Of a stretch of 64,000 nucleotides of DNA, positions 1 through 64,000 are shown piece after piece (position 1 is the first letter of the stretch; every line of letters begins with the position of its first letter). The notes beneath the pieces were generated by a model, which worked only from the letters and a program-made list of their open reading frames with translations, did not search any database and had not been told where the DNA came from. The stretch is from Squalus acanthias. Lineage: Eukaryota. The DNA is taken from the NCBI GenBank assembly GCA_030390025.1, contig CM059431.1, positions 96,784,001 to 96,848,000 on the forward strand, written 5' to 3'. A program made the position numbers and the translations under genes.

Positions 1-119
1 CGGGGCTCACTGGCGGGGCGATTGTTGTTTACAGTGTACAGAAATAGTTTGGGGTTGGGGGCAAAAACAAAAACTTTAAAAAAAATTGGAGTGGGGTGCG
101 TTAAAATAAGAGAGAAGGC

Positions 120-760
120 AAACCAAAAACTGAGGGATCTGGATAGGTTGGGGAGGTGGGCTGAGGAGCGGCTAATGGTGTTTAATACAGACAGGATAAT
201 AAGACCAGCAATGGGGAATAAATAGGGAAGAATGCAAACTAACTGTCTCTGGGCTACAGGACACAGCTCAGGAGAGGGATCTGGGCTATTGGTGGAGAGC
301 TCACTGTCACCAACAGCACAGTGTGTAGCAGCGATAAGGAAAGCTAACACCATCCTGGGGTGTATAGTCCGAGGGATAGAGCACAGATCCCAGAAGGGGA
401 TAATGAATCTGTACAGGCACTGGTATGGCCTCACCTGGAGCCCTGGGTATAATTCTGAGCACTGTACTATAGCAAGGGTGTACTGGCACTGGAGGCAGTG
501 CAGAAAAGGGCAACAAACTGATACTGAGCTTAAGGAATTTGAGCTGTGAAGATCCTGGGATTGTTTACTCTGGAGAAGAGAAGGATCAGGGGAGAGATTA
601 TTGATGGATTTAAGAGAGTGTGGGAATAGATAAATGGAACCTATATGGTTGAGATTGGCACAAACTCTAGAACCAGGGACCTGTGCTTGGGTTGCGAAGA
701 GGGAGGGGGAGACAGTTTAGATTGAAGTACTTTGTTAAGAGAGCGGGTTAATATGTGGAA
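120..760 (+). mobile_element. Old, degenerate CR1-like LINE ORF2 3' fragment
   Basis: Frameshifted pieces DLDRLGRWAEERLMVFN / QCVAAIRKANTILGCIVRGIEHRS resemble the CR1 RT C-terminus; boundaries approximate. Confidence 0.75.
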
Positions 761-804
761 TGGACTGTCCAGGAATGGGGTGGGAGCAGGGAATGTGGAA
801 AAAC

Positions 805-1480
805 ATGCAGGTGCAGCAAGCAGTTAGGAAGGCAGATGGTATGTTGGCCTTCATTGTAACAGGATTTGAGTACAGAAGCAAGGATGTCTTACTACAGTTA
901 TACAGGGCCTTGGTGAGACCACACCTGGAGTACTATGTGCAGTTTTGGTCTCCTTACCTAAGAAAGGATATACTTGTCATAGAAGGGAGTGCAGCGAAGG
1001 TTCACCAGACTGATTCCTGGGATGGCAGGACTGTCATATGAGGAGAGGTTGTGTGAACTAGGCCTGTATTCACTAGAGTTTAGAAGAATGAGAGGGGATC
1101 TCATTGAAACGTATACAATTCTGACAGGGCTAGACAGACTGGATGCAGGGAGGATGTTTCCCCTGGCTGGGGGGTCTAGAACGAGGGGTTACAGTCTCAG
1201 GATTCGGGGTAGGACATTTAGGACTGAGATGAGGAGAAATTTCTTCACTCAGAGGGTGGTGAACCTGTGGAATTCTCTACCACAGAAGGCTGTGGAGGCC
1301 AAGGCACTGAATATATTTAAGAAGGAGATAGATAGATTTCTAGACACAAAAGGCATCAAGGTGTATGGGGAGAGAGCGGGAATATGGTATTGAGATAGAG
1401 GATCAGCCATGATATTGAATGGCGTAGCAGGCTCGAAGGGCCGAATGGCCTACTCCTGCTCTTATTTTTCTATGTTTCTA
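805..1480 (+). mobile_element. CR1 LINE 3' fragment (5'-truncated) with 3' UTR/tail
   Basis: ORFs 760-1041 and 989-1393 (VRPHLEYYVQFWSPYLRKD; RRMRGDLIETY...RNFFTQRVVNLWNSLP); ends in ...cctactcctgctc...tatgtttcta tail. Confidence 0.95.
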
Positions 1481-1688
1481 AAATGTCCATGATAATTGGA
1501 GAGATGTTTGAGAGAGTGGACGATTGATGGGGATTAGTTTTCGGGACTGATGAGATGGACTGCAATCTTTTCCAAATTTGTACTTTCCTGAGTTCTGATG
1601 AGATACAACCATCCTTTCAGAATATGGGATAAGCGAGACCAGATTTATTTATATGTGCAAAAGTTTAATTTTTTAATGAAAACCCTTT

Positions 1689-2452
1689 GGGGGAAAAATT
1701 CAGCTGCTTGCGCCTCCCGTTAGCGCCTTAAGAGGGCGCTAATGGGGCGTAAAGCAGCTAACGCCCGGGCGCAGCGCCGCCCACGCCTCCCGAAAAATTT
1801 AGTGGGAGGTTAGCGGCGGCGGCGGCAGCCGGTAGCGCCCTGTGGCGCTGCGCCGCCGGCGATGACGTCATCGCCGTGCGCAGCACCCCACTCGCGCCCC
1901 GGTCGTGATCTTCAGTCGCGCCCCCTGATTTACCGCCAGACGCTATGTCCGACGGGTTCAGGGAGGCGTACGTGCGGCCGGGGCGGCGATATTTAAAGGG
2001 GAGGTGGCAGGCGGCCATTTTTGTTGCTGGCCGCCTGCCAGCACCTGCCCCCGGCCCCCGTGAAGCCCCCCCACCGTGAAGTGCCGGCTGCGCTCCAAGA
2101 GCCCGGCACTTCTCTTGAGTGCCGGGCTCTTTTGCCGGCACTCCCGATCCCTGGGGGCCCAGCTGGGCCCCGGTTCGCGCTGCGCAGGGTCCCTCCCCTT
2201 TAAGAAGGGGAGGAAGGCCTGCAATACCGCGGCGCGACGTGCCGCAGCGCGTGGCGCTGCGGCACGTAGCGCCAGGATATTCACTCGCAGCGCCCCAAGA
2301 GGGATGCGGGATGCTTCCAGTGGCGCCCCGCTTCCCTCTTGGGGCGCAACCACTGAAGTTCCGGCGCGGGGCCGCTAATTTTTTCGGGGCGCTAAAAGTC
2401 GCGCCCCGGCGAGGTTAGCGCCCCAAATGGGGCGCGACTCAATTTTTACCCC
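1689..2452. mobile_element. GC-rich non-autonomous DNA transposon (MITE, probably Harbinger-derived)
   Basis: TIRs GGGGGAAAAATT (1689) / AATTTTTACCCC (2452), flanked by ttt/ttt 3-bp TSD; CpG-rich interior in an AT-rich intron. Confidence 0.8.
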
Positions 2453-2555
2453 TTTATAACTTGAAGAAAATTAGAATATATATTTTTTAACAATTAGTTT
2501 TGAAAGAGTGCAGTAATTTGAATTTAAGTTAATCTTTCTGTTTTGATCCGTTCAG

Positions 2556-2722
2556 GGAGGAAAGGTGGAGAATTGGCGTCTGCTGTCCATGCTTATACTA
2601 AAACAGGAGACCCATACATGAGATCACTGGTGCAGCACATTCTTAGCCTTGTATCGCACCCCATCCTTAACTTCCTCTACCGCTGGATTTATGATGGAGA
2701 GCTGGAGGACACATACCATGAG
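2556..2722 (+). CDS. TUBGCP3: Gamma-tubulin complex component 3, internal coding exon (167 bp)
   Basis: ttcag|GG...GAG|gtaaac; [56 protein letters not shown] matches vertebrate GCP3. Confidence 0.97.
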
Positions 2723-4670
2723 GTAAACATTTTTCGTTCGTTGTGCGTTTCCAATGGTGTCACTCAAGATGAGTGGGAGGATGTGGTTTATAACCTACAC
2801 CGGTCACCCAAATAGCAATTGCCTCCCTGCTCAGCTGGATGTGTTTCCTTCCTCCCCTCTTCCCATCTCAACAATCATTCTCCACTCTGTACAACAGGAT
2901 ATTCTCGTGCTCTCGCTGCTTGTCATGGGAAAGCAGTGCAAGATCAGGTCCTGGGGGTAGAGGAACAAACTGTTGCAGGTGGTGGGAACTGGAGACTTGG
3001 AGACATCAATGCACACATTTTATACAATTATCCCCTGTTTTTGGTGGGGTGAGTTTATGATTGGTCTCCAGGAAGAAAGCAAATAACTTAGTAACACACG
3101 GACAACTTAAATATTAAATAATGAGTGGGAGTAAAATCAATCAACTCAACTGTCAGCAACACAAATGAGAGTCATAGAAGACGCACAATTTTATTGCCAA
3201 AGTTTCAGTAAATTTTATTACTGTATTGATTAAAGGAACAAGAGGATGTTTTAGAAGATTAGCTGACTAGAGAATATTCTCAGTAATTAGGAACTGACAC
3301 TTGGCATACCTTATCCTGTCTTCAGTGGTTTAGTTTGACACTTACTGAAATTAGAACAAAAATCATAGCATTGTTACCGTACATTTCCACAAATTACTAT
3401 CTTATTTTAAACTTTTTTTTTAGTTGAAAGATGACTTCACATTCTTTAAATGCCTTAAACAAAAGTCATGCTCCCACTAAAGCAAAATTCTGGCATTGCT
3501 AATTATTGTGTATTATTGCGTATTGATATTTAGGAATTATTGTGTTGCAGTTACAAACTGCATCTACAGTTATTTGTGCTAACATAAATCAGGGCTTCTC
3601 AGTCTGCTGGTTGTAATGTCCCAGCACCCTTGCCTATTGTTCATGCACATGCAAAGGCTACATATGGGCAGCTGCAACTAAAACCTGTGTTGTGCCTTAG
3701 ACCTGCAATGCCTATTTTGGGTGATGTTGTACTGACCTAAAGTTCAGACCTGTTAGCTATATCATAGCCATATGTGAACGAAGGAAAGAGCAATATCAGA
3801 GCAATATATAAAATCGCAAGTGAACCCGAGGTACGTACAGGTTAAGGTGTCCAATGGCCCGTCTAGAAACCCATGGATTCCTCCTTCCCCGCTCCCCATC
3901 ATAACATCTAAGGAGAGCTGTAATTGTGCTCTTACTGACCTTGGAAATTATTTGTTTTCAAGGTTGTGTCTCATCTTTGGCCTTTTGCCACTATGCCATT
4001 ACATTGTGGTTGATTATTTGATTGTGTTCTGTTTCTGTGCTTTTTGGAATCCATTAATGTAAAATCGAATGATCTCAAATGATTTTTTTTTGTCAAATGC
4101 TATTTGAATTGAAACAGTAATGTTTACAGTCAACTGTAGTACTTAATGCATAATGTATAGTAATTTTGCAAATCACAGCCTGTAATAATAATTAACAAAA
4201 ATAAAGAACAGAATTCCAAAACCATGCTGTCAGAAGTCTGTGTTTCCTCTGTGGCATCCACTCTGAGGTCTTGCTTGACAACTGTAAACTAGTTAAGTGG
4301 CTTTTATTAACCCTTCCTGTTGATGGGAAGATACTGAGATCCATTTTTATCTTATCCATAAAATTAGAATAAAATGAGATGATGCCTTTGGGATGAGGTT
4401 AGCTGAACTGCATTTGCTCCGCTCCCCAGGACTTTTTGAATCTTGGTAAATTGCTGACTTGTGTAATTTTCCACAAATTAAAAAGGTATAACCAAAAGTT
4501 TAAACAAGCGCGTGTTGAGCATAATTGTGCAATTAGAGCTTTAGTAAGCACGGAGAGATTGTGAAAGTGCTTAAGCATCCGAGGTTAACGGAATGTTGCA
4601 CTACTGTACTTGTAGTTAGAAGTATTATCATTGCTAAGTATGTCATGCATTCGCTCGTTGTTGTTTGAAG

Positions 4671-4781
4671 TTTTTTGTAGCTTCCGATCCAACGGTGAAG
4701 ACCGACAGGCTATGGCATGACAAATATACCCTGAGAAAGTCGATGATTCCTTCTTTCATCACAATGGATAAGGCCAGAAAG
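4671..4781 (+). CDS. TUBGCP3: TUBGCP3 coding exon (111 bp)
   Basis: gaag|TTT...AAG|gtgatt; [37 protein letters not shown]. Confidence 0.96.
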
Positions 4782-4904
4782 GTGATTACTCGGAGACTGT
4801 TCTAAAATTTGATGTCGGAAATTTTATTTCTCCTCAGACATTTACACGTTTCTGCCATTTCTGTATCCCGGCAGGACAATAACACAAACAAAAAATTCCG
4901 ATAA

Positions 4905-5250
4905 GGCCCTGGACGGTGCAGGCGCTTCGAACACTACTGTCCTCCCAGCTGGGGACAGTGTTCAGCTCCGTCCCAGACTGTCTGTTCAGGTGGATATAAA
5001 AGATTCCGTAGTATTATTTGGAGGAAGAGCTGGGAGTTTTCTGGTGGGCTAGCCGTTATTTGTTCCTCAATCAACATCACAAAAGTACCGGTCGTTCATC
5101 TCAGTTGATGTTTGTGGGATCTTGCTGTGTGCAAAATCCCTACAAAACAAGAATGACTGCACTTCAAAAGTAATTTGTTGGCTGTGCAACGCTTTGGGTC
5201 GTCCAGAGGATATGAGGGTGCTATATAAATGCAAGCCCTTTCTTTCTTCC
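4905..5250 (+). mobile_element. SINE copy (Deu-domain type) with L2-like 3' tail
   Basis: Similar to the copies at 22370-22945 and 59795-60060 (caggtggatataaaagat...; ttgtgggatcttgctgtgtgcaaa); ends gctatataaatgcaag + (ttct)n. Confidence 0.7.
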
Positions 5251-6081
5251 TGCCCCTTCCCGTTGCTTCTAAATCCTTCTCTAAATATTTAAATTGAGGC
5301 CAGATTGGTTTAAAAAGTCCCCATCGGGGTCGAATGGTTCCGTGACCACTTTGTAAACCACTGCACGACATTTAACCTCTGTGTAGTGGTGTGACCCATA
5401 CACAATCTCCAGAGTTGCTTATTTTACAGTATCAACTTAAGCCGCCCCTGAATGTAATTCCTCAAATGACCTTCATTCACTAAAGTGACACTGAAGTTTC
5501 AGTTTGACTCTGTTGGTAGCACTTTGAGCTCTGAATCAGTTAATGCCTCACTCCAGGTACATCCAGACGGACGGTGCCGTCTTTTCCATAGGCCGTTAAA
5601 CTTGAACCCAACAAAAGCAACGAGGTGGCTTGGGGACTGTTGGGAGCCTATTTTATTAAAGGGCCCTGTGGGCAGATATTTAATTGAAATAGATTTAAAC
5701 TTTGTTTTTAATATTGTGTACAAACAAGGGTTACAGCAATGTGTAAGGAGCCTAATGATGTGTTATTTATTGGTGGCTAAAGGAGATGCATGTGCTCACT
5801 GACGATGAGTGTCTGTTTTGCTGAAATATTGACTGCAGGACATTGTAGAGGATTATCCGGTTAGTAAGACGGTTTTATTTTAAATGAAGGCCGTGTAGTA
5901 AGTGGTTTGTACTGATAGTACTTGCAATTGCAGTTGCCATCTCTAGTTATGGGAAACAATTTAATGTATTAACTGACCCTGTGTTTCTATCACTGATTCT
6001 GGAATGTTTTTGAAAGCAATTGGTGTCTTTGCTTCTTTTATATATAAAAAATACTTGCTATTTTTTTTCTTTCTGCCTCAG

Positions 6082-6190
6082 GTGCTTTTGATTGGGAAAT
6101 CTATCAATTTCTTGCATCAAGTGTGTCAGGACCGAACTCCGTCAGCAAAGATGATGGCTGTGACAAAATCTGCTGTTTCACCAAAAGATG
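6082..6190 (+). CDS. TUBGCP3: TUBGCP3 coding exon (109 bp)
   Basis: polypyrimidine tract cctcag|GTG...GAT G|gtacgg; [36 protein letters not shown]. Confidence 0.96.
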
Positions 6191-6792
6191 GTACGGAGCG
6201 TTGTACTTCACCTGAATCTGGATTGTTTTAAAAGTTCTTTGCCGCCTCTTAGTGAATTTGAAAGTGATAACATAGAATTTCTTTCCTTTTCTCATTTGTT
6301 TACCCTCCTTATACAATTAATTATATTCAAGGGAGGGAGCAGGAGACTGATATTGGACAAGTGGTTTATATGAAGAAAAATACCAGACTCTCTTTCTTTC
6401 TGCTGGAACATTCTATGAATCGATGGCCTGTTTTCTGAGCTAGAACATTCTGTCTTGTTAACTGATACGCAAACTATTACAAATAATCTGGTCACTGAAC
6501 AATCAATAAATGACATGAAGATATCCCTATTACTTGGGTGCAAAACGAAGTCCAGTGATTAGTGTGTAAAAGTGGATCATCCATTTACTGTGTGAAGAGT
6601 CCTTTATCAGATGGTGCTTCAACCCAAGTATTATTTTGGCTTTAAGGCGGCTTGTGGCTGGAACCGTTGTGAACTATTATATGCAACTGGCTGATGAACT
6701 ATTAGATAACAGTAAATTATGACATTTATTATCAGACACACAAATACGCTGATGTGTTTAAGTTTATTTTTGTTTTGTTAATTCCGTTCTAG

Positions 6793-6982
6793 CTGCTGAG
6801 CTGTTCACTGATTTGGAAGGTGCTTTTCAAGAAAAAATTGATGCAGCTTATCACGAGACCAGCAAATACCTGCTGGATGTTCTGAACCAGAATTACCATT
6901 TGCTGGAGCACATTAAGGCTGTGCGGCGTTACTTGCTCTTGGGTCAAGGAGACTTTGTTCGACATCTCATGGACTTGCTGAA
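6793..6982 (+). CDS. TUBGCP3: TUBGCP3 coding exon (190 bp)
   Basis: ttctag|CT...CTG AA|gtgagt; [62 protein letters not shown]. Confidence 0.97.
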
Positions 6983-8934
6983 GTGAGTAACAGGCTCTGT
7001 CGTGTTGCAAAATGTATTTGTGTACTTTGTTAGACTTGAGAGAATTGTGACTGAAATTAGGACAGGACAGAGGGTGCTAATTGGGCGAGGTCCTGTGCAT
7101 CTCTCTCCATCCACTGATAGTGCTAATTCTATCAGCACTTTCAATGGCTTAGAGCAGGAGAGGGGAAAACCGCTGTTCGGCTCGCGGGGGGTTGGGGGGG
7201 GGTGGGGAAGGAGAGAGGGGCCGTTTGGCCCACGACTCTCGCCCTCTCCAACAGGCCTTTGTTTGCCTTTGTTCGAGCCTTGCTGTACCTGTATAGGGGG
7301 AGTGCTCAGTGCTGGTGGTTGTGGGCTGATTTCCGATGTTTTTTGCCACAACATTGGGGCGAGATCTGAGCAAAATGATGAAACGTCTCAGGAAAAGGCT
7401 CAGAAATGTCTCCTGACACCCAAATGTGATTGAGCAAAAGACCTGTGATATTGGTCAGTCCCGATGGGCTGAGTTCAGATGATGAATTCCCAGTGGACTG
7501 GAGCTGTTCACGTTCGGTAGAATTTGATATTTGTCGACACTTTGCCTCGATAACCTTGAATCCAACGTGAAGAAAATTAAATGAAATAACACGAGAAAGT
7601 TTTAGGAACGTAAGCACATTTATCAAGCAAGCCTATCCCTTTTCCATAAATCAATCCCACCGTTTCACCACATCCCTCAATTCCTTCTCCCTTCAGTCAC
7701 CCACCCAGTCATCTGTTCAACCCATTTATATTGACTTCAAAGAATTTTACAGTAACTGTTCCACATGTGTGTTACCCTCTAGATGAACGCGTTCCGCCTC
7801 ACTTCCTTACTACAGTACTTCTCCCCTCATTTTTAACTTGTGTCCGCGGTATTTAAATCCTCCAGCATAGTGAGCCATTTGCTTAATCAGTTTCTTAGTT
7901 GCCATCATAATCTTGTAAACTTCAATTAGGCTACCCCAAAGTCTCCTCGTGTCCACAGAAAGTCAGCTGAACTTATTTAACCTTTTCTCATAATCACTAA
8001 ATTTCATCGCACTTTGTAACTCACACAGATTTCCATGGCACACTTGCACTTGATTGGTAGAAGGGAGAGATGAAGAGTCCAGCTAAAGAGGGAGAGATCA
8101 CTCCTGTCAGAATTTAATGGACAGAGATGAGCAAGTGTATCAGAGCGACAGAGGGAAAATAGGAATTCTCTCGTAGAGTAAGTTTGGATTATTTTAAATA
8201 CAGAATGCTCTGATTATAATGGTTTTGGATTGCCCCCAAGTGTGAATTGGATTACTTTAGCATATTTGAGCTGGGTTTCAGCATGAACATAAGCGATACT
8301 TACGCTTATGCTGGGTAGCAAAGCAAGTTCACACACTGTCCTTTCACTCAAGGGCCTGGGTGATTAAGTTACCCCAAATTAATATCAACAACAACTTGCA
8401 TTTATATAGCACCTTTGAAGTAGAAAAACTCCCAAAGTGCTTCACATAAGTGTAATCAGCAGTAAATGGACACTGAGCTAAATAAGGAGATACTAGGAGG
8501 GGTGAGCAAAAGCTTGATCAAAGAGGTGGGTTTTAAGGAGGAGGGGTTCACCGAGGAGTTTAAGAAGGGAATTCAAGAGCATGAGGTCTAGCTGGCTGAA
8601 GGCACGACAGCCAATGGTGGCACAAAGGAGGAGGGGTGCATAAAAGGTCAGAGTTGGAGGAATGAAACTGTCACACTGGAAAAGGAAGTGGTGTTGTGAG
8701 GCTGGGGCTAATGCACATTGCTGGAACAGCCATTACCTTTGATCTAGCCTCACTGTACTTGTATAGGAAGTGCTCAGTGCTGACACTGAGGACCAAGACT
8801 GCAAACATATTCCGCATCTCACCTTATCCTTCCATGGTGAAGCACACAGACTACTTTCCAAAATTACACTCTCAACAACAGCTGGCATTTATTGTGACTT
8901 TAATGTAGAAAAATATCCAAAGGTGCTTCTCATA

Positions 8935-9945
8935 GAATCATAGAAATTTACAGCACAGAAGGAGGCCATTCGGCTCATCGTGTCTGTGCCGGCTGACGAG
9001 CTATCCAGCCTAATCCCACTTTCCGTCTCTTGGTCGGTAGCCCTGTAGGTTACGGCACTTCAAGTGCATATCCAGTACTTTTTAAATGTGATGATGGTTT
9101 CTGCCTCTACCACCCTTTCAGGCAGTGAGTTCCAGACCCCCACCATCCTCTGAGTGAGACAATTTCTCCTCTAAACCTCCTACGAATTACTTTAAATCTA
9201 TGCCCCCTGGTTATCGACCCCTCTGCTAAGGGAGCTAGGTCCTTCCTAGCCACTCTATCTGGGCCCCATATAATTTTATACACCTCAATTAGGTCTCCCT
9301 TCAGCGTCCTCTGTTCCAAAGAAAAGAACCTCAGCCTATACAATCTTTCCTCATAGCTAAAATTCCCCAGCCCAGGCAACATCCTCGTAAATCTCCTCTG
9401 CACCCTCTCTAGTGCAATCACATCTTTCCTGTAATGTGGTGACCAGAACTGCACGCAGTATTCTAGCTGCGGCCTAACTAGTGTTTTATACAGTTCAAGC
9501 ATAACCTCCCTGCTCTTATATTCTATGCCTTGGCTAATAAAGGCAAGTATCCCGTATGCCTTCTTAACCACCTTATCTACCTGTCCTGCTATCTTCAGGG
9601 ATCTGTGGACATGCACTCCAAGGTCCCTCTGATTCTCTGCACTTCAGTGTCCAACCATTTATTTGTATTCCCTTGCCTTGATAGCCCTCCCCAAATGCAT
9701 CATGTCACACTTCTCCGGATTGAATTCCAGACTGTTCTGCCCACCTGACCAGTCCATTGCTATCTTCCTGCAGTCTACAGCTTTCTTCTTCATTATCAAC
9801 CACACAGACAATTTTTGTATCATCTGCAAACTTCTTAATCATACTTCCTACATTCAAGTCCAAATCATTGATATATACCACAAAAAGCAAAGGACCCAAT
9901 ACTGAGCCCTGCGGAACCCCACTGGAAACAGCCTTCCAGTCACAG
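8935..9945 (-). mobile_element. CR1 LINE 3' fragment
   Basis: ORFs 9705-10010 and 9107-9616 (GVPQGSVLGPLLFVVYINDLD...KFADDTK; VRPQLEYCVQFWSPHY); tail (tatgattc)n. Confidence 0.95.
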
Positions 9946-9949
9946 GCGT

Positions 9950-10620
9950 GGTGAAAGAGATGCGCAGAACCAAAGGAGGAGGCTGACCAAAGGCCTGGTG
10001 AAGGAGACACAGGGGTTTATGGAGGGAATTCTAAGGTGTGGGACCTTGTCAGTTGAAGACACGGTCCCTCATGGTGGGGCGAAGGGATGCATGAGCCCGG
10101 AATGAGAGGAGCAGAGATTATGGGAGGGATTGTAGCACTGGAGGAGGTGACAGAGATGGGCCGTGAACGGATGAAAGCACAAGGATGAGAATTTTAAATT
10201 GGAGACTTGGTGGATTGGGAGCCAATGCAGGTCAGTGAGGACGGGGGTGATGGGCAAATGAGACTTGGTATGTAATAGTATATGGCAGAAGGGTTTTGAA
10301 TGAGCTGAAATTTGCAGAGGGAGGAGGATGGCAGGGAGACCATCTGAGTAGTGAAGTCTGGAGATAAAGAAGGCTGGATGAGACAAAGATTGGTAGGGTT
10401 TCCGCAATAGATGGGCTGAGGCAGTACAGAAGTGGATAGGAGTAGGCAGCCTTTGTGCTGGAGGACGATATGGGGTTAGAAATTTAACTTGAGGTGGAAC
10501 GTACTCCAAGATCACAGAGTTTGATTCAGCCTGAGACTGGGGAAGTTGAGAGTCGCTGGCAATGGAAGATGATCACTTCAGTCTATTTAGCTGGACTCAT
10601 CCAGGACTGGTTATCAGGCA
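9950..10620 (-). mobile_element. Degenerate L2-clade LINE 3' fragment
   Basis: ISRLHYSDGL...HTKSHLPITPVLTDLHWLPI, paralogous to the L2 copy at 58320-59307. Confidence 0.75.
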
Positions 10621-10788
10621 ACACATGATCTAATCTGAGTCACGCATATGTAACGTGTTTGCAGTCACTGAGTTCTCGCTTTCTGTAAAGTTAATCAGGT
10701 GAGCCACAAGGATAATTGTATGTTTTATGAATTAAAATGATGTGATATTTTTAATGTTGGTTGATATTGTACAACTGTTGTTTTACAG

Positions 10789-10924
10789 GCCAGAGCTGGC
10801 GAGGTCAGCCTCGACGTTGTATCAGCATAATCTGACCGGAATCCTTGAGACAGCTGTCAGAGCAACTAATGCACAGTTTGACAGTCCAGAGATCCTCAAA
10901 CGTCTGGATGTTAGACTCCTGGAG
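10789..10924 (+). CDS. TUBGCP3: TUBGCP3 coding exon (136 bp)
   Basis: ttacag|G CCA...GAG|gtaatt; [45 protein letters not shown]. Confidence 0.97.
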
Positions 10925-11404
10925 GTAATTAATAACAGGGGTGTACATAAAGGAATCATGTACAGGGCAGGTGGCGCACAGGGCATGTGATGTAAGCTCT
11001 CCTTTCACTGCGGGGGCCAGTGTTCCAGACTGATGGGATGAAGACTTCTTTACTGTAACGATCTTGCATGAAATGAGTTTGCAAAGCCTCTGTTGTGAGT
11101 GGGCATGAGGCATGTTTTGGGTGATCTTGTACACTAAGTCACATAGGCTTTGGCCGACAAGTGTCGTGTTGTGATTTTCAGTGTTGCGTGTATTTTAGTT
11201 TATCTGTTCTGTGGACTGGAAGCGCCTTTAGTGTGATGCCTTTTTTGGGTCCAATTCATTGATAAGTCAAGGTAGGAATTGCAGCATTGAAGTTCCTAAT
11301 TAGCTGTAAATGCAGGAACCCTTTTCCACGCAGTGCTTGAATAACTGCGACTGGAGCAGTGCCACTTTCTCCAAACTTACTGTCCTTTTTTCCCTCCTTT
11401 CTAG

Positions 11405-11473
11405 ATATCAGCGGGAGATACAGGTTGGGATGTCTTCAGTTTGGATTATCATGTTGATGGCCCAATTGCAACA
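11405..11473 (+). CDS. TUBGCP3: TUBGCP3 coding exon (69 bp)
   Basis: ttctag|ATA...ACA|gtaagt; [23 protein letters not shown]. Confidence 0.96.
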
Positions 11474-11892
11474 GTAAGTCCGCTTACAGCGAAGGGATAA
11501 TTGTAGAAAACCTTGAAATATACCTGGATAATCCAGCACCTGAGCAGTTTATTTTAAAGCTTCTTTCGTAGTGGTTTTTGAGAAGCTTCTTGTTTTGTTG
11601 GCATTTAGCCTGTAGTTGAATTCAGTTAATAATTTATAGGAGCTAAAAGGTTCGCAGTTTTAAAAAATTAATACCAGCTCTGCATTGGTGTCTTACAATA
11701 ATTCACTTTTCTCTCTTAGCTTAAAAATAGCTCCTGTAAATCAACACCGTGAATTATTGTGGCTTTTCTTCATTATACACAAAAGGTCATCTGGAAACTG
11801 AAATCCTTTTAAAGTTATTTTATTTTGTAAAAGTCCCAGATGACGACATTTGTAGTTGTAAGTCATTCGTGATAAAAAATATCCCGTCAGCT

Positions 11893-13488
11893 GGAGAGTA
11901 TTATCGGTGCAATACCCGGTGAGGGGGAGAGTATTATCGGTGCAATACCCGGTGAGGGGGAGAGTATTATCGGTGAATTACCCGGTGAGGGGGAGAGTAT
12001 TATCGGTGCAATACCCGGCGAGGGGGAGAGTATTATCGGTGAAATACCCGGTGAGGGGGAGAGTATTATCGGTGAATTACCCGGTGAGCGGGAGAGTATT
12101 ATCGGTGCAATACCCGATGAGCGGGAGAGTATTATCGGTGCAATACCCGGTGAGGGGGAGAGTATTATCGGTGCAATACCCGGTGAGGGGGAGAGTATTA
12201 TCGGTGCAATATCCGGTGAGGAGGAGAGTATTATCGGTGCAATACCCGGTGAGGGGGAGAGTATTATCGGTGAATTACCCGGTGAGGGGGAGAGTATTAT
12301 CGGTGCAATACCCGGTGAGGGGGAGAGTATTATCGGTGAATTACCCGGTGAGCGGGAGAGTATTATCGGTGAATTACCCGGTGAGGGGAGAGTATTATTG
12401 GTGAATTACCCGGTGAGCGGGAGAGTATTATCGGTGAATTACCCGGTGAGCGGGAGAGTATTATCGGTGAATTACCCGGTGAGGGGGAGAGTATTATCGG
12501 TGCAATACCCGATGAGCGGGAGAGTATTATCGGTGCAATACCCGGTGAGGGGGAGAGTATTATCGGTGAATTACCCGGTGAGGGGGAGAGTATTATCGGT
12601 GAATTACCCGGTGAGGGGGAGAGTATTATCGGTGAATTACCCGGTGAGCGGGAGAGTATTATCGGTGAATTACCCGGTGAGCGGGAGAGTATTATCGGTG
12701 AATTACCCGGTGAGGGAGAGAGTATTATCGGTGAATTACCCGGTGAGCGGGAGAGTATTATCGGTGCAATACCCGGTGAGGGGGAGAGTATTAACGGTGA
12801 ATTACCCGGTGAGGGGGAGAGTATTATCGGTGAATTACCCGGTGAGGGGGAGAGTATTATCGGTGCAATACCCGGTGTGGGGGAGAGTATTATCGGTGAA
12901 TTACCTGGTGAGGGGGAGAGTATTATCGGTGAATTACCCGGTGAGGGGGAGAGTATTATCGGTGCAATACCCGGTGAGGGGGAGAGTATTATCAGTGAAT
13001 TACCCGGTGAGCGGGAGAGTATTATCGGTGAATTACCCGGTGAGGGGGAGAGTATTATCGGTGAATTACCCGGTGAGGGGGAGAGTATTATCGGTGAATT
13101 ACCCGGTGAGGGGGAGAGTATTATCGGTGCAATACCCGGTGAGGGGGAGAGTATTATCGGTGAATTACCCGGTTAGCGGGAGAGTATTATCGGTGAATTG
13201 CCCGGTGAGGGGGAGAGTATTATCGGTGAATTACCCGGTGAGGGGGAGAGTATTATCGGTGAATTACCCGGTGAGCGGGAGAGTATTATCGGTGAATTAC
13301 CCGGTGAGCGGGAGAGTATTATCGGTGAATTACCCGGTGAGCGGGAGAGTATTATCGGTGCAATACCCGGTGAGGGGGAGAGTATTATCGGTGCAATACC
13401 CGGTGAGGGGGAGAGTATTATCGGTGCAATACCCGGTGAGGGGGAGAGTATTATCGGTGCAATACCCGGTGAGGGGGAGAGTATTATC
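11893..13488. repeat. 33-bp minisatellite, ~48 copies
   Basis: Unit gagagtattatcggtg(caa/aat)tacccggtgag(g/c)gg repeated head-to-tail. Confidence 0.98.
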
Positions 13489-13679
13489 GCTAAAAAAAAA
13501 CCTTGGGTATTTAAAAAAAGAAAAAATTGTATTTTTATTTTCTTTGAACAGTTTTGCTCATTAGATATAAAAAATACTGGCGATGGGGGAGAAACATCTG
13601 TTTGACAGACAGTCCAGGATCAGCTAATCAGGCAACAAAGAGTCTGATCGCTTTCCAATTGGTGTGTAAAGTCAGTGAC

Positions 13680-14580
13680 CGTGAGGCCGACCAATGGGGG
13701 GCAGTGTGGGGTGAGGCTGACCAATGGGGGGCAGTGTGCGGTGAGGCTGACCAATGGGGGGCAGTGTGCGGTGAGGCTGACCAATGGGGGGCAGTGTGGG
13801 GTGAGGCTGACCAATGGGGGGGGCAGTGTGGGGTGAGGCTGACCAATGGTGGGGGCAGTGTGGGGTGAGGCTGACCAATGGGGGGCAGTGTGGGGTGAGG
13901 CTGACCAATGGGGGGGGGCAGTGTGGGGTGAGGCTGACCAATGGTGGGGGCAGTGTGGGGTGAGGCTGACCAATGGGGGGGCAGTGTGGGGTGAGGCTGA
14001 CCAATGGGGGGGGGCAGTGTAGGGTGAGGCTGACCAATGGGGGGGGCAGTGTGGGGTGAGGCTGACCAATGGGGGGGGGCAGTGTGGGGTGAGGCTGACC
14101 AATGTGGGGGGGCAGTGTGGGGTGAGGCTGACCAATGGGGGGGCAGTGTGGGGTGAGGCTGACCAATGGGGGGGGCAGTGTGGGGTGAGGCTGACCAATG
14201 GTGGGGGCAGTGTGGGGTGAGGCTGACCAATGGTGGGGGCAGTGTGGGGTGAGGCTGACCAATGGGGGGGGCAGTGTGGGGTGAGGCTGACCAATGGGGG
14301 GGGGGCAGTGTGGGGTGAGGCTGACCAATGTGGGGGGGCAGTGTGGGGTGAGGCTGACCAATGGGGGGGCAGTGTGGGGTGAGGCTGACCAATGGGGGGG
14401 GGGGGGGGGGGGGGGGGGGGGTGATCGTGGGGTGAGGCTGACCAATGTGGGGGGGGGGGGGGCGTGGGGTGAGGCTGACCAATGTGGGGGGGGGGGGGGC
14501 GTGGGGTGACGCTGACCAATGGGGGGCAGTTTGGGGTGAGGCTCACCAATGGGGGGCGGGGGGGTCCGTGGGGTGAGGAT
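13680..14580. repeat. ~30-bp G-rich minisatellite with variable G tracts, ~29 copies
   Basis: Unit gtgaggctgaccaatg(g)n cagtgtggg. Confidence 0.97.
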
Positions 14581-14908
14581 GACCAGTGTGGCGGTGGAGA
14601 GAGATTGGAGCAGGGTGTTTGGAGGAGAGAGGTCATGTGATGAAACCTCCTGGAATACATCCAATCAGAGTTGGCCACCCGAGAGCAAGGCCGAGAACAT
14701 TAAAAGAAGATTGACTCAGTATTCTCTCCTCGCTATGTCGTCCACCCCGCCCTCAGTCATTGTTCTGTTCTTTAAATCCAATTTCATTTCTCTCTCTCTG
14801 ATGTCCGCCTGCACTGAGATTTTGGTTTATCACCATTCAGTTATGTGGCGGGTGGTGGGGGTTGGGGGGCAGGCGGGTGGGGGACGGGAAGGGGGTGGTC
14901 AGGGAGGT

Positions 14909-15313
14909 NNNNNNNNNNNNNNNNNNNNNNNNNNNNNNNNNNNNNNNNNNNNNNNNNNNNNNNNNNNNNNNNNNNNNNNNNNNNNNNNNNNNNNNNNNNN
15001 NNNNNNNNNNNNNNNNNNNNNNNNNNNNNNNNNNNNNNNNNNNNNNNNNNNNNNNNNNNNNNNNNNNNNNNNNNNNNNNNNNNNNNNNNNNNNNNNNNNN
15101 NNNNNNNNNNNNNNNNNNNNNNNNNNNNNNNNNNNNNNNNNNNNNNNNNNNNNNNNNNNNNNNNNNNNNNNNNNNNNNNNNNNNNNNNNNNNNNNNNNNN
15201 NNNNNNNNNNNNNNNNNNNNNNNNNNNNNNNNNNNNNNNNNNNNNNNNNNNNNNNNNNNNNNNNNNNNNNNNNNNNNNNNNNNNNNNNNNNNNNNNNNNN
15301 NNNNNNNNNNNNN
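14909..15313. other. Assembly gap (405 N)
   Basis: Run of N flanked by G-rich and C-rich repeats. Confidence 1.
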
Positions 15314-15420
15314 CTCCCCCCTCTCTCGCTCCCCCCTCTCTCGCTCCCCCCTCTCTCGCTCCCCCCTCTCTCGCTCCCCCCTCTCTCGCTCCCCCCTCTC
15401 TCGCTCCCCCCTCTCCCTCC
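15314..15420. repeat. 15-bp pyrimidine-rich tandem repeat, ~7 copies
   Basis: (ctcccccctctctcg)n. Confidence 0.95.
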
Positions 15421-16226
15421 ACCAGGATGTGCTGCTTCGGGAATGAGTCACTGGACAATGATCAGGGATTGGAATCCTGGTTGAACTTTTTTCTTTGTTT
15501 CCTCCTCTTTCTCTGAATTAACCGCAGTGCTAGCTGCTGCCCTGACTGCCATTAGCTAACAGGAGTTGAGCATGTGATCTCCAGCCATGCTATAGCGACC
15601 TTTAAATACAAAGGGTCTTGCCCCAAACTGTCTCGTCTGGGCTTTTTCCAGCGACTCTGACAAATCAGGAATGGTGTTATTGAGCCCAGTGACTGCTTGA
15701 ATGCAGTTGTGAGAAGTGACCTTGCTTCCATCAGTGAGCGGAAGCCTGGGGGTGTCCCTCATAATCCACTTCTGTGTTCTTGCCTTGCAGTCTGATGCTC
15801 ACTGTCACATTTGTGTCCAGGTGAGTGCGGTCAGCTTTTCTCCGCCACCCTCGCTTTACTGGGCAGGCGTCCGGGCTCGAATGTGCATCAAGCTAAGACT
15901 CAGGCCCTTGATCGTGTCTGACGATATTGTTCTGCTGCTCATTGTGAGACTTCTGGGCCGAGCTGAAGAAGTGATGCATGGTTGAATATTTAACCCATGT
16001 TGCCAAGGGACTGTATTGAGTCTATCCTTTGACCTTGTTTCTGTTCAGCGATGTGATCGCGAGACATGGTGGGAATGCGATTCAGTTGGATTGACCCACA
16101 AAGAAGGGTTGACCGTTTTCTGTGCTCAGAACTTTGATTTTTCAGTTCTTATTCCGGGTGATGTAATTTCTGAACAATCCACCAGAGGGCAGCGGAAGAC
16201 GGAACTCTCAGATTCACCGAACAACT

Positions 16227-16802
16227 GAGAGCGGCTGGTTCAGTCCCGAGTCCCCGAGAGCGGCTGGTTCAGTCCCGAGTCCCCGAGAGCGGCTGGTTCA
16301 GTCCCGAGTCCCCGAGAGCGGCTGGTTCAGTCCCGAGTCCCCGAGAGCGGCTGGTTCAGTCCCGAGTCCCCGAGAGCGGCTGGTTCAGTCCCGAGTCCCC
16401 GAGAGCGGCTGGTTCAGTCCCGAGTCCCCGAGAGCGGCTGGTTCAGTCCCGAGTCCCCGAGAGCGGCTGGTTCAGTCCCGAGTCCCCGAGAGCGGCTGGT
16501 TCAGTCCCGAGTCCCCGAGAGCGGCTGGTTCAGTCCCGAGTGCCCGAGAGCGGCTGGTTCAGTCCCGAGTGCCCGAGAGCGGCTGGTTCAGTCCCGAGTG
16601 CCCGAGAGCGGCTGGTTCAGTCCCGAGTGCCCGAGAGCGGCTGGTTCAGTCCCGAGTGCCCGAGAGCGGCTGGTTCAGTCCCGAGTGCCCGAGAGCGGCT
16701 GGTTCAGTCCCGAGTCCCCGAGAGCGGCTGGTTCAGTCCCGAGTCCCCGAGAGCGGCTGGTTCAGTCCCGAGTCCCCGAGAGCGGCTGGTTCAGTCCCGA
16801 GT
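16227..16802. repeat. 29-bp minisatellite, ~20 copies
   Basis: Unit gagagcggctggttcagtcccgagt(c/g)ccc. Confidence 0.98.
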
Positions 16803-18175
16803 CAACCACTGGATTTGATGCCTGTTGCTATTGAGAGGAATGGAGAATGGAATTTGAGCCCAATTGGACTGGGGCCCCCTTAATGTCCTGCAGACCCAAC
16901 TTGGTGCCATTTTCCACTCTCTCCCGTTTCTTATGATTTTTTTTCTGTACTTGCCAAGCGGATGAAGTGTTGCGGTGCTGGTTTGCAGCTACTGATCTCA
17001 GCCCTGGTACAGTTTGATTGCACAGTGCAGTCAAACATTCAGGGTTCATGGTCTGACTGCTGGTGCTCGCCACAGGGTGGGGCTTTGGTTCTGTGGATTC
17101 ATTGGGTGTGGGAACTCTTCCTTCACTCCTGCACCATGCTCTCTCAGGACTGGGGATGAGGCCTTGGTGGACCATGAGTGGAGGAGGACCCATGCGAGTC
17201 TGGAGTCAGGTCCTCCGCATTACCATCCGTAACAAAATGCATGAAGACCAACTGGAGATCATGCATTGGACCCACCCCATCCCTCAGTAGTGGAGGGGCT
17301 GTGGCCAGGATACCCTGCTCCATATATTCTGGTCATGGCCCAGCATCCAGCCATTCTGGACAGCAGTCTGGGAGATCACCAAGAATGTGAAGGGGCTTGC
17401 AATCCCATAGGATCCAGCTCCGTCATTGCTCCAGCCCACTGGAGAATGAGATAACCCAGGAATGAACGGCTTCGAGAAGCTCTCGCCAGCAGTTGCAAGG
17501 TGGTGCAGCTTCCCCAGTGAAGTGTCCCTCTCCCCGCAGCCATCCCATGGCAGGAGTGCAGGACGTATCCCACTCAGACACTGATGCTTTGGGCCTCTGG
17601 AGCTGGAGGATATTTAAATCTCGCTCAATGTAAACGAAGGCTTTGAAGGGAGTGGTGAACGGGTTGAAAGGTTCAGGTGCCATTGGCTGCAGTGAAAGGA
17701 TTATCCGTATCTCCTCTTCAATGATTGCCAAATAGATGAAAAGTTTAGCAGCCACAGACAGTGAGTGTGACGGGTGTAATATCGAACCTATGTGTTCAGA
17801 GTGGTGGATGTAGGATTTTTATATCTAAATTTGGGGCTGGATTGCATGCCATTGGACTGAAGATGCGACGGTTGTGGGTTTTGTTAGCTCATGTAACTCT
17901 AACTGATGAGGTAGCGGCACGTCTCTAGTTTGTATATAACCACATGCCTTTTTGAAAGGCTTCTGCCAGTGCAGGCTAGTTAAGAATTAATGCATGAAAA
18001 TAATGGTAACAACCTGCCAGAATGCTTCATTGCCTCATGAAAAATTGATCCTCCCAAAAAAGGAAAATTGATTCGCAATCAAGTGTCAAATTGCTGATTG
18101 CTTTAAGTCTCGTGTCTTCAGATCTACATGTCCTCTCACTGTTTTGAAGTTTATTCCTTTGTTTTGTCCTCCCAG

Positions 18176-18264
18176 AGCTATCAGGGGTGCTCCACCAGTG
18201 TCATATCCTGGCTTCGGAAATGGTCCACTTTGTGCATCAGATGCAGTATTACATCACGTTCGAG
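18176..18264 (+). CDS. TUBGCP3: TUBGCP3 coding exon (89 bp)
   Basis: tcccag|AG CTA...GAG|gtaggt; (E)[29 protein letters not shown]. Confidence 0.96.
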
Positions 18265-18577
18265 GTAGGTCTGATAAGGGTCACACAACACTTGTAAATT
18301 TGTTACTGAGTCAGGTTTCTGTTTAAAATGTATTGCCCGTATTCTTAAAGTTTTCCTCAATAACAAAGGTTTACGCCATGTTGCAAAACGAATGTGTAAA
18401 GTGTCAGTTTAAATTTTAGTCAAATGTTTGTTTTAAGAGGTAGGATTTTGACCGCTCAACAAAGTAATCTTTTATTAATGAGTAATCTCAAACCATAACT
18501 ATCTATTATTCATTCTGCTTCTGCACGCACTGTAATTGTATCGCCAGCACTGCATGATGCTGCTCCCTCATTGGTGT

Positions 18578-18830
18578 CACTGACACCAGCTGTAGTGAGG
18601 GTCCATTCACCCCTCACTGACACCAGCTGTAGTGAGGGTCCATTCACCCCTCACTGACACCAGCTATAGTGAGGGCCCATTCACCCCTCACTGACACCAG
18701 CTGTAGTGAGGGTCCATTCACCCCTCACCGACACCAGCTATAGTGAGGGTCCATTCACCCCTCACTGACACCAGCTATAGTGAGGGCCCATTCACCCCTC
18801 ACTGACACCAGCTGTAGTGAGGGCCACTGA
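18578..18830. repeat. 37-bp minisatellite, ~7 copies
   Basis: Unit cactgacaccagct(g/a)tagtgaggg(t/c)ccattcacccct. Confidence 0.96.
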
Positions 18831-19194
18831 GAGATTACAATTGCTCTTTCCAAGAAGGTGACCATCAGTCTGGTAGCATTCCTTCACTCACTCACTCAGT
18901 CTCTGTACAGACACAAACTGGTAGCACTCACTCAGTGGATTGAGGGGATTGGACTCTTCTGTGAGGCTCCAGCGTTGAGTTCTGCCATGGGAATTAAACT
19001 CTGAAGTTTCATTGTATTTTGTTACTGTGCAGCAAATAGATCAGCTCACTGCAACAGCAGGGAAAAGGCCTGAGGATATTCAGCGAAAACACTGCAAGCT
19101 CTGCGGGACTGCACTTTGAATTTAGTGCCCAGCTTTGGTTACTTTGATGCAAGGGCTGGAGGCAGTTCAGAGAATAACTGATGGGACTGACTCC

Positions 19195-19355
19195 TGGGGG
19201 GACTGACATCTGGGGCCTGGGGGTGGGGGGACTGACATCTGGGGCCTGGGGGTGGGGGGACTGACATCTGGGGCCTTGGGGGGCGGGGAGGGGGGACTGA
19301 CATCTGGGGCCTGGGGGGGGGGGGGGGGCTGACATCTGGGGCCTGGGGGGGGGCG
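19195..19355. repeat. ~29-bp G-rich tandem repeat, ~5 copies
   Basis: Unit gactgacatctggggcctgg(g)n. Confidence 0.9.
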
Positions 19356-19526
19356 GCGGGTTGACGAAACTTGGGCACTTCAGTTTTGCAAAGAGGAAAC
19401 TAAGGGGTGACCTTATAGAGATGAAAAATCAATCAATCTTGGTAAAATGTGAACTTGTACATCTCAGGGAGTGAAGTAGCTGCACTGTAATTGCAGGAGA
19501 GCTGAGGTGAGCTGTGTTTCTCGCAG

Positions 19527-19658
19527 GTGTTGGAGTGTTCCTGGGGTGAGCTGTGGAATAAGATGCAGCAGGCACAGGATCTCGATCACATCACTGCTGC
19601 TCACGAAGCTTTCCTCGACACCATAATCTCTCAGTGTCTGCTGGACAGTAACTCTGAA
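19527..19658 (+). CDS. TUBGCP3: TUBGCP3 coding exon (132 bp)
   Basis: tcgcag|GTG...GAA|gtaagt; [44 protein letters not shown]. Confidence 0.97.
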
Positions 19659-20257
19659 GTAAGTGGTACGAGTTTGATCCTTGTTGATGTAACTGGGTAT
19701 CAGGAATCTGTGCTTGGTGGGGGTTCAGGAGATGGGCTTGTTTTCTTTGGAAATGAGACTTCAAGGTGAATCTAATTTAAATTTTCACGGTTACGAAAGA
19801 AAAGTCGACAAATTTAAACTAGGCAAATTGTTCATTATGGTGATGGATTCAAACCCCAAGGGACACGAGCTAAAACAGTCAGAAGTAAGGTCGTGATTTT
19901 CACTGGCAGAATGGTCGAGTTGTTGAGCAAGTTAAAAACCCAATACAAAAATAAGTTAAACAACAAACCATGGAATCAGACAAAAGGCACAGGAGACAAT
20001 TTGCTGCATTGAGGGATGTGCTGACGAAGTGGCAGCTGGGGTACAGCAACACAAAACAAATGTGTTTTTGAGCAACAGACCCGTAAAGCTCAGTGTTATT
20101 TTCTTAAAGTGTAGTTTATCCTGAGTGAGAGGGTTAACTCCCAACAACAATTTCTCGTTGTGGACTCCTACATGGGATAATCATGTTAAGCAATTAAATG
20201 ATGATTAGTGTAACAGCACAAGTTTTATTAAACTTTCCAGGGAAGCTGTTTAGTTAT

Positions 20258-21185
20258 GGGGGGGGGGGGGGGGGGGGATATCAAACTGTGACCGGGGGAG
20301 GGGATTCAGCCTGTGACTGGGGGAGGGTGGGGGGGGTCAGCCTGTGACGCGGTAGGGGAGGGGTCAGCCTGTGACGCGGTGGGGGGGGGTCAGCCTGTGA
20401 CGTGGTGGGGGAGGGGTCAGCCTGTGACACTGGGGGTGGAGGGGTCAGCCTGTGACACCGGGGGTGGAGGGGTCGGCTTGTGACGCGGTGGTGGAGGGGT
20501 CAGCTTGTGACGCGGTGGGGGAGGGGTCAGCCTGTGACGCGGTGGGGGAGGGGTCAGCCTGTGACACCGGGGGGGGGAGGGGTCAGCCTGTGACACCGGG
20601 GGGGAGAGGTCAGCCTATGATGCGGTGGGGGGGAGGGGTCAGCCTGTGATGCGGTGGGGGGGAGGGGTCAGCCTGTGATGCGGTGGGGGGGAGGGGTCAG
20701 CCTGTGATGCGGTGGGGGGGAGGGGTCAGCCTGTCACGGGGGGGGGGGGGGGGTCAGCCTGTGACGGGGTGGGGGGGGAGGGGTCAGCCTGTGACGGGGT
20801 TGGAGGGGGGGAGGGGTCAGCCTGTGATGCGGGGGTGGGGGGTGGGGGAGGGGTCAGCCTGTGACGCGGGGGGGGGGGGAGGGGTCAGCCTGTGACACCG
20901 GGGGGGGGGGGGGGGGGGGGGGGAGGGGGGAGGGGTCAGCCTGTGACGTGGTGGTGGGGAGGGGTCAGCCTGTGACACCGGAGGGGGGAGGGGGGGGGTG
21001 GAGGGGTCAGCCTGTGACAGCGGGGGGGGGGGGGGGTGGAGGGGTCAGCCTGTGACACCGGGGGGGGTGGAGGGGTCAGCCTCTGACGCGGTGGTGGGGA
21101 GGGGTCAGCCTGTGACGGGGTGGGGGGGGGAGGGGTCAGCCTGTGACGTGGTGGGGGGGGGGGGGTGAGCCTGTCACGGGGGTGT
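20258..21185. repeat. G-rich minisatellite (~30-bp variable unit) with poly-G tracts
   Basis: Unit gaggggtcagcctgtga(c/t)...(g)n. Confidence 0.95.
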
Positions 21186-21456
21186 AACTGCCGGTGTGCG
21201 CGGTCCTGGATGCTGCGCGTGTCTGAGACGCCCTCGTGTTGGAGTCTCTCCGACTGCTCGCACTCAAGCTCATGGTTCATGAACTCCAGGAGCTGGAGTC
21301 GCTCGGTCAGGTGATCACCCTGCGGACAGTGCGAGTCAGTGAGGCGGGTGCGGGATGGGGTGTGAAAGCAGTGTCCTGTCTTGATTCTGAGGTTAGTGCT
21401 GCAACACGGGGCCTAATTGGGGGATTCTGAATGGTGAGGAGCTAACATACTTTTTA

Positions 21457-21995
21457 TGGTGGTCTCTACATTGGGAGACCAAACGCAGATTGGGTGACCG
21501 CTTTGCGGAACACCTCCGTTCAGTTCTCAAGCGTAACCCCGAGCTTCCGGGCGCCTGTCACTTTTTAATTCTCTGCTCTGCTCCACTCCCACTCTGACCT
21601 CTCTGTCCTCGGCCTCTTACACTGTTACATTGAAGCTCAACGTAAGCTCAAGGAACAGTACCTCAGCTTTCTATTAGGCACTTTACAGCCTTCTGGACTC
21701 AACATCGAGTTCAACAATTTCAAACCACAACCTCGGCCCCTATTTTCTTCAGACAGAAGCTGTTGATGATTCTGCCATCCCATTTGCAGTATTTAACCGC
21801 TCCTGCCGTCCAACCTATCACAGACCGTCCCTTTTGTTCTTTCTTCCCCTCCCCCCTTTCCCTGCACCTGCTTAAGATCTGTTACGTGTCTAACTTTTTC
21901 CAGTTCTGCCGAAAGGTCACAAACCTGAAACGTTAACTGTTTCTCTCTCCGCAGATGCTGGCTGACTTGCTGAGTGTTTGCGCCATTTTCTGTTT
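21457..21995 (+). mobile_element. Penelope-like element 3' fragment (GIY-YIG end plus pLTR)
   Basis: ctctacattgggagaccaaacgcagattgggtgaccgctttgcggaacacctccg (LYIGETKRRLGDRFAEHLR), same family as 42197-43594; hammerhead-like motif at 21901-21939. Confidence 0.88.
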
Positions 21996-22059
21996 TTACT
22001 TTTTGTGTCTGTTGACTGAGAATTATACAATTTCTGAAACTTATTTGTTTCCATTCCAG

Positions 22060-22200
22060 GAACTATTGACGCAGCTTCGAGCACTCTTCGATCGAATCCT
22101 GGAGTTTCAGAGTGCTCAGGATTCCATGTACCGCTCGGCCCTGGAGGAGCTGCATCACCGGCTGCGGTATGCAGAGTGCAAGAAGGAACGGCAGGCAGAG
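22060..22200 (+). CDS. TUBGCP3: TUBGCP3 coding exon (141 bp)
   Basis: ttccag|GAA...GAG|gtatga; [47 protein letters not shown]. Confidence 0.96.
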
Positions 22201-22240
22201 GTATGATGGGTACATTGCTGAGGGCTTTCTGTGTCCCATC

Positions 22241-22363
22241 GGTAGAATGGGATCTATAAATAGCTGCATTCACGGGTAGAATGGGATCTATAAATAGCTG
22301 CATTCACGGGTAGAATGGGATCTATAAATAGCTGCATTCACGGGTAGAATGGGATCTATAAAT
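22241..22363. repeat. 34-bp tandem repeat, ~3.6 copies
   Basis: ggtagaatgggatctataaatagctgcattcacg. Confidence 0.95.
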
Positions 22364-22369
22364 AAAGAG

Positions 22370-22945
22370 TGAATCGTTTTCATTTACATAGCACCTTTCA
22401 TCTCAGGATATCCAAAAGTGCTTGACAGCCAGTGAAGTATTTTGAAGTGTAGTCACTGTTGTAACCTAGGCAAAATGGCAGCTAATTTGCGCACGGCAAG
22501 GTCCTACAAGCAGCAGTAGTATAATGGCCAAACAATTTGTTTTTAAAGTTGTTGATTGAGAGATAAATATTGGCCAGGACAGGGAGGAGAATTTCCCTGC
22601 TCCTCTTCAAATAGTGGCCGTGGGATCTTTTACATCCACCTGAGAGCAGACGGGGCTTCGGTTTAACGAAAGGCGGCACCTCCGACAGTGCAGCACTCCC
22701 TCAGTACTGCCCCTCCGAAAGTGCGGCGCTCCCTCAGTACTGCCCCTCCTACAGTGCGGCGCTCCCTCAGTACTGCCCCTCCTACAGTGCGGCCCTCCCT
22801 CAGTACTGCCCCTCCGACAGTGCGGAGCTCCCTCAGTACTGCCCCTCCGAAAGTGCGGAGCTCCCTCAGTACTGCCCCTCCGACAGTGCGGCACTCCCTC
22901 AGTACTGCCCCTCCGACAGTGCAGCGCTTCCTCAGTACTGACCCT
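22370..22945 (-). mobile_element. SINE (Deu-domain type) with an internal 33-bp segment amplified ~8x
   Basis: Matches the single-unit copy at 59795-60060; tandem cctccgacagtgcggcgctccctcagtactgcc at 22679-22941. Confidence 0.8.
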
Positions 22946-23777
22946 TGTGCAAAAAGCATTTTGACATTAAAAACTTCAAGTCTACTAAAGTTGCTGGTTA
23001 GGAATCCCACCAATGTGGGAAGAGGACAATGGACTTTGAGTGAAGTTGTTGCTGGTTGTCACTACAGGAGTGAAAACAGGTGCTGTCTGCAAGGCTTGGG
23101 TAAAGGTTGTAAACATTCGTCCGATACACACAGCAAGAGCTTGAGCTTTGGAACCATCCCCCGACATGGGACTGCGACGGCTTTGGCAATTAAGGAGCGA
23201 GAGAGAGGAAGCCTGGCAGTCCATACTGGGCGTGAGACCTGGTGTCAAAGCATCAGAGAGGCCACAACTGTTTGCTCTGGGGAGCTGTGCCACACTCCGC
23301 AATGAGGAGAAGTGCTGCTGTCTGCCTGCTGTACCTGTGCCACTCGATACTGGAGATGTAATCTCCCCGTCTCTGCCTGCTGTACATGCCCCACTCCAGT
23401 ATTCGCTGCTGGATACTGGAGATGTAATCTCCCTCTCTCTCGGGGCATCACATGGGAGCAAGTTCTTCTGAGGAGGAATATTTGGTGTGGACTGAACGAA
23501 GCCCATGCTTTGAGTCTCCATGTGAATGCAGTCCCTGGTGTGCTGCACAAACTAGGGAGGTCTCTGGTTTGATCTGAGTTGTGCTGAGTTAGCTGGAATC
23601 GGACAACCTAGTTTGTTTGCTGTAAAAAGGCAATAATCTCACGAAATGAGGATAGGTGATAATCTGGTTCAGTCTCCAGAGCCAATATCCACAGCTCTGT
23701 TGGAGAAGAGTGTCTCGAAACCAGGTGTCCGGATGCTTTACACAAGTTGTAGATCAAGAAAAATATGTCGTCAGTCT

Positions 23778-24232
23778 GAGGACGGGTGCCGAGGCACAGG
23801 AAGTCGCTCCGAGGCCTGGCGCCGAGGGACAGGAAGTCGCTCCGAGGCACAGGAAGTCGCTCCGAGGACGGGCGCTGAGGCACAGGAAGTCGCTTCAAGG
23901 GACAGGAAGTCGCTCCGCGGGCTGGTGCCGAGGGACAGGAAGTCGCTCCGAGGCCTGGTGCCGAGGGACAGGAAGTCGCTCCGAGGCACAGGAAGTCGCT
24001 CCGAGGACGGGCGCTGAGGCACAGGAAGTCGCTTCGAGGGACAGGAAGTCGCTCCGCGGGCTGGTGCTGAGGGACAGGAAGTCGCTCCGAGGACGGGCGC
24101 TGAGGCACAGGAAGTCGCTCCGCGGGCTGGTGCCGAGGGACAGGAAGTCGCTCCGAGGACGGGTGCTGAGGCACAGGAAGTCGCTCCGAGGGACAGGAAG
24201 TCGCTCCGAGGGACAGGAAGTCGCTCCGAGGG
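23778..24232. repeat. Compound minisatellite of 20- and 33-bp units, 16 copies of core acaggaagtcgct
   Basis: Direct count of the core motif. Confidence 0.95.
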
Positions 24233-24476
24233 AGAAATTGACCTGCCGATTGCAAAGGAACGATTATTGAAATGATTCCCAGGAGCGTTGTGTGTGGTAC
24301 AAGGAAGGAAACTTGTGATTTGACTCTTTCCCAAAGCAATACATTCACGCTCATGATAGAGCATTGCTGCCAAAGCTTTGATTCCGATATCATTTTGTCA
24401 CCTGGTAAAATCCTGTAATGCATATGTCTGATTATTGGTGTCCACGCCATATATGACACACTTTTTCTCCATTTAG

Positions 24477-24593
24477 GATAAATGGGGAACATCATCAGCT
24501 GAAGAAGAGGCAGAAAATAAAAGAGTTCACGAATTCCAGCAGTTAATTCCGAAAATGTGTTCCCAAATACGTGTGTGCTCACATTTCTACCAG
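24477..24593 (+). CDS. TUBGCP3: TUBGCP3 penultimate coding exon (117 bp)
   Basis: atttag|GAT...CAG|gtgtgt; [39 protein letters not shown]. Confidence 0.95.
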
Positions 24594-25204
24594 GTGTGTG
24601 ATTTCAATCTATATCACAGAATGTATTGTGAGTACAGTGAATGATGCAGTGGAGACTCCGTGCCAGAGTCACTAATACTTGCTGATTTATAAAAATATTT
24701 TAATTTTAACTCTATCTCTAATATTTTATTAAAACCAGCTATGGGGATCCTCTCACAGGTCACAGTTCACCAGCTCAGTCACCCTCATACAGGTCACCGG
24801 CTGGGAGGACCCTCGTACTCTGGGGTCCTGTGCGGGGTGGGGGGGGTTGTTTTTCCTCTTTGCGGGTTAGTGTTCAGATGGTTTAATTTCAGTTTAGCTG
24901 TCAGGAGTCGGGAGCACTGCCTGTCTGACTTGCAACGTTCCCCTGTGCATGCTTAGCACGCACTATCCCCAGACCTATCAAGCTAGACTGTACTCCCATC
25001 AGCTCCATGGAATGTATATCATTCAAAGAGTGCGGAGCAGCCCAGGTCTGCAATCAATCTTCTCAGAACATCTTTCAGGTCCTTTTTCGTCACGTTAACT
25101 AATTTAGTGAGGAATGGCAGCTTCAAGCAAAGCTTTCCTGTGAAGTTTAGAATGTCTCGATGCTGACCGATTTAATGTAATTAATCTTCCTTTCTTTTCC
25201 TTAG

Positions 25205-25366
25205 GACATTGTTCAGCAGTTCCTGGTACTATTGACAAAAAGTCCTGATGAAAGTCTCCGTTTCCTTAACTTCAGGCTCGACTTCAACGAGCATTACAAA
25301 GCGAGGGACCCTCGGCTGCGTGCCTCACTGGGCAGCACCAGGGGCAAACGCAGCTCAGCAATGTAA
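25205..25366 (+). CDS. TUBGCP3: TUBGCP3 last coding exon to stop codon
   Basis: ccttag|[56 protein letters not shown] (conserved [14 protein letters not shown] end of GCP3). Confidence 0.97.
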
Positions 25367-25957
25367 GCTGTTGTCCAGAGACATTTCTACCCATTATTGC
25401 TGGGGCTACAGTTACGTTTACCCTGGGGCTTTCTGCTCTTTCTGCCATCCTGTTATAAACCTGTTTGTACTGGTTGCCAGTGATGTATTGCACCACTGGG
25501 AGGAGAGGGAATAATTAATCATCTGTTACTGATAAAATGTTAAATCCTTTGAGGGAGAATTGTACTCCGCATCACAGTGTAAGTTATTTATAATCCATGA
25601 ATGTTTGTTTTATTTGTGAATTAAACTGAAGTTTGTTGCGATTGGCATTATTTTAGCTTCACATGCAGCTTTGCTGACAGTACTTTGCAGTGTGTACAGA
25701 ACGGGTATCGTTCAAAGAACTAAACCCGCATTTTATTTTACAGATGAGACAATGCTTTAAACTGCTTAAAAAAAGACACAGTTTATTCAGTAACAAAAAA
25801 TGTTTTTTAAGGAGAAGTACTTCCTCGTTTTCATGTAACATATATCCTAGATTGGCAAGTTTGGAGTTCATTTTAAAAACTCAACATATACAATGATTAA
25901 AACACTCAGTTTTTACATTGTGTAGATAGTTTCGATTTTATTTTATTGTCTGTCGAA

Positions 25958-25963
25958 AATAAA
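25958..25963 (+). terminator. Candidate polyadenylation signal of TUBGCP3
   Basis: AATAAA ~590 nt after the stop in an AT-rich 3' UTR; ATTAAA variant at 25896. Confidence 0.6.
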
Positions 25964-26628
25964 TCTCCTGATGAACGACGATGCTTTTAAGGGGTGAAAG
26001 AAATAACTAATTGGGTTCTTTTCTAAAAAGTTACATTTGTATTGTAGTTCGCAATTTTTTTTTTAGCATGAGTAAACCCTGCCCCCCAACCCGTCGTGTT
26101 GCTGGTGCTAGGTCTGATTGTGCACCATCTGCAAGGACAGGAGCATTAGACCCTGGTGTCTGCTGCTGAGTGGAGCTATGTCGCTTTAAGGACACATACA
26201 TGGTCTAATTGCTCTCAGTAAATTCTGGGTGAGTTCTCCAGACTACAGGTCATTGGTTCTTTTTAAAGTGTGCTTGGTAAAGTCATTCGGGGATTACAGA
26301 CATTTGGCTCCTGTGGTATTTTCCATTGCTGACGGTCTTTCTCCATGTGTTCCAACAGGAGGAGGCCATTCAGCCCCTCTGGCCACTTCCACCACTTAAT
26401 TACATCATGGCTGATCTGTATCTTAACCCCATTTACCTGCCTTGGTTCCGTATCCCTGAATACCCTTTCCTAACAAAAGTCTATTAATCTCAGTTTTGAA
26501 ATTTTCAATTGTCCCCCAGCCTCAGCAGCTTTTAGGGTGGGGAAGAGTCCCAGATTTCCACTACCCTTTGTGTGAAGAAGTGCTTCCTGACATCACCCTG
26601 AACGGCCTAGCTCTAATTTTAAGGTTAT

Positions 26629-29600
26629 ATAGAAAGATAGGAGCAGGAGTAGGCCATTCGGCCCCTCGAGCCTGCTCCACCATTCAATGCGATTATGGCT
26701 GATCATCCAAACTCAGTACCCTGTACCTGCCTTCTCCCCATATCCCTTGATACCTTTAGCTTTAAGAAATATATCTAACTTATTCTTGAATATATTTAAT
26801 GACTTGGCCTCAACTACCTTCTGCGGTAGAGAATTCCACAGGTTCACCACTCTCTGGGTGAAGAAATTCTTCCTCATTTCTGTCCTAAATGGCTTACCCA
26901 TTATCCTTAGATTATGACCCCTGGTTCTGGACTCTCCGACCATCGGGAACATTCTTCCTGCATCTAGTTTGTCCAGACCTGTCAGAATTTTATATGTTTC
27001 GATGAGATCCCCTCTCATTCTTCTATACTCCAGCGAGTATAAGCCCAATCGTCCCAATCTCTCCTCATAAGTCATTCCTGCCATCCCAGGTATCAGCCGT
27101 GTGAATCTTCGCTAAACTCCTTCCATGGCAAGAACATCCTTCCTCAGATAAGGCGACCAAAACTGCACACAGTACTCAAGGTGTGGTCTCACCAAGGCCC
27201 TGTACAACTGCAGCAGGACATCCCTGTTCCTATACTCAAACCCTTTCGCTATGAAGGCCAACATACCATTTGCCTTCTTCACCGCCTGCTGCACCTGCAT
27301 GCTTACTTTCAGCGACTGGTGCACAAGGACACCCAGGTCTCGTTGCACTTCCCCTTCTCCCAATCTATTGCCATTCAGATAATAGTCTGCCTTTCTGTTT
27401 TTGACACCAAAGTGGATAACCTCGCATTTATCCACGTTATATTGCATCTGCCACGCTTCTGCCCACTCTCCCAACCTGTCCAAATCATCCTGGAGTTTCT
27501 CGGTATCCTCCTCGCAGCACACACTCCCACCCAGCTTTGTGTCATCTGCCAACTTGGAGATATTACATTTAGTTCCCTTATCTAGATCATTAATGTATAT
27601 TGTGAATAGCTGGGGTCCAAAGACCGATCCCTGCGGTACCCCACTAGTCACTGCTTGCCACTCGGAAAACGACCCATTAATTCCTACTCTCGCTTTCTGA
27701 CCGCCAACCAGTTCTCTATCCAAGTCAATACCTTGCCCCCAATCCCATGTGCCTTAACTTTACACGCTAATCTCTTATGCGGGACCTTATCGAAAGCCTT
27801 TTGAAAGTCCAAATACACCAAATCTACTGGTTCTCCCTTATCTATTTTCCCAGTTACATCCTCAAAAAATTCCAGTAGATTAGTCAAGCACGATTTACCT
27901 TTTGTAAATCCATGTTGACTTTGTCCGATCCTGTCACTGTTTTTCAAGTGCTCAGCTATTACATCCTTTATAATGGACTCTAGCATTTTCCCCACTACCG
28001 ATGTCAGGCTTACCGGTCTGTAATTCCCCGCTTTCTCTCTACCACCCTTTTTGAATAGTGGGGTAACATTAGCTACCCTCCAATCCATGGGTACAGTTCC
28101 AGATTCCATCAAATGTTGGAAGATGATCAGCAATGCATCTACTATTTCTAGGGCCACTTCCTTAAGTACCCTAGGATGTAGATTATCAGGCCCTGGGGAT
28201 TTATCGACCTTCAATCCTGTCAATTTCCCTAACACCATTTCCCTGCAAATACTGATTTCTTTCAGTTCCTCCCTTTCATCAGACTGTATGTTCTCCAACA
28301 TCTCTGGGAGGTTATTTGTGTCCTTTGTGAAGACAGAACCAAAATATGCATTTAATTGGTCTGCCATTTCTTTGTTCCCCATTGTAACTTCCCCCGCTTC
28401 TGACTGCAAGGGACCTACACTTGATTTCACTAATCTTTTTCTCTTCACATATCTATAAAAGCTCTTACAGTCAGTTTTATGTTCCCAGCAAGCTTACTTT
28501 CATATTCTATTTTCCCCTTCTTAATGAATCCCTTTGTCCTCCTTTGTTGAATCCTAAACTGCTCCCAATCCTCAAGGTTACTGCTTTTTCTGGCCAATTT
28601 ATATGCCCTCTCCTTGAATCTTATGCTATCCCTAATTTCCCTTGTTAGCCACGGTTGAGTCACCCTTTTTGTTTTATTCTTATGCCACACTGGGATGAAC
28701 AAATTCTGTAGTTCATCCATGCAGTCTTTGAATGTTTGCCATTGCCTATCCACCGTCAACCCCTTGAGTGACATTCCCCAATCAATCCTGCCCAATTCGC
28801 GCCTCATACTATCGAAGTTTCCTTTATTTAAATTCAGGACCCTAGTCTCTGATTCAACTACTTCACTCTCCATCCTAATGAAGAATTCTATCATATGATC
28901 ACTCTGACCCAAGAGGCCTCGTACAACAAGATTGCTAATTAATCCTTTCTCGTTGCATAATACCCAGTCTAAGATGGCCTGATCTCTGGTTGGTTCCTCG
29001 ACATATTGTTCCAGAAAACCATCTCGTAAACATTCTAGGAATTCCTCCTCCACAGTATTTTTACTAATTTGGTTAGCCCAATCTATATGTAAATTAAAGT
29101 CACCCATGATGACTGCTGTGCCCTTTCTGCATGCTTCTCTAATTTCCCTTTTTAATGCCGTCCCCAACCTCCGTATTACTGTTTGGAGGTCTATATACAA
29201 CTCCCACTAACGTTTTTTGCCCCTTGTTATTTCTCAGTTCTACCCATACAGATTCCGCATCATCAGAACTAATATCCTTCCTTTCAATTGTGTTAATCCC
29301 CTCTTTAACCAGCAATGCTACCCCACCTCCCTTTCTTTTTTGCCTATCTTTCCTAAATATTGAATAACCCTGGATGTTGAGTTCTCAGCCTTGGCCACCC
29401 TGGAGCCATGTTTCTGTAATCCCAATCAAATCGTATTCATTTACCTCTATTTGCGCAGCTAATTCATCCACCTTGTTCCCAATGCTCCTTGCATTAAGAC
29501 ACAAAGCCTTCAGGTTTGTTTTTTTAACGCTCTCAGACCTATATGAATTATTATTTACTGTGACCATGTTTGATTTAAACCGTTGAGTTCTTTGCCTTCT

Positions 29601-30120
29601 ACTTTTGTTTTTCTCCTTCCTGTCTTTTGCTTTTATCCTTGTTTCCCTTTCCTCTGTCTCCCTGCTCAGGTTCCCAACCCCCTGCCACTTTAGTTTAAAC
29701 CCTCCCCAACAGCACTAGCAAACACTCCACCTAGGACATCGGTCCCGGCCCTGCCCAGGTGCAGACCGTCCTGTTTGTACTGGTCCCACCTCCCCCAGAA
29801 CCGGTTCCAATGTCCAAGGAATTTGAATCCCTCCCCCTTGCACCATTCCTCTAGCCACGTATTCATTTGAAATATCCCCCTATTTCTACTCTGACTAGCA
29901 CGTGGCACTGGTAGCAATCCTGAGATTACTACCTTTGAGGTCCTATTTTTTAATTTACCTCCTAACTCCCTATATTCTGCTTTTAGGACCTCCTCCCGTT
30001 TTTTACCTATATCACCACGACAACTGGCTGTTCACCCTCCCCCTCCAAAATGTTCTGTAGCCGCTCCGAGACGTCCTTGACCCTTCCACCAGGGAGGCAC
30101 CACACCATCTTGGAGTCCCG
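26629..30120 (-). mobile_element. Long CR1 LINE (ORF1 SGNH/esterase C-term plus frameshifted ORF2 EN-RT), nested in an older LINE fragment (26357-26628 and 30121-30300)
   Basis: ORFs 29690-29917 (WGRWDQYKQDGLHL), 29385-29567 (CLNARSIGNKVDEL...GITETWL), 28445-29200 (IMGDFN...SDH), 27684-28448 (NYRPVSLTS...YLDFQKAFDKVPH), 27112-27723 (PQGSVFGP...ADDTK), 26713-27084. Confidence 0.96.
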
Positions 30121-30511
30121 TTGTAACACTTCAATTAGATTACCCCTTAATTTTCTATACTCAAGGGACTACAAGCCTAGTCTATGCAACTTGTCCTCAT
30201 AATTAACCCTTTTACCCCAGGTATTATTCTGGTGACACTGCGCTGCACCCCCTCCCAGGCCAATATATTCTTCCTGAGGTGCGGTGCCAACATCTGGTGT
30301 GACTCACTCGCAGCTTCTCACACACTGCCTGTAGAAGAAATCCATATATGAGCCCCTTGGGCTGCAGCCTCTCTGGCTGATACCTTTGTGTCGGGGCCTC
30401 TCTTCTCCCAGTCCTCATCATCCTCTTCCTCAAAGAATAGGAACAAAGGAATTCCAAGAGCAAAATCTGTTGCTTCCATAAAATTTAATTAACTGTTTAA
30501 ATTCTGTCAAA

Positions 30512-30710
30512 TCAAGTGGGTGGTGATTTTGGGGTAGACCTGGACACACCTTGTACATTATCACTGGCCAGGCTGAATGGTGAATGGCCAAAAGAGCTGG
30601 ATACAAGAGTTACACTTGAAAGCACGGGGTGAATGCTTGGAAAGTCTGAATATATCAGAAGACCTGCTCTGTTCTCACCAACATGAATGTATGGATGAGA
30701 AACACCTTGG
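30512..30710 (-). pseudogene. Diverged relic copy of part of the giant exon (homologous to ~32165-32365)
   Basis: Reads QGVSHPYIHVGENR...SLASDNVQGVSRSTPKSPPT* vs QGGSYPSTHVDNR...SLVSDNAQGVSRCSPKSPT; the middle part matches in a shifted frame. Confidence 0.75.
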
Positions 30711-31347
30711 CTCTCAACAGACTCGGAGATTGGTTGTTGCTTTCGGCCTTTAACATCCTACAGGATCAGTGTCAGCAATGGCCCCCACTGCGTCGACCCA
30801 TCCCTGGGACATATTGGCAGAGACTAAGGGAACACCCTGGCGGGGTGGAGGCGGCAGGGCAGTAGAGCGTCAACTCCAAGTCTCCTTCAACATCCAGCGG
30901 AGTGGGCTCGGGTCAGATGGGCGATTGGAGGATAATTCTGACGGCATTCTTTTGGCACGGGGTTTCGATGTCACAGTTTCTCTTTTCATACAGCTTCTCT
31001 ACCACCCGAAGCTGGGGGAGGATTCACCAGGAAAATCCATGCCGTGCAATGGGTTTTGCTGTGTCGCTATGTGAAAACCGTAACCCGTCATAAAGCACTT
31101 TATAGCTGGAAAGTTAAAACTCCCGCTTTATCACAAGTGTGGAGAGATGAGGCCAAGATTACATTTTCCATGTTTTTTAAATTTTCAGAGAAATGATTTC
31201 CTGATCTATTCGATTACTGACTCTGGGGCTACACCAAGTCTGTACTTGCAAAAACAGCCAACTCTACTCTCAAAATAGACAAGAAAGAGTTTCCTTAACC
31301 ACCAGCTAACAAGAGAGGAACTAACATAGTTAAATTATAAAGCTACA

Positions 31348-31353
31348 TTTATT
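31348..31353 (-). terminator. Candidate polyadenylation signal of the minus-strand giant-exon gene
   Basis: AATAAA on - strand ~220 nt after the TAG at 31571. Confidence 0.6.
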
Positions 31354-31570
31354 TCTAAAACTTTTAACAGACTATGCAATATAACTTCTTTGAACATTTC
31401 TAGACAAGTACATTTGGATAAAGAATAAAAGCACTGGAAATCATTTTAACTCTGATTGTAGAAACCAACAGAAGTTATTATTGTGGTGAACTGGTGCAGG
31501 ACCTCAGCTATAATGTATTATTGATGTCTAGGATGATGTGCTCTGAGATATCGCAGATCAAATGGAGTAA

Positions 31571-34500
31571 CTAGGAAGCAGTTAAAACGTCATCGTCTCC
31601 ATCATCATAAAATGAAATAACTGAGTATCCAGATGGAAAAGAAGCATCATCACTCCTGGGAGATGATGACTGGATCAGAGAGCTGGATGTACTTGATAAA
31701 TAATCATTGCTCATGGTACACAATGAATGGGTAGAGGAACTCCAAGCATCCGATGAATCATCAGGACTAGTGGACGAAGGAAATATGGAAGAACTAGGCG
31801 CAGGTGATAAAATAGATGCCAAATCCGTGGAATACTTGTACCGAGATAACGGTACAAAAGAGCGTGAAACTCGTGGTATAATTTTAGTAGCATGAGTGGA
31901 CTGTGACTGGCTGGAAGAATCAGATTCATCGTGTTTTATATAAGCACTCATGCTGTGTGGTTGGCTGCAAGAATGGTGCACACCTTGAACTTCTTCATCA
32001 ACATGGGCAAACCTGGAAAGATGTGCAAGACCTTGTACACTATTATCAGTATGGGTGTACATTGATCGGATGGAAGGAAGAGGTGCACCTGGTACATTAC
32101 CTGGCACCTGAGTAGATGGTAATTGAGTGGATAAATTAGATGCAATTTGTTGACCATCACCAACATAAGTGGGTGATTTGGGGGAACACCTAGACACACC
32201 CTGTGCATTATCACTGACCAGGCTGACTGACTGGGCAGAAAAACTGGATCCAGGTATTACACTATAAAAAGCATGGGGTGATTGTGAATGCTTAGAAGGT
32301 CTGAATACATGTAATATATCTGATCTGTTATCAACATGAGTGGATGGATAGGAACCACCTTGTGGATTATTACTAATAGGACTAGATCGGGATTGGGTGT
32401 ACGAACAAGAAACACCTTGTGGATTATTACTAACCAGATTGGACCGGGACTGGGTGGGTGAATAGGAACCACCTTGTGGATTATTACTAACAGGACTGGA
32501 CCGGGACTGGGTGGGTGAATAGGAACCACCTGGTAGATTATTACTAACAGGACTGGACCTGGATTGGGTGGATGAACGAGAAACAGTTTGTGGTTTATTA
32601 CTAACATGAGTGGTTTGGGACTGGGTGGATGAACTAGCACCTCTTGTGTTATCAGTATGGGTGTGCAGTAATTGGGGGGAAGTCGGAGAAAGGCTTTGCA
32701 AGTTATCACCCACTTGGGTGGATAGTGATTGGATATAATATGATGCATCTTGTGCATTACTATTAACGTGAGCTGACCATGATTGGGCAGATGAATTGAA
32801 CACAATTTGATCATCATTATCAGTGGGAGACAGTGATTTGGCTACATCTAATGAATTATCATGGATAGCATGGGAGGTTGGTGAATGGATGTAGGGTCTG
32901 AAAACTTGCTTATCAGTAATACTAGTGGATGAATGAGATACACCTCGTACATTTTTACTAACAGGATTGGGCAGTGAACTGGTGGAAGAAGGAGCAGCTT
33001 GTACATTATCTGCCACATCAGCAGACGATGATTGGGTGGCTGGAATATAAGGAACTTGTTGACCATCACCAACATAAGTGGATGGTGACTTGGGGTAAGA
33101 CTTGTATAGACCCAATATATTATCTCTGACAAGGGTGGATAGTGAATGGTTGGAAGAATTGGATACAGTTTGCTCACTCTCTTCAGTTTCGGGCAGTGAA
33201 GGGACAGAACTAGATGCAGGTCTTGCATTATGATCAACAGAACCAGATGGTGAATGGATGGAAAAACTAGATGCACTTTTCGCACTCTTTTCAGCTTTGG
33301 ACCATAGTGAATGGACAGAAGAACTAGATGCAGGTCCTGCACCATAATAACCATGGTGAGGCGGTGAATGGATGGAAGGTCTGGATTTATGTAATGAATC
33401 TTGTCTGATATCATCATCATCATCATCATCATTGGTATTAACAGGATTGAGCTGTGTTTTGGTGGAAGGGCACGCAGCTTGTTCATTATCTTCACGGGTG
33501 AACGGAGTGGAAGATGCAGATACACCTTGAATGTCATCAATATGGGTGCCAAATATTTGGTTGAATGTGCACGGTAAACACTGCAAATTATCCGCAATAA
33601 GAGAGGACAGTGATAGGGTAGAAGAACTTGATCCACTTAGTGCATTGGGGTCAATGTAGGTGCACTTGGAAGAATTGGATATACCTGGTGTATTATCATG
33701 GGCAAGGGTGAACATTGATTGGGAAGAAGAATGAGAGAAGTCTTGTCTATGATCTGTTCCATAAGAGTGCTGTGATTGCATGGATGAATTGGATACATCT
33801 TGCTGACCATTATTAAAATAGATTGATGGTGATTTTGGGGGTGACTTGGATAGATTCTTGCTGAGAGAGGTGGATAGTGAGTGCATGGAACGACTGGCTG
33901 CAGTTCTTGCAGTGCGATCACTGTGAGAGGATGGTGAATTGACAGGAGGCCTGATTTCATGCAATACACATTGTCTGTTATCAACATTATTGGGGAATGA
34001 TTGGGTTGAGGGATGAGAGACACCTTTTGTATTATTAATGTGAGTGGACAGTGATGTGGGAGAACAAACATCTCTCACATCACCACAGGTGCAAACCTGA
34101 GTGGAAGAAGCAGACACATCTTGTATATTTTCAACATGAGAAGATGGCACTTGGCTTGATGAATGAGATGGACTTTGTGCGCTGTGGTTAACAAAGGTGC
34201 ACAGTGAATGGGTGGGAGATATAGATACACCTCTTGCATCATCCTGAACAGAAATTGATGGTGATCTGGCAGAAGAATATGTACATTGTGCATTATCTGC
34301 CACATGCGTAGACAATGTTGATGGTCTACAAGTTGTAAGTTCATCATCAACATCTGTGTACAGTGATTTGGAGGAAGACTTGAATTCGTCTAGTGCATTA
34401 TCTTTGACATGGACGGATGGTAAATGGATGGAAGAACTGGAAATATTTTGTTCACAGTCATGCAGAGAATAGGAATGGAGTGAAGAACTGGATGGTCTGA

Positions 34501-37500
34501 ATGTTTGTAATACACCTTGTCTATTTTCACCAACACGGGTAGACAGTGATTGGGACAGAGAACGAGAAATGCCTTGTTGTATAGTGTCACCTACATGAGT
34601 GGACCGTGATTGGGACAGAGAACGATAAAGGCCATCTGCATGGGTGGACAATGATTGGGACAGAGAACGAGAAACGCCTGGTATAGTGTCATCTGCATGG
34701 GTGGACAGTGATTGGCACAGAGAACGAGAAACGCCTTGTATAGTGTCATCTGCATGGGTAGACCGTGATTGGCACAGAGAACGAGAAATATCTTGTATAG
34801 TGTCATCTGCATGGGTGGACAGTGATTGGGACAGAGAACGAGAAACACCTTGTATAGTGTCATCTGCATGGGTAGACCATGATTGGCACAGAGAACGAGA
34901 AATGTCTTGTATAGTGTCATCTGCATGGGTGGACAGTGATTGGGACAGAGAACGAGAAACGCCTTGTATAGTGTCATCTGCATGGGTAGACCGTGATTGG
35001 CACAGAGAATGAGAAACGCCATCTACATGGGTGGACAGTGATTGGGACAGAGAACGAGAAACGCCTTGTATAGTGTCATCTGCATGGGTAGATCGTGATT
35101 GGCACAGAGAACGAGAAACGCCATCTGCATGGGTAGACCGTGATTGGCACAGAGAACGATAAACACCATCTGCATGGGTAGACAGTGATTGGGACAGAGA
35201 ACGAGAAACGCCTTGTATAGTATCATCTGCATGGGTAGACCGTGATTGGCACAGAGAACGAGAAACACCATCTGCATGGGTAGAACGTGATTGGCACAGA
35301 GAACGAGAAACGCCATCTGCATGGGTAGAACGTGATTGGCACAGAGAACGAGAAACGCCATCTGCATGGGTGGACAGTGATTGGGAGAGAGAACGATAAA
35401 CACCTTGTATAGTGTCATCTGCATGGGTAGACCGTGATTGGCACAGAGAACGAGAAACACCATCTGCATGGGTGGACAGTGATTGGCACAGAGAATGAGA
35501 AACGCCTTGTATAGTGTCTGCATGGGTAGACCGTGATTGGCACAGAGATCGAGAAACGCCAAGTACAGTGTCATCTGCATGGGTGGACAGTGATTGGATG
35601 GGTAAGTTAGATACAGCTGGTGCAATACTATCAACATGAGTGGACAGTGAATTGCTGGGGGGTTTGGATACAGTTCCCACACTGCCATCTACATAAGGAA
35701 GTGATGAATAGTTGGGATAACTGGATCCACTATGTGGATAATCAGTAACATTAGAAGCTAATGAATGGGTGACAGAATCAGATACACTTTGTTTATTACT
35801 ATCAACCTGAGAAGTTGATGAATGGATTGAAAGTCCGGTTCCACCTTGTTTGTTAGCAGCAACATTGGAACACGGTGATTGGATGGAAGGATGCAACAGA
35901 TCTTGTGCCTCACCAGCAACATGCGAGAGCAATGATTGGGTGGAAGAACAACAACTATCTATCAGATTATCTTCGACATGAGTGGACAGTGATTGCATGG
36001 GTAAGTTGTATGCACCTTGTAAAACATCACCAACAAAGATGGATGGTGAATGATTGGAAAAACTGGATATATATCCTGTGTCAGCATTGGCAGGGATGAA
36101 TAGTGAATTGCTGGAAGAGTTGAATACAGTTCTTGCATTATAATAAAGATGATCAGGTGAATAAGTGGATGCATTCCATACTCCACTGTCAAAATGGGAA
36201 GAGATTGAATGTCTGGATACACGCAGGACACTTTGTATGTTATCAATACTGGATGGTGGTGACTGGGTGGAAGAATTAAATACATGTTGTACATGATCAT
36301 TAATATGAGTGGCAGATTCAGGTTCATTGTCACCAAAATTGGTGGGCAGTGATTGGAAGGAAACATGAGATACACTGCGTTTTTTGTCACCAACCTGGAT
36401 GGGCAGTGATCCGATAGAAACATGGGGTGCACCTTGTTCATTGTCACCAACATAGATGGGCAGTGATTGGTTGGAAGAATGCGGTACACCTTGTGCATTA
36501 TTTTCAACACAGGTGAATACTGATTTGGTGGTGGAATTGGATACATTTTGTATGTTATCATGAAAACGAGAGGACAGTGACTGTGTGGGAGAATAAGATA
36601 CACGTGCACTGTCATTAGCATGAGGGGACAGTGATTGAGCGGAAGATGCATGTGCTTTGTCATTAGCACGAGGGGACAGTGATTGAGCGGGAGAATAAGA
36701 TCCACGTGCTTTGTCATTAGCACGAGGAGACAGTGACTTTGCAGGAGAGTAAGATGCACGTGCTTTGACATTAGCACGAGGGGACAGTGATTGAGCGGGA
36801 GAATAAGATCCACGTGCTTTGTCATTAGCACGAGGGGACAGTGACTTTGCAGGAGAGTAAGATGCACGTGCTTTGTCATTAGCACGAGGGGACAGTGATT
36901 GAGCGGGAGAATAAGATCCACGTGCTTTGTCATTAGCACGAGGGGACAGTGACTTTGCAGGAGAGTAAGATGCACGTGCTTTGTCATTAGCATGAGGGGA
37001 CAGTGATTGAGCGGGAGAATAAGATGCACTCTCTGTGTTGTCAACACAGGTGGACAATGATTTAATGGATGAATCATTAATGCCAATAGACAGTAAATGA
37101 CATGGTGACTTACTGTTTATACTATCGTCCACATGGGAACATGGTGAAGAGATGGAGAAATTCCATACATGTCTTGTACTAACATCAATATCGGGAGATG
37201 GGGAACGGTTGGAAGGTCTGGATATTTGGTGTACACTACCATCAACAGGGGTAGATGGTGGAAGAATGGCAGAACCAGACAAATATTTGAATATACCTTG
37301 TTCCTTATCAACAGCACAGGACACTGATCTAGAGGAAGAATTAGATGTACCTTGTGCATTATGTTTAACAGGGGTGGAAGAATTAGATACACATTGTACA
37401 TCAACTACGTGGGTGCATAACGGTCGGGTGGAAGAGTTGGACGCATGCTGTGTATTATCAGCAACATGGCTATGTAGTGAATCTTTGCCATTCTCATGTG

Positions 37501-39174
37501 TCAGTGCTTCACTATAACAATAAGGATATATAAACTGTGCATTTGGCCTTGATCCAAGAGAATAGTGGCGTGATTTTGGTGGGCTAATGGATCTTGCTCT
37601 GCTAGCTCTCGTATGTCTATCTGCTACCTGGTTAACTGATAGTGATTCCGTGTAAGAGCAGGATCTTTTGTGAGGGACATGGAAGATTCGGGTTATCGGT
37701 ATTTTTATTGGCTTTTGATGAGCATCATTCCTTATCGATGAGGTGTTATCTTGTACCTGGTGTCCTTCAGAATTGGTATATGGCGATTGGACAGGAGAAT
37801 AACACACAGCTCGTTCATTATCATCAGCTGAAGTGTCTGGTGGTCTGATGGAATAACTTGATACTCCTTGTATATTACCAGGAACATGTGGGGATGATAG
37901 CTGGATGGATGAACCCAATGTAATTGGCTTATTGCTGTCCTGTTTGGATGATTCACTGAAACAGTAAGTGTATTCAATGGATTCTTTGAGACTTAATCTA
38001 GGTGAATAGGGACATGATTTTTGTTGGCCAACAGATTTTGTTTTTCTCTCTCTCACGTGTCTATCTGTTCTGTGATTAACTGACACGGATCTAATGTGAG
38101 AGGAGGATCTTCTATCAGTAGGATGGAAGATTCGAGTTGTAGGTATTTTTATAGGCTTTTGACAGTCACCCCAGTTGTGTGAGTGAACGTCATCATCTTG
38201 TGCTCTGTATTGCTCCACACAGGAAGGCCTAGCTATGGCTTGAACTTTATCAGTCGCATGGGGGGATAATGATTGAATGAAATGCCCAGATGTGTGTGTT
38301 ATATCATCATCAGTGTGGAATGGCAGTGTTTGGATAGAAGATGTATATATACTTGGCACATTGTCATCATGGAAGAACACTGAGTCAGTGGAATAATTAA
38401 ATACATCTTGTTCATTATTGCCAACTTGTGTGGATGGGGATTGTATGGGAGAACTGGAGGTACCTTGTATATTGGCATCAGCATGTGGGTACAGTGTTTG
38501 AATTGGTGAAGTAGGGACCCCATCCGCATTGATATCAGTATGCCTGGGTGGCGATGAGATGGATCCATGTACGCAATCATCAAGTTGATTAAATGTCAAT
38601 CTGATTGATGAATTGGCTATAGCTTGTACGTCATCGGCTTGGGTGGGTGGTAACTGGTTGTGATGAGGCGAATGGGAATTGATGCGAATCATTATGGGAG
38701 AGGATGGTTCTGTTGTAACTCTTCCTTTTTTTGACCGTTGGACAGAATATCCACTTGCATACAAGCTGCCAATTTGTTCTGTGTATTCCCTCATGTTATC
38801 TGCTTTTGAAGGCATACGTCCTGCATTATCAGAATCTTTTCTAGAACCTGTTGGATATGGTGAAAAGTGGTGTTTGGGCATAGATTGTTCCAGCATATCT
38901 GAATGATTCCAAAACGATTGTTCTGGGAGCGGGGGTGCAATAGGTAAGTCACCATACGATTTGCTTCTGTCTTTCCTGCTTTCAGTAAAAATGGACTCAT
39001 TGCTCCCGTGATGTTTGCCTCTCTTGTGAATTTTGCGCTGTGGGAATTTCAAAAAAGTCACTTTGTGATTCCTTTTCATTTTCTTATTATGTCCATCAAT
39101 TGCACCCTTCCTGTGTTCAACTGGAATGTGCTGAAATCCCCCAAGAAGTGGCCTATAATTTGAGACATAAACAC
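31571..39174 (-). CDS. Giant terminal coding exon (~2,530 aa) of an unrecognised Ser/His/Thr-rich repetitive protein
   Basis: Stop-free frame from 39241 to the TAG at 31571; internal repeats vary only by multiples of 3 nt; phase-compatible acceptor cataaag|GT at 39174 (alternative attccag|TT ~48 nt further in); exact 5' boundary uncertain. Confidence 0.88.
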
Positions 39175-39479
39175 CTTTATGTTGACATTTATACAAATAT
39201 TGAAAGATACAGGCAACACTACAGTGGAACTGCCACTTAGATTATATGCAATGGATGAATTCTAATAAAATATTCCCATTGTGAGTATATTTATTATTTT
39301 AATATTAGTGTTTCTTTCAGTTCCACAGTGTACAAGCTGGAAATATCCAGCCGGGAACCCTATATTCCTAGATCTGCCCACCAAGACTTAGCTCAATTCC
39401 TTCCACTTGACATGTTCTATTACTGACTCCACACAACCCATTTAATATTGAGGAAAAATTCTCCCTGCACTGTACTCAC

Positions 39480-39678
39480 AGTAAATCATTCGGAAGGTAA
39501 CCAGCGTACTGTTCAGCTGGTCTCCATCTCTGTAAAAGTCCAATATGTAGTATTCATCTAACATTATTACACATCTCTGCCCAAATTCTTTCCTTGGCAT
39601 GAATTTTCTATTTGCTTCAGAAAACATAATGAACCCGAGTTTAACATTGTAAAATGTGAGAAATGCCCATTTTTCATC
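39480..39678 (-). CDS. Putative internal exon of the giant-exon gene (199 bp, phase 0 to 1)
   Basis: ttcattattag|GAT...TAC T|gtgagt; DEKWAFLTFYNVKLGFIMFSEANRKFMPRKEFGQRCVIMLDEYYILDFYRDGDQLNSTLVTFRMIY. Confidence 0.7.
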
Positions 39679-39969
39679 CTAATAATGAACCATGAACAAT
39701 ATGGGAATGTGAGGCTTTCTGAGAATGCTTAGTTAAGCAATAAAGGAGAACTAGTAAACAATCACATTGGAACTTTGCCAAGCAGCTAGGAGCCACTTAA
39801 CATCTGATACAAGAGGTAAGTGGTATAAATATTGTTAATCCAGCTGTGGACTACACAATATTTGTGGAAAAATCCTCATTTACCCATGAGAGGCTGCACA
39901 AACTATTATGGATAAACATGAGCAGATTTTTACATGGGGAGATTAGCTCCAAATACGCAAAGGAGGCAC

Positions 39970-40036
39970 CAAAGTGCATCCACACCATTCACAGCCTGAG
40001 GAGGCCCTGGCTGGATGTCTGGTAAAAGTTGCACAA
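39970..40036 (-). CDS. Putative internal exon (67 bp, phase 2 to 0)
   Basis: Good acceptor ctttgtgtatttccttaag|T; weak donor TTG|gtgcct; CATFTRHPARASSGCEWCGCTL bridges the phases of the flanking exons. Confidence 0.45.
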
Positions 40037-42196
40037 CTTAAGGAAATACACAAAGTCAAGGTAAGAGTTGTGAAGTAACAGCACAGGACACACAGACATA
40101 AAGGAAAGTAGCATGAAGTGCTACTCAGTTGCTAGCTCAGTTGGTAGCACTCTCAGCCTAAGTCAGAAGCTTGTGAATTCAAGTCTCACTCCACAATACA
40201 TCAGCAGACTTCTCTATCGCCATAACAGGGGCTATTGTTAGTGAACAACAACTTGCATTTATATAGAAGAGCGTCCCACGGTGCTTCACAGAAGTGTAAT
40301 CAGATGAAAATGGACACCAAGACAAAGAAGCAGATATTAGGAGGGGTGGCTAAAAGCATGGTCAAAGAAATAAGTTTTAAGGGGAGTCTTAAGGAGGAGA
40401 GGTTTGGGGAGGACATTCCAGAGAGTGGGGCCTCGATAGCTGAAGGCACAGCTGCCATTGGTGGGCAAAGTGAATGGGGGATGCACAACAGGCTAGAGTC
40501 AGTGTATATGGGCATGTTGAGGTAGCATATCAGACAAATTGCAGATTAAATGCACACTGTGATAGGTAGCAGCGATTCTACAGGCCCTCCACTGTCCACA
40601 GTCCTGATGCTTTACAGCTTCGTCCTGAATAAATCACTAACTTTTTTTCACATTGTCCCTCCCTGTTGAGGGACTTCAGTGATGTGGAGAAGCTGGGATT
40701 GCTCTCCTTAGAGCAGAGAAGGTTAAGGGAAGATTTAATAGACGTATTCAAAATGATGAAGGGTTTCGATAGAGTAAATAAGAAACTGTTTCCAGTAGCT
40801 GGAGAGTCAGTAACCAGAGGTTACAAATTTAAGGTCATTGATTCGATGTTATGTATGAGTTTCGCCTTTTATCATAGGATTTAGGCAGTGTGATGAGTAT
40901 TTCTTTCTTCAGTGGCATGTATAAATAATTTGCAATGCACTAATTGTAGAAGAGCAAACTACAGAGGGATGAAGGAGGACTTTGTGTGGAAAGATTAACT
41001 GGTAAACAGTGGAGCAACACTTGGGATTATTTAAGTGTTGGATGGGTCAGCACAGTCTAGGGCTGCATCTGGGGACAGTCCAGGGGCTGCGACTAGGAAC
41101 AGTCATGGGGCAGTCTAGGACTGTTGTTTCAGATTACTGGAAATAAAGGACAAAAACAATGCAGGTGACAAATCTAAAGCCAGTGACACAACAGTCACAA
41201 GAAACAAAGAGAAAGGTAAAGAGAGCTGAGAGGGAATATGGGGGGTGAAAGTTTGCAGCCAACGTAAAGGGAAACAGCAAAGATCTTTATGAACACTCGA
41301 GGAAAAAGATTATTAAAGATGTGTGAAGCCACTCAACTGAGATGATTATGGGAGAAAAGAAATGAATACTTTGCTTCAGAACTTAGAGCACAGAAAGTCT
41401 TTAGGCTTGTGGATAAAGGCAGTCAATAGAAATTTAATATGGAGAAATGTGAGGTGATACATTTTGGGTGGAATAATGAGTGGAAATGTACACTAAGTGG
41501 TGCAACTTTAAAAGAGGAACAGGGAGAACTAGGGGTTCAGATACAGAAATCACTACAACTGGCAGGACACATTAATAAAGTTGTTTTTAAAAAAGAGCAT
41601 ACGGCAATCTGAGGTTTTATAAGAGCTAAATAGTAATGCTAAATCTATACAAATCATTGTTTAAGCTCCAGTTAGCATATTTCTAGAGGAATAGAATTAA
41701 AAAGGAATAGAACTAAAAAGTAGAGAAGTTCTGTTAAACTTGAATAGAACCTTGGTTAGACCACACTCGGAGTACTGTGAACAGTTCTGATCTCCATATT
41801 AGAAAAGGATTTAGAGGGACTAGAGAAAGTGCAAAAAAGGTATGATACCAGAACTGAGAACTTAGAACTATCAGACTTATAACTGAACGGGCTGGGGCTC
41901 TTTTCTGTAGAAAAGAGAAGGCTGAGGGGTGACCTGATAGAGATCTTTAAAATTATGAAGGGGTTCGATAGGGTAGACGTAGTGAAGATGTTTCCACTTG
42001 TGGAGGAGACCAGAACTAGGGGCCATAAATATAAGATAGTCACTAATAAATCCAATAGGCAATTCAGGAGAAACTTCTTTACCAGAGAGTGGTGAGAATG
42101 TGGAACTCGCTACCACAGGGAGTGGTTGAGGCGATTAGCAAAGATACATTTAAGGGGAAGCTAGATAAGCACATGAGGGATAAAGGAATAGAAGGA

Positions 42197-43594
42197 AACA
42201 ACAACAGAAAATGCTGGAAAAACTCAGCAGGCCAGGCAACATCCGTGGAGAGAGAAACAGAGTTAACATTTCAGGTCGAAACCCTTCGTCAGAACTGAGA
42301 AAAAAGCAGGAAATGAAACAGTTAAAAAAGCAAGGGGGAGGCTGGGGGGAGGAGTAAAAGAACAAAAGGGGTGGTCTATGGTAAGTAGAGACATTAAGAG
42401 ATGCTCAAGGCAAGACGAGATGGTAATAGGACAGGCTAAGAAACAAAAGGTGGCTAGAAGTGTGAAGTGTGAAATGCCCTCGACCGTGTCCGTTCTATCT
42501 CCCGCACTTCTGCCCTCACCCCGGCCCCTCCCTCCCGGAACCACGATAGAGTTCCCCTTGTCCTCACCTTTCACCCCACCAGCCTCCACATTCAACGGAT
42601 CATCCTCCGCCATTTCCACCACCTCCAACGTGATCCCACCACCAAACGTATCTTCCCCTCACCTCCCCTTTCAGCATTCCGTATGGACCGCTCCCTCCGA
42701 GACACCCTACTCCACTCCTCTATCACCCCCAGCACCCCTTCTCCCTTGCCTGGCACCTTCCCGTGCAAGTGCAGGAGATGCAACACTTGCCCTTATACAT
42801 TCCCCGCTTCCCACTCTCCAGGGCCCCAAACACCCCTTCCAGGTGAAACAGCGATTTACTTGTACTTCTTGCAATCTAGTATACTGTATTCGCTGCTCAC
42901 GATGTGGTCTCCTCTACATTGGGGAGACCAAACGCAGATTGGGTGACCGCTTTGCGGAACACCTCCGTTCAGTCCGTAAGGGTGACCCCGAGCTTCCGGT
43001 CGCTTGTCATTTTAATTCACCTCTCCACGCCCACTCAGACCTCACCGTCCTCAGCCTCGGCATTGTTCCACGGAAGCTCAGCGTAAGCTCGAGGAACAGC
43101 ACCTCATCTTCCGATTAAGCACTTTACAGCCTTCCAGACACAATATCGAGTTCAACAATTTCAGATCATAACCTCGGCCCCTACCACATATATATATATA
43201 TATATATATTATCCACCTTTTGGTTTGTGCCTTTTCCCTTATTTTTCTCTCTCTCCCCCCACGGCAGCTGTCTCTCATTCTGCCAGCATTTCACACTTCA
43301 CACTTCTGAGCCACCTTTTGTTTCTTAACCTGTCCTATTACCATCTCGTCTTGCCTTGAGCATCTCTTAATGTCTCTACTTACCATAGACCACCCCTTTT
43401 GTTCTTTTATTCCTCCCCCCAGCCTCCCCCTTGCTTTTTTATCTGTTTCATTTCCTGCTTTTTTCTCAGTTCTGACGAAGGGTTTCGACCTGAAACGTTA
43501 ACTCTGTTTCTCTCTCCATGGATGTTGCCTGGCCTGCTGAGTTTTTCCAGCGTTTTCTGTTGTTTCAATTTTCCAGCATCCGCAGTATTTTGCT
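42197..43594 (+). mobile_element. Penelope-like element, 5'-truncated, with ~280-bp inverted termini and GIY-YIG endonuclease remnant
   Basis: FTCTSCNLVYCIRCSRCGLLYIGETKRRLGDRFAEHLRSVR (GIY-YIG, CxxC); 42197-42477 is the reverse complement of ~43287-43566; ~14-bp TSD aaggaatagaagga / aagaaatagaagga. Confidence 0.92.
43467..43503 (+). ncRNA. Minimal type I hammerhead ribozyme motif in the PLE terminus
   Basis: agtt-CTGACGA-a-gggt-ttcg-acct-GAAACGTT-aact: intact CUGANGA and GAAA..UH core, palindromic ACGU stem III. Confidence 0.75.
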
Positions 43595-43717
43595 AAGAAA
43601 TAGAAGGATATGCTGATAGGGTGAGATGAAGTAGGGGTGGGAGGAGGCTTTTGTGGAGCATAAACACCAGCATGGACCAGTTGGGTCAAATGGCCTGTTT
43701 CTGTGCTGCAATTCTAT

Positions 43718-44473
43718 GGCCCAGAAATTCCGTTCGCAGGCCTCCCGCGGGCGGAGGGCTGCGATCTGGAAAAATCTGCACCTGGACCGGAGGGCTCCCA
43801 GGAGGCGCAGAGTTCCGTTGCTGGGCCTCTCCAAACTGCCAGTGTGCAGGGCCCACGTGATCCAAGAGGCGCAGGTAGTTCACAGCGTCCCTGGGATCAC
43901 GTGGGCCATGGGGAGCCAATCAGAGAAGGGAATCTCCCTTCATACATTTGACAGGAAGACCTGTCAAATATATGAATGGAGATCACCCCCAAAACATAGT
44001 AAAACTTTAAATAAATTAAAAAAAAAAAATCACATTTTTAAAATGACTTTAAATGACATAAATTAAGTATTTTAAACAAAAATTTTATTTTTTGAAAAAA
44101 ATAATTAAAGTTTTTAACGGGGCTAAAAATAAACTTACCTTTCTTTAAAGTATTTTTAAATGATAAATCAGTGGAAATTAAAAAAAACACTTTTTTCAAC
44201 TCTTATCCTGGTAAAAGCAGGCCTTACGCTGCTTTTCCAGGCGCAAGAATTGTAAGTGTTTTCTGCGGGCGGAGGGTCTCCCAAAAATGGAACTCTCCTC
44301 CCGCAGAGGCCCTTCTCCCGGGCAGCCGGAGGATCTGTCAAGAGCTTTCTTGACAGCTCGGAAATGCCGGTTTCCAGCGCATGCGCAGTGTATGCCTAAA
44401 ACCGGCATTTCTGATGGCCCTGTGGGTGAGTACACAGCGCGTACACACCCGTAGGGAACGGAATTTCTGCCTC
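43718..44473. mobile_element. MITE (Harbinger-like) with TIRs and 3-bp TSD
   Basis: GGCCCAGAAATTCCGTTC ... GAACGGAATTTCTGCCTC, flanked by tat/tat; GC-rich arms with an AT-rich centre. Confidence 0.78.
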
Positions 44474-45491
44474 TATGTAATTACAACCAGTCTGCCCACG
44501 CTGCACAGAAGGCTTTGGCTGGAGTTTGGATATCTGTGAGCAAGATTACTGACACCTGGAAACCTGTCACCCACAGTGACTGACTAACGATCACTAGAAT
44601 CCAACCATTCTAAATTATAATTGTTTCAGGGGAAGGGTTAAATGTGACTGTAGTGTTGCAGGGAGTGGGGTGGGGGGTTCACATGCTGTGTCAATTCTGG
44701 TACAACAATGCTGTCTAGGAACCACAGGAAATGCCATTTTGGTGACCTGTTACTTGAGGCTCTAGCAACGGGTGTGAGGGAATATCCAAGCACGAGCTAT
44801 GGAGTGGATGGGTATCTCTTCCCCCTGAAATGAAGGAGGTGCCAGGACATTGCCGAGCGAACAAACACTGTTCTGAACCCAGTGGAGTTACGGGGGATGC
44901 TGCAAGAAGTTGTCTGGCATACGAAACCTGGCCAGGTAAGTCATTTTATATTAACGTGCACCTGCCTCATGGCATGGGAAAAGGTCAACACTGACAAACA
45001 TCTCAGCCAGAAATGTTAGCCCATCTGAGTCTGAAGTGCAGTTCGCACCTGAAATGTCAACTTGTGTGCTCTCTCCCCAGATGCTGCCTGAACTGCTGAG
45101 TGTTGCTGAGAGAGCAGTGCTGGACTGGCGACAATTTATATGAATCGAAGGAAAGATACAAGGGTGAGGGGAATGAGTTGGTTGATGTGCCAAGCCCCTG
45201 GCAACCCAATTCAGAAAGCACAATGATGGAAATACCTTTTAAACATCCAATGTATCATACAGACCAGGCTCTGTCCAGACTTTCTCAGTGTCCTGTGTGC
45301 TGTCAAAGTTTCAATACCGCTTTTAATTTGATCTTTAACATATGGGAATGCCTGTTTCCTTGGGGAACACTGATCCTTCACCCTTTGTGGGGTAGAGTGA
45401 AACTGGAGAGTCTGCCCGAGCTCACGGTTGACCCAGTCAATCTCCCGAACTGCTGCCCATGGTGAGTTGGAGGATGCAGTCTATCACTCAC

Positions 45492-45608
45492 TTGTAGAAG
45501 ACTTTCTGCTGTGTATACTGCAATGGCTCCATCCTGTGTTTGGGCCCCAACTCTCCACTGTCATCTCGAAATAGCGCATGTCCAAACTTATTCTTCACCA
45601 GCAACACT
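45492..45608 (-). CDS. Putative internal exon of the giant-exon gene (117 bp, phase 2 to 2)
   Basis: ctttcactatctgattttag|A GTG...TAC AA|gtgagt; only one open frame: VLLVKNKFGHALFRDDSGELGPKHRMEPLQYTQQKVFY. Confidence 0.7.
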
Positions 45609-46294
45609 CTAAAATCAGATAGTGAAAGATGTTTTATCCAGAATAAATAATAAACGAAAAATCAAATGACCATTTACAGTCCTCACCACTTAAACTGCCC
45701 ATATTTAAATCGGGGAAAGAGCACTAACCATTTGCTGTTAGCAGTATTGTCAGTTACAGATTTGCTGCTCAGTGTGTTAAGTGCGGCGGCTGTTCCAAAC
45801 AGACACAGGTGTTGAGTGAATAGTTCGCACCGTGTTAAGGTGCAGTTCCTTGTTATAATTCTGGGTTATGGAGCCACGCGAGTTCAGCAGAAGAGAAGCT
45901 GAGCAAAGTTGACTGATCCTGTGGACAGCATCAGTACGGAAGCAAGTGAAGAGTGTGTCACATCCAATTGTCAGTATGACAATCGTACACAACACTACAT
46001 GATAACTATAGTGTTTTTGCAGCAGAGAAAAGAGAGGGCCAGAATTAGAGAGTTTGAGCAGCGCTTCCCAGTACCTGATCACTGCAGGATTCTTCTCGAA
46101 TAGTTAGCGACAATGGAGATTAATGGACTTTAAACGGAACTGTCTGAAATACTTGTTAAGGAAAAAATCCTTCCAGTCAGGGTTATAAAGAAGCAGCATA
46201 GCTTCAATAAACTGTCTAACACATGTAGTGGGCAAACCACATTAGCACCAAAGCACCCGCTGTAAGACGTGGGGACTGTACCTCATCTTACAAT

Positions 46295-46804
46295 CATAGA
46301 AATTTACAGCACAGAAGGAGGCCATTTGACCCATCGTGTCTGTGCCGGCCGAAAAAAAGCTATCCAGCCTAATCCCACTTTCCAGCTCTTGGTCCGTAGC
46401 CCTGTAGGTTACAGCACTTCAAGTGCATATCCAAGTACTTTTTAAATGTGATAAGGGTCTCTGCCTCTACCACCCTTTCAGGCAGTGAGTTCCAGACCCC
46501 CACCACCCTCTGGGTGTAAAAAGTTCTCTTCAACTCCCCTCTAATCCTTCTACCAATTACTTTAAATCTATGCCCCCTGGTTATTGACCTCTGCTAAGGG
46601 AGATAGGTCCTTCCTATCCACTCTATCTAGGCCCCTCATAATTTTATACACCTCAATTAAATCTCACCTCAGCCTCCTCTGTTCCAAAGAAAACAACCCC
46701 AGCCTATCCAATCTTTCCTCATAGCTAAAATTCCCCAGCCCAGGCAACATCCTCGTAAATCTCCTCTGTACCCTCTCTAGTGCAATCACATCCTTCCTGT
46801 AATG
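46295..46804 (-). mobile_element. CR1 LINE 3' fragment (same subfamily as 8935-9945)
   Basis: HYRKDVIALERVQRRFTRMLPGLGNFSYEERL; near-identical 3' UTR. Confidence 0.93.
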
Positions 46805-46989
46805 AATCTCACTGGTAAAGTCATAACTTAAAGTATGGAATTGATTTACGTGTGGAAAAAATAATGAACAAGATGCTACACAGTAAAATAGAACATCATC
46901 TGATACAATGGAGCAAAATGTTAAAATCATCATTTTTTTAATGAATTGAAAGTAAGCAATGGCAATATGTATTTTAATTTGTACACAAC

Positions 46990-47085
46990 CTGGCGTTATG
47001 GAAGAATTTCAGTCCCATAGCTCTGTCCTTATTTTTATATTCCGATTTTCTATTCATATGTCCACAGTTATAATGGGAACTGTCT
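46990..47085 (-). CDS. Putative internal exon (96 bp, phase 2 to 2)
   Basis: gtttacag|A GAC...GCC AG|gttgtg; DSSHYNCGHMNRKSEYKNKDRAMGLKFFHNA; phases fit both neighbours. Confidence 0.62.
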
Positions 47086-47170
47086 CTGTAAACTCGTCAA
47101 GCTGTAATTGCAGCTTCTCACCAGCGGTGACCCTGTAGCACCCCCAGGAGAGGGGCAGAGTAATTACAGT

Positions 47171-47952
47171 GGGCTGGATTTTGTCTTGGGGTCGGGTTGG
47201 GGTTGTGTTAGCCACATTTCGTGTTGCCCCCCCGACTCCAGATTAATGTAGATGAATGATGCAATTTTCACTTAATTGGGTAATTGAGTTCCAGCATGTG
47301 GGAACCCATGAACCAATTAGTGGTTTCAGTCTGAAAGTCGCCTCTGATGATGTCATCATTGCAGGTCAGAGACTGCCTGCCTGGTCTCAGAAACTGCCTG
47401 GCTTTTGGTGTGGACCTGGATGCAAAATGAGCAGGAGAGAGAGAGAGACAGAGATAGAGAAAGAGAGAGAGAGAGAGAGAATGAATGAATTTTTTTTCCA
47501 TCCAGGGCCTCTCACAGCAAGGCCAGGCAGTCTCTGAAGACAATGCAGCAGCATCAGAGGCGACTTTCAGACCTAATACTACTACCTTCATCACAATACT
47601 ACTACCCTTCATCACATCTCCGTTGTAATAGTGGGCCTACAGCTGATAGTCAGCTATCCACTTGTGCTCCCGCCAGGTTTCACTGGAGTGTTTCACATCA
47701 GGCGTACTTCACGTCGGAAAAGGGTTAAACTAGCTAAAACGTTTCAAAATGGCATTACAGAGCCAATTTAGGCCTTGTTAAGGGCTTTAATGGCCTCTCC
47801 CGCCTCTTGGAGGCGGGACGGAGTCGGGAACTCCGCGACCGATTTTGTCAAAATTGCGTGAAGGCGGGATGGAGTCGGGACCCCCGACCCCGCAACTTTA
47901 ACCCCCCACACGCCTCCAAACCCGACTCCACAGGTCATTGAAAATCCAGCCC
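47171..47952. mobile_element. MITE (Harbinger-like) with TIRs and 3-bp TSD
   Basis: GGGCTGGATTTT ... AAAATCCAGCCC, flanked by agt/agt; contains (GA)n. Confidence 0.85.
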
Positions 47953-48099
47953 AGTGTGTTTACACAGGCAGCTTCCACTATATAGACCTAGGAATCACTG
48001 ATGTAAAGTGGTGACAGGAATTGCCCATAGCTATATTAAAAAATCATGTTATTTATATAGATAATAATGGAAAATGTAAAAATTATATGATATGAAGAG

Positions 48100-48530
48100 A
48101 AGTTTTCTCTAGGAAAGAGAAGGCTAAACGATAACCTGATAGAGCTCTTTAAGATTATGAAAGGGTTTGATAGGGTAAACATAGAGAAGATGTTATCACT
48201 TGTGTGGGAGACCAAAACTAGGGGCCATAAATATAAGATAGTCACTAATAAATCCAATAGAGAATTCAGGAGAAACTTCTTTACCCAGAGAGTAGTTAGA
48301 ATGTGGAACTCACTACTACAGGGAGTGGTTGAGGCGAATAGTATAGACACATTTAAGTGGATGCTAGATAAGCACATGAGGGAGAAAGGAATAGAAAGAT
48401 ATACTGATAGGGTGGAATAGAAAGATATACTGATAGGGTGAAATAAAGATGGGTGGGAGGAGGCTGGTGTGGAACATAAACACTGGCATGGAGCAGTTGT
48501 GCCGAATGGCCTTTTACTGTGCTGTAAATA
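48100..48530 (+). mobile_element. CR1 LINE 3' fragment
   Basis: ORF 48157-48420 TRGHKYKI...RRNFFTQRVVRMWNSL. Confidence 0.92.
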
Positions 48531-48679
48531 TATATAAATTATCTGTGAGAATTCAAATATTAAAAAATGGGGAAACGCATTACAGTGTTTGAAAGTGGTG
48601 AAAAAAGTCTACATAAAGGTCAGCAAGCATTAGAGACGAATTAGCTCTGGTGATCTGACCTTTGGCACTGATTGAGGTG

Positions 48680-49131
48680 GGTATTAGTTTGGCTCCTTCC
48701 TGGCTGCCACAGGGATATCAGTAACATCAGTCAATCTGCAGTCCATGCTTGCATTAAGCAGGTGACTGACTGTTTGTTAAAGCAAACACTTTCATCACTT
48801 TCCCCATGGACTTCCAGAAACAGCAGGATAGGGCTCTGGGATTCACACAGATTGAAGGGTTCCCCCAAGTCCAGGGCATCAGTGACTGCACCCACTTCAC
48901 CCTGCGGGCTCCTTCAGACACCACTGCCTTCATGAATCGCAAGGGCTTCCACTCCATTAATGTGAAGCTGGTGTGAGAGCACCAGCAGTGCATCAGGCAG
49001 GTCTGTGCCCACTTTCCTGGCAGCTGCCATGATGCTTTTATACTGCGCCAATCCTCTATCGCCCCAGTCTTTGTCCCTGCACAGTGAGAGGCTGGCTACT
49101 TGGGACATGGGCTATCACCTGTACACTTGGC
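48680..49131 (+). mobile_element. Harbinger/PIF transposase (HARBI1-like DDE) relic
   Basis: Across frameshifts: ISQSAVHACIKQVT...GFPQVQGISDCTH...NRKGFHSINV...FPGSCHDAFIL...GWLLGxxGY. Confidence 0.88.
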
Positions 49132-51013
49132 GGTTTGCACAGAGCGGGATTAAATGGAGTGGACTTGAACAGAGTGTTTTATTTGGGAATTTGGAAAGAG
49201 TGGGAATTCGGAGAAGAGAGGGAAGGAGTTGTTGCTTTTTGCCTACAATACTTGTAGTGCTTTGTGATACAGGTAGATATTTAATTTCAGTACCCTTAAC
49301 TTAATCTAGATCAAATAAGTAGTCAAGAAACTACACTGTAAACTTAAGTTACCTAAATACAAATTTAATTAATCATATAGGGATGGCAGTGCAGGTGGTG
49401 TGCCGTAACTGCAGCATGTGGGAGTTTGTGGAGAGCATTGTGATCCTGGACAATCATGTTTCTAGTAAGTGCCTGCATCTTGAGGAACTTCAGCTCAGAG
49501 TTTTTGAGCTGGAGTTTGAGGTTCAGACATTGCGGGGCATCAGGGAGGGGGAGAGTTACCTGGACACTTTGATCCAGGAGGCAGTCACACCTCTTAGGTT
49601 AGATAGTGGTACAGGTCTGGTTAGTGGTCAGGGACAGGAGGGTGTGACTGCAACTCAGGCAGGTAAGGGGACCCTAGGTGCAGTGCTGGAGGAGCATCAG
49701 CCTTTGCCCTTGTCCAACAGGTATGAAGTTCTTGCTGCCTGTGTGGATAAGGGAAAAGCCTGCAGGATGGATGAGCAAGCTGACCATGGTGCAGGAGGCC
49801 ATTCAAGTGGAGGGAGTGAAAGGGAATGTAGTTGTGGTAGGGGACAGTATAGCCAGGGGGATAGATACTGTTCTCTGCAGCCGTGACCGAGAGTTCCAAA
49901 GGTTGTGTTGCCTGCCCGGTGCCAGGGTTAAAGACATCTCCTCGCGGCTGGAGGAGAACTTGGAGTGGGAGGGGGAGGATCCAGTTGTCGTGGTCCATGT
50001 AGGAACCAACAACATAGATAGAACTAGGAATGAGGTTCTGCTGAGGGAGTTTGAGGAGCTAGGATCCAAATTAAAAAGCAGAACCTCAAAGGTAATAATC
50101 TCCAGATTGTTACCTGAGCCACGCGCAAATTGGCATAAGGACAAACAGATTCTAGGTTTAAATGCATGGCTGAAAGAGTGGTGTGGGAGGAAGGGGTTTC
50201 AGTTCATGGGGCACTGGCACCAGTACTGGGGAAAGAGGGAGCTGTTCCGTTGGGACGGGCTCCACTTAAACCGGGCTGGGACCAGTGTCCTGGCAAACCG
50301 AATAACTAGGGCAGTAGACAGGGCTTTAAACTAATGAAGGGGGGGTGGGAGGATTCAGGAAAGAGTGAATTTAAAAGCAGCGAGAGAAATGTCAAGGCTC
50401 TAGAGCAGAGTAGACTTTTGGGTAAAAATAAGCAGAGTGGGTCAGGAAGGGACAGAGAGAGTAACAAAGGTAATAAGGCATCAGTGACTAGGGTGACATC
50501 AGGGAAAAATAGAAATAAGTCAAAGCTAAATGCACTATATCTGAATGCGTGAAGCATTGACAACAAAATAGATGAATTAATAGCGCAGATAGAAATTAAC
50601 AGGTTTGATCTAATAGCCATAACACACATGTGGTTGAAAAGTGGCCATGGCTGGGAACTAAATATTCCAGGATACTTAACGTTTAGAAGAGATAGGCAAA
50701 ATGGAAAAGGAGGAGGGGTAGCCCTGATAATAAAGGATGGGATGAAGACAGTAGAGAGAAAGGATCTTAGCTCTGAAAATCAAGAAGTAGAATCAGTTTG
50801 GGTAGAGCTAAGAAACAGCAAGGGGCAGAAAACATTGGTGGGAGTTGTTTATAGGCCTCCAAACAGTAGTTGTAATGTAGGGCAGAGTATAAATCAGGAA
50901 ATTAGAGGTGCACGTAACAAGGGTAATACAGTGATCATGGGGGACTTTAATTTACATATAGACTGGGCAAACCAAATTTGCAGTAATAGTGTGGAGGACA
51001 AATTCATGGAATG

Positions 51014-51240
51014 TGACATGAATCTGTCATTCATGAAAGAAAGACTTATGAAATAATACTGAGTGGCCTGCGGGTGGCGATGTCCAGGGAGAGTATAAAT
51101 ACTCGGGCACGGGCCCAGCTTGCGCAGGACATTCTTAACCGGAACTAGTGAAGGACACAACTAGACCTCCATGTTGTAAAACAGTTGATTAAAGCTTTGT
51201 TTAACGCTTAGACCAAGTGCCTAGTAGTTTTCTTACATCA
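51014..51240 (+). mobile_element. Solo LTR (227 bp) inserted in CR1 ORF2
   Basis: TG...CA termini, 5-bp TSD GAATG (51009-13, 51241-45), TATAAATA and ATTAAA inside; removal restores ...KFMEC.QDSFLDQYV. Confidence 0.85.
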
Positions 51241-52570
51241 GAATGTATGCAAGATAGTTTTCTAGATCAGTATGTTGAAGAACCAACTGGACTATTTTAA
51301 ATATAGTATTGTGCAATGAGAAAGGGTTAATTAATAACCTTGTAGTAAAGGGACTTTTAGGGACGAGTGACCACAATATGATAGAATTTTATATTGAGTT
51401 TGAAAGTGATTTAGTTAAATCCGAAACTAGGGTCTTAAATTTAAACAAAGTAAACTACATAGGTATGAGGGGCGAGTTGGCTACAGTAGATTGGGAAACT
51501 ACATTAAAAGGTATGACGGTAGACAAGCAATGGCTAGCATTTAAAGAATGAATACATAATTTACAACAAATATACATTCCTTTAAGGCACAAAAACCCCA
51601 CAGGAAAAGTGGTCCAACCGTGGCTAACAAGAGAAGTTAAAGATAGTATTAGATCAAAGGAAGAGGCTTCCACTGCTGCCAAAAAGAGTAGTAAGCCTGA
51701 GGATTTTAGAATTCAGCAAAGGAGGACCCAGAAATTGATAAAGAAAGGGAAAATAGAATATGAGAGTAAACTAGCAAGAGACATAAAAACACACTGTAAA
51801 AGCTTCTATAGGAATGTAAAAAGGCAAAGATTAGCGAAAGTAAATGTGGGTCCTTTACAGACTGAGACAGGAGAAATTATCATGGGGAATAAGGAAATGG
51901 CAGAGAAATTAAACAAATACTTTGTGTCCGTCTTCACGAAAAAGACGCAAAAAACTTCCCAGAAATAGTGGAGAACCAAAGCTCCAGCGAGAATGAGGAA
52001 CTGAAAGAAATTAGTATTAGTAAAAAAAAGTACTGGAGAAATTAATGGGACTGAAATCCGAGAAATCCCCTGGACCTGATGGCCTACATCCTAGGGTTTT
52101 GAAAGAGGTGGCTATAAAGATAGTGGATGCAATGGATGTCAGTTTTCAGTGCTTGGGCCTCAGCTATTCACAATCTACATCATGATTTGGATGAGGGGAC
52201 CAAATCTAATATATCCAAGTTTGCTGATGATACAAAGCTATGTGAGAATATAAGTTGTGAGGAGGATGCAAAGAGGATTCAAGGGTATATAGACAGGCTA
52301 CGTGAGTGGGCAAGAACATGGCAAATGGAATATAATGTGGAGAAATGTGAGGTTATCCACTTTGGTCGGAAAAATAGAAAAGCAGAGTATTTTTTAAATG
52401 GTGAGAGTTTGGGAAATATTGGTGTTCAGAGGGACCTGGGTGTCCTTGTACACGAATCACTGAAAGTTAACATGCAGGTACAGCAAGCAATTAGGAAAGC
52501 AAATGGTATGTTGGCCTTCATTACAAGAGGATTTGAGTACAAGAGTAAAGACATCTTATTGCAATTATAG

Positions 52571-54930
52571 AACAATATGTCATGGAACCAACCAGGGAAC
52601 AGGCTATTTTAGATCTTGTATTGTGTTATGAGACAGGGTTAATTAGCAATCTCATAGTAAAGGATCCTCTGGGGCAGAGTGATCATAATATGATAGAATT
52701 TTACATTAATTTTGAGAGTGACTCGCCTAAGTGCGAAACTAGAGTCTTAAGCTTAAATAAAGCCAATTACATAGGTATGAGGGGCGAGTTGACTAAGGTA
52801 AATTGGAAAAATAGATTAAAATATATGGCGGTAGATAAGCAGTGGCTAGCATTTAAAGAAATATTTCATAATTCTCAACAAAAATACATTCCATTGAGAA
52901 ACAAAAACTCCATGGGAAAAGTGATCCAACTGTGGCTAACTAAAGAAGTTAAGGATAGCATTAGATTGAAAGAAGAAGCTGAAATGTTGGAAAGAATAAT
53001 AGTAAGCCTGAGGATTGGGAGAGTTTCAGAAACCAGCAAAGGTTGACCAAAAAATTGATAAAAAGGGAAAAAATAGAATATGAGAGAAAACTAGCAAGAA
53101 ATATAAAAGCAGATTGTAAGAGTTTCTACAAGTATGTAAAAAGGAAAAGAATGGCAAAAGTAAACATTGGTCCCTTAGAGGCTAAGACAGGAGAAATTAT
53201 TATGGGGAATAAGGAAATGGCAGAAACGTTAAACAAATATTTTGTATCTGTCATCACAGTAGAAGACACAAAAACAAACCAAAAATGGTAGGGAACCAAG
53301 GGTCTAATGAGGGTGAGGAACTTAACGTAATTAATATAAGGAGAGAAAAAGTACTAGAGAAATTAATGGGACTAAAAGCCAACAAATCCCCTGGACCTGA
53401 CGGCCTACATCCTAGGGTTCTAAAAGAGGTGGCTGAAGAGATAGTGGATGCATTGGTTTTGATCTTCCAAAATTCCCTTGGTTCTGGAATGGTCCCTGCG
53501 GATTGGAAATGTAACACCGCTATTCAAGAAAGGAGGAAGACAAAACACAGTGAACTACAGGACAGTCATCGGGAAAATGCTGGAATCCATTGTTAAGGAA
53601 GTGGTATCAAGTCACTTAAAAAATCATAATATGATTAGGCAGAGTCAACATGGTTTTATGAAAGGGAAATCGTGTTTTACAAATTTATTAGAGTTTTTTG
53701 AGGATGTAACTAGCAGGGTAGATAAAGGGGAACCAGTGGATGTAGTATATTTGAATTTCCAAAAGGCATTTGATAAGGTGCCACATAAAAGGTTATTACA
53801 CAAGATTAGGGCTCATGGGGTTGGGGGTAATATAGTAGCATGGATAGAGGACTGGTTAACGGACAGAAAACAGAGAGTAGGGATAAATGGATCTTTTTCA
53901 TGTTGGCAGGCTGTAACTAGTGGGTGCCGCAAGGATCAGTGTTGGGGCCTCAGCTATTTACAATCTATATTAATGACCTAGATGTAGGGACCGAGTGTAA
54001 TGTATCCAAGTTTGCTGATGATACAAAGCTAGGTGGGACAGTAAGCTGTGAGGAGAACACAAAGAGTCTGCAAAGGGATATAGATAGACTAAGTGAGTGT
54101 GCAGTAAGGTGGCAGATGGAGTATAATGTAGGGAAATGTGAGGTTATTCACTTTGGTAGGAAGAATAGAAAAACAGAATATTTTTTAAATGGTGAGTAAC
54201 TTTCAAATGTTGGTGTTCAGAGAGATTTGGGTGTCCTCGTGCAAGAAACACAGAAAGCTAGCATGCAGGTACAGCAAGCAATAAGGAAGGCAAATGGCAT
54301 GTTGGCCTTTATTGCAAGGGGGTTGGAGTATAAGAGTAAGGAAGTCTTGCTACAATTGTACAGGGCCTTGGTGAGACCACACCTGGAGTACTGTGCACAG
54401 TTTTGGTCTCCTTATCTAAGGATATACTTGCCTTGGAGGCGGTGCAACGAAGGTTCACTAGATTGATTCCTGGGATGAGAGGGCTGTCCTATGATGAGAG
54501 ATTGTGTAGAATGGGCCTATACTCTCCGGAGTTCAGAAGAATGAGAGGTGATCTCATTGACACATATAAGATTCTGAAGGGGATTGACAGGGTAGATGTT
54601 GAGAGGTTGTTTCCCCTGGCTGGAGTGTCTAGAACTAGGGGGCATAGTCTCAGGATAAGGGGTCGGCCATTTAAGACTGAGATGAGGAGGAATTTCTTCA
54701 CTCAGAGGGTTGTGAATCTTTGGAATTCTCTGCCCCAGAGGGCTGTGAATGCTGAGTCTTTGAGTATATTCAACGCTGAGATAGATTTTTGGACTCATGG
54801 GGAATCAAGGGATATGGAGATCGGGCGGTAAAGTGGAGTTGAGGTCAATGATCAGCCATGATCTTATTGAATGGCGGAGCAGGCTCGAGGGGCCGTATGG
54901 CCTACTCCTGCTCTTACCTCTTATGTTCTT
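52571..54930 (+). mobile_element. 5'-truncated CR1 LINE 'B' nested inside LINE A
   Basis: Restarts at endonuclease motif EPTREQAILDL right after ...ILLQL of element A, and ends in its own 3' tail before A resumes. Confidence 0.9.
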
Positions 54931-56221
54931 ATATAGGGCCCTGGTGAGACCACACCTGGAGTATTGTGTACAGTTTTGGTCTCCTTACCTAAGGAAGGAT
55001 ATACTTGACATAGAGGGAGTGCAACAAAGATTCACCAGACTGGTTCCTGAGATGGGGGGATTGTCCTATGAGAAAAGATTGAGTAGACTAGGCCTATATT
55101 CTCTAGAGTTTAGAAGAATGAGAGGTGATCTCATTGAAACATACAAAATTCTTACAGAGCTTGACAGGGTAAATGCAGGGAGGATGTTTCCCCTGGCTGG
55201 GGAGTCTAGAACCAGGGGTCTCAGTCTCAGAATAAGGGGTCAGCCATTTAGGATTAAGATGAGGAGAAATTTCTTCACTCAGAGGGTGGTGAATCTTTGG
55301 AATTCTCTACCCCAGAGGGTTGTAGAGGCTCAGTCATTGAGTATATTCAAGACAGAAATCGATAGATTTTTGAATATTAAGGGAATCAAGGGATATGGGG
55401 ATAGTTCAGGAAAGTGGAGATGAGGTAGAAGATCAGCCATGATCTTATTGAATGGCGGAGCATGCTCGAAGGGCCAAATAGCCTACTCCTACTCCTATTT
55501 CTTATGTTCTTATGTGACCCCTCACAGGAACCTACACTCAGTGGCTGGACAACGTGATCCATGGGTTGACTGGAACCTTGTTGATCAGACCGTTGTGACT
55601 TGAGTTGGTAATTGGTTGAGAAGTAGAAGATAGATAGTAGGGATACAGGGAATGTTCTTTGATTGGTGGGATGTGACAACTGGCGTTCCCCAGTGACCTG
55701 TACTTGAGCCTCAACTTTTCACACTGTATATCAATGACTTGGATGAAGGAATGAAGAGTTGTAAATCCAAGTTTGAAGGTGACACAGTAAGTTGTGTAGA
55801 TGGGAGCAGGAAGTAGGAGCAAAGAACTGGGAGTTTATTGGCACGCACCATTTGTTATTTTAATAGGGAACAAGGTAGATACCGAGGGGACGTTACATAC
55901 AACACTTGGGCAAGGGGAGATCCCAGGTGTAGCACAGGCCTGGCCTTATTGGTCCAGTGCAGGTGGCTGTACAATGGTTCAAGTTGCTCTCCTAGCCCTA
56001 GCTCCACAGGGGGCGCTGGCAGACAGCATGCTGGGCTGATGCGGGGGTTCAGCCCCAGGGGAAGTAGGGGTTCACAGCCCTGGGAGGGTGGGGTTGTGTT
56101 GGTGTCTGTGTGTGTTGGTGTATGAATGGATGTGAAAAGCATAGAGATTTAATGGCAGATTTTTCATTAAAAATGAAATTAAATCTGAGATAAATAAAGC
56201 AGAGGATCTGCCTGAACTCAC

Positions 56222-56363
56222 TGTTGGTTATCCATGATGGGGCAAGATGTAGAAAGAGCCGTGACTGAAACTACTGAAAATACGAGAAATGTGATCACGA
56301 AGCCAAGGGCCAGAAGGTGATTCAGAGGATAATTCTTTTCTGGTTCCCATCCATCATTAGCCT
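56222..56363 (-). CDS. Putative exon encoding a transmembrane/signal-anchor segment (142 bp, phase 1 to 2)
   Basis: tttttttttataaaacag|AG...CA|gtgagt; ANDGWEPEKNYPLNHLLALGFVITFLVFSVVSVTALSTSCPIMDNQ. Confidence 0.72.
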
Positions 56364-56542
56364 CTGTTTTATAAAAAAAAATTCTAAATGAGTGAGATAT
56401 ATTAGAGTAAGGTCAAAATTCGATCCTCTATACATATTTATATTTATTTGTGATTAACTTTGTTAAACTTTGAATAAACTAATCATTAAATACTAGACAT
56501 TCAACAAGTAGTTGATTGCAATTCATTAAATAACAGTCGCAC

Positions 56543-56617
56543 CTTCCCCTTCTTTTAACAGTCCATTTCGTGCATCCCACTTCTGGTTTGGCTCATTTTG
56601 AGGTGTACTGGTTTGTC
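56543..56617 (-). CDS. Putative exon (75 bp, phase 1 to 1)
   Basis: ttctctttatggtttgtgttacag|GA...GAA G|gtgcga; only one open frame QTSTPQNEPNQKWDARNGLLKEGE. Confidence 0.68.
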
Positions 56618-57230
56618 CTGTAACACAAACCATAAAGAGAACATCCCATTAATGATGCGAAAAGGCTTGTTGCACAAATGAAGCAAATTCACTGCATAAA
56701 ATCGGTTTTGTTGCATCAAACGCAAACATCGACTGATTGTTATGGTTGGGCTGTCTCTGTAATCCCGTTATTAATGCTTGCAGCAAAATACAGTTTCTGT
56801 AAATAGAGCTGCGATATGAAACTTGCCACTTCAGGCTTTGAAGTGTGTGACAGGATTAACAATTAAACTTGTTACCCGAATATTTAGCACCCCAAGTTGC
56901 TTGGGCTATTCAATGTCCTCTCCAATACGTCAGCCTGTATCACTCAAGCTAAAACTATAAATTACATTTATTTAATAGAAAATTAGGATTACACAGAAAC
57001 AAAAAAAATATGCCAGATATCAATCTTGGAAATATTTACAACCCAAGATTGAATCAATTCACACGAGTTTAAAGTATTTTCTTCAGGACTTCAGTTTTAC
57101 ATCATTCATTAAACTTCAAGGCTTGTGGGAGACACCAGCTTCCTTCCTCTGGTGGATATAATGTTTGTACCTGGGTGAGGCAACGTTTCAGTCTTCCAGC
57201 TCAGATGTCTTGAACACAACCAAAACAGAA

Positions 57231-58110
57231 CATAAGAAATAGGAGCAGGAGTCGGCCATACGGCCCCTCGCGCCTGCTCCACCATTCAATAAGATCATGG
57301 CTGATCTTATACCTCAACTCAACACTTTCCCGCCCTATCCCCAAATCAATTGATTCCCTTAGTGTCCAAAAATCTATCTATCTCTGCCTTGAATATACTC
57401 AACGACTGAGCATCCACAGCCTTCTGGGGTAGTGAATTCCAAAGATTCACAACCCTGAGTGAAGAAATTTTTCCTCATCTCAGTCCTAAATGGCCAACCC
57501 CTTATCCTGAGAATATGCCGCCTCGTTCTAGACTCTCCAGCCAAGGAAAACATTCTCCCACCATCTACCCTGTCAAGCCCTCTAAGCATTTTACACGTTT
57601 CAATGTGATCACCTCTCATCTTTCCAAACTCCGGAGAATATAGACCTATTCTACTCAATCGCTCCTCATTGAACAGCCCTTTCATCCCAGGAATCAGTCT
57701 CGTGAACCTTTGTTGCACCCCCTCTAACACAAATGTGTCCTTCTTAGGTAAGGAGACTAAAACTGTAGACAGTACTCCAGGTGTGGTCTCACCAAAGCCC
57801 TATAATTGCAGCAAAACTTCCTTACTCTTGTACTCCAACCCCTTGCAAGAAAGGCTAACATACCATTTGCCTTCCTAATTGCTTGCTGTACCTGCCTGTT
57901 AACTATCTGTGTTTCGTGTACAAGGAGCCCCAAATCCCTCTGCCTACCAACATTTATTAGTCTCTCACCTTTCAAAAAATATTCTGCTTTTCTATTCTTC
58001 CTACCAAAGTGGATAATTTCACATTTCCCACATTATACTCCACCTTCTTGCCCACTCACTTTACCTGTCTATATCCCTTTGCAGCCTCTTTACGCCTCCT
58101 CACAGCTTAG
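57231..58110 (-). mobile_element. CR1 LINE 3' fragment
   Basis: ORFs 57757-57975 and 57374-57730. Confidence 0.93.
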
Positions 58111-58319
58111 TTTACCAGAACTGCAGATTACAGGAATAGCTGCCAAATATATTCTTCCAACAATACGCTTCTAATCAGATAGCTGTCAATCCCTTAATGA
58201 GGTATGATCTGATTCATCCTAGAACTTGATCTCTGTATCTTGTTTATTTGCTAATCATAGCCCCTGGGCCATATCCCCAGCTCCTTCTGCACCACCCTCC
58301 ATTTTACAGCCAACAGGGA

Positions 58320-59307
58320 TATCGTCAGTTTCCACATGTACGCTGACGACACCCAGCTCTACCTCATTACCTGTTCTCTCGACCCCTCCACGGTCTCTAA
58401 ATTGTCAGACTGCTTGTCCGACATACAGTTCTGGAGGAGCAAAAATTTTCTCTAATTAACTATTGGGAAGACCGAAGCCATTGTTTTCGGTCCCCGCCAC
58501 AAACTCCGTTCCTTAGCCACTGACTCCATCCCTCTCACTAACATCAGTTTGAGGCTGAACCACACTGTTCACAACTTTGGTGTCATATTTGACCCTGAAA
58601 TGAATTTCCGACCACATATCCGCAGCATAACAAAGACAGTCTACTTCCACCTCCGTAACATCGCCCGTCTCCGCCCTTGCCTCAGCTCATCCGCTGCTGA
58701 AACCCTCATCCATGCCTTTGTTACTTCTAGACTTGACTATTCCAACGCACTCCTGGCTGGCCTCCCACATTCCACCCTACGTAAACTTGAGGTCATCCAA
58801 AACTTGGCTGCCCATGTCCTAACTTGCACCAAGTCCCGTTCACCCATCATCCCTGTGCTCACTGACCTACATTGGCTCCCGGTTAAGCAGGGTTTCGATT
58901 TCAAAATTCTCATCCTTGTTTTCAAATCCCTCCATGGCCTTGCCACTCCCTATCTCTGTAAACTCCTTCAGCCCCACAACCCCCGAGATCTCTGCGCTCC
59001 TCTAATTCTGCCCTCTTGAGCATCCCTGATTATAATCGCTCCACCATTGGTGGCCGTGCCTTCTGTTGCCGAGGCCCTAAGCTCTGGAATTCCCTGCCTA
59101 AACCTCTCTGCCTCTCCACCTCTCTACCTCTCTTTCCTCCTTTAAGACGCTCCTTAAAACCTACCTCTTTGACCAAACTTTTGGTCACCTGCCCTAATTT
59201 ATCCTTATGTGGATCGGTGTCAATTTTTTTGTCTTAAAATACTCCTGTGCAGCGCCTTGGGATGTTTTACTACGTTAAAGGCACTATATAAATACAAGTT
59301 GTTGTTG
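58320..59307 (+). mobile_element. L2-clade LINE 3' fragment
   Basis: FHMYADDTQLY; GVIFDPEMNFRPHI...YFHLRNIARLRPCLS...HAFVTSRLDYSNALL; tail tatataaatacaag(ttg)n. Confidence 0.93.
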
Positions 59308-59794
59308 TATATCGTAACACCAGTTAGCTCAAAAACAGCCAGTTAGCCAATATATTAAAGACATCACCAACAGACTATTCAATTTCAAAATTACATCACC
59401 TGTGCAGGACCTGCTTACTTCACAAAATGCTGTGAAAATCCTGATATTATTTAGTTGGAAAATCTTGTTATTTCATTTCACCAGGTTGCGAGGAGGAGCA
59501 TTTACTCAGGAGGATAGTTTCTGTACATTAAAATATTCAGTCTCTAATAGATCTATTTGGCATATCAGTGAAAAATACTGAACAGGCAGGAATGCTGCAG
59601 TGCCAGATACTCCAGCCCATCGAGTGCAGTGAATAATAGAGAAAATTTTCAGAGTGTAGCACCTTAGCAAGCAAGAAATGAGCCTCATGAGGTTGGAACG
59701 AAACTCGTCAATACAGCCTTTGGATTGGAAACTTCAAAGCTATAAAAAAATGTGCAGTTATCCTCATCTCATTACAATATGCTTCACAGCCACG

Positions 59795-60060
59795 AGTTAG
59801 TTTCAAAGTGAAGTCACTGTGGTTCTGTAGACAAACAGCAGCCAATCTGTGCACAGCAAGGTCCCACAAACAGCAATGCGATAAATAATAAAGATAATCT
59901 GTTTTTGGTGATGTTGAGGGATAAATATTAGCCAGGACACTGGGAAGAACTCCCCTAGCTCTTCGAATAGTGCCATGGGATCTTTTACACCTACCTGAGA
60001 GGGTAGACGGGACCATCCAAAAGACGCCATCTCCGACAATGCAGCGCTCCCTCAGTACTG
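59795..60060 (-). mobile_element. SINE copy (Deu-domain type)
   Basis: Aligns by eye with 22440-22710. Confidence 0.75.
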
Positions 60061-60520
60061 CTCGATATCCTGGCAGCAGCCGTGATGACCTAGTTTGGTG
60101 TCAGGCTAGGTGCCTGCACTGATTCAAGGAACAAGCAGGTTGGATGGATGGCTGCTGGAGTCAGGGCTACCCTCTGGAGCCCTGCTTACTCATGTCAGTG
60201 AGTAACACCTGAACAGAGGCCCAAAGACAGTACAATGAGGCTCTTGGCACCCCACATTCGGGTGGAAGATATGATTTGCATGTCAAATCAGATTCAGCAG
60301 GTCCCGCTCTAACAGCCTCGGAAGGTCTCAGATTATCAACATCTGCTGTATCCTGTATAAATTTACTGTACAGAGAGGGGAATCCTTTCAGTCAATGGAC
60401 CGGGAAGATCCGCCTGAAGCCTTGGCAGAGGAGGAGGAAGACAAAATAGAGGAGAAAGGTGAAATGAATGAGAATGATGTGCAGCCAAGAAGAATAGTGC
60501 GTCAATCAATTTTTGGTCTC
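60060..60520 (+). mobile_element. Second Harbinger transposase relic (C-terminal part)
   Basis: RYPGSSRD...GWLL..QGYPLEPCLLM...TEAQRQYNEA...CCILY..acidic tail, with frameshifts. Confidence 0.7.
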
Positions 60521-61340
60521 AGGATGTGGGTGATGCTGGCAAACCCACATTTATTGCCCATCCCTAGTTGCCCTGAAGAGGTGGTGGCGAGCCTTCTCCT
60601 TTAACCGCTGTGGTCCTTGTGGTGAAGGTGCTCACACAGTGCTGTTAGGGAAGGAATTCTGAGATATTGACCGAACAATGATGAAGGAATGGCGATACAT
60701 GTCCAAGGCAGGATGGTGTGTGACCTGGAGTGGAACTTGGAGGTGTAGATTTCATTAACCCTGTACTCAGCCAGTGTTCTGGGACACCACAGAGGACTCT
60801 TTGGCCGAGGCAGCAGTGGGCATCCTTGATCCCCGAGGACCTTCACTCACTAAGAATCAGCAAGAGGAGGCTGTGACAGGGAAGGCCGCTCTTGCCCTCG
60901 AGTTTGATTGAAGGCCCTTCTCCATAAGCTCTTGGACCAACTCTCTGGTAAACCACAGCAGTGAAGGCTTAGCTCCTCAGTGAGGTTTGTAAATAGATCC
61001 GTCCAGGAGTGTAACAATAGGCAGGTGGTCTCCTTCTCCAAAGAGGCTGTGTATGATGGGATCCCAGAGGAACGCCCATAGTGCTGAAGGGGATGTTGGG
61101 CTCCAAGTGCTCCCCAACATTTAACCACACACTGCACCCCTTCTGCATTAACAACTGAAAAGTTCACAAATCTAAAGGCACAAAATTGCAGTTCCACTTT
61201 GCTGAGAGTCAAACCCAGTTACCCGTTTATTTGGGGGTAGACTGCACCTGATCATCTACCAGCTGAGCCAAGCTGGCACTGAACTGGAAGATAAATTAAT
61301 CGTTTGGCCAGTTTCTGCACCACCCTGGATTTTTGTCAGT

Positions 61341-63790
61341 ATTTTTAAATCTGTTTTTGGAGGGGTAAAGCTCTTCAGTGGAGCAGTGAACACTGGTACC
61401 TGCTCCACGAGCCTTCCTACCAAATTATTCTTTCACTCAATGCTACTTTTCCACCAAAATTAGAAAAGGCGGGAAAACCAGCACCAAAGGGGTCAGAGGC
61501 CACTAGAAAGGTGGAAAGGAGCAAGTGAACTGAAAGAAATGATGTCTCTGTGTAAGGCTATGAAAGACAATCTTGGTCCTTTTAAAAGGGAGGATACTAA
61601 ATTGCTCCGTAATCCTAGGTGTCATAAAGGGAGAAGCCTTTACACTTACCTCTATCTCAGTAACCTTTTGTTTCTGTGTTTATCTTTAAGGATTGCTAGT
61701 TAGAGGCAGCTTGAACAGAAAGATTTTGTGTCGAATTTGCTCCACTGTGACATGCTGAGGTTCCACCACAGTGAGATCATGAATGGGAATTGTCCGCAGA
61801 TCGTGATTCATGATGTCACAGGAGGAGAAATTCTCCCCAGAATGTCTGCTTCTGTCTCCCTCCAACAGGCAGGTTTACAGCATTAAATACAGCAACAGGA
61901 GGTGACTGAAAGGTACAAATAAGCATGCAGCTTTCAAACATTTGGACTATTAACCAATTTCAGAGACAAACGCCTGGAAATCAGATGGGGTATGCAGGGG
62001 TTGGGGTTGCAGGAGTTGGGGGGTGAAGGGGATGGGGGCTGTGGGTGCAGGAGGTTTGGGGGTGAAGGTAAGGGGGTTGCAGGGGGAGTGGGGGTGCAGC
62101 AGGAGAGGGGGTGCAGGGAGAGGGAGGTGCTGGAGGTGGGGTGCAGGGGGAGGGGGAGGCAGGGGGTAGTGTGCGGGGGTTGAGTACATGGGGTGGGGGT
62201 GCAGGCGTGGAGATTGTAGGGGTGGGGGGGTGCAGGGATGGGGTGTGGAGAGGCTGCATGGGGGGGACCCCCACAAAGCAGAGGTGGGGGTCTGGGGGTG
62301 GGGGGAACATCCTACGCCAATTAATGTGATGGCAGGCAGCATGCAATATCCGTGTAGTGGTTGGGGGGTGCTGGGGTTAGTGGGTGCTGGGGGTGGGGTT
62401 GCAGGGGGTGCTGCACGGGGGTGGGTTGCAGGGCGTCACATCATCCTTCAAAATATCTCCAATAAACGACTCAGATGTATAGGATTAAAATCAAGGTCAC
62501 CAGTTAAAGTATATCTTTGTTGAAATATAACACTAAATCAACAAGTAATTATATCTTGACTCAGTCATATCTATCTAAGTCTCTGCAATGTAAGAAGAGG
62601 CAGAGTTTCCTTGTTAACTTAAGTGTGTAAAACACCAGCTGGGTGAGAGCACTGCACGTTTTATGATGATTACCTGGATTCAGGTGTGGGGGACGGCAGA
62701 GAGATAAATGGATGATTGTGAGGGAGCGAGGGTGGTGAAAACAGTTATCTGTTGAGGCACAGCGTGGTCACACAGAGTTGTCATAAACAGAGTGTAAAGT
62801 TGGGAATTTGGTGAGAGTGTGAATTCGGTGCAGAGGGGAAAGAGGTGCTGCATTTTGCCTCCAATACCTGTAGTAGTTCGTGTTTGTCCAGTGTTTTAGT
62901 GCTTAGTGCAAGTTAGTGTGTAAAAAAACCCGAAAAAGTAGGTATAAATAATCTAGACTAAGATATAACAGCGCAGGTTGTATGTCTGGACTCCAGTCTG
63001 TGGGAGATTATGGAGAGCGAGACTGTCCCGAGCGAACATGTCTGCAATAGATGTCACCATCTCGAATCTCTCCAGCTCAGAGTCATTGAGCAGTCTGGAC
63101 AGTTTGCTCCAGATCTTGGTCACACCTCATCGTGTAATGTTTTTAAATCTGTTTTTGGAGGGGTAAAGCTCTTCAGTGGAGCAGTGAACACTGGTACCTG
63201 CTCCACGAGCCTTCCTACCAAATTATTCATTTCACTCAATGCTACTTTTCCACCAAAATTAGAAAAGGTGGGAAAACCAGCACCAAAGGGGTCAGAGGCC
63301 ACTCGAAAGGTGGAAAGAAGCAAGTGAACTGAAAGAAATGATTTCTCTGTGTAAGGCTATGAAAGACAATCTTGGTCCTTCTACAAGGGAGGATACTGAA
63401 ATGCTCCATAATCCTAGGTGTCATAAAGGGAGAAACCTTTACACTTACCTGTATCTCGGTACCTTGTGTTTCTGTGTTTATCTTTTAGGATTGCTAGTTA
63501 GAGGCAGCTTGATTAGAAAGATTTTGTGTTGAATTTGCTCCACTGTGACATGCTGAGGTTCCACCGCAGTGAGATCATGAATGAAAATTGTCCGCAGATC
63601 GTGATTCATGATGTCACAGGAGGAGAAATTCTCCCCAGAATGTCTGCTTCTGTCTCCCTCCAACGGGCAGGTTTACAGCATTAAATGCAGCAACAGGAGG
63701 TGACTGAAAGGTACATATAAGCATGCAGCTTTCAAGCATTTGGACTATTAGCCAATTTCAGAGACAAACGGCTAGAAATCTAATTGGGTG
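61341..63790. repeat. Dispersed ~650-bp direct duplication (61341-61990 and 63140-63790), each copy followed by a G-rich repeat
   Basis: Both begin tttttaaatctgtttttggagggg and align throughout with scattered substitutions. Confidence 0.95.
62760..63125 (+). mobile_element. CR1 5' end fragment (5' UTR plus ORF1 start)
   Basis: Resembles 49180-49510; SEHVCNRCHHLESLQLRVIE. Confidence 0.7.
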
Positions 63791-64000
63791 TGCAGGGGGA
63801 GTGTGGTTGCAGGGTTTGGGGGGTGCAGGGTTTGGGGGGGTGCAGGGTTTGGGAGTGCAGGGTTTGGGGGGTGCAGGGTTTGGGGGTGCAGGGTTTGGGG
63901 GTGCAGGGTTTTGGGGGTGCAGGGTTTGGGGGTGCAGGGTTTGGGGTGACAGGGTTTGGGGGGTGCAGGGTTTGGGGGGTGCAGGGTTTGGGGGGGTGCA
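63786..64000. repeat. G-rich ~16-18-bp tandem repeat running off the window
   Basis: (g)n tgcagggttt. Confidence 0.95.

Follow-up and report, generated by a model that had tools for sequence, protein, structure and literature searches.

We describe, on the minus strand of a 64-kb stretch of Squalus acanthias DNA (the window), a gene that appears to be real and apparently restricted to elasmobranchs, with no relative detectable outside that group. As part of the explanation set out below, which we regard as probable when taken as a whole, the gene spans at least 25 kb, and a 14-nt exon carrying the ATG is spliced directly, or by way of a 117-nt cassette exon, into a last exon of 7.58 kb.

Open reading frame and predicted exons

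A stop-to-stop frame of 2,556 codons was found on the minus strand at 31571..39241. When the same 7.67 kb was subjected to 200 dinucleotide-preserving shuffles, the longest open frame had a mean of 147 codons and a maximum of 235 codons, bearing out the stop-free frame of more than 2,500 codons that a first-pass annotation had claimed at this place. Across the interval the coding frame contained only its terminal stop, compared to 37, 260, 176, 114 and 137 stops in the other five frames, and the runner-up frame in the window (562 codons) was located inside a 33-nt satellite. The first-pass annotation had given no strand for the frame; it lies on the minus strand. The 7.6-kb exon proposed there was recovered as a giant coding exon of 7,582 nt, but the frame opens with 30 codons read from the intron, and the exon begins at 39152. 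The predicted gene model consists of the following features:

56222..56235, minus strand: coding exon 1, 14 nt, ATGGATAACCAACA, followed by the donor GTGAGT
45492..45608, minus strand: cassette exon, 117 nt, 39 codons, frame-preserving (TTTTAG|A...TACAA|GTGAGT)
31571..39152, minus strand: giant terminal exon, 7,582 nt including the TAG stop (31573-31571), 2,526 residues, acceptor ATTATAG
31348..31353, minus strand: candidate poly(A) signal AATAAA, 218 nt past the stop

The AATAAA had been placed about 220 nt past the stop and is present on the coding strand, as weak evidence given 72 such hexamers in the window. Exon 1 (56235-56222) encodes MDNQ plus two bases of the next codon in the start context CCCATCATGG, and no second match to MD[NDEG][RQKH][QRK] occurs upstream of the big exon on the minus strand; the corresponding start (MDNQQ, MDDQQ, MDDRQ or MDNRQ) recurs in the models of all five species. 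The cassette exon (45608-45492) encodes (Q)VLLVKNKFGHALFRDDSGELGPKHRMEPLQYTQQKVFY(K). It matched the ray protein P0004 by tblastn with an E of 2.6e-5, and 17 of 34 residues were identical to P0008 by BLASTP (E 2e-8, for that single comparison). This exon is found in the ray models and not in the two shark models. With GTGAGT donors, TTTTAG and ATTATAG acceptors and all junctions in phase 2, the three-exon model yields spliced products of 2,531 and 2,570 amino acids without and with the cassette, respectively, neither containing an internal stop. Without the cassette, the predicted N-terminus mirrors the shark models (MDNQQ followed by the big exon); with it, the N-terminus mirrors the ray models (MDDQQ, then cassette, then big exon).

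The window is rich in transposable elements, with a GIY-YIG element at 42.3-43.1 kb between CR1-like LINE pieces (27.1-29.2 kb and 49.7-54.0 kb), and an ORF of transposon or endogenous viral origin might be expected in such surroundings. The TE-derived frames (RVT_1, Exo_endo_phos, GIY-YIG) are pieces of 138-283 amino acids, in agreement with their earlier description as broken. In contrast, the giant ORF has predicted spliced upstream exons, and its five orthologues matched no reverse transcriptase, endonuclease, integrase, gag, envelope or transposase family, as had been noted for RT, endonuclease and transposase motifs from the letters. In the runs of two related species one contig each covered 37030-40336, at ordinary depths of approximately 18 and 9, which are not copy numbers, while the TE-bearing intron bins of the same runs reached depths of 1e3 to 3.8e6. 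From this one contig per run over the 5' coding part, the gene appears to be single-copy. The earlier statement that the exon holds no transposon insertions was checked to the extent that the protein matched no TE family and that the only look-alike of the ORF DNA elsewhere in the window is its own 190-nt relic, a partial duplicate. These findings, including the ordinary contig depth and the absence of such domains, make a transposon or viral origin scarcely conceivable.

Repeat structure and selection on the frame

The protein is rich in the residues first listed for it (S 21.3%, D 6.6%, P 6.5%, T 6.3%, V 6.1%, Q 6.0% and H 5.4%), with E at 1.7% and Gly at 4.2%. Its body (approximately residues 240-2280) is built of degenerate 19-residue polar units with the core [VI]xxS[LP]xQS[L]STH[AV]DDN[I]Q, and a lag of 19 ranked first in the autocorrelation of each non-array segment, as it did in four of five orthologues. 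Tandem arrays, an internally duplicated module and one extragenic copy were located as follows:

36566..37029, minus strand: recent tandem array 1, 54-nt (18-aa) units SYSPAQSLSPRANDKARA, about 8.7 copies, up to 93% matches
34537..35597, minus strand: recent tandem array 2, 57-nt and 45-nt units (SRSLSQSLSTHADDTIQGV, SRSLCQSRSTHADGV), about 320 residues
32340..32648, minus strand: tandem array 3, 57-nt units (SYSPTQSRSSPVSNNPQGG), 5.4 copies
37928..38161, minus strand: copy 1 of a duplicated 78-residue module, residues 361-438, QKPIKIPTTRIFH...YCFSE
37484..37717, minus strand: copy 2 of the 78-residue module, residues 509-586, holding the invariant RxRSISPxKS
30522..30709, minus strand: decayed partial duplicate of the coding sequence for residues ~2295-2357, about 0.9 kb downstream of the stop

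Arrays 1 and 2 are absent from the four orthologues, and at the site of array 3 the orthologue arrays differ in length. Both copies of the 78-residue module were found in all five proteins; in S. acanthias they share 34 of 78 residues (BLASTP, E 1e-18). The 11 TRF rows that fall within the frame all show periods that are multiples of 3 (45, 54, 57, 102, 108, 147 and 192), compared to periods of 33, 32, 29, 37, 27/29, 122, 86, 139 and 172 for the non-coding arrays of the same window. The repeat body presumably grew from a 57-nt unit before the split of sharks and rays. Within the explanation that we consider probable as a whole, each lineage still re-amplifies it on its own, by lengths that are always multiples of 3 nt.

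Repeats of this kind could in principle hold a frame open without any function of the protein, through their tandem origin and a stop-poor composition, the models of the relatives then being prediction artefacts. Recent tandem arrays make up approximately one quarter of the frame, another frame on the sense strand meets as few as 37 stops over its 2,556 codons, and constraint on the sequence is weak. However, the approximately 2,000 non-array codons are likewise open, the shuffles that keep composition reach no more than 235 open codons, and the array periods are all multiples of 3. The extragenic duplicate at 30522..30709 (approximately 190 nt; blastn 74.6% over 197 nt, E 8.5e-29; tblastn 48% over 64 amino acids) is broken by one frameshift and one stop in three-frame translation, whereas the gene connects to a conserved ATG exon by canonical in-phase splice sites, keeps its short islands invariant and is open and collinear in lineages where drift predicts tens of stops. 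An open frame of this length without protein-level function is very unlikely.

The drift expectation was obtained by simulation. In 30 runs each, neutral change produced 40-66 in-frame stops at 59% identity and 51-92 at 47%, compared to none observed. Since drift to the observed identities gives 40-92 stops and none is seen, openness of the frame is strongly selected. Among the substitutions listed against the DNA of a close relative (at least 32), 8 were synonymous and 24 non-synonymous (pN/pS 0.90) and none created a stop; the orthologue models are open as well, so that the stops in related species which would speak against a gene were not found. An omega of 0.3 or less was rejected (P = 0.004 or lower) and an omega of 0.5-1 was compatible with these at least 32 listed substitutions, while repeat units cut by period gave pN/pS values of 0.67, 0.91 and 1.97. 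The contigs of the relatives carry 35 gap letters within 37030-40336, itemized without positions, and the absence of new stops refers to the listed substitutions. These findings indicate that selection keeps the frame open and retains a few short islands, and that constraint at the level of residues is weak, most of them drifting almost freely.

Relatives in sharks and rays

Orthologue models were found in RefSeq for two sharks, Scyliorhinus torazame (XP_072332086) and Chiloscyllium punctatum (XP_072434218), and two rays, Narcine bancroftii (XP_069746477/8) and Leucoraja erinacea (XP_055492583/4), together with a 307-aa fragment from the sawfish Pristis pectinata (XP_051881514). The four full-length orthologues are collinear over their whole length, with identities of 59, 52, 47 and 45%, and share the conserved islands, the 19-residue periodicity and the 5-codon start exon; the ray models also share the 39-codon cassette exon. 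They differ in length (1,824 to 2,378 amino acids) and in lacking the two large arrays of the window protein (approximately 115 and 320 residues), and the skate model has a 33-residue array of its own at another place. All are automated predictions and uncharacterized, and a literature search on their accessions and loci found no paper. The protein had been called unrecognized, which is somewhat too strong, because RefSeq already carries these models, two of which bear the automatic name serine-rich adhesin for platelets-like.

An HMM search with the N-terminal profile gave five matches among 1,835,955,588 representative proteins, all elasmobranch, and no non-elasmobranch relative among these 1.84 billion proteins. 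No match to the protein was found in Pfam, PDB sequences or the ESM Atlas. The open orthologues, the drift simulation, the lack of transposon or viral traits and the elasmobranch-only profile matches support the original view of a real, selectively maintained and probably lineage-restricted gene.

The gene may instead be the fast-evolving orthologue of a known bony-vertebrate or holocephalan gene, whose similarity has decayed or whose counterpart is unannotated in the libraries searched. According to the available text of PMC7660931, many lineage-specific genes are detection failures. The gene does evolve fast (45-47% identity between sharks and rays, pN/pS approximately 0.9), the protein is compositionally biased, the searches covered predicted proteins and not genomes, and no flanking gene giving synteny was identified within the 64-kb window. 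A rough extrapolation was made after PMC7660931, in whose available text the log score falls linearly with distance. Summed over four non-array pieces, phmmer gave 4,623 bits for the protein against itself, 1,452 and 1,466 bits for the sharks, and 1,042 and 944 bits for the rays; the N-terminal piece alone gave 1,629, 657, 593, 423 and 481 bits. For the bony-vertebrate split the shark-ray distance was multiplied by 1.6 to 2.5, a range based on general knowledge and assumed ratios. At that distance the extrapolated N-terminal score is approximately 65-210 bits, although a score driven by composition may decay otherwise, and an E of 0.001 requires approximately 32 bits (on the scale where 401 bits gives an E of 8.5e-115). 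Because the extrapolated score exceeds the score needed, a counterpart evolving at the same rate, if present in the library, should have been detected. We consider a decayed or unannotated counterpart unlikely and elasmobranch restriction the better account.

Conserved islands, proposed function and comparison with known systems

Conservation was concentrated in short islands:

39008..39085, minus strand: basic island KKMKRNHKVTFLKFPQRKIHKRGKHH, residues 53-78 of P0001, in which NLS-like patterns overlap the RVxF-type HKVTF (39053-39067)
38921..38947, minus strand: proline motif LPIAPPLPE, residues 99-107, with L99-P106 invariant in five of five proteins
32264..32305, minus strand: conserved island FRPSKHSQSPHAFY, residues 2313-2326, with R2314 and S2319-F2325 invariant
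31574..31861, minus strand: Ser/Asp-rich C-terminus, residues 2461-2556, LSPAPSSSIFPSSTSPDDSSxAWS...SPRSDD...SGYxxxSFYDD...LTAS

The best-conserved stretch, residues 61-120 (63-68% identity), holds short motifs of this kind. The invariant columns of the basic island are K53, K54, K56, N58, V61, T62, F63, K65, P67, Q68, R69, K70, K73 and K76. The NLS and RVxF search patterns were taken from general knowledge, with the exception of a consensus from PMC10454571. Each of the six orthologues carried exactly one strict RVxF match, located at the homologous place, and a bipartite-NLS pattern overlapped it in five of the six. Weighing against the motif, chance alone would give approximately 0.18 strict matches in a protein of this size (by arithmetic from composition), and the two-basic consensus [K/R][K/R][V/I]x[F/W] (PMC10454571) was matched in one of the six (RKVTF); the others, including HKVTF of the window protein, fit looser patterns only. 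PPLP was likewise present once per protein at the same place in all six, and R.R..[ST] occurred at the homologous place, in module copy 2, in five of five full-length orthologues. Toward the end of the protein, the 30-residue window at residue 2311 reached 66% identity, and the C-terminus, with invariant columns, ranked near the top of the whole protein at 63-70% over windows of the same length.

We tentatively propose, as a possibility well short of likely, that the protein is a scaffold in the nucleus that can be heavily phosphorylated. Its putative nuclear import signal would be the invariant N-terminal basic cluster, and the embedded HKVTF would be a putative dock for protein phosphatase 1 (PP1). 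PPLP, the twice-present 78-residue module with its RxRSISP and the acidic Ser-rich C-terminus may recruit partners, while the long repeat body would lend the molecule length and multivalency, not a fold. These assignments are pattern matches. Net charge is near zero (K+R 201, D+E 211). The first-pass impression of an intrinsically disordered protein received no clear backing, as the charge-hydropathy plot was borderline, with two of five orthologues and 26 of 50 100-aa windows marginally on the ordered side.

The serine content of 21%, the acidic stretches rich in Ser, the tandem repeats and the giant last exon could also suggest a secreted or matrix protein, of mucin, egg-case or biomineralization type such as an SCPP-like phosphoprotein, whose repeats would act extracellularly. 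According to the available text of PMC9122587, an elasmobranch-specific scpp gene exists that is restricted to sharks and rays, is reportedly missing from the elephant shark and is rich in potential phosphoserines; its product carries a signal peptide together with regions rich in Tyr and in Asp/Glu, and its 5' exons derive from sparc-L. Our protein resembles it, as far as that text describes it, in its shark/ray restriction and richness in potential phosphoserines. It differs in that none of these hallmarks, including sparc-L-derived 5' exons, was seen. No signal peptide was found at the N-termini of the window protein or the models (MDNQQ..., MDDQQ..., MYR..., MVDNTSLFVYNFR...), no orthologue has a hydrophobic run of nine or more residues, and the conserved N-terminal island is strongly basic. 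A secreted or matrix protein is highly improbable.

The auto-name of the ray models refers to SraP-type adhesins of Gram-positive bacteria. High serine and tandem repeats are the only likeness; the window protein has no secretion leader, no match to a binding-region or cell-wall anchor family and no hydrophobic segment, and its gene is a spliced vertebrate gene. The name was rejected as a compositional artefact.

S100-fused-type proteins such as filaggrin and hornerin have Ser/His-rich tandem repeats encoded in one giant terminal exon after tiny 5' exons, and the window gene shares this layout. It differs in lacking an S100/EF-hand N-terminus, in repeat length and composition (little Gly, 4.2%), and in being an elasmobranch and not an amniote gene.

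Ki-67, RepoMan and KNL1, vertebrate repeat proteins with giant exons, use an RVxF motif to dock PP1. The window protein differs from them in having no FHA domain, Ki-67 repeat or other family match, in its 19-residue unit and near-zero net charge, in a giant exon that is the last with nothing folded after it, and in that its PP1 docking is putative. It resembles them in a very large exon encoding a repeat-built, poorly conserved polypeptide free of membrane or secretion signals, and in having one conserved RVxF-type motif set among basic residues.

The giant exon and its gene model

The open frame at 31571..39241 lies on the minus strand and was found to span 2,556 codons (stop to stop, standard code), in agreement with the stop-free frame of more than 2,500 codons claimed by the first-pass annotation. 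The second-longest frame in the 64 kb comprised 562 codons and lay inside a 33-nt satellite. In 200 dinucleotide-preserving shuffles of the frame region, the longest open frame averaged 147 codons and reached a maximum of 235. The coding frame contained the terminal stop only, and the other five frames contained 37, 260, 176, 114 and 137 stops, respectively. At codon position 3 of the frame, T accounted for 42% and G for 9.5%. The composition of the encoded protein was as first described, with S at 21.3%, D 6.6%, P 6.5%, T 6.3%, V 6.1%, Q 6.0% and H 5.4%. Bulky hydrophobics made up 23.7% of residues, the charge-hydropathy plot was borderline, and no hydrophobic run of nine or more residues was present in any orthologue.

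The possibility that the frame belongs to a transposon or endogenous virus was considered and rejected. No reverse transcriptase, endonuclease or transposase family was matched, as the first reading by eye had it, nor was any integrase, gag or env family, and the 5' coding part was covered by one contig of ordinary depth in each of X2 and X3, coded sequencing runs from two related species. No copies of the frame were found within the window besides its own duplicate at 30522-30709. Depth in coding bins was approximately 20-31 in X2 and 10-14 in X3, compared to 24-30 and 9-15 in unique intron bins and to 1e3 to 3.8e6 in TE-bearing bins, a comparison that is supportive only, since contig depth does not equal copy number (the tool's own warning).

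The frame was resolved into the terminal exon of a gene of three exons.

Exons of the gene model (window coordinates).
56235-56222, minus strand: start exon, ATGGATAACCAACA, donor GTGAGT, context CCCATCATGG
45608-45492, minus strand: cassette exon of 117 nt, acceptor TTTTAG, A...TACAA, donor GTGAGT
39152-31571, minus strand: terminal exon, to TAG, acceptor ATTATAG, then GCCA...

Every junction was in phase 2, and translation of the joined exons showed that the frame survives skipping of the 117-nt exon. The in-phase joins yielded MDNQQPLLGGFQ... or MDNQQVLLVKNKF...VFYKPLLGGFQ..., and the two products, of 2,531 aa (MDNQQPLLGGFQHIPVEH...) and 2,570 aa (MDNQQVLLVKNKFGHALFRDD...VFYKPLLGGFQ...), had no internal stop. 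Parallel N-termini were present in the catshark (MDNQQQRGWGFQ) and the electric ray (MDDQQKFTKKKLF...IYKPLVEGFQ). The form lacking the cassette resembled the models of the sharks (MDNQQQRGWGFQH..., MDNQQSHVGSFQH...), and the form with it those of the rays (MDDQQKFTKKKLFEHSEFRDD...IYKPLVEGFQ...); in the relatives, exon borders were deduced from proteins and not from DNA. The ray orthologues carried approximately 45 additional N-terminal residues, which tblastn mapped to 45.5 kb (E 2.6e-5). In a single BLASTP comparison, the cassette peptide was identical to the comparison protein P0008 at 17 of 34 positions (E 2e-8). The start pattern MD[ND][QR]Q occurred at a single minus-strand site (56235) upstream of the giant exon, and no CpG island was found near the start exon. 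The cassette exon (45492-45608, minus strand) was intact here; among RefSeq models, it is skipped in two other sharks and included in the rays.

In X1, a run guessed to be RNA, short, identical, low-depth contigs were present in exon and intron alike, which is uninformative on transcription or splicing. No spliced joint of this gene occurred among the 15 joints listed, 1,069 others lying beyond that listing. The AATAAA reported approximately 220 nt past the stop was found on the coding strand, 218 nt after the stop, but it is weak as evidence of a poly(A) site in this genome because the hexamer is over-represented. In the whole window there were 72 copies compared to 44 expected, and none of 100 shuffles reached 72.

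Within the introns lay pieces of CR1-like LINEs and a GIY-YIG element. The intron bins at 39960-45233 had a summed contig depth of thousands to 3.8 million in the two related species, compared to approximately 20 in unique bins, indicating that the intron is packed with very high-copy repeats, unlike the adjoining exon. Broken retroelements were recovered at four places.

Broken retroelements (window coordinates).
27115-29206, minus strand
49678-53978, plus strand
42267-43115, plus strand
983-1390, plus strand

The CR1-like pieces gave Exo_endo_phos and RVT_1 matches together with a GDSL-lipase-like first ORF (PF13472); the GIY-YIG match was weak (Penelope-like), and one unmatched frame resembled a LINE reverse transcriptase C-terminus by eye. 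A GC-rich minisatellite cluster occupied 11893-16803 and 18577-24232 (33 nt x 48 copies, 32 nt x 23, 29 nt x 20, 37 nt, 27-29 nt x 31, and 33 nt), spanning a 405-N assembly gap at 14909-15313, and yielded open frames in several frames as well as spurious 'RHS repeat' Pfam matches. The sole clear non-satellite CpG island lay at 1501-2500 (GC up to 0.70, CpG observed/expected approximately 0.9-1.2). It could represent a neighbouring gene's promoter or first exon, and its open frames matched no family. The 86 other frames of at least 110 aa gave TE families and satellite artefacts only, and no flanking gene. Rfam had no match in the window.

Elasmobranch orthologues and selection on the frame

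With the full-length protein as query, a word-indexed search yielded four proteins among 7,347 candidates, named either 'uncharacterized protein' or 'serine-rich adhesin for platelets-like'.

Full-length relatives of the window's protein.
Scyliorhinus torazame, 1,824 aa
Chiloscyllium punctatum, 2,169 aa
Narcine bancroftii, 1,992 aa
Leucoraja erinacea, 2,370 aa

Match scores were 925-1,511 bits (E from 3.5e-272 down to 0), and the five-way alignment was collinear, with 59, 52, 47 and 45% identity to the window's protein. When an N-terminal HMM of 712 columns was run against 1,835,955,588 representative proteins, five matches were obtained at E<=0.001, namely the four full-length relatives and a 307-aa fragment from Pristis pectinata. 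Among shorter proteins, the word index gave none for the C-terminus (5,588 candidates) or the N-terminus (8,000 scored), a weak negative, since this search missed the sawfish fragment found by HMMER. The gene structure was common to the elasmobranch family: a 5-codon start exon encoding MD[ND][QR]Q, an optional 39-codon exon and a giant last exon.

The protein had been described as matching no known family. This holds for Pfam (no family for any of the five proteins, E up to 1), for the PDB searched by sequence (0 matches with the N-terminal profile or the whole protein) and for the ESM Atlas (no usable match with the N-terminal 720 aa or the C-terminal 267 aa), but RefSeq already contains uncharacterised elasmobranch models. 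No paper was found that joins 'serine-rich adhesin for platelets' with elasmobranchs or that names the accessions or loci of the relatives. The window's gene is the orthologue of an annotated but unstudied family of approximately 1,800-2,600 residues, found here only in elasmobranchs.

An excerpt of PMC7660931 warns that many lineage-specific cases are detection failures, and phmmer scores were extrapolated roughly in the manner described there. The N-terminal piece scored 1,629 bits against itself, 657 and 593 bits against the sharks and 481 and 423 bits against the rays. For distances 1.6 to 2.5 times that between sharks and rays, ratios that we assume from divergence times, the extrapolated N-terminal score was approximately 65-210 bits. 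Since E = 0.001 requires approximately 32 bits at the scale of the N-terminal HMM search, an equally fast counterpart should have been found, if annotated, a conclusion subject to the caveats of composition-driven score and missing annotations.

In X2 and X3, one contig each extended across 37030-40336; these contigs showed 104-106 differences and contained 35 gap letters at places not listed. The 32 differences listed between 37167 and 38649 consisted of 8 synonymous and 24 non-synonymous changes (pN/pS 0.90), and none of them created a stop. From at least 32 differences, an omega of 0.3 or less was rejected (P = 0.004 or lower), and values of 0.5-1 were compatible. Repeat units cut by period gave pN/pS values of 0.67, 0.91 and 1.97. 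Lower values of 0.30-0.56 from units picked by regular expression were dropped, since that selection favours conserved units. These values indicate that the residues drift almost freely.

The frame itself behaved differently from the drift simulated for it. Approximately 4% of all possible single-base changes would create a stop, and simulated drift (30 runs each) produced 40-66 stops at 59% identity and 51-92 at 47%, compared to 0 stops in the window and the four full-length models. Openness is therefore clearly selected. A natural control for openness was provided by a decayed 197-nt duplicate at 30522-30709 (minus strand), approximately 0.9 kb downstream of the stop. It copies residues ~2295-2357, including the FRPSKHSQSPHAFY island, at 74.6% identity (E 8.5e-29), and its frame is interrupted by a frameshift as well as a stop.

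The open frame is thus confirmed as real. Its first description as a real, selectively maintained and probably lineage-restricted gene is supported by open, collinear orthologues, by the absence of stops and by matches confined to elasmobranchs.

Repeat architecture and conserved islands

Identity along the protein was fairly even, at 40-60% in 30-residue windows, with peaks at residues 61-120 (63-68%), 511-570 (61-62%), 2311-2340 (66%) and 2461-2556 (63-70%). The order of the conserved islands was kept in the family: the basic/RVxF island, LPIAPPLP, two 78-residue modules, FRPSKHSQSPHAFY, SPAPSSSIFPSSTSPDDSS and the C-terminal LYDD. The 78-residue module is duplicated in the N-terminal third (34 of 78 residues identical, E 1e-18), and both copies were present in all species.

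A lag of 19 residues gave the highest self-identity in every non-array segment and in four of the five orthologues; at residues 920-1230, for instance, it was 0.26 compared to 0.09 expected. The core of the unit model, [VI]xxS[LP]xQS[L]STH[AV]DDN[I]Q, was recognisable from residue 242 to 2277. A PSSM counted 53 units in the window's protein, 5-12 in the orthologues and 0.1 in shuffles, counts with some circularity, since these very proteins had served to train the matrix; the independent evidence for the 19-residue unit is the lag-19 autocorrelation.

Recent tandem arrays were also detected within the giant exon.

Recent tandem arrays (Tandem Repeats Finder, window coordinates).
36566-37029
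34537-35597
32340-32648

All 11 in-frame rows had periods divisible by 3, a rule not followed by the non-coding arrays in the window (periods 27-172). The two big arrays were found in none of the four orthologues, and the skate had a 33-residue array of its own at a different place.

Candidate motifs, significance and comparison with known systems

The best-conserved stretch was a basic cluster, KKMKRNHKVTFLKFPQRKIHKRGKHH, which holds HKVTF and fits mono- and bipartite NLS patterns. A strict RVxF occurred a single time in each of the six orthologues, at this position, as HKVTF, RKVTF or HRVTF. PPLP was likewise found once in every one of the six, at a matching position, and R.R..[ST] was present at RxRSISP in five of five. 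The PP1-docking consensus given in the excerpted text of PMC10454571, [K/R][K/R][V/I]x[F/W], places two basic residues before V, which was the case in one of six orthologues. By our arithmetic, approximately 0.18 strict RVxF matches are expected by chance in a protein of this size. Three other candidates were discarded: SILK (0-1 per protein, unaligned), the LC8 anchor TQT (two of six orthologues) and a calcineurin PxIxIT reading of SPIMIRIN (out of register by eye).

Judged from these patterns, the protein could be a nuclear, phospho-regulated PP1-docking scaffold in which the repeat body would give length and multivalency. This is put forward tentatively, as possible but not probable, the motif patterns being weighed against the single orthologue with the two-basic consensus and the number of matches expected by chance. 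PP1 specificity rests entirely on regulatory subunits, and if docking were true, a clade-specific regulatory subunit would be added to PP1.

Sharks and rays diverged more than 250 million years ago. In a history that we consider unlikely, the gene would have originated in the elasmobranch stem, when a 57-nt unit was amplified to encode a protein exceeding 2,000 residues, with a nuclear-import and PP1-docking head added later; the frame would have stayed open throughout the divergence of sharks and rays while nearly all residues drift, selection would act on length, composition and a few linear motifs, and the product would be a lineage-specific PP1-targeting scaffold. Were this reading true, the gene would rank as an old, clade-defining 'orphan'.

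Sharks and rays form the sister lineage to all remaining jawed vertebrates, and to our knowledge very few clade-specific genes of elasmobranchs have been looked at. The gene described here is old as well as large, and it is unstudied: the literature searches turned up no paper that names its relatives. It offers a clean example, provided by nature, of a long frame held by selection with near-neutral constraint on residues, and it bears on gene creation by repeat expansion and on the criteria for calling a gene an 'orphan'. We regard it as a moderately interesting annotation result and not as the discovery of a new mechanism.

It also corrects the misleading automatic name 'serine-rich adhesin for platelets-like'. 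Adhesins of the SraP type have an N-terminal secretion leader, a ligand-binding region and an LPXTG anchor. In contrast, the five orthologues matched no such Pfam family (E up to 1) and had no hydrophobic run of nine residues or more. Proteins of the Ki-67/RepoMan type, which have an FHA domain, Ki-67 repeats and a PP1-binding region, differed in that no Pfam match was obtained and that LKFPQRKIHKRGKHH, which follows HKVTF, was by eye unlike the Ki-67/RepoMan motif. Elasmobranch scpp proteins, as far as the excerpt of PMC9122587 describes them, have a signal peptide, acidic Asp/Glu-rich regions and Tyr-rich regions, whereas the window's protein had no signal-like hydrophobic run and contained 1.7% E and 2.9% Y. 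The N-terminal S100 EF-hand of the S100-fused type was absent from the big exon by Pfam; the N-terminal exons, compared with the ray models alone, encode MDNQQ and a 39-residue non-EF-hand peptide.

Follow-up and report, generated by a model that had tools for sequence, protein, structure and literature searches.

We found that a 64,000-nt stretch of the Squalus acanthias genome (contig CM059431.1, positions 96,784,001 to 96,848,000; hereafter the window) carries a single-copy, protein-coding gene on the minus strand with three coding exons, the last of which is a giant repeat exon. As far as sequence searches reach, the gene appears to occur only in elasmobranchs (sharks and rays). The explanation that we favour, and hold to be reasonably probable, is that this single-copy elasmobranch gene encodes a serine-rich, disordered repeat protein of ~2,570 aa, which would act through motifs together with its bulk composition.

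A giant open frame and the gene model built around it

An open reading frame scan of the window revealed a stop-to-stop, stop-free frame of 2,556 codons on the minus strand (31571..39241), in line with the more than 2,500 codons of the original prediction. The other five frames of the same 7.67 kb contain 37, 260, 176, 114 and 137 stops, and the natural logarithm of the probability of finding no stop in the open frame, calculated from base composition, is -126.7. In-frame tandem arrays detected by TRF make up only 2,012 of the 7,582 bases of exon 3 (27%), so that ~5.5 kb of non-array sequence is likewise open, and the repeats are insufficient to account for the open frame. By comparison, the longest open frame of a non-coding 33-nt minisatellite, also in the window, is 562 codons, and there several frames are open on either strand.

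The whole of 31571..39241 had been predicted to be one uninterrupted exon. This holds for 31571..39152, but positions 39153-39241 proved to be intron, and two small upstream coding exons had to be added. The gene model, built by comparison with orthologue proteins, comprises the following features in the direction of transcription:

56367..56373, minus strand: TATAAAA, a possible TATA box read from the sequence, 132 nt upstream of the ATG
56222..56235, minus strand: coding part of exon 1, ATG plus 11 nt (MDNQQ, last codon split), then donor GTGAGT
45492..45608, minus strand: exon 2, a cassette of 117 nt (39 codons) that leaves the frame intact; acceptor ttttAG, donor GTGAGT
39153..39241, minus strand: intron, open by chance (the 5' 89 nt of the predicted frame); orthologue similarity begins directly after the acceptor
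31571..39152, minus strand: exon 3, the giant last exon, coding, 7,582 nt long counting the TAG stop (31573-31571); colinear with four full-length orthologues
31348..31353, minus strand: AATAAA, a candidate poly(A) signal read from the sequence, 218 nt past the stop (predicted at 220 nt)

The exon 1 peptide MDNQQ is identical at 5/5 residues to the starts of the Scyliorhinus and Chiloscyllium models and resembles the MDNRQ/MDDRQ of two rays. Its ATG has A at -3 and G at +4, and the chance of finding MDNQQ plus GT within ~25 kb upstream is ~5e-5 by a hand estimate rather than a tool output. No CpG island was found around exon 1 (CpG o/e 0.36-0.49). Exon 2 is matched in tblastn by the N-termini of rays (E=5.4e-8 for Narcine, 4.1e-5 for Leucoraja); it is included in three ray models and skipped in two shark models. 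Exons 1 and 2 have splice sites that fit the consensus. The splice phases are compatible with both the presence and the absence of exon 2, and the RefSeq models show both forms. The acceptor of exon 3 reads tatAG followed by G, with the junction between 39153 and 39152 (AG at 39154-39153). The spliced coding sequence of 7,713 nt yields 2,570 aa, or 2,531 aa without exon 2. This structure (a tiny start exon, an optional 39-codon exon and a giant terminal exon) matches that of the RefSeq family, in which the boundaries of other species derive from protein models only.

Orthologues in sharks and rays

A word-indexed protein search returned, out of 7,347 candidates, four full-length orthologues of 1,824-2,370 aa from two sharks and two rays: XP_072332086 (Scyliorhinus torazame), XP_072434218 (Chiloscyllium punctatum), XP_069746478 (Narcine bancroftii) and XP_055492584 (Leucoraja erinacea). 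An exhaustive profile search added a fifth, the 307-aa sawfish fragment XP_051881514 (Pristis pectinata). RefSeq labels these proteins 'uncharacterized' or, for the Narcine and Leucoraja models, 'serine-rich adhesin for platelets-like'. The product had been called unrecognised; it indeed has no assigned function, but its orthologues are already predicted in RefSeq.

Identity to the four full-length orthologues is 58.6, 51.6, 47.1 and 45.4% (E=0; 1,726-1,970 aligned residues), and shark-ray identity within the family is 34-47%. The proteins are colinear end to end, from an MD[ND][QR]Q start (4/5 models) to an SGY..S.YDD end, and have five islands and a 19-aa periodicity in common. Two islands of the RefSeq family, the basic N-terminal one with KVTF and the C-terminal one with SPAPSSS.FPSSTS.DDSS, are both present in the window protein. 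Two private arrays (36566-37029 and 34537-35597) make it longer than its orthologues (2,570 vs 1,824-2,370 aa); the Leucoraja orthologue has a private array at a different place.

Degenerate repeats and conserved islands

The modelled protein is rich in the residues named in the original prediction (S 21.1, D 6.7, P 6.5, T 6.3, Q 6.1, V 6.0 and H 5.3%), and Ser amounts to 17-21% and His to 4-6% across all five proteins. It forms a long chain of degenerate 18-19-residue repeats with the core QS.S[TP]H[VA].DN.Q. At a lag of 19 residues, identity rises to 0.20, compared with a mean of 0.09, and in three of the four orthologues, too, this lag ranks first. The disordered appearance noted earlier agrees with AlphaFold2, which predicted no fold and almost no secondary structure (pLDDT averaging 32.1 over the N-terminal 670 aa and 44.5 over the C-terminal 257 aa); as the input alignments held 5 sequences only, these low values are weaker evidence for disorder than they would be with a deep alignment. 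Four arrays were delimited within exon 3:

36566..37029, minus strand: young in-frame array of 54-nt (18-aa) units, 8.7 copies, 84-93% matches in TRF; a gap in all four orthologues
36322..36499, minus strand: short array of 57-nt units, 3.1 copies (TRF)
34537..35597, minus strand: young in-frame array of 45- and 57-nt (15- and 19-aa) units, 19 units (TRF and alignment); not in the orthologues
32340..32648, minus strand: array of 57-nt units, 5.4 copies (TRF); the orthologues have longer, different arrays there

The unit of the array at 34537..35597 is SRSL[CS]QS.STHAD(DTIQ)GV, with a pN/pS of 0.49-0.56 among its units. In a DNA contig of a related species, 264 nt are missing within the array at 36566..37029, a multiple of 3. 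Judging from the alignments, each lineage has re-expanded different in-frame arrays of repeats.

The alignment of the five sequences has 1,417 columns without a gap in any of them; 252 of these columns are invariant and cluster in five short islands. Together with a duplicated ~78-aa module, the islands flank the repeats and break up their chain. The conserved features of exon 3 are:

39014..39085, minus strand: island 1, basic, with the RVxF-type motif [HR][KR]VTF; 14/24 columns invariant in 5 species
38912..38956, minus strand: island 2, proline motif LPIAPPLP; 10/15 columns invariant
37928..38161, minus strand: module copy 1, ~78 aa, KIPxTRIFH ... SVN..DRH ... Y.YC[FY]SE (BLASTP vs copy 2)
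37484..37717, minus strand: module copy 2, containing island 3 (BLASTP vs copy 1)
37559-37600, minus strand: island 3, R.RSISP.KS; 9/14 columns invariant
32267..32302, minus strand: island 4, RPSKHSQSPHAF; 8/12 columns invariant
31724..31807, minus strand: island 5, SPAPSSSIFPSSTSPDDSS.AWS.S..S; 20/28 columns invariant
31574..31663, minus strand: conserved acidic C-terminal tail, SPRSDD ... SGY.V.S.YDD, a protein end common to rays

The two module copies are 44% identical over 78 aa without gaps (BLASTP, E=1e-18), and both align in all five species. The RVxF pattern [HKR][ACHKMNQRSTV]V[CHKNQRST][FW] matches exactly once in each of the five proteins, at the same aligned position, with 0.1-0.2 matches expected; the motif is found in the Pristis fragment too. 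Its region is predicted to be disordered (pLDDT below 50), and island 1 also fits the pattern of a bipartite nuclear localisation signal. Docking of protein phosphatase 1 (PP1) at KVTF is predicted from this pattern match and its conservation. The residues C-terminal to KVTF are basic (LKFPQRKIHKR...), and basic residues in that place are atypical for RVxF sites.

As a point against the favoured explanation, sequence constraint on the exon looks weak. The contig of the related species differs from the exon at 32 of 1,043 bases (3.1%) and, over part exon and part intron, at 121 of 3,467 (3.5%); pN/pS among repeat units overall is 0.49-0.74. We infer that the open frame and the islands are maintained by selection while the bulk of the sequence changes rapidly, a behaviour usual for disordered proteins that use short linear motifs plus bulk length and composition.

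Possible roles of the motifs and of the bulk sequence

From these sequence features we tentatively propose that the protein may be intracellular, probably nuclear, and would serve as a heavily phosphorylated multivalent scaffold. Its N-terminal basic [HR][KR]VTF would dock PP1 and/or serve as a bipartite nuclear localisation signal, and exon 2 may be an optional cassette, in which case the N-terminus may vary by splicing. A bolder form of this proposal, which we consider unlikely, makes the protein an elasmobranch-specific PP1 regulatory subunit. The KVTF dock would then be joined by a SILK-like contact in exon 2, H[SA].[LF][RN][DY]D, ~50 residues upstream, and ~100 degenerate 19-residue Ser/His/Asp repeats would serve as a fast-evolving, phosphorylation-tuned multivalent platform, germline-expressed in the slot of mammalian testis-specific SPACA7. 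If true, such a subunit would be an independently evolved analogue of a KNL1/Ki-67-type scaffold.

Like Ki-67, RepoMan and KNL1, the window protein is long and disordered, has an RVxF-type motif among basic residues, and carries arrays of short repeats whose copy number varies between lineages, in a giant repeat exon. It differs in having no sequence homology to them and no FHA, LR or RWD domain, and its repeats are neither Ki-67 repeats nor, compared with the MELT consensus of KNL1, MELT motifs. PP1 is bound by Ki-67 via RVSF and by RepoMan via RVTF, and in both the KiR-SLiM, FDxxLP(P/A)N(T/S)PL(R/K)(R/K)Gx(T/S)P, stands directly after the RVxF motif and an adjacent hydrophobic pair (PMC5005033). 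The KiR-SLiM is absent after KVTF in the window protein, where only a loose LP...PL (LPIAPPLP) occurs 35 residues later.

Bulk alone might also suffice. The protein could be a structural 'spacer' in the cytoplasm or in germ cells, or a precursor, following a filaggrin-like logic, its basic motif being a localisation or nucleic-acid/lipid-binding patch with no PP1 role; we regard this as doubtful, yet as having a real chance. Frame and composition are kept in the five proteins while the sequence drifts fast, array copy number shifts between lineages, even close species, and always in frame, and the KVTF motif is basic on both flanks, all of which speak for it. S100-fused-type proteins such as filaggrin and hornerin have Ser/His-rich repeats of variable number and small 5' exons followed by a giant terminal one, and they lack a signal peptide. 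The three-exon window gene resembles them in each of these respects, but its product has no S100/EF-hand domain and no Pfam match over the cut-off, its repeat units are 19 aa long and not hundreds, and its genomic neighbourhood is another one. Moreover, the five islands and the duplicated module are near-invariant between sharks and rays, which argues for specific partners.

Taxonomic range and genomic neighbourhood

The gene lies in a locus with the order P4-ATPase gene (minus), TUBGCP3 (plus), giant-exon gene (minus) and SoxB1 gene (minus). This mirrors the human order ATP11A, TUBGCP3, SPACA7 and SOX1, as tabulated in PMC6169464, with the giant-exon gene in the position of SPACA7. It could accordingly be imagined as a highly diverged orthologue of a known vertebrate gene, for example of an ancestor of SPACA7, with similarity eroded past detection. 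SPACA7 is a testis-specific sperm acrosome protein of mammals, ~195 aa long and secreted. The shared interval adjoining TUBGCP3 on the SOX1 side and the fast evolution of the family fit such a descent, and the searches have limits of sensitivity. However, an exhaustive N-terminal profile search of 1,835,955,588 representative proteins returned 5 matches at E<=0.001, all elasmobranch, and a word-indexed search of 5.8 billion proteins gave no relative beyond elasmobranchs. A search with the full alignment among proteins of 30-1,002 aa, which covers the size class of SPACA7, accepted 0 of 2,728 candidates and detected no similarity to SPACA7, and a word-indexed search with the C-terminal profile found none outside them among proteins of 451-2,000 aa; for lengths of 1,003-1,404 aa, coverage came solely from the N-terminal profile and the C-terminal word-indexed search. 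With the very different architecture of SPACA7 in addition, we judge this descent improbable. No homologue of known function was found from which a role could be carried over, and the six accession or locus names of the orthologues are all absent from the literature searched.

The automatic RefSeq name of the Narcine and Leucoraja models and the Ser content of 21% suggest a Ser-rich adhesin or a glycoprotein of mucin-like type, secreted or at the surface, but this is very improbable and close to refuted. The window protein, with a GRAVY of -0.69 and a peak 19-aa hydropathy of 0.97, is without signal peptide or membrane segment; the peak is 0.61-1.15 across the 5 proteins, which show no hydrophobic N-terminus and no adhesin, mucin or anchor domain, and the N-terminus is strongly basic. 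The bacterial serine-rich repeat adhesins SraP/GspB share high serine content only, whereas the window gene is a vertebrate nuclear gene with introns whose product lacks a signal peptide, binding region and cell-wall anchor. The RefSeq name is a composition artefact and misleading.

High genomic copy number had been named as a sign of a transposon or viral element, but the 3.71-Gb assembly holds 1 DNA match to the frame, and a genome protein search gave 2 matches from 29 scored candidates, namely the frame and one of the repeats inside it. As predicted, no RT, EN or transposase domain was found in the frame, nor an integrase domain or any Pfam family over its cut-off; at E<=1, the 5 proteins gave nothing in Pfam except three unrelated sub-threshold matches, one member each. 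Although the window is rich in minisatellites that make long multi-frame ORFs and in LINE fragments, and 27% of the exon is young tandem array, a non-functional frame from in-frame minisatellite expansion, or else an ORF of a transposon or endogenous virus, is refuted by conservation and copy number: the 5.5 kb of non-array sequence is open too, in one frame only, the gene is single-copy and without transposon domains, and orthologous ORFs, splice structure and synteny are kept between sharks and rays. The single copy, the colinear elasmobranch orthologues, the synteny and the lack of a relative outside support the earlier view of a real, selectively maintained, probably lineage-restricted gene.

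A sequencing run of the same species, guessed to be RNA, has reads also 5' of the exon and 3' of the poly(A) signal, and by this coverage looks like low-coverage DNA. Tissue-restricted, perhaps germline, expression is plausible in view of the missing CpG island, the rapid evolution and the SPACA7 position.

A long open frame and its gene model

On the minus strand, 31571..39241 is open from stop to stop for 2,556 codons, and the other five frames of the same 7.67 kb carry 37, 260, 176, 114 and 137 stops, which agrees with the original prediction of a stop-free frame of more than 2,500 codons. The chance openness of a frame this long, calculated from base composition, has ln P = -126.7. Tandem Repeats Finder placed in-frame arrays, with unit sizes of 45, 54 and 57 nt, within exon 3:

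32340-32648, minus strand, in-frame tandem array
34537-35597, minus strand, in-frame tandem array
36322-36499, minus strand, in-frame tandem array
36566-37029, minus strand, in-frame tandem array

The arrays make up 2,012 nt of the 7,582-nt exon, and the remaining ~5.5 kb, outside any array, is open too. As a control, the non-coding minisatellites of the window (among them a 33-nt unit in 48 copies at 11893-13489) gave ORFs of up to 562 codons that were open in several frames and on both strands simultaneously.

Orthologue similarity starts directly past the acceptor tatAG/G (39153/39152), so the first 89 nt of the frame are intronic and exon 3 begins at 39152, not at 39241 as first proposed. 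Tblastn with ray N-termini (E=5.4e-8 and 4.1e-5) located a 39-codon exon 2 at 45608-45492, bounded by the acceptor ttttAG and the donor GTGAGT. MDNQQ, the start peptide of both shark models, was matched at five of five residues at 56235-56221; its ATG has a good start context, GTGAGT follows the 14th base, and by our arithmetic the chance of MDNQQ plus GT within ~25 kb upstream is ~5e-5. Since exons 1 and 2 each end two bases into a codon and the length of exon 2 is 117 nt, the joins 1-2-3 and 1-3 are both in frame; the predicted CDS is 7,713 nt (2,570 aa) with exon 2, and the product is 2,531 aa without it. Exon 2 is part of all three ray models and is left out of both shark models; from its conservation at the protein level in Squalus acanthias, we infer that it is probably still used there. 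TATAAAA, 132 nt upstream of the ATG, is a candidate TATA box, and there is no CpG island (CpG o/e 0.36-0.49). The AATAAA expected ~220 nt past the stop lies at 31353-31348, 218 nt beyond the TAG.

Among the four sequencing runs compared with the window, X1 gave short, low-depth, near-identical contigs within the exon. Its use as RNA (a guessed type) was dropped, for contigs also lay at 39214-39411 (intron) and 31005-31196 (past the poly(A) signal), and it was read as low-coverage DNA. Coverage in runs X5 and X6 (RNA type guessed) was almost confined to repeats, and none of the model's predicted splice junctions appeared in these runs.

Copy number and orthologues

A 1,851-nt exon piece matched the 3.71-Gb assembly at a single site. 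Searching the assembly with a 670-aa protein query, under a stricter first look, gave 2 matches among 29 scored candidates, namely the gene itself and one internal repeat of its own ORF. The gene is thus single copy by DNA and protein query, which weighs against the high-copy transposable or viral element named as an alternative in the original prediction. Nor did any Pfam family exceed the cut-off in the window protein (the modelled product) or in the set of five proteins that it forms with its Scyliorhinus, Chiloscyllium, Narcine and Leucoraja orthologues, in keeping with the claimed lack of reverse transcriptase, endonuclease and transposase motifs. DUF3106 (22.9 bits) was rejected; it was below cut-off and falls in a young array.

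Among 5.8 billion proteins searched by word index, four of 7,347 candidates matched, all elasmobranch. A profile of the N-terminal 670-aa alignment, searched exhaustively against 1,835,955,588 representatives, returned the same four plus a fragment, five proteins in all:

Scyliorhinus torazame, orthologue, 1,824 aa
Chiloscyllium punctatum, orthologue, 2,169 aa
Narcine bancroftii, orthologue, 1,992 aa
Leucoraja erinacea, orthologue, 2,370 aa
Pristis pectinata, orthologue fragment, 307 aa (N-terminal profile search)

The full-alignment profile matched none of 2,728 candidates among proteins of 30-1,002 aa, and the C-terminal profile, run against proteins of 451-2,000 aa with the best 8,000 candidates scored, recovered just two family members. 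No relative outside elasmobranchs appeared in the word-indexed, N-terminal, C-terminal or full-alignment searches, as a lineage-restricted gene would have it. The earlier statement that the protein matched no family holds in that no function or relative of known function was found, but RefSeq already predicts the orthologues. Their source names are 'uncharacterized protein' or 'serine-rich adhesin for platelets-like'; the name 'adhesin for platelets-like' is misleading and is corrected here. Six accession or locus names were absent from the literature searched, and no paper on the gene was found there (full texts).

In the alignment of the five proteins (A1), the orthologues are colinear end to end with the window protein (58.6, 51.6, 47.1 and 45.4% identity), and 252 of the 1,417 columns without a gap in any sequence are invariant. 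Five conserved islands stand out in A1:

Island 1, basic, KK.K.N..VTF.K.PQRK..K..K
Island 2, LPIAPPLP
Island 3, R.RSISP.KS
Island 4, SQSPHAF
Island 5, SPAPSSS.FPSSTS.DDSS..WS

The acidic tail SGY..S.YDD is also conserved. A ~78-aa module, KIPxTRIFH ... SVN..DRH ... Y.YC[FY]SE, occurs in two copies (44% identity, ungapped, E=1e-18), both of them conserved in five of five species. In A1 the window protein is 47 and 45% identical to the two rays and the other two sharks are 34-39% identical to them, a pattern that suggests that this gene evolves at different rates in different shark lineages.

Selection on the frame and turnover of the arrays

Across six lineages the frame has stayed open although 40-65% of the amino acids have been replaced, which requires selection against truncation. 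The original interpretation of a real, selectively maintained, probably lineage-restricted gene stands, with the exon bounds corrected. Outside the islands, constraint on the sequence looks weak. A contig from run X2, DNA of a related species (~3% divergent), differed from the window at 32 of 1,043 exon bases and, over a stretch from exon into intron, at 121 of 3,467 bases. It lacks 264 nt (88 codons, 36610-36873) inside the 54-nt array; this in-frame absence between close species indicates that the array acts as an in-frame VNTR. Each of the four orthologues shows a gap in place of the window arrays 36566-37029 and 34537-35597, and Leucoraja carries an array of its own at another site. Pooled pN/pS among repeat units was 0.49-0.56 for the large array. 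The 54-nt array gave 0.74, a value that includes one out-of-register unit; unit pairs are not independent. The gene offers a clean case of selection on reading frame, composition and a few short motifs during repeat-array turnover.

Composition, predicted disorder and repeats of the protein

The modelled protein is rich in the residues listed in the original prediction (S 21.1, D 6.7, P 6.5, T 6.3, Q 6.1, V 6.0 and H 5.3%), with 204 K+R, 216 D+E and 137 H. With a GRAVY of -0.69 and a maximum 19-aa hydropathy of 0.97, it shows no evident signal peptide or membrane segment; hydropathy gave none in the four orthologues either. AlphaFold2, run with the five-sequence alignments, returned a mean pLDDT of 32.1 and two short helices only for the N-terminal 670 aa, and of 44.5 with no secondary structure for the C-terminal 257 aa, which fits the disordered look noted earlier. 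PDB searches by sequence and with two profiles gave no match, and the best ESM Atlas score, 0.75, did not rise above noise. Since SQ/TQ and CK2-type sites were not enriched, a cluster domain for ATM/ATR or CK2 was considered and dropped.

An HMM of the 19-aa unit recovered the young array only, so repeats were assessed by autocorrelation and motif counts. Residue identity at lag 19 was 0.20 (mean 0.09) in the window protein, where the 19-residue periodicity reaches well beyond the young arrays; Scyliorhinus, Chiloscyllium and Narcine likewise peaked at lag 19, and Leucoraja was dominated by its private 33-aa array. The unit motif pieces QS.S, S[TP]H, H[VAI].[DN] and [DG][DN].Q exceeded their frequency in shuffled sequences 6-11-fold in the window protein, with weaker enrichment in the orthologues.

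Together, these comparisons show a conserved, single-copy, elasmobranch-restricted gene, predicted to be spliced and to encode a giant disordered repeat protein. It is of the taxon-restricted, tandem-repeat, disordered protein type, real but functionally blank and already predicted by RefSeq in relatives, and is not a novel type of genetic element. Large lineage-restricted genes of this kind are, to our knowledge, seldom studied; here a 2,570-residue, almost wholly disordered product has stayed open, spliced (by prediction) and syntenic since the shark-ray divergence, with no detectable relative elsewhere.

Possible function

We infer that the protein acts through short linear motifs and multivalency. 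The best single handle on function would be the N-terminal [HR][KR]VTF, which fits the refined RVxF regular expression once per protein in five of five, at the same aligned site, against 0.1-0.2 expected; it also occurs in the Pristis fragment. Against its use as a PP1-docking site, both flanks of this KVTF are basic, so the stretch also reads as a bipartite nuclear localisation signal. Tentatively, the product may be a phospho-regulated scaffold whose N-terminal KVTF element would dock PP1 and/or target the nucleus. PMC5005033 states that >70% of PP1 regulators carry an RVxF-type motif, with RVSF used by Ki-67 and RVTF by RepoMan; the KiR-SLiM that it places after their RVxF motif is absent from the window protein, which likewise speaks against PP1 docking. 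A purely bulk-property role is only slightly less probable than the scaffold reading, and the remaining probability is spread over further alternatives. Testable handles are the invariant KVTF motif, the duplicated 78-aa module and the cassette exon.

Genomic neighbourhood

The ORF at 2528-2812 matches human GCP3 residues 389-451 (E=3.8e-33), and further TUBGCP3 exons follow:

2528-2812, plus strand, TUBGCP3 exon (human GCP3 match)
6900-6986, plus strand, TUBGCP3 exon (GCP C-terminal domain)
10787-11476, plus strand, TUBGCP3 exon (GCP C-terminal domain)
18175-18267, plus strand, TUBGCP3 exon (GCP C-terminal domain)
19515-19655, plus strand, TUBGCP3 exon (GCP C-terminal domain)

TUBGCP3, on the plus strand, thus converges on the 3' end of the present gene; a scan of plus-strand ORFs of at least 38 aa at 19.7-31.3 kb did not reveal its last exons. 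About 195 kb left of the window lie P4-type phospholipid ATPase exons (contig positions 96572886-96589008, minus strand), at the position expected for ATP11A. To the right, at a distance of ~167 kb, there is a SoxB1 gene (contig positions 97014225-97015229, minus strand) that is intact and consists of one exon; its 334-aa product has Ala/Gly and His runs. By its SOX1-like features and by synteny it is probably SOX1. Human-shark synteny was compared by gene order. A table in PMC6169464 gives the human order SOX1, SPACA7, TUBGCP3, C13orf35, ATP11A, by which the shark gene fills the SPACA7 slot. No sequence similarity was found to proteins of the SPACA7 size class.

G-rich minisatellites, with 27-37-nt units in up to 48 copies and 70-99% matches, are clustered in the introns or 3' region of TUBGCP3:

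11893-13489, G-rich minisatellite
13681-14556, G-rich minisatellite
16227-16803, G-rich minisatellite
18577-18823, G-rich minisatellite
20294-21182, G-rich minisatellite
22679-22945, G-rich minisatellite
23778-24232, G-rich minisatellite

They yield long multi-frame ORFs on both strands and spurious Pfam matches (RHS_repeat etc., no passing stretch).

Unlike exon 3, the introns are full of high-copy sequence (contig depths, 40.6-47 kb) and LINE fragments with reverse transcriptase, endonuclease and a GDSL-esterase ORF. Summed contig depths in a DNA run reached thousands to >1 million at 40600-45400 (intron 2) and 45950-47000 (intron 1). The ORF at 42267-43115, with a weak GIY-YIG match below cut-off (E=3.5e-4), might be a trace of a Penelope-like element. 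Two decayed LINE copies were present, one downstream of the gene (26716-29206, minus strand) and one in intron 1 (49678-54196, plus strand). In the latter, endonuclease and reverse transcriptase pieces come after an ORF resembling a GDSL esterase (E=6e-10), a layout known from CR1/L2-type LINEs. Only satellites and LINE fragments were found in the 30 kb that adjoin the window on its right.

Follow-up and report, generated by a model that had tools for sequence, protein, structure and literature searches.

The minus strand of the window (the whole 64,000-nt stretch of the Squalus acanthias genome analysed here) carries a giant open reading frame of 2,556 codons from stop to stop (31571-39241). 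The part of it assigned to the coding exon, 31571-39152 (7,579 coding nt plus a TAG at 31573-31571), is colinear with five orthologues from end to end, C-terminus included, at 46-59% identity, and judged from these alignments the frame serves as last coding exon in a genuine serine-rich gene whose predicted product has about 2,570 residues. The exon structure, as predicted, is likewise established by homology. The coding path would begin at ATG 56235, with a 14-nt segment for M-D-N-Q-Q that ends at donor 56221, pass through a 117-nt exon (45608-45492), enter the giant exon at acceptor 39152 and stop at 31571; this joined model encodes 2,570 amino acids, is free of internal stops and aligns colinearly with the ray proteins. 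A second isoform of 2,531 amino acids would omit the 117-nt exon, as in two shark models. The first-pass annotation of this DNA had placed small spliced exons ahead of the giant frame instead of treating it as a single-exon gene, and the orthologous proteins bear this out; the product of about 2,750 residues that it proposed is not matched by the orthologue-guided model. A giant frame with its own promoter and start was considered and rejected: the first in-frame methionine follows a conserved GFQH..KK block, and the orthologues have upstream exons.

The orthologues are NCBI predictions from two sharks, Scyliorhinus torazame (XP_072332086.1) and Chiloscyllium punctatum (XP_072434218.1), and from Leucoraja erinacea (XP_055492584.1 and XP_055492583.1), Narcine bancroftii (XP_069746477-9.1) and Pristis pectinata (LOC127575665), all named either 'uncharacterized protein' or 'serine-rich adhesin for platelets-like'. 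Four of 2,154 candidates matched query residues 24-520 with E-values of 1e-84 to 1e-138, and a profile search returned 3 of 7,527 candidates, all chondrichthyan, adding Pristis. Another homologue search, extending beyond cartilaginous fishes, matched one of 39 candidates, itself a cartilaginous-fish protein. Because the homologue searches were limited to proteins of 229 or 246 to 2,000 amino acids and to shared 5-residue words, they argue only weakly for absence elsewhere. Similarity to the S. acanthias protein runs over the full length and both termini, with the C-terminal tail conserved, and the exon logic is the same: an MDxxQ mini-exon, an optional exon of about 38 amino acids and a giant last exon entered at K/Q-P-L. 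The proteins have in common the MDxxQ start, a basic KVTF block, LPIAPPLP and a serine-rich C-terminal tail ending in YDD. At 2,570 amino acids the S. acanthias protein is longer than its orthologues (1,824-2,378) because of species-specific tandem arrays.

The start codon and the first 14 coding nucleotides (56222-56235, minus strand, with the last codon split) are followed by a GTGAGT donor scoring 6.8 bits, and form the last 14 nt of a longer open segment (56363-56222) that the first-pass annotation took as its second exon. With the Kozak rule as yardstick, the initiation context of ATG 56235 (CCCATCATGG) has A at -3 and G at +4. MD[ND][QR]Q is the annotated N-terminus of the Scyliorhinus, Chiloscyllium, Leucoraja X2, Narcine X1 and X3 and Pristis proteins, that is, of six of the eight orthologue sequences, the other two having different first exons (MVDNTS.. 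and MYR); all of these start codons are pipeline predictions. The remainder of the segment (56236-56363, minus strand) is open and in frame with ATG 56235 for 42 codons, its 5' boundary being putative, and it contains an out-of-frame pair of upstream ATGs and a short upstream ORF. None of the eight orthologue proteins, from five species, covers it, and it is probably 5' leader and possibly an N-terminal extension.

The 117-nt coding exon (45492-45608, minus strand; 38 codons plus split codons) has splice scores of 4.4 and 9.1 bits. Batoid and sawfish proteins carry a segment of 38-42 amino acids that is followed by K-P-L at the giant exon, and tblastn with these N-termini hits 45607-45494 (E 3e-7 to 1.9e-4), the alignment being gapless with Narcine and Leucoraja and having one 4-residue gap with Pristis. 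The exon is thus common to the S. acanthias locus and to the ray, skate and sawfish orthologues, whereas two shark models skip it. Because those two are the nearest models, it is the intact splice sites and intact frame, and these only, that point to its inclusion here. The junction residues K/Q-P-L of the orthologues are compatible only with the acceptor at 39152 (tatag/G, minus strand), where two bases are carried over from the preceding exon. This acceptor scores 3.3 bits and lies 22 nt downstream of the one originally proposed, 39174, which is a very poor site at -1.5 bits.

That acceptor had been the end point of a longer chain, in which the first-pass annotation spliced six AG/GT-bounded open segments (56617-56543, 56363-56222, 47085-46990, 45608-45492, 40036-39970 and 39678-39480; exons 1 to 6 hereafter) into the giant frame. 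All six lie on the minus strand where they were placed, the quoted peptides can be reproduced from the sequence, and the segments read in the assigned phases into the giant frame with only the terminal stop. Comparison with relatives supports the 3' end of exon 2 and all of exon 4; the other four lack orthologue backing, and exons 3, 5 and 6 and the proposed 'globular region' of about 170 amino acids occur in none of the eight orthologue sequences from five species. Exon 3 (46990-47085, minus strand) has splice scores of 2.3 and 1.3 bits. Exon 5 (39970-40036, minus strand) has a donor of 1.9 bits and is found in no orthologue. Exon 6 (39480-39678, minus strand) has an acceptor of 4.2 bits with a pyrimidine tract and a GTGAGT donor of 6.6 bits, and is in frame only in the company of exon 5 and acceptor 39174. 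When candidates were counted at the splice-score level of the weakest links in the chain, the 17,047-nt intron held 330 open AG..GT segments of 50-250 nt on the minus strand against 462 on the plus strand as control; chains that stay in frame with four exons inserted numbered about 2.98 million against 14.6 million. With hundreds of candidates and roughly three million chains arising by chance, in-frame joining alone is no evidence. Exon 6 is one of 29 candidates of its quality in this intron; the control strand offers 51. A phmmer search of 1.84 billion protein representatives found no homologue of exon 6 at E<=0.001, there was no Pfam match and no usable ESM Atlas match, and a metagenome scan for the exon 5/6 region in another elasmobranch matched 554 patterns, of which none was confirmed. 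The model favoured here would treat exons 3, 5 and 6, together with acceptor 39174, as open AG..GT features that arose by chance in an intron rich in LINE and other repeats.

The transposable-element content ascribed to the intron is corroborated by plus-strand ORFs for a GDSL-esterase, an AP-endonuclease and a reverse transcriptase at 49.7-54.0 kb; a GIY-YIG match at 42267-43118 is under its Pfam cut-off. Contig depth over the intron repeats is at repeat level. One run (X1), labelled RNA by guesswork and identical in sequence to the window, contributed three contigs of about 190 nt at a depth of about 2.5, two of which (39214-39411 and 40082-40269) fall in the intron of every model and so are uninformative on splicing. 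Runs X2 and X4 are DNA of relatives diverged by about 3%, and their contigs span the non-repeat islands 37100-40340, 44472-46312, 46956-47166 and 55784-56900. Among the 15 contig joints listed of 4,385, all lie in repeats and none at a predicted junction, which is evidence neither way.

Just upstream of ATG 56235 lies the feature behind an earlier claim that the protein has a membrane anchor: a transmembrane-like stretch of 21 codons (56254-56316, minus strand), in frame and ending six codons before the ATG, with a mean Kyte-Doolittle value of 2.50 over 19 residues. This hydrophobic stretch does exist, and by statistical measure it is unusual. Counting all six frames, the window has six stop-free segments of this sort, this one included, and the other two frames of the stretch are interrupted by stops; as estimates of chance, an open hydrophobic frame of this kind occurs at 46 of the window's 127,720 codon positions, and 9 of 20,000 composition-preserving shuffles of the upstream exon 2 stretch were equally open and hydrophobic. 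But the stretch lies 5' of the ATG used by the annotated orthologues, none of which (eight sequences from five species) has a transmembrane segment, their maximum 19-residue Kyte-Doolittle mean being 1.15, and its translation would require a putative ATG exon further upstream. A membrane anchor is at present unproven, being neither shown nor refuted. Further upstream, candidate exon 1 (56543-56617, minus strand; splice scores 6.6 and 7.8 bits) ends at 56543, the closest of the strong donors on that side (7.8 bits), which is in phase and gives access to an in-frame ATG at 56633-56631. This ATG lies 17 nt upstream of the exon's AG and is usable only if the exon begins upstream of that AG; the six-exon chain itself has no in-frame ATG before MDNQQ. 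Eight of 50 upstream donors would likewise supply an in-phase ATG. In the favoured model the transmembrane-like stretch and exon 1 would belong to a 5' leader, which would contain several out-of-frame upstream ATGs.

What reading, then, best accounts for the locus? Taken as a whole, the one I favour, with moderate confidence, is that it is the orthologue of a gene known so far only from cartilaginous fishes, its product uncharacterised, with the coding structure 56235/45608-45492/39152, with exons 3, 5 and 6 arising by chance and with a product that would be a soluble disordered scaffold. Its cost is that 42 open codons with a textbook transmembrane helix are so rare by chance that calling them leader leaves a coincidence of p ~4e-4 unexplained. 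That rarity, directly before a conserved ATG, would be accounted for by a membrane-anchored long isoform, which I consider a tentative possibility, the less probable of the two. Translation would start at an upstream ATG (e.g. 56633), cover exon 1 and the whole length of exon 2 and then continue with exon 4 and acceptor 39152, leaving out exons 3, 5 and 6, so that about 73 residues would be added as an acidic ectodomain of about 46 amino acids and a single helix. Exon 1 fits such an isoform, being well scored and open in phase with its ATG 17 nt upstream of the AG. The positive-inside rule is the basis for assigning a topology to the putative helix, and the acidic flank before it and the strongly basic sequence after it fit that rule; the basic block would be cytoplasmic, the product would be of the signal-anchor type with its giant tail in the cytoplasm, and MDNQQ would be an internal or alternative start. 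On the same tentative footing, the annotated proteins of all five orthologues would either lack their true N-terminus or represent the soluble isoform only. Yet neither the extension nor a helix is present in any of the eight sequences available from the five orthologue species, some of these species have two or three transcripts that yield the same protein with an MDxxQ start, and the methionine at the start position is conserved in all six species in a strong initiation context. Moreover, an in-phase ATG comes by chance with 8 of 50 upstream donors, and a scan favours such coincidences. If the helix were translated, the proteins annotated in five species would have to be extended at the N-terminus, and the scaffold would be membrane-tethered, not soluble, with a serine-rich tail of about 2,500 amino acids bearing KVTF held at the cytoplasmic face of a membrane.

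The first-pass model in its entirety (six exons in series into 39174, giving about 2,750 amino acids with a helix, a globular region of about 170 amino acids and a giant tail) is very improbable. It is in frame with zero internal stops, and exons 1, 2, 4 and 6 have decent splice scores, but the chain lacks an ATG, the scores of acceptor 39174 (-1.5 bits), the exon 3 donor (1.3 bits) and the exon 5 donor (1.9 bits) are poor, the orthologues splice exon 4 or exon 2 straight to 39152, exon 6 has no homologue, and millions of equally valid chains are expected by chance. Though less so than the full chain, it is also unlikely that, together with exon 5 or by itself, exon 6 serves as a genuine minor alternative exon. 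Its pyrimidine-tract acceptor of 4.2 bits, its GTGAGT donor of 6.6 bits and its position in unique sequence, with only about 330 nt between it and the giant exon downstream, speak for it; the 29 equal candidates in the intron, the 51 on the control strand and the failure to find a homologue speak against it. If exon 5 is left out, inclusion of exon 6 changes the frame and introduces a premature stop, so it would be a 'poison' or non-coding cassette, not part of the protein.

To return to the favoured model, its product is 21% serine and has neither a transmembrane segment nor a Pfam domain. It is made of degenerate serine-rich repeats of 15-19 amino acids, some of them amplified recently as tandem arrays: Tandem Repeats Finder, with translation, gives 45/57/102-nt units of these repeats at 34537-35597 (minus strand), and further arrays inside the giant exon at 36566-37029 (54 nt, 8.7 copies) and 32340-32648 (57 nt, 5.4 copies). 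With hmmscan and 24,736 Pfam models (E<=1 for each exon and the giant exon, E<=0.001 for two orthologues), no family exceeded its cut-off on any exon, the giant exon or the two orthologues scanned, the only match of the exons and giant exon being DUF3106 at 22.9 bits, below its cut-off of 24.3. The best ESM Atlas score for the N-terminal block was 0.78, below the lead threshold. The predicted protein would be conserved in its N-terminal basic block with [KR]-V-T-F, in the LPIAPPLP proline motif and in the acidic serine-rich C-terminal tail. Within the basic block, K-V-T-F is encoded at 39053-39064 (minus strand); V31, T32 and F33 of the alignment are invariant in all five sequences, and Pristis also has KVTF. 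L-P-I-A-P-P-L-P is encoded at 38924-38947 (minus strand), with L69-P76 invariant in the five aligned sequences; the Pristis version is LPTAPPLP. As excerpted from PMC4794898, the short RVxF consensus for docking to the phosphatase PP1 is [RK]x0-1[VI]{P}[FW], a pattern that according to the paper some 25% of proteins contain by chance, and the extended one is [KR][KR][ACHKMNQRSTV]V[CHKNQRST][FW]. The window and five orthologue species invariantly have KVTF or RVTF, which agrees with the short consensus as excerpted; the extended one is not matched by N-H-K-V-T-F in the window or by NHRVTF or NRKVTF in the orthologues. KVTF is accordingly best called a putative PP1-docking site. I infer that the product is disordered and soluble, a scaffold that would probably be heavily phosphorylated; as to function, the likeliest reading is that of a disordered scaffold carrying the invariant K/R-V-T-F motif.

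The practical outcome is a corrected model of an unannotated locus, which gives the start codon, retains a single small exon as conserved and moves the acceptor of the giant exon to its true position. The gene encodes a fast-evolving giant protein, presumably disordered, so far found only in cartilaginous fishes. More generally, phase-compatible AG/GT chains read by eye in introns rich in transposable elements carry no weight unless homology or RNA supports them.

How does this gene compare with known systems? With PP1 regulators that use RVxF it may share a docking motif: its [KR]-V-T-F, in a basic and presumably disordered block, fits the short consensus and not the stricter pattern, in the forms excerpted above. 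The adhesin name given to the batoid orthologues by the NCBI pipeline reflects composition, not homology. The bacterial SraP (serine-rich adhesin for platelets) resembles the shark gene in serine-rich repetitive composition only, whereas the shark gene is a spliced, eukaryotic one whose orthologues are confined to cartilaginous fishes in the searches made, and no Pfam domain in it exceeds its cut-off. Adhesins of the SraP type have a signal peptide, a binding region and cell-wall anchor domains, and Pfam matched none of these domains in the shark gene. The first-pass annotation had likened the layout to that of SPEM1-3, SPATA31 and CCDC168 while seeing no sequence similarity to them. Pfam contains models for these families, and the exons and giant exon matched none, in keeping with that observation. 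The relatives that the profile search found for the shark gene are all from cartilaginous fishes, and its annotated orthologues lack a transmembrane segment; an N-terminal helix would be a shared feature only if the membrane-anchored long isoform exists. The likeness is thus one of architecture: in SPEM1-3, SPATA31 and CCDC168 a single giant exon for a long low-complexity tail comes after small 5' exons, and the shark gene has the same layout of small exons plus a giant exon.

The giant exon, a serine-rich exon on the minus strand whose stop-to-stop ORF of 2,556 codons occupies 31571-39241, has orthologues in five cartilaginous fishes. Among 2,154 candidates, a search with its first 497 residues matched four predicted proteins, from Scyliorhinus torazame (E 1e-138, 56% identity over this query), Chiloscyllium punctatum (50%), Leucoraja erinacea (46%) and Narcine bancroftii (44%). 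Three further isoforms came from a cluster look-up, and profiling the N-terminal block brought in a Pristis pectinata protein of 307 aa. Aligned over their full length, the sequences stay colinear to the C-terminal end at 46-59% identity, which makes the giant exon the final coding exon.

The orthologue N-termini also define what lies upstream. Both sharks join MDNQQ, which in the window begins at the ATG at 56235 in the 3' end of exon 2 (56363-56222), directly to giant-exon sequence, while Narcine X1/X3, Leucoraja X2 and Pristis run from MD[DN][QR]Q through a 38-42-aa segment and K-P-L into giant-exon sequence; two orthologue isoforms have other first exons. By tblastn, the 38-aa segment maps to 45607-45494, which is exon 4 (45608-45492; E 3e-7 to 1.9e-4), and similarity to the giant exon begins at about 39160-39139. 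The split codons are compatible only with the acceptor tatag/G at 39152 with two bases carried in, a carry-over that each of exons 2, 3 and 4 leaves, so that the junction placed at 39174 by the first-pass annotation has to move by 22 nt. Joining 56235-56222, 45608-45492 and 39152-31571 gives a protein of 2,570 aa without internal stops, whose start aligns gap-free with those of Narcine and Leucoraja, and with that of Pristis at the cost of a single 4-residue gap; if the 117-nt exon is left out, the model has 2,531 aa. Exon 4 is four residues longer in Pristis, and the intron end just 5' of it (45609-45628, minus strand) reads in frame ..S-D-F-R, resembling ..Y-D-F-R in Pristis and ..Y-N-F-R in Leucoraja X1, so the exon 4 acceptor has shifted or is alternatively used between lineages.

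The first-pass annotation had proposed six hidden exons, the other four being exons 1 (56617-56543), 3 (47085-46990), 5 (40036-39970) and 6 (39678-39480). Extracted and joined, the six segments are indeed AG/GT-bounded, fit the giant ORF in the proposed phases with the terminal stop as the only one, and yield the peptides quoted for them, and the chain as proposed has no in-frame ATG before MDNQQ. The orthologues bear out that small hidden exons exist, and they confirm exon 4 and the final 14 nt of exon 2 as coding, but not the upstream remainder of exon 2, nor exons 3, 5 and 6. With a simple weight matrix built on approximate frequencies, acceptor and donor score 6.6 and 7.8 bits for exon 1, 3.3 and 6.8 for exon 2, 2.3 and 1.3 for exon 3, 4.4 and 9.1 for exon 4, 3.0 and 1.9 for exon 5, and 4.2 and 6.6 for exon 6; the giant exon's acceptor scores -1.5 bits at 39174 and 3.3 bits at 39152. 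When the chain's weakest links are taken as thresholds, the minus strand of the 17,047-nt interval separating exon 2 from the giant exon contains 330 open AG..GT candidates 50-250 nt long, versus 462 on the plus strand, the control, and about 2.98 million versus 14.6 million in-frame chains with four inserted exons. A six-exon in-frame chain is no more than chance gives.

Exons 3, 5 and 6 have no counterparts in the eight orthologue sequences, and both splice sites of exon 3 and the donor of exon 5 are weak. Exon 6, the longest of the three (66 codons), had no match at E<=0.001 among 1.84 billion representative proteins and none in Pfam or the Atlas. At 'good' thresholds (acceptor at least 4, donor at least 6 bits) it is, with exon 4, one of 29 minus-strand candidates versus 51 on the control strand, and it could be a minor non-productive cassette; it keeps the frame only in combination with exon 5 and the poor acceptor at 39174. 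Since comparable candidates and chains abound on both strands of the interval, I take exons 3, 5 and 6 to be chance segments. The globular region of about 170 aa in the six-exon proposal is wrong or unsupported.

The membrane anchor of the same proposal is unproven. A 21-residue hydrophobic stretch does exist at 56316-56254 (mean Kyte-Doolittle over 19 residues, KD19, 2.50), but it lies in frame six codons 5' of the ATG common to all orthologue sets, and no orthologue has a hydrophobic segment (maximum KD19 1.15). Around the ATG at 56235, position -3 is A and position +4 is G. Judged by the orthologues and this context, the stretch is probably 5' leader. An open hydrophobic frame before the ATG is nevertheless not a trivial coincidence: both other frames contain stops, only 6 stop-free segments in the six frames of the 64-kb window are equally hydrophobic, at just 46 of 127,720 codon positions are the 46 codons upstream open and inclusive of such a segment, and shuffling the 126 nt left an open frame with KD of at least 2.45 in 9 of 20,000 trials. 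This rarity speaks for a translated transmembrane (TM) isoform extending upstream of MDxxQ, which I consider rather unlikely: the Met at MDxxQ is conserved, in a strong initiation context, and is the annotated start in five species, several with multiple transcripts, and the selection inherent in this kind of scan favours such coincidences. Translation in the TM frame requires an upstream ATG, which the unspliced extension of exon 2 lacks; exon 1 offers one, at 56633, only if it begins upstream of its AG, and by chance an in-phase ATG would come with 8 of the 50 donors upstream.

The proposed segments do lie in islands free of transposable elements, as had been claimed: contigs from X2 and X4, sequencing runs on DNA of relatives about 3% diverged, cover exactly those islands, and the remainder stands at repeat-level depth. 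These contigs join straight across 40694-41072 and 47167-47951, so that either the window's lineage gained these intervals by insertion or the relatives lost them by deletion. The intron carries a plus-strand LINE with GDSL-esterase, AP-endonuclease and RT ORFs, and a GIY-YIG match at 42267-43118 falls under the Pfam cut-off. Another LINE fragment, whose ORFs encode AP-endonuclease and reverse transcriptase, lies about 2.4 kb 3' of the giant exon's stop (27112-29206, minus strand). Farther on, a 12-kb G-rich minisatellite block (11893-24232; 33 nt x 48, 32 nt x 23, 29 nt x 20, 27-29 nt x 31 and others) accounts for ORFs open in all six frames; the 'RHS_repeat' Pfam match at 11876-13564 is an artefact of the translated 33-nt repeat, and 14909-15313 is an assembly gap of 405 N. 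Some 5.3 kb 5' of exon 1, a proline-rich open frame of 161 codons in a patch of GC 0.60 (61950-62435, minus strand) has no Pfam match and could be low-complexity DNA or a neighbouring gene's exon.

The product is 21% serine, contains no Pfam domain and consists of degenerate S-rich units of 15-19 aa, with recent tandem arrays in the giant exon (units of 54, 45/57/102 and 57 nt). Three islands in it are conserved: a basic N-terminal block that carries an invariant [KR]-V-T-F and LPIAPPLP, a K-I-P-I-T-R-I-F-H..R-S-I-S-P block present twice, and an acidic, S-rich C-terminal tail. The internal duplication at 37400-38100 on the minus strand, of a unit of about 75 aa (K-P-I-K-I-P-x-T-R-I-F-H .. R-x-R-S-I-S-P .. 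Y-P-Y-C-[FY]-S-E), is among the best-conserved parts in all orthologues. The protein is probably a disordered, phospho-regulated scaffold, which may dock PP1 through KVTF; whether it is soluble or membrane-tethered hinges on whether the TM stretch is translated. KVTF matches the short RVxF PP1-docking consensus, not the extended one, and the short form is described as frequent by chance (PMC4794898). Searches confined by length windows and word sharing found no relatives outside cartilaginous fishes. The gene is already predicted in the orthologue annotations and is of an ordinary kind, and the label 'serine-rich adhesin for platelets-like' that NCBI gives it reflects no more than its composition.
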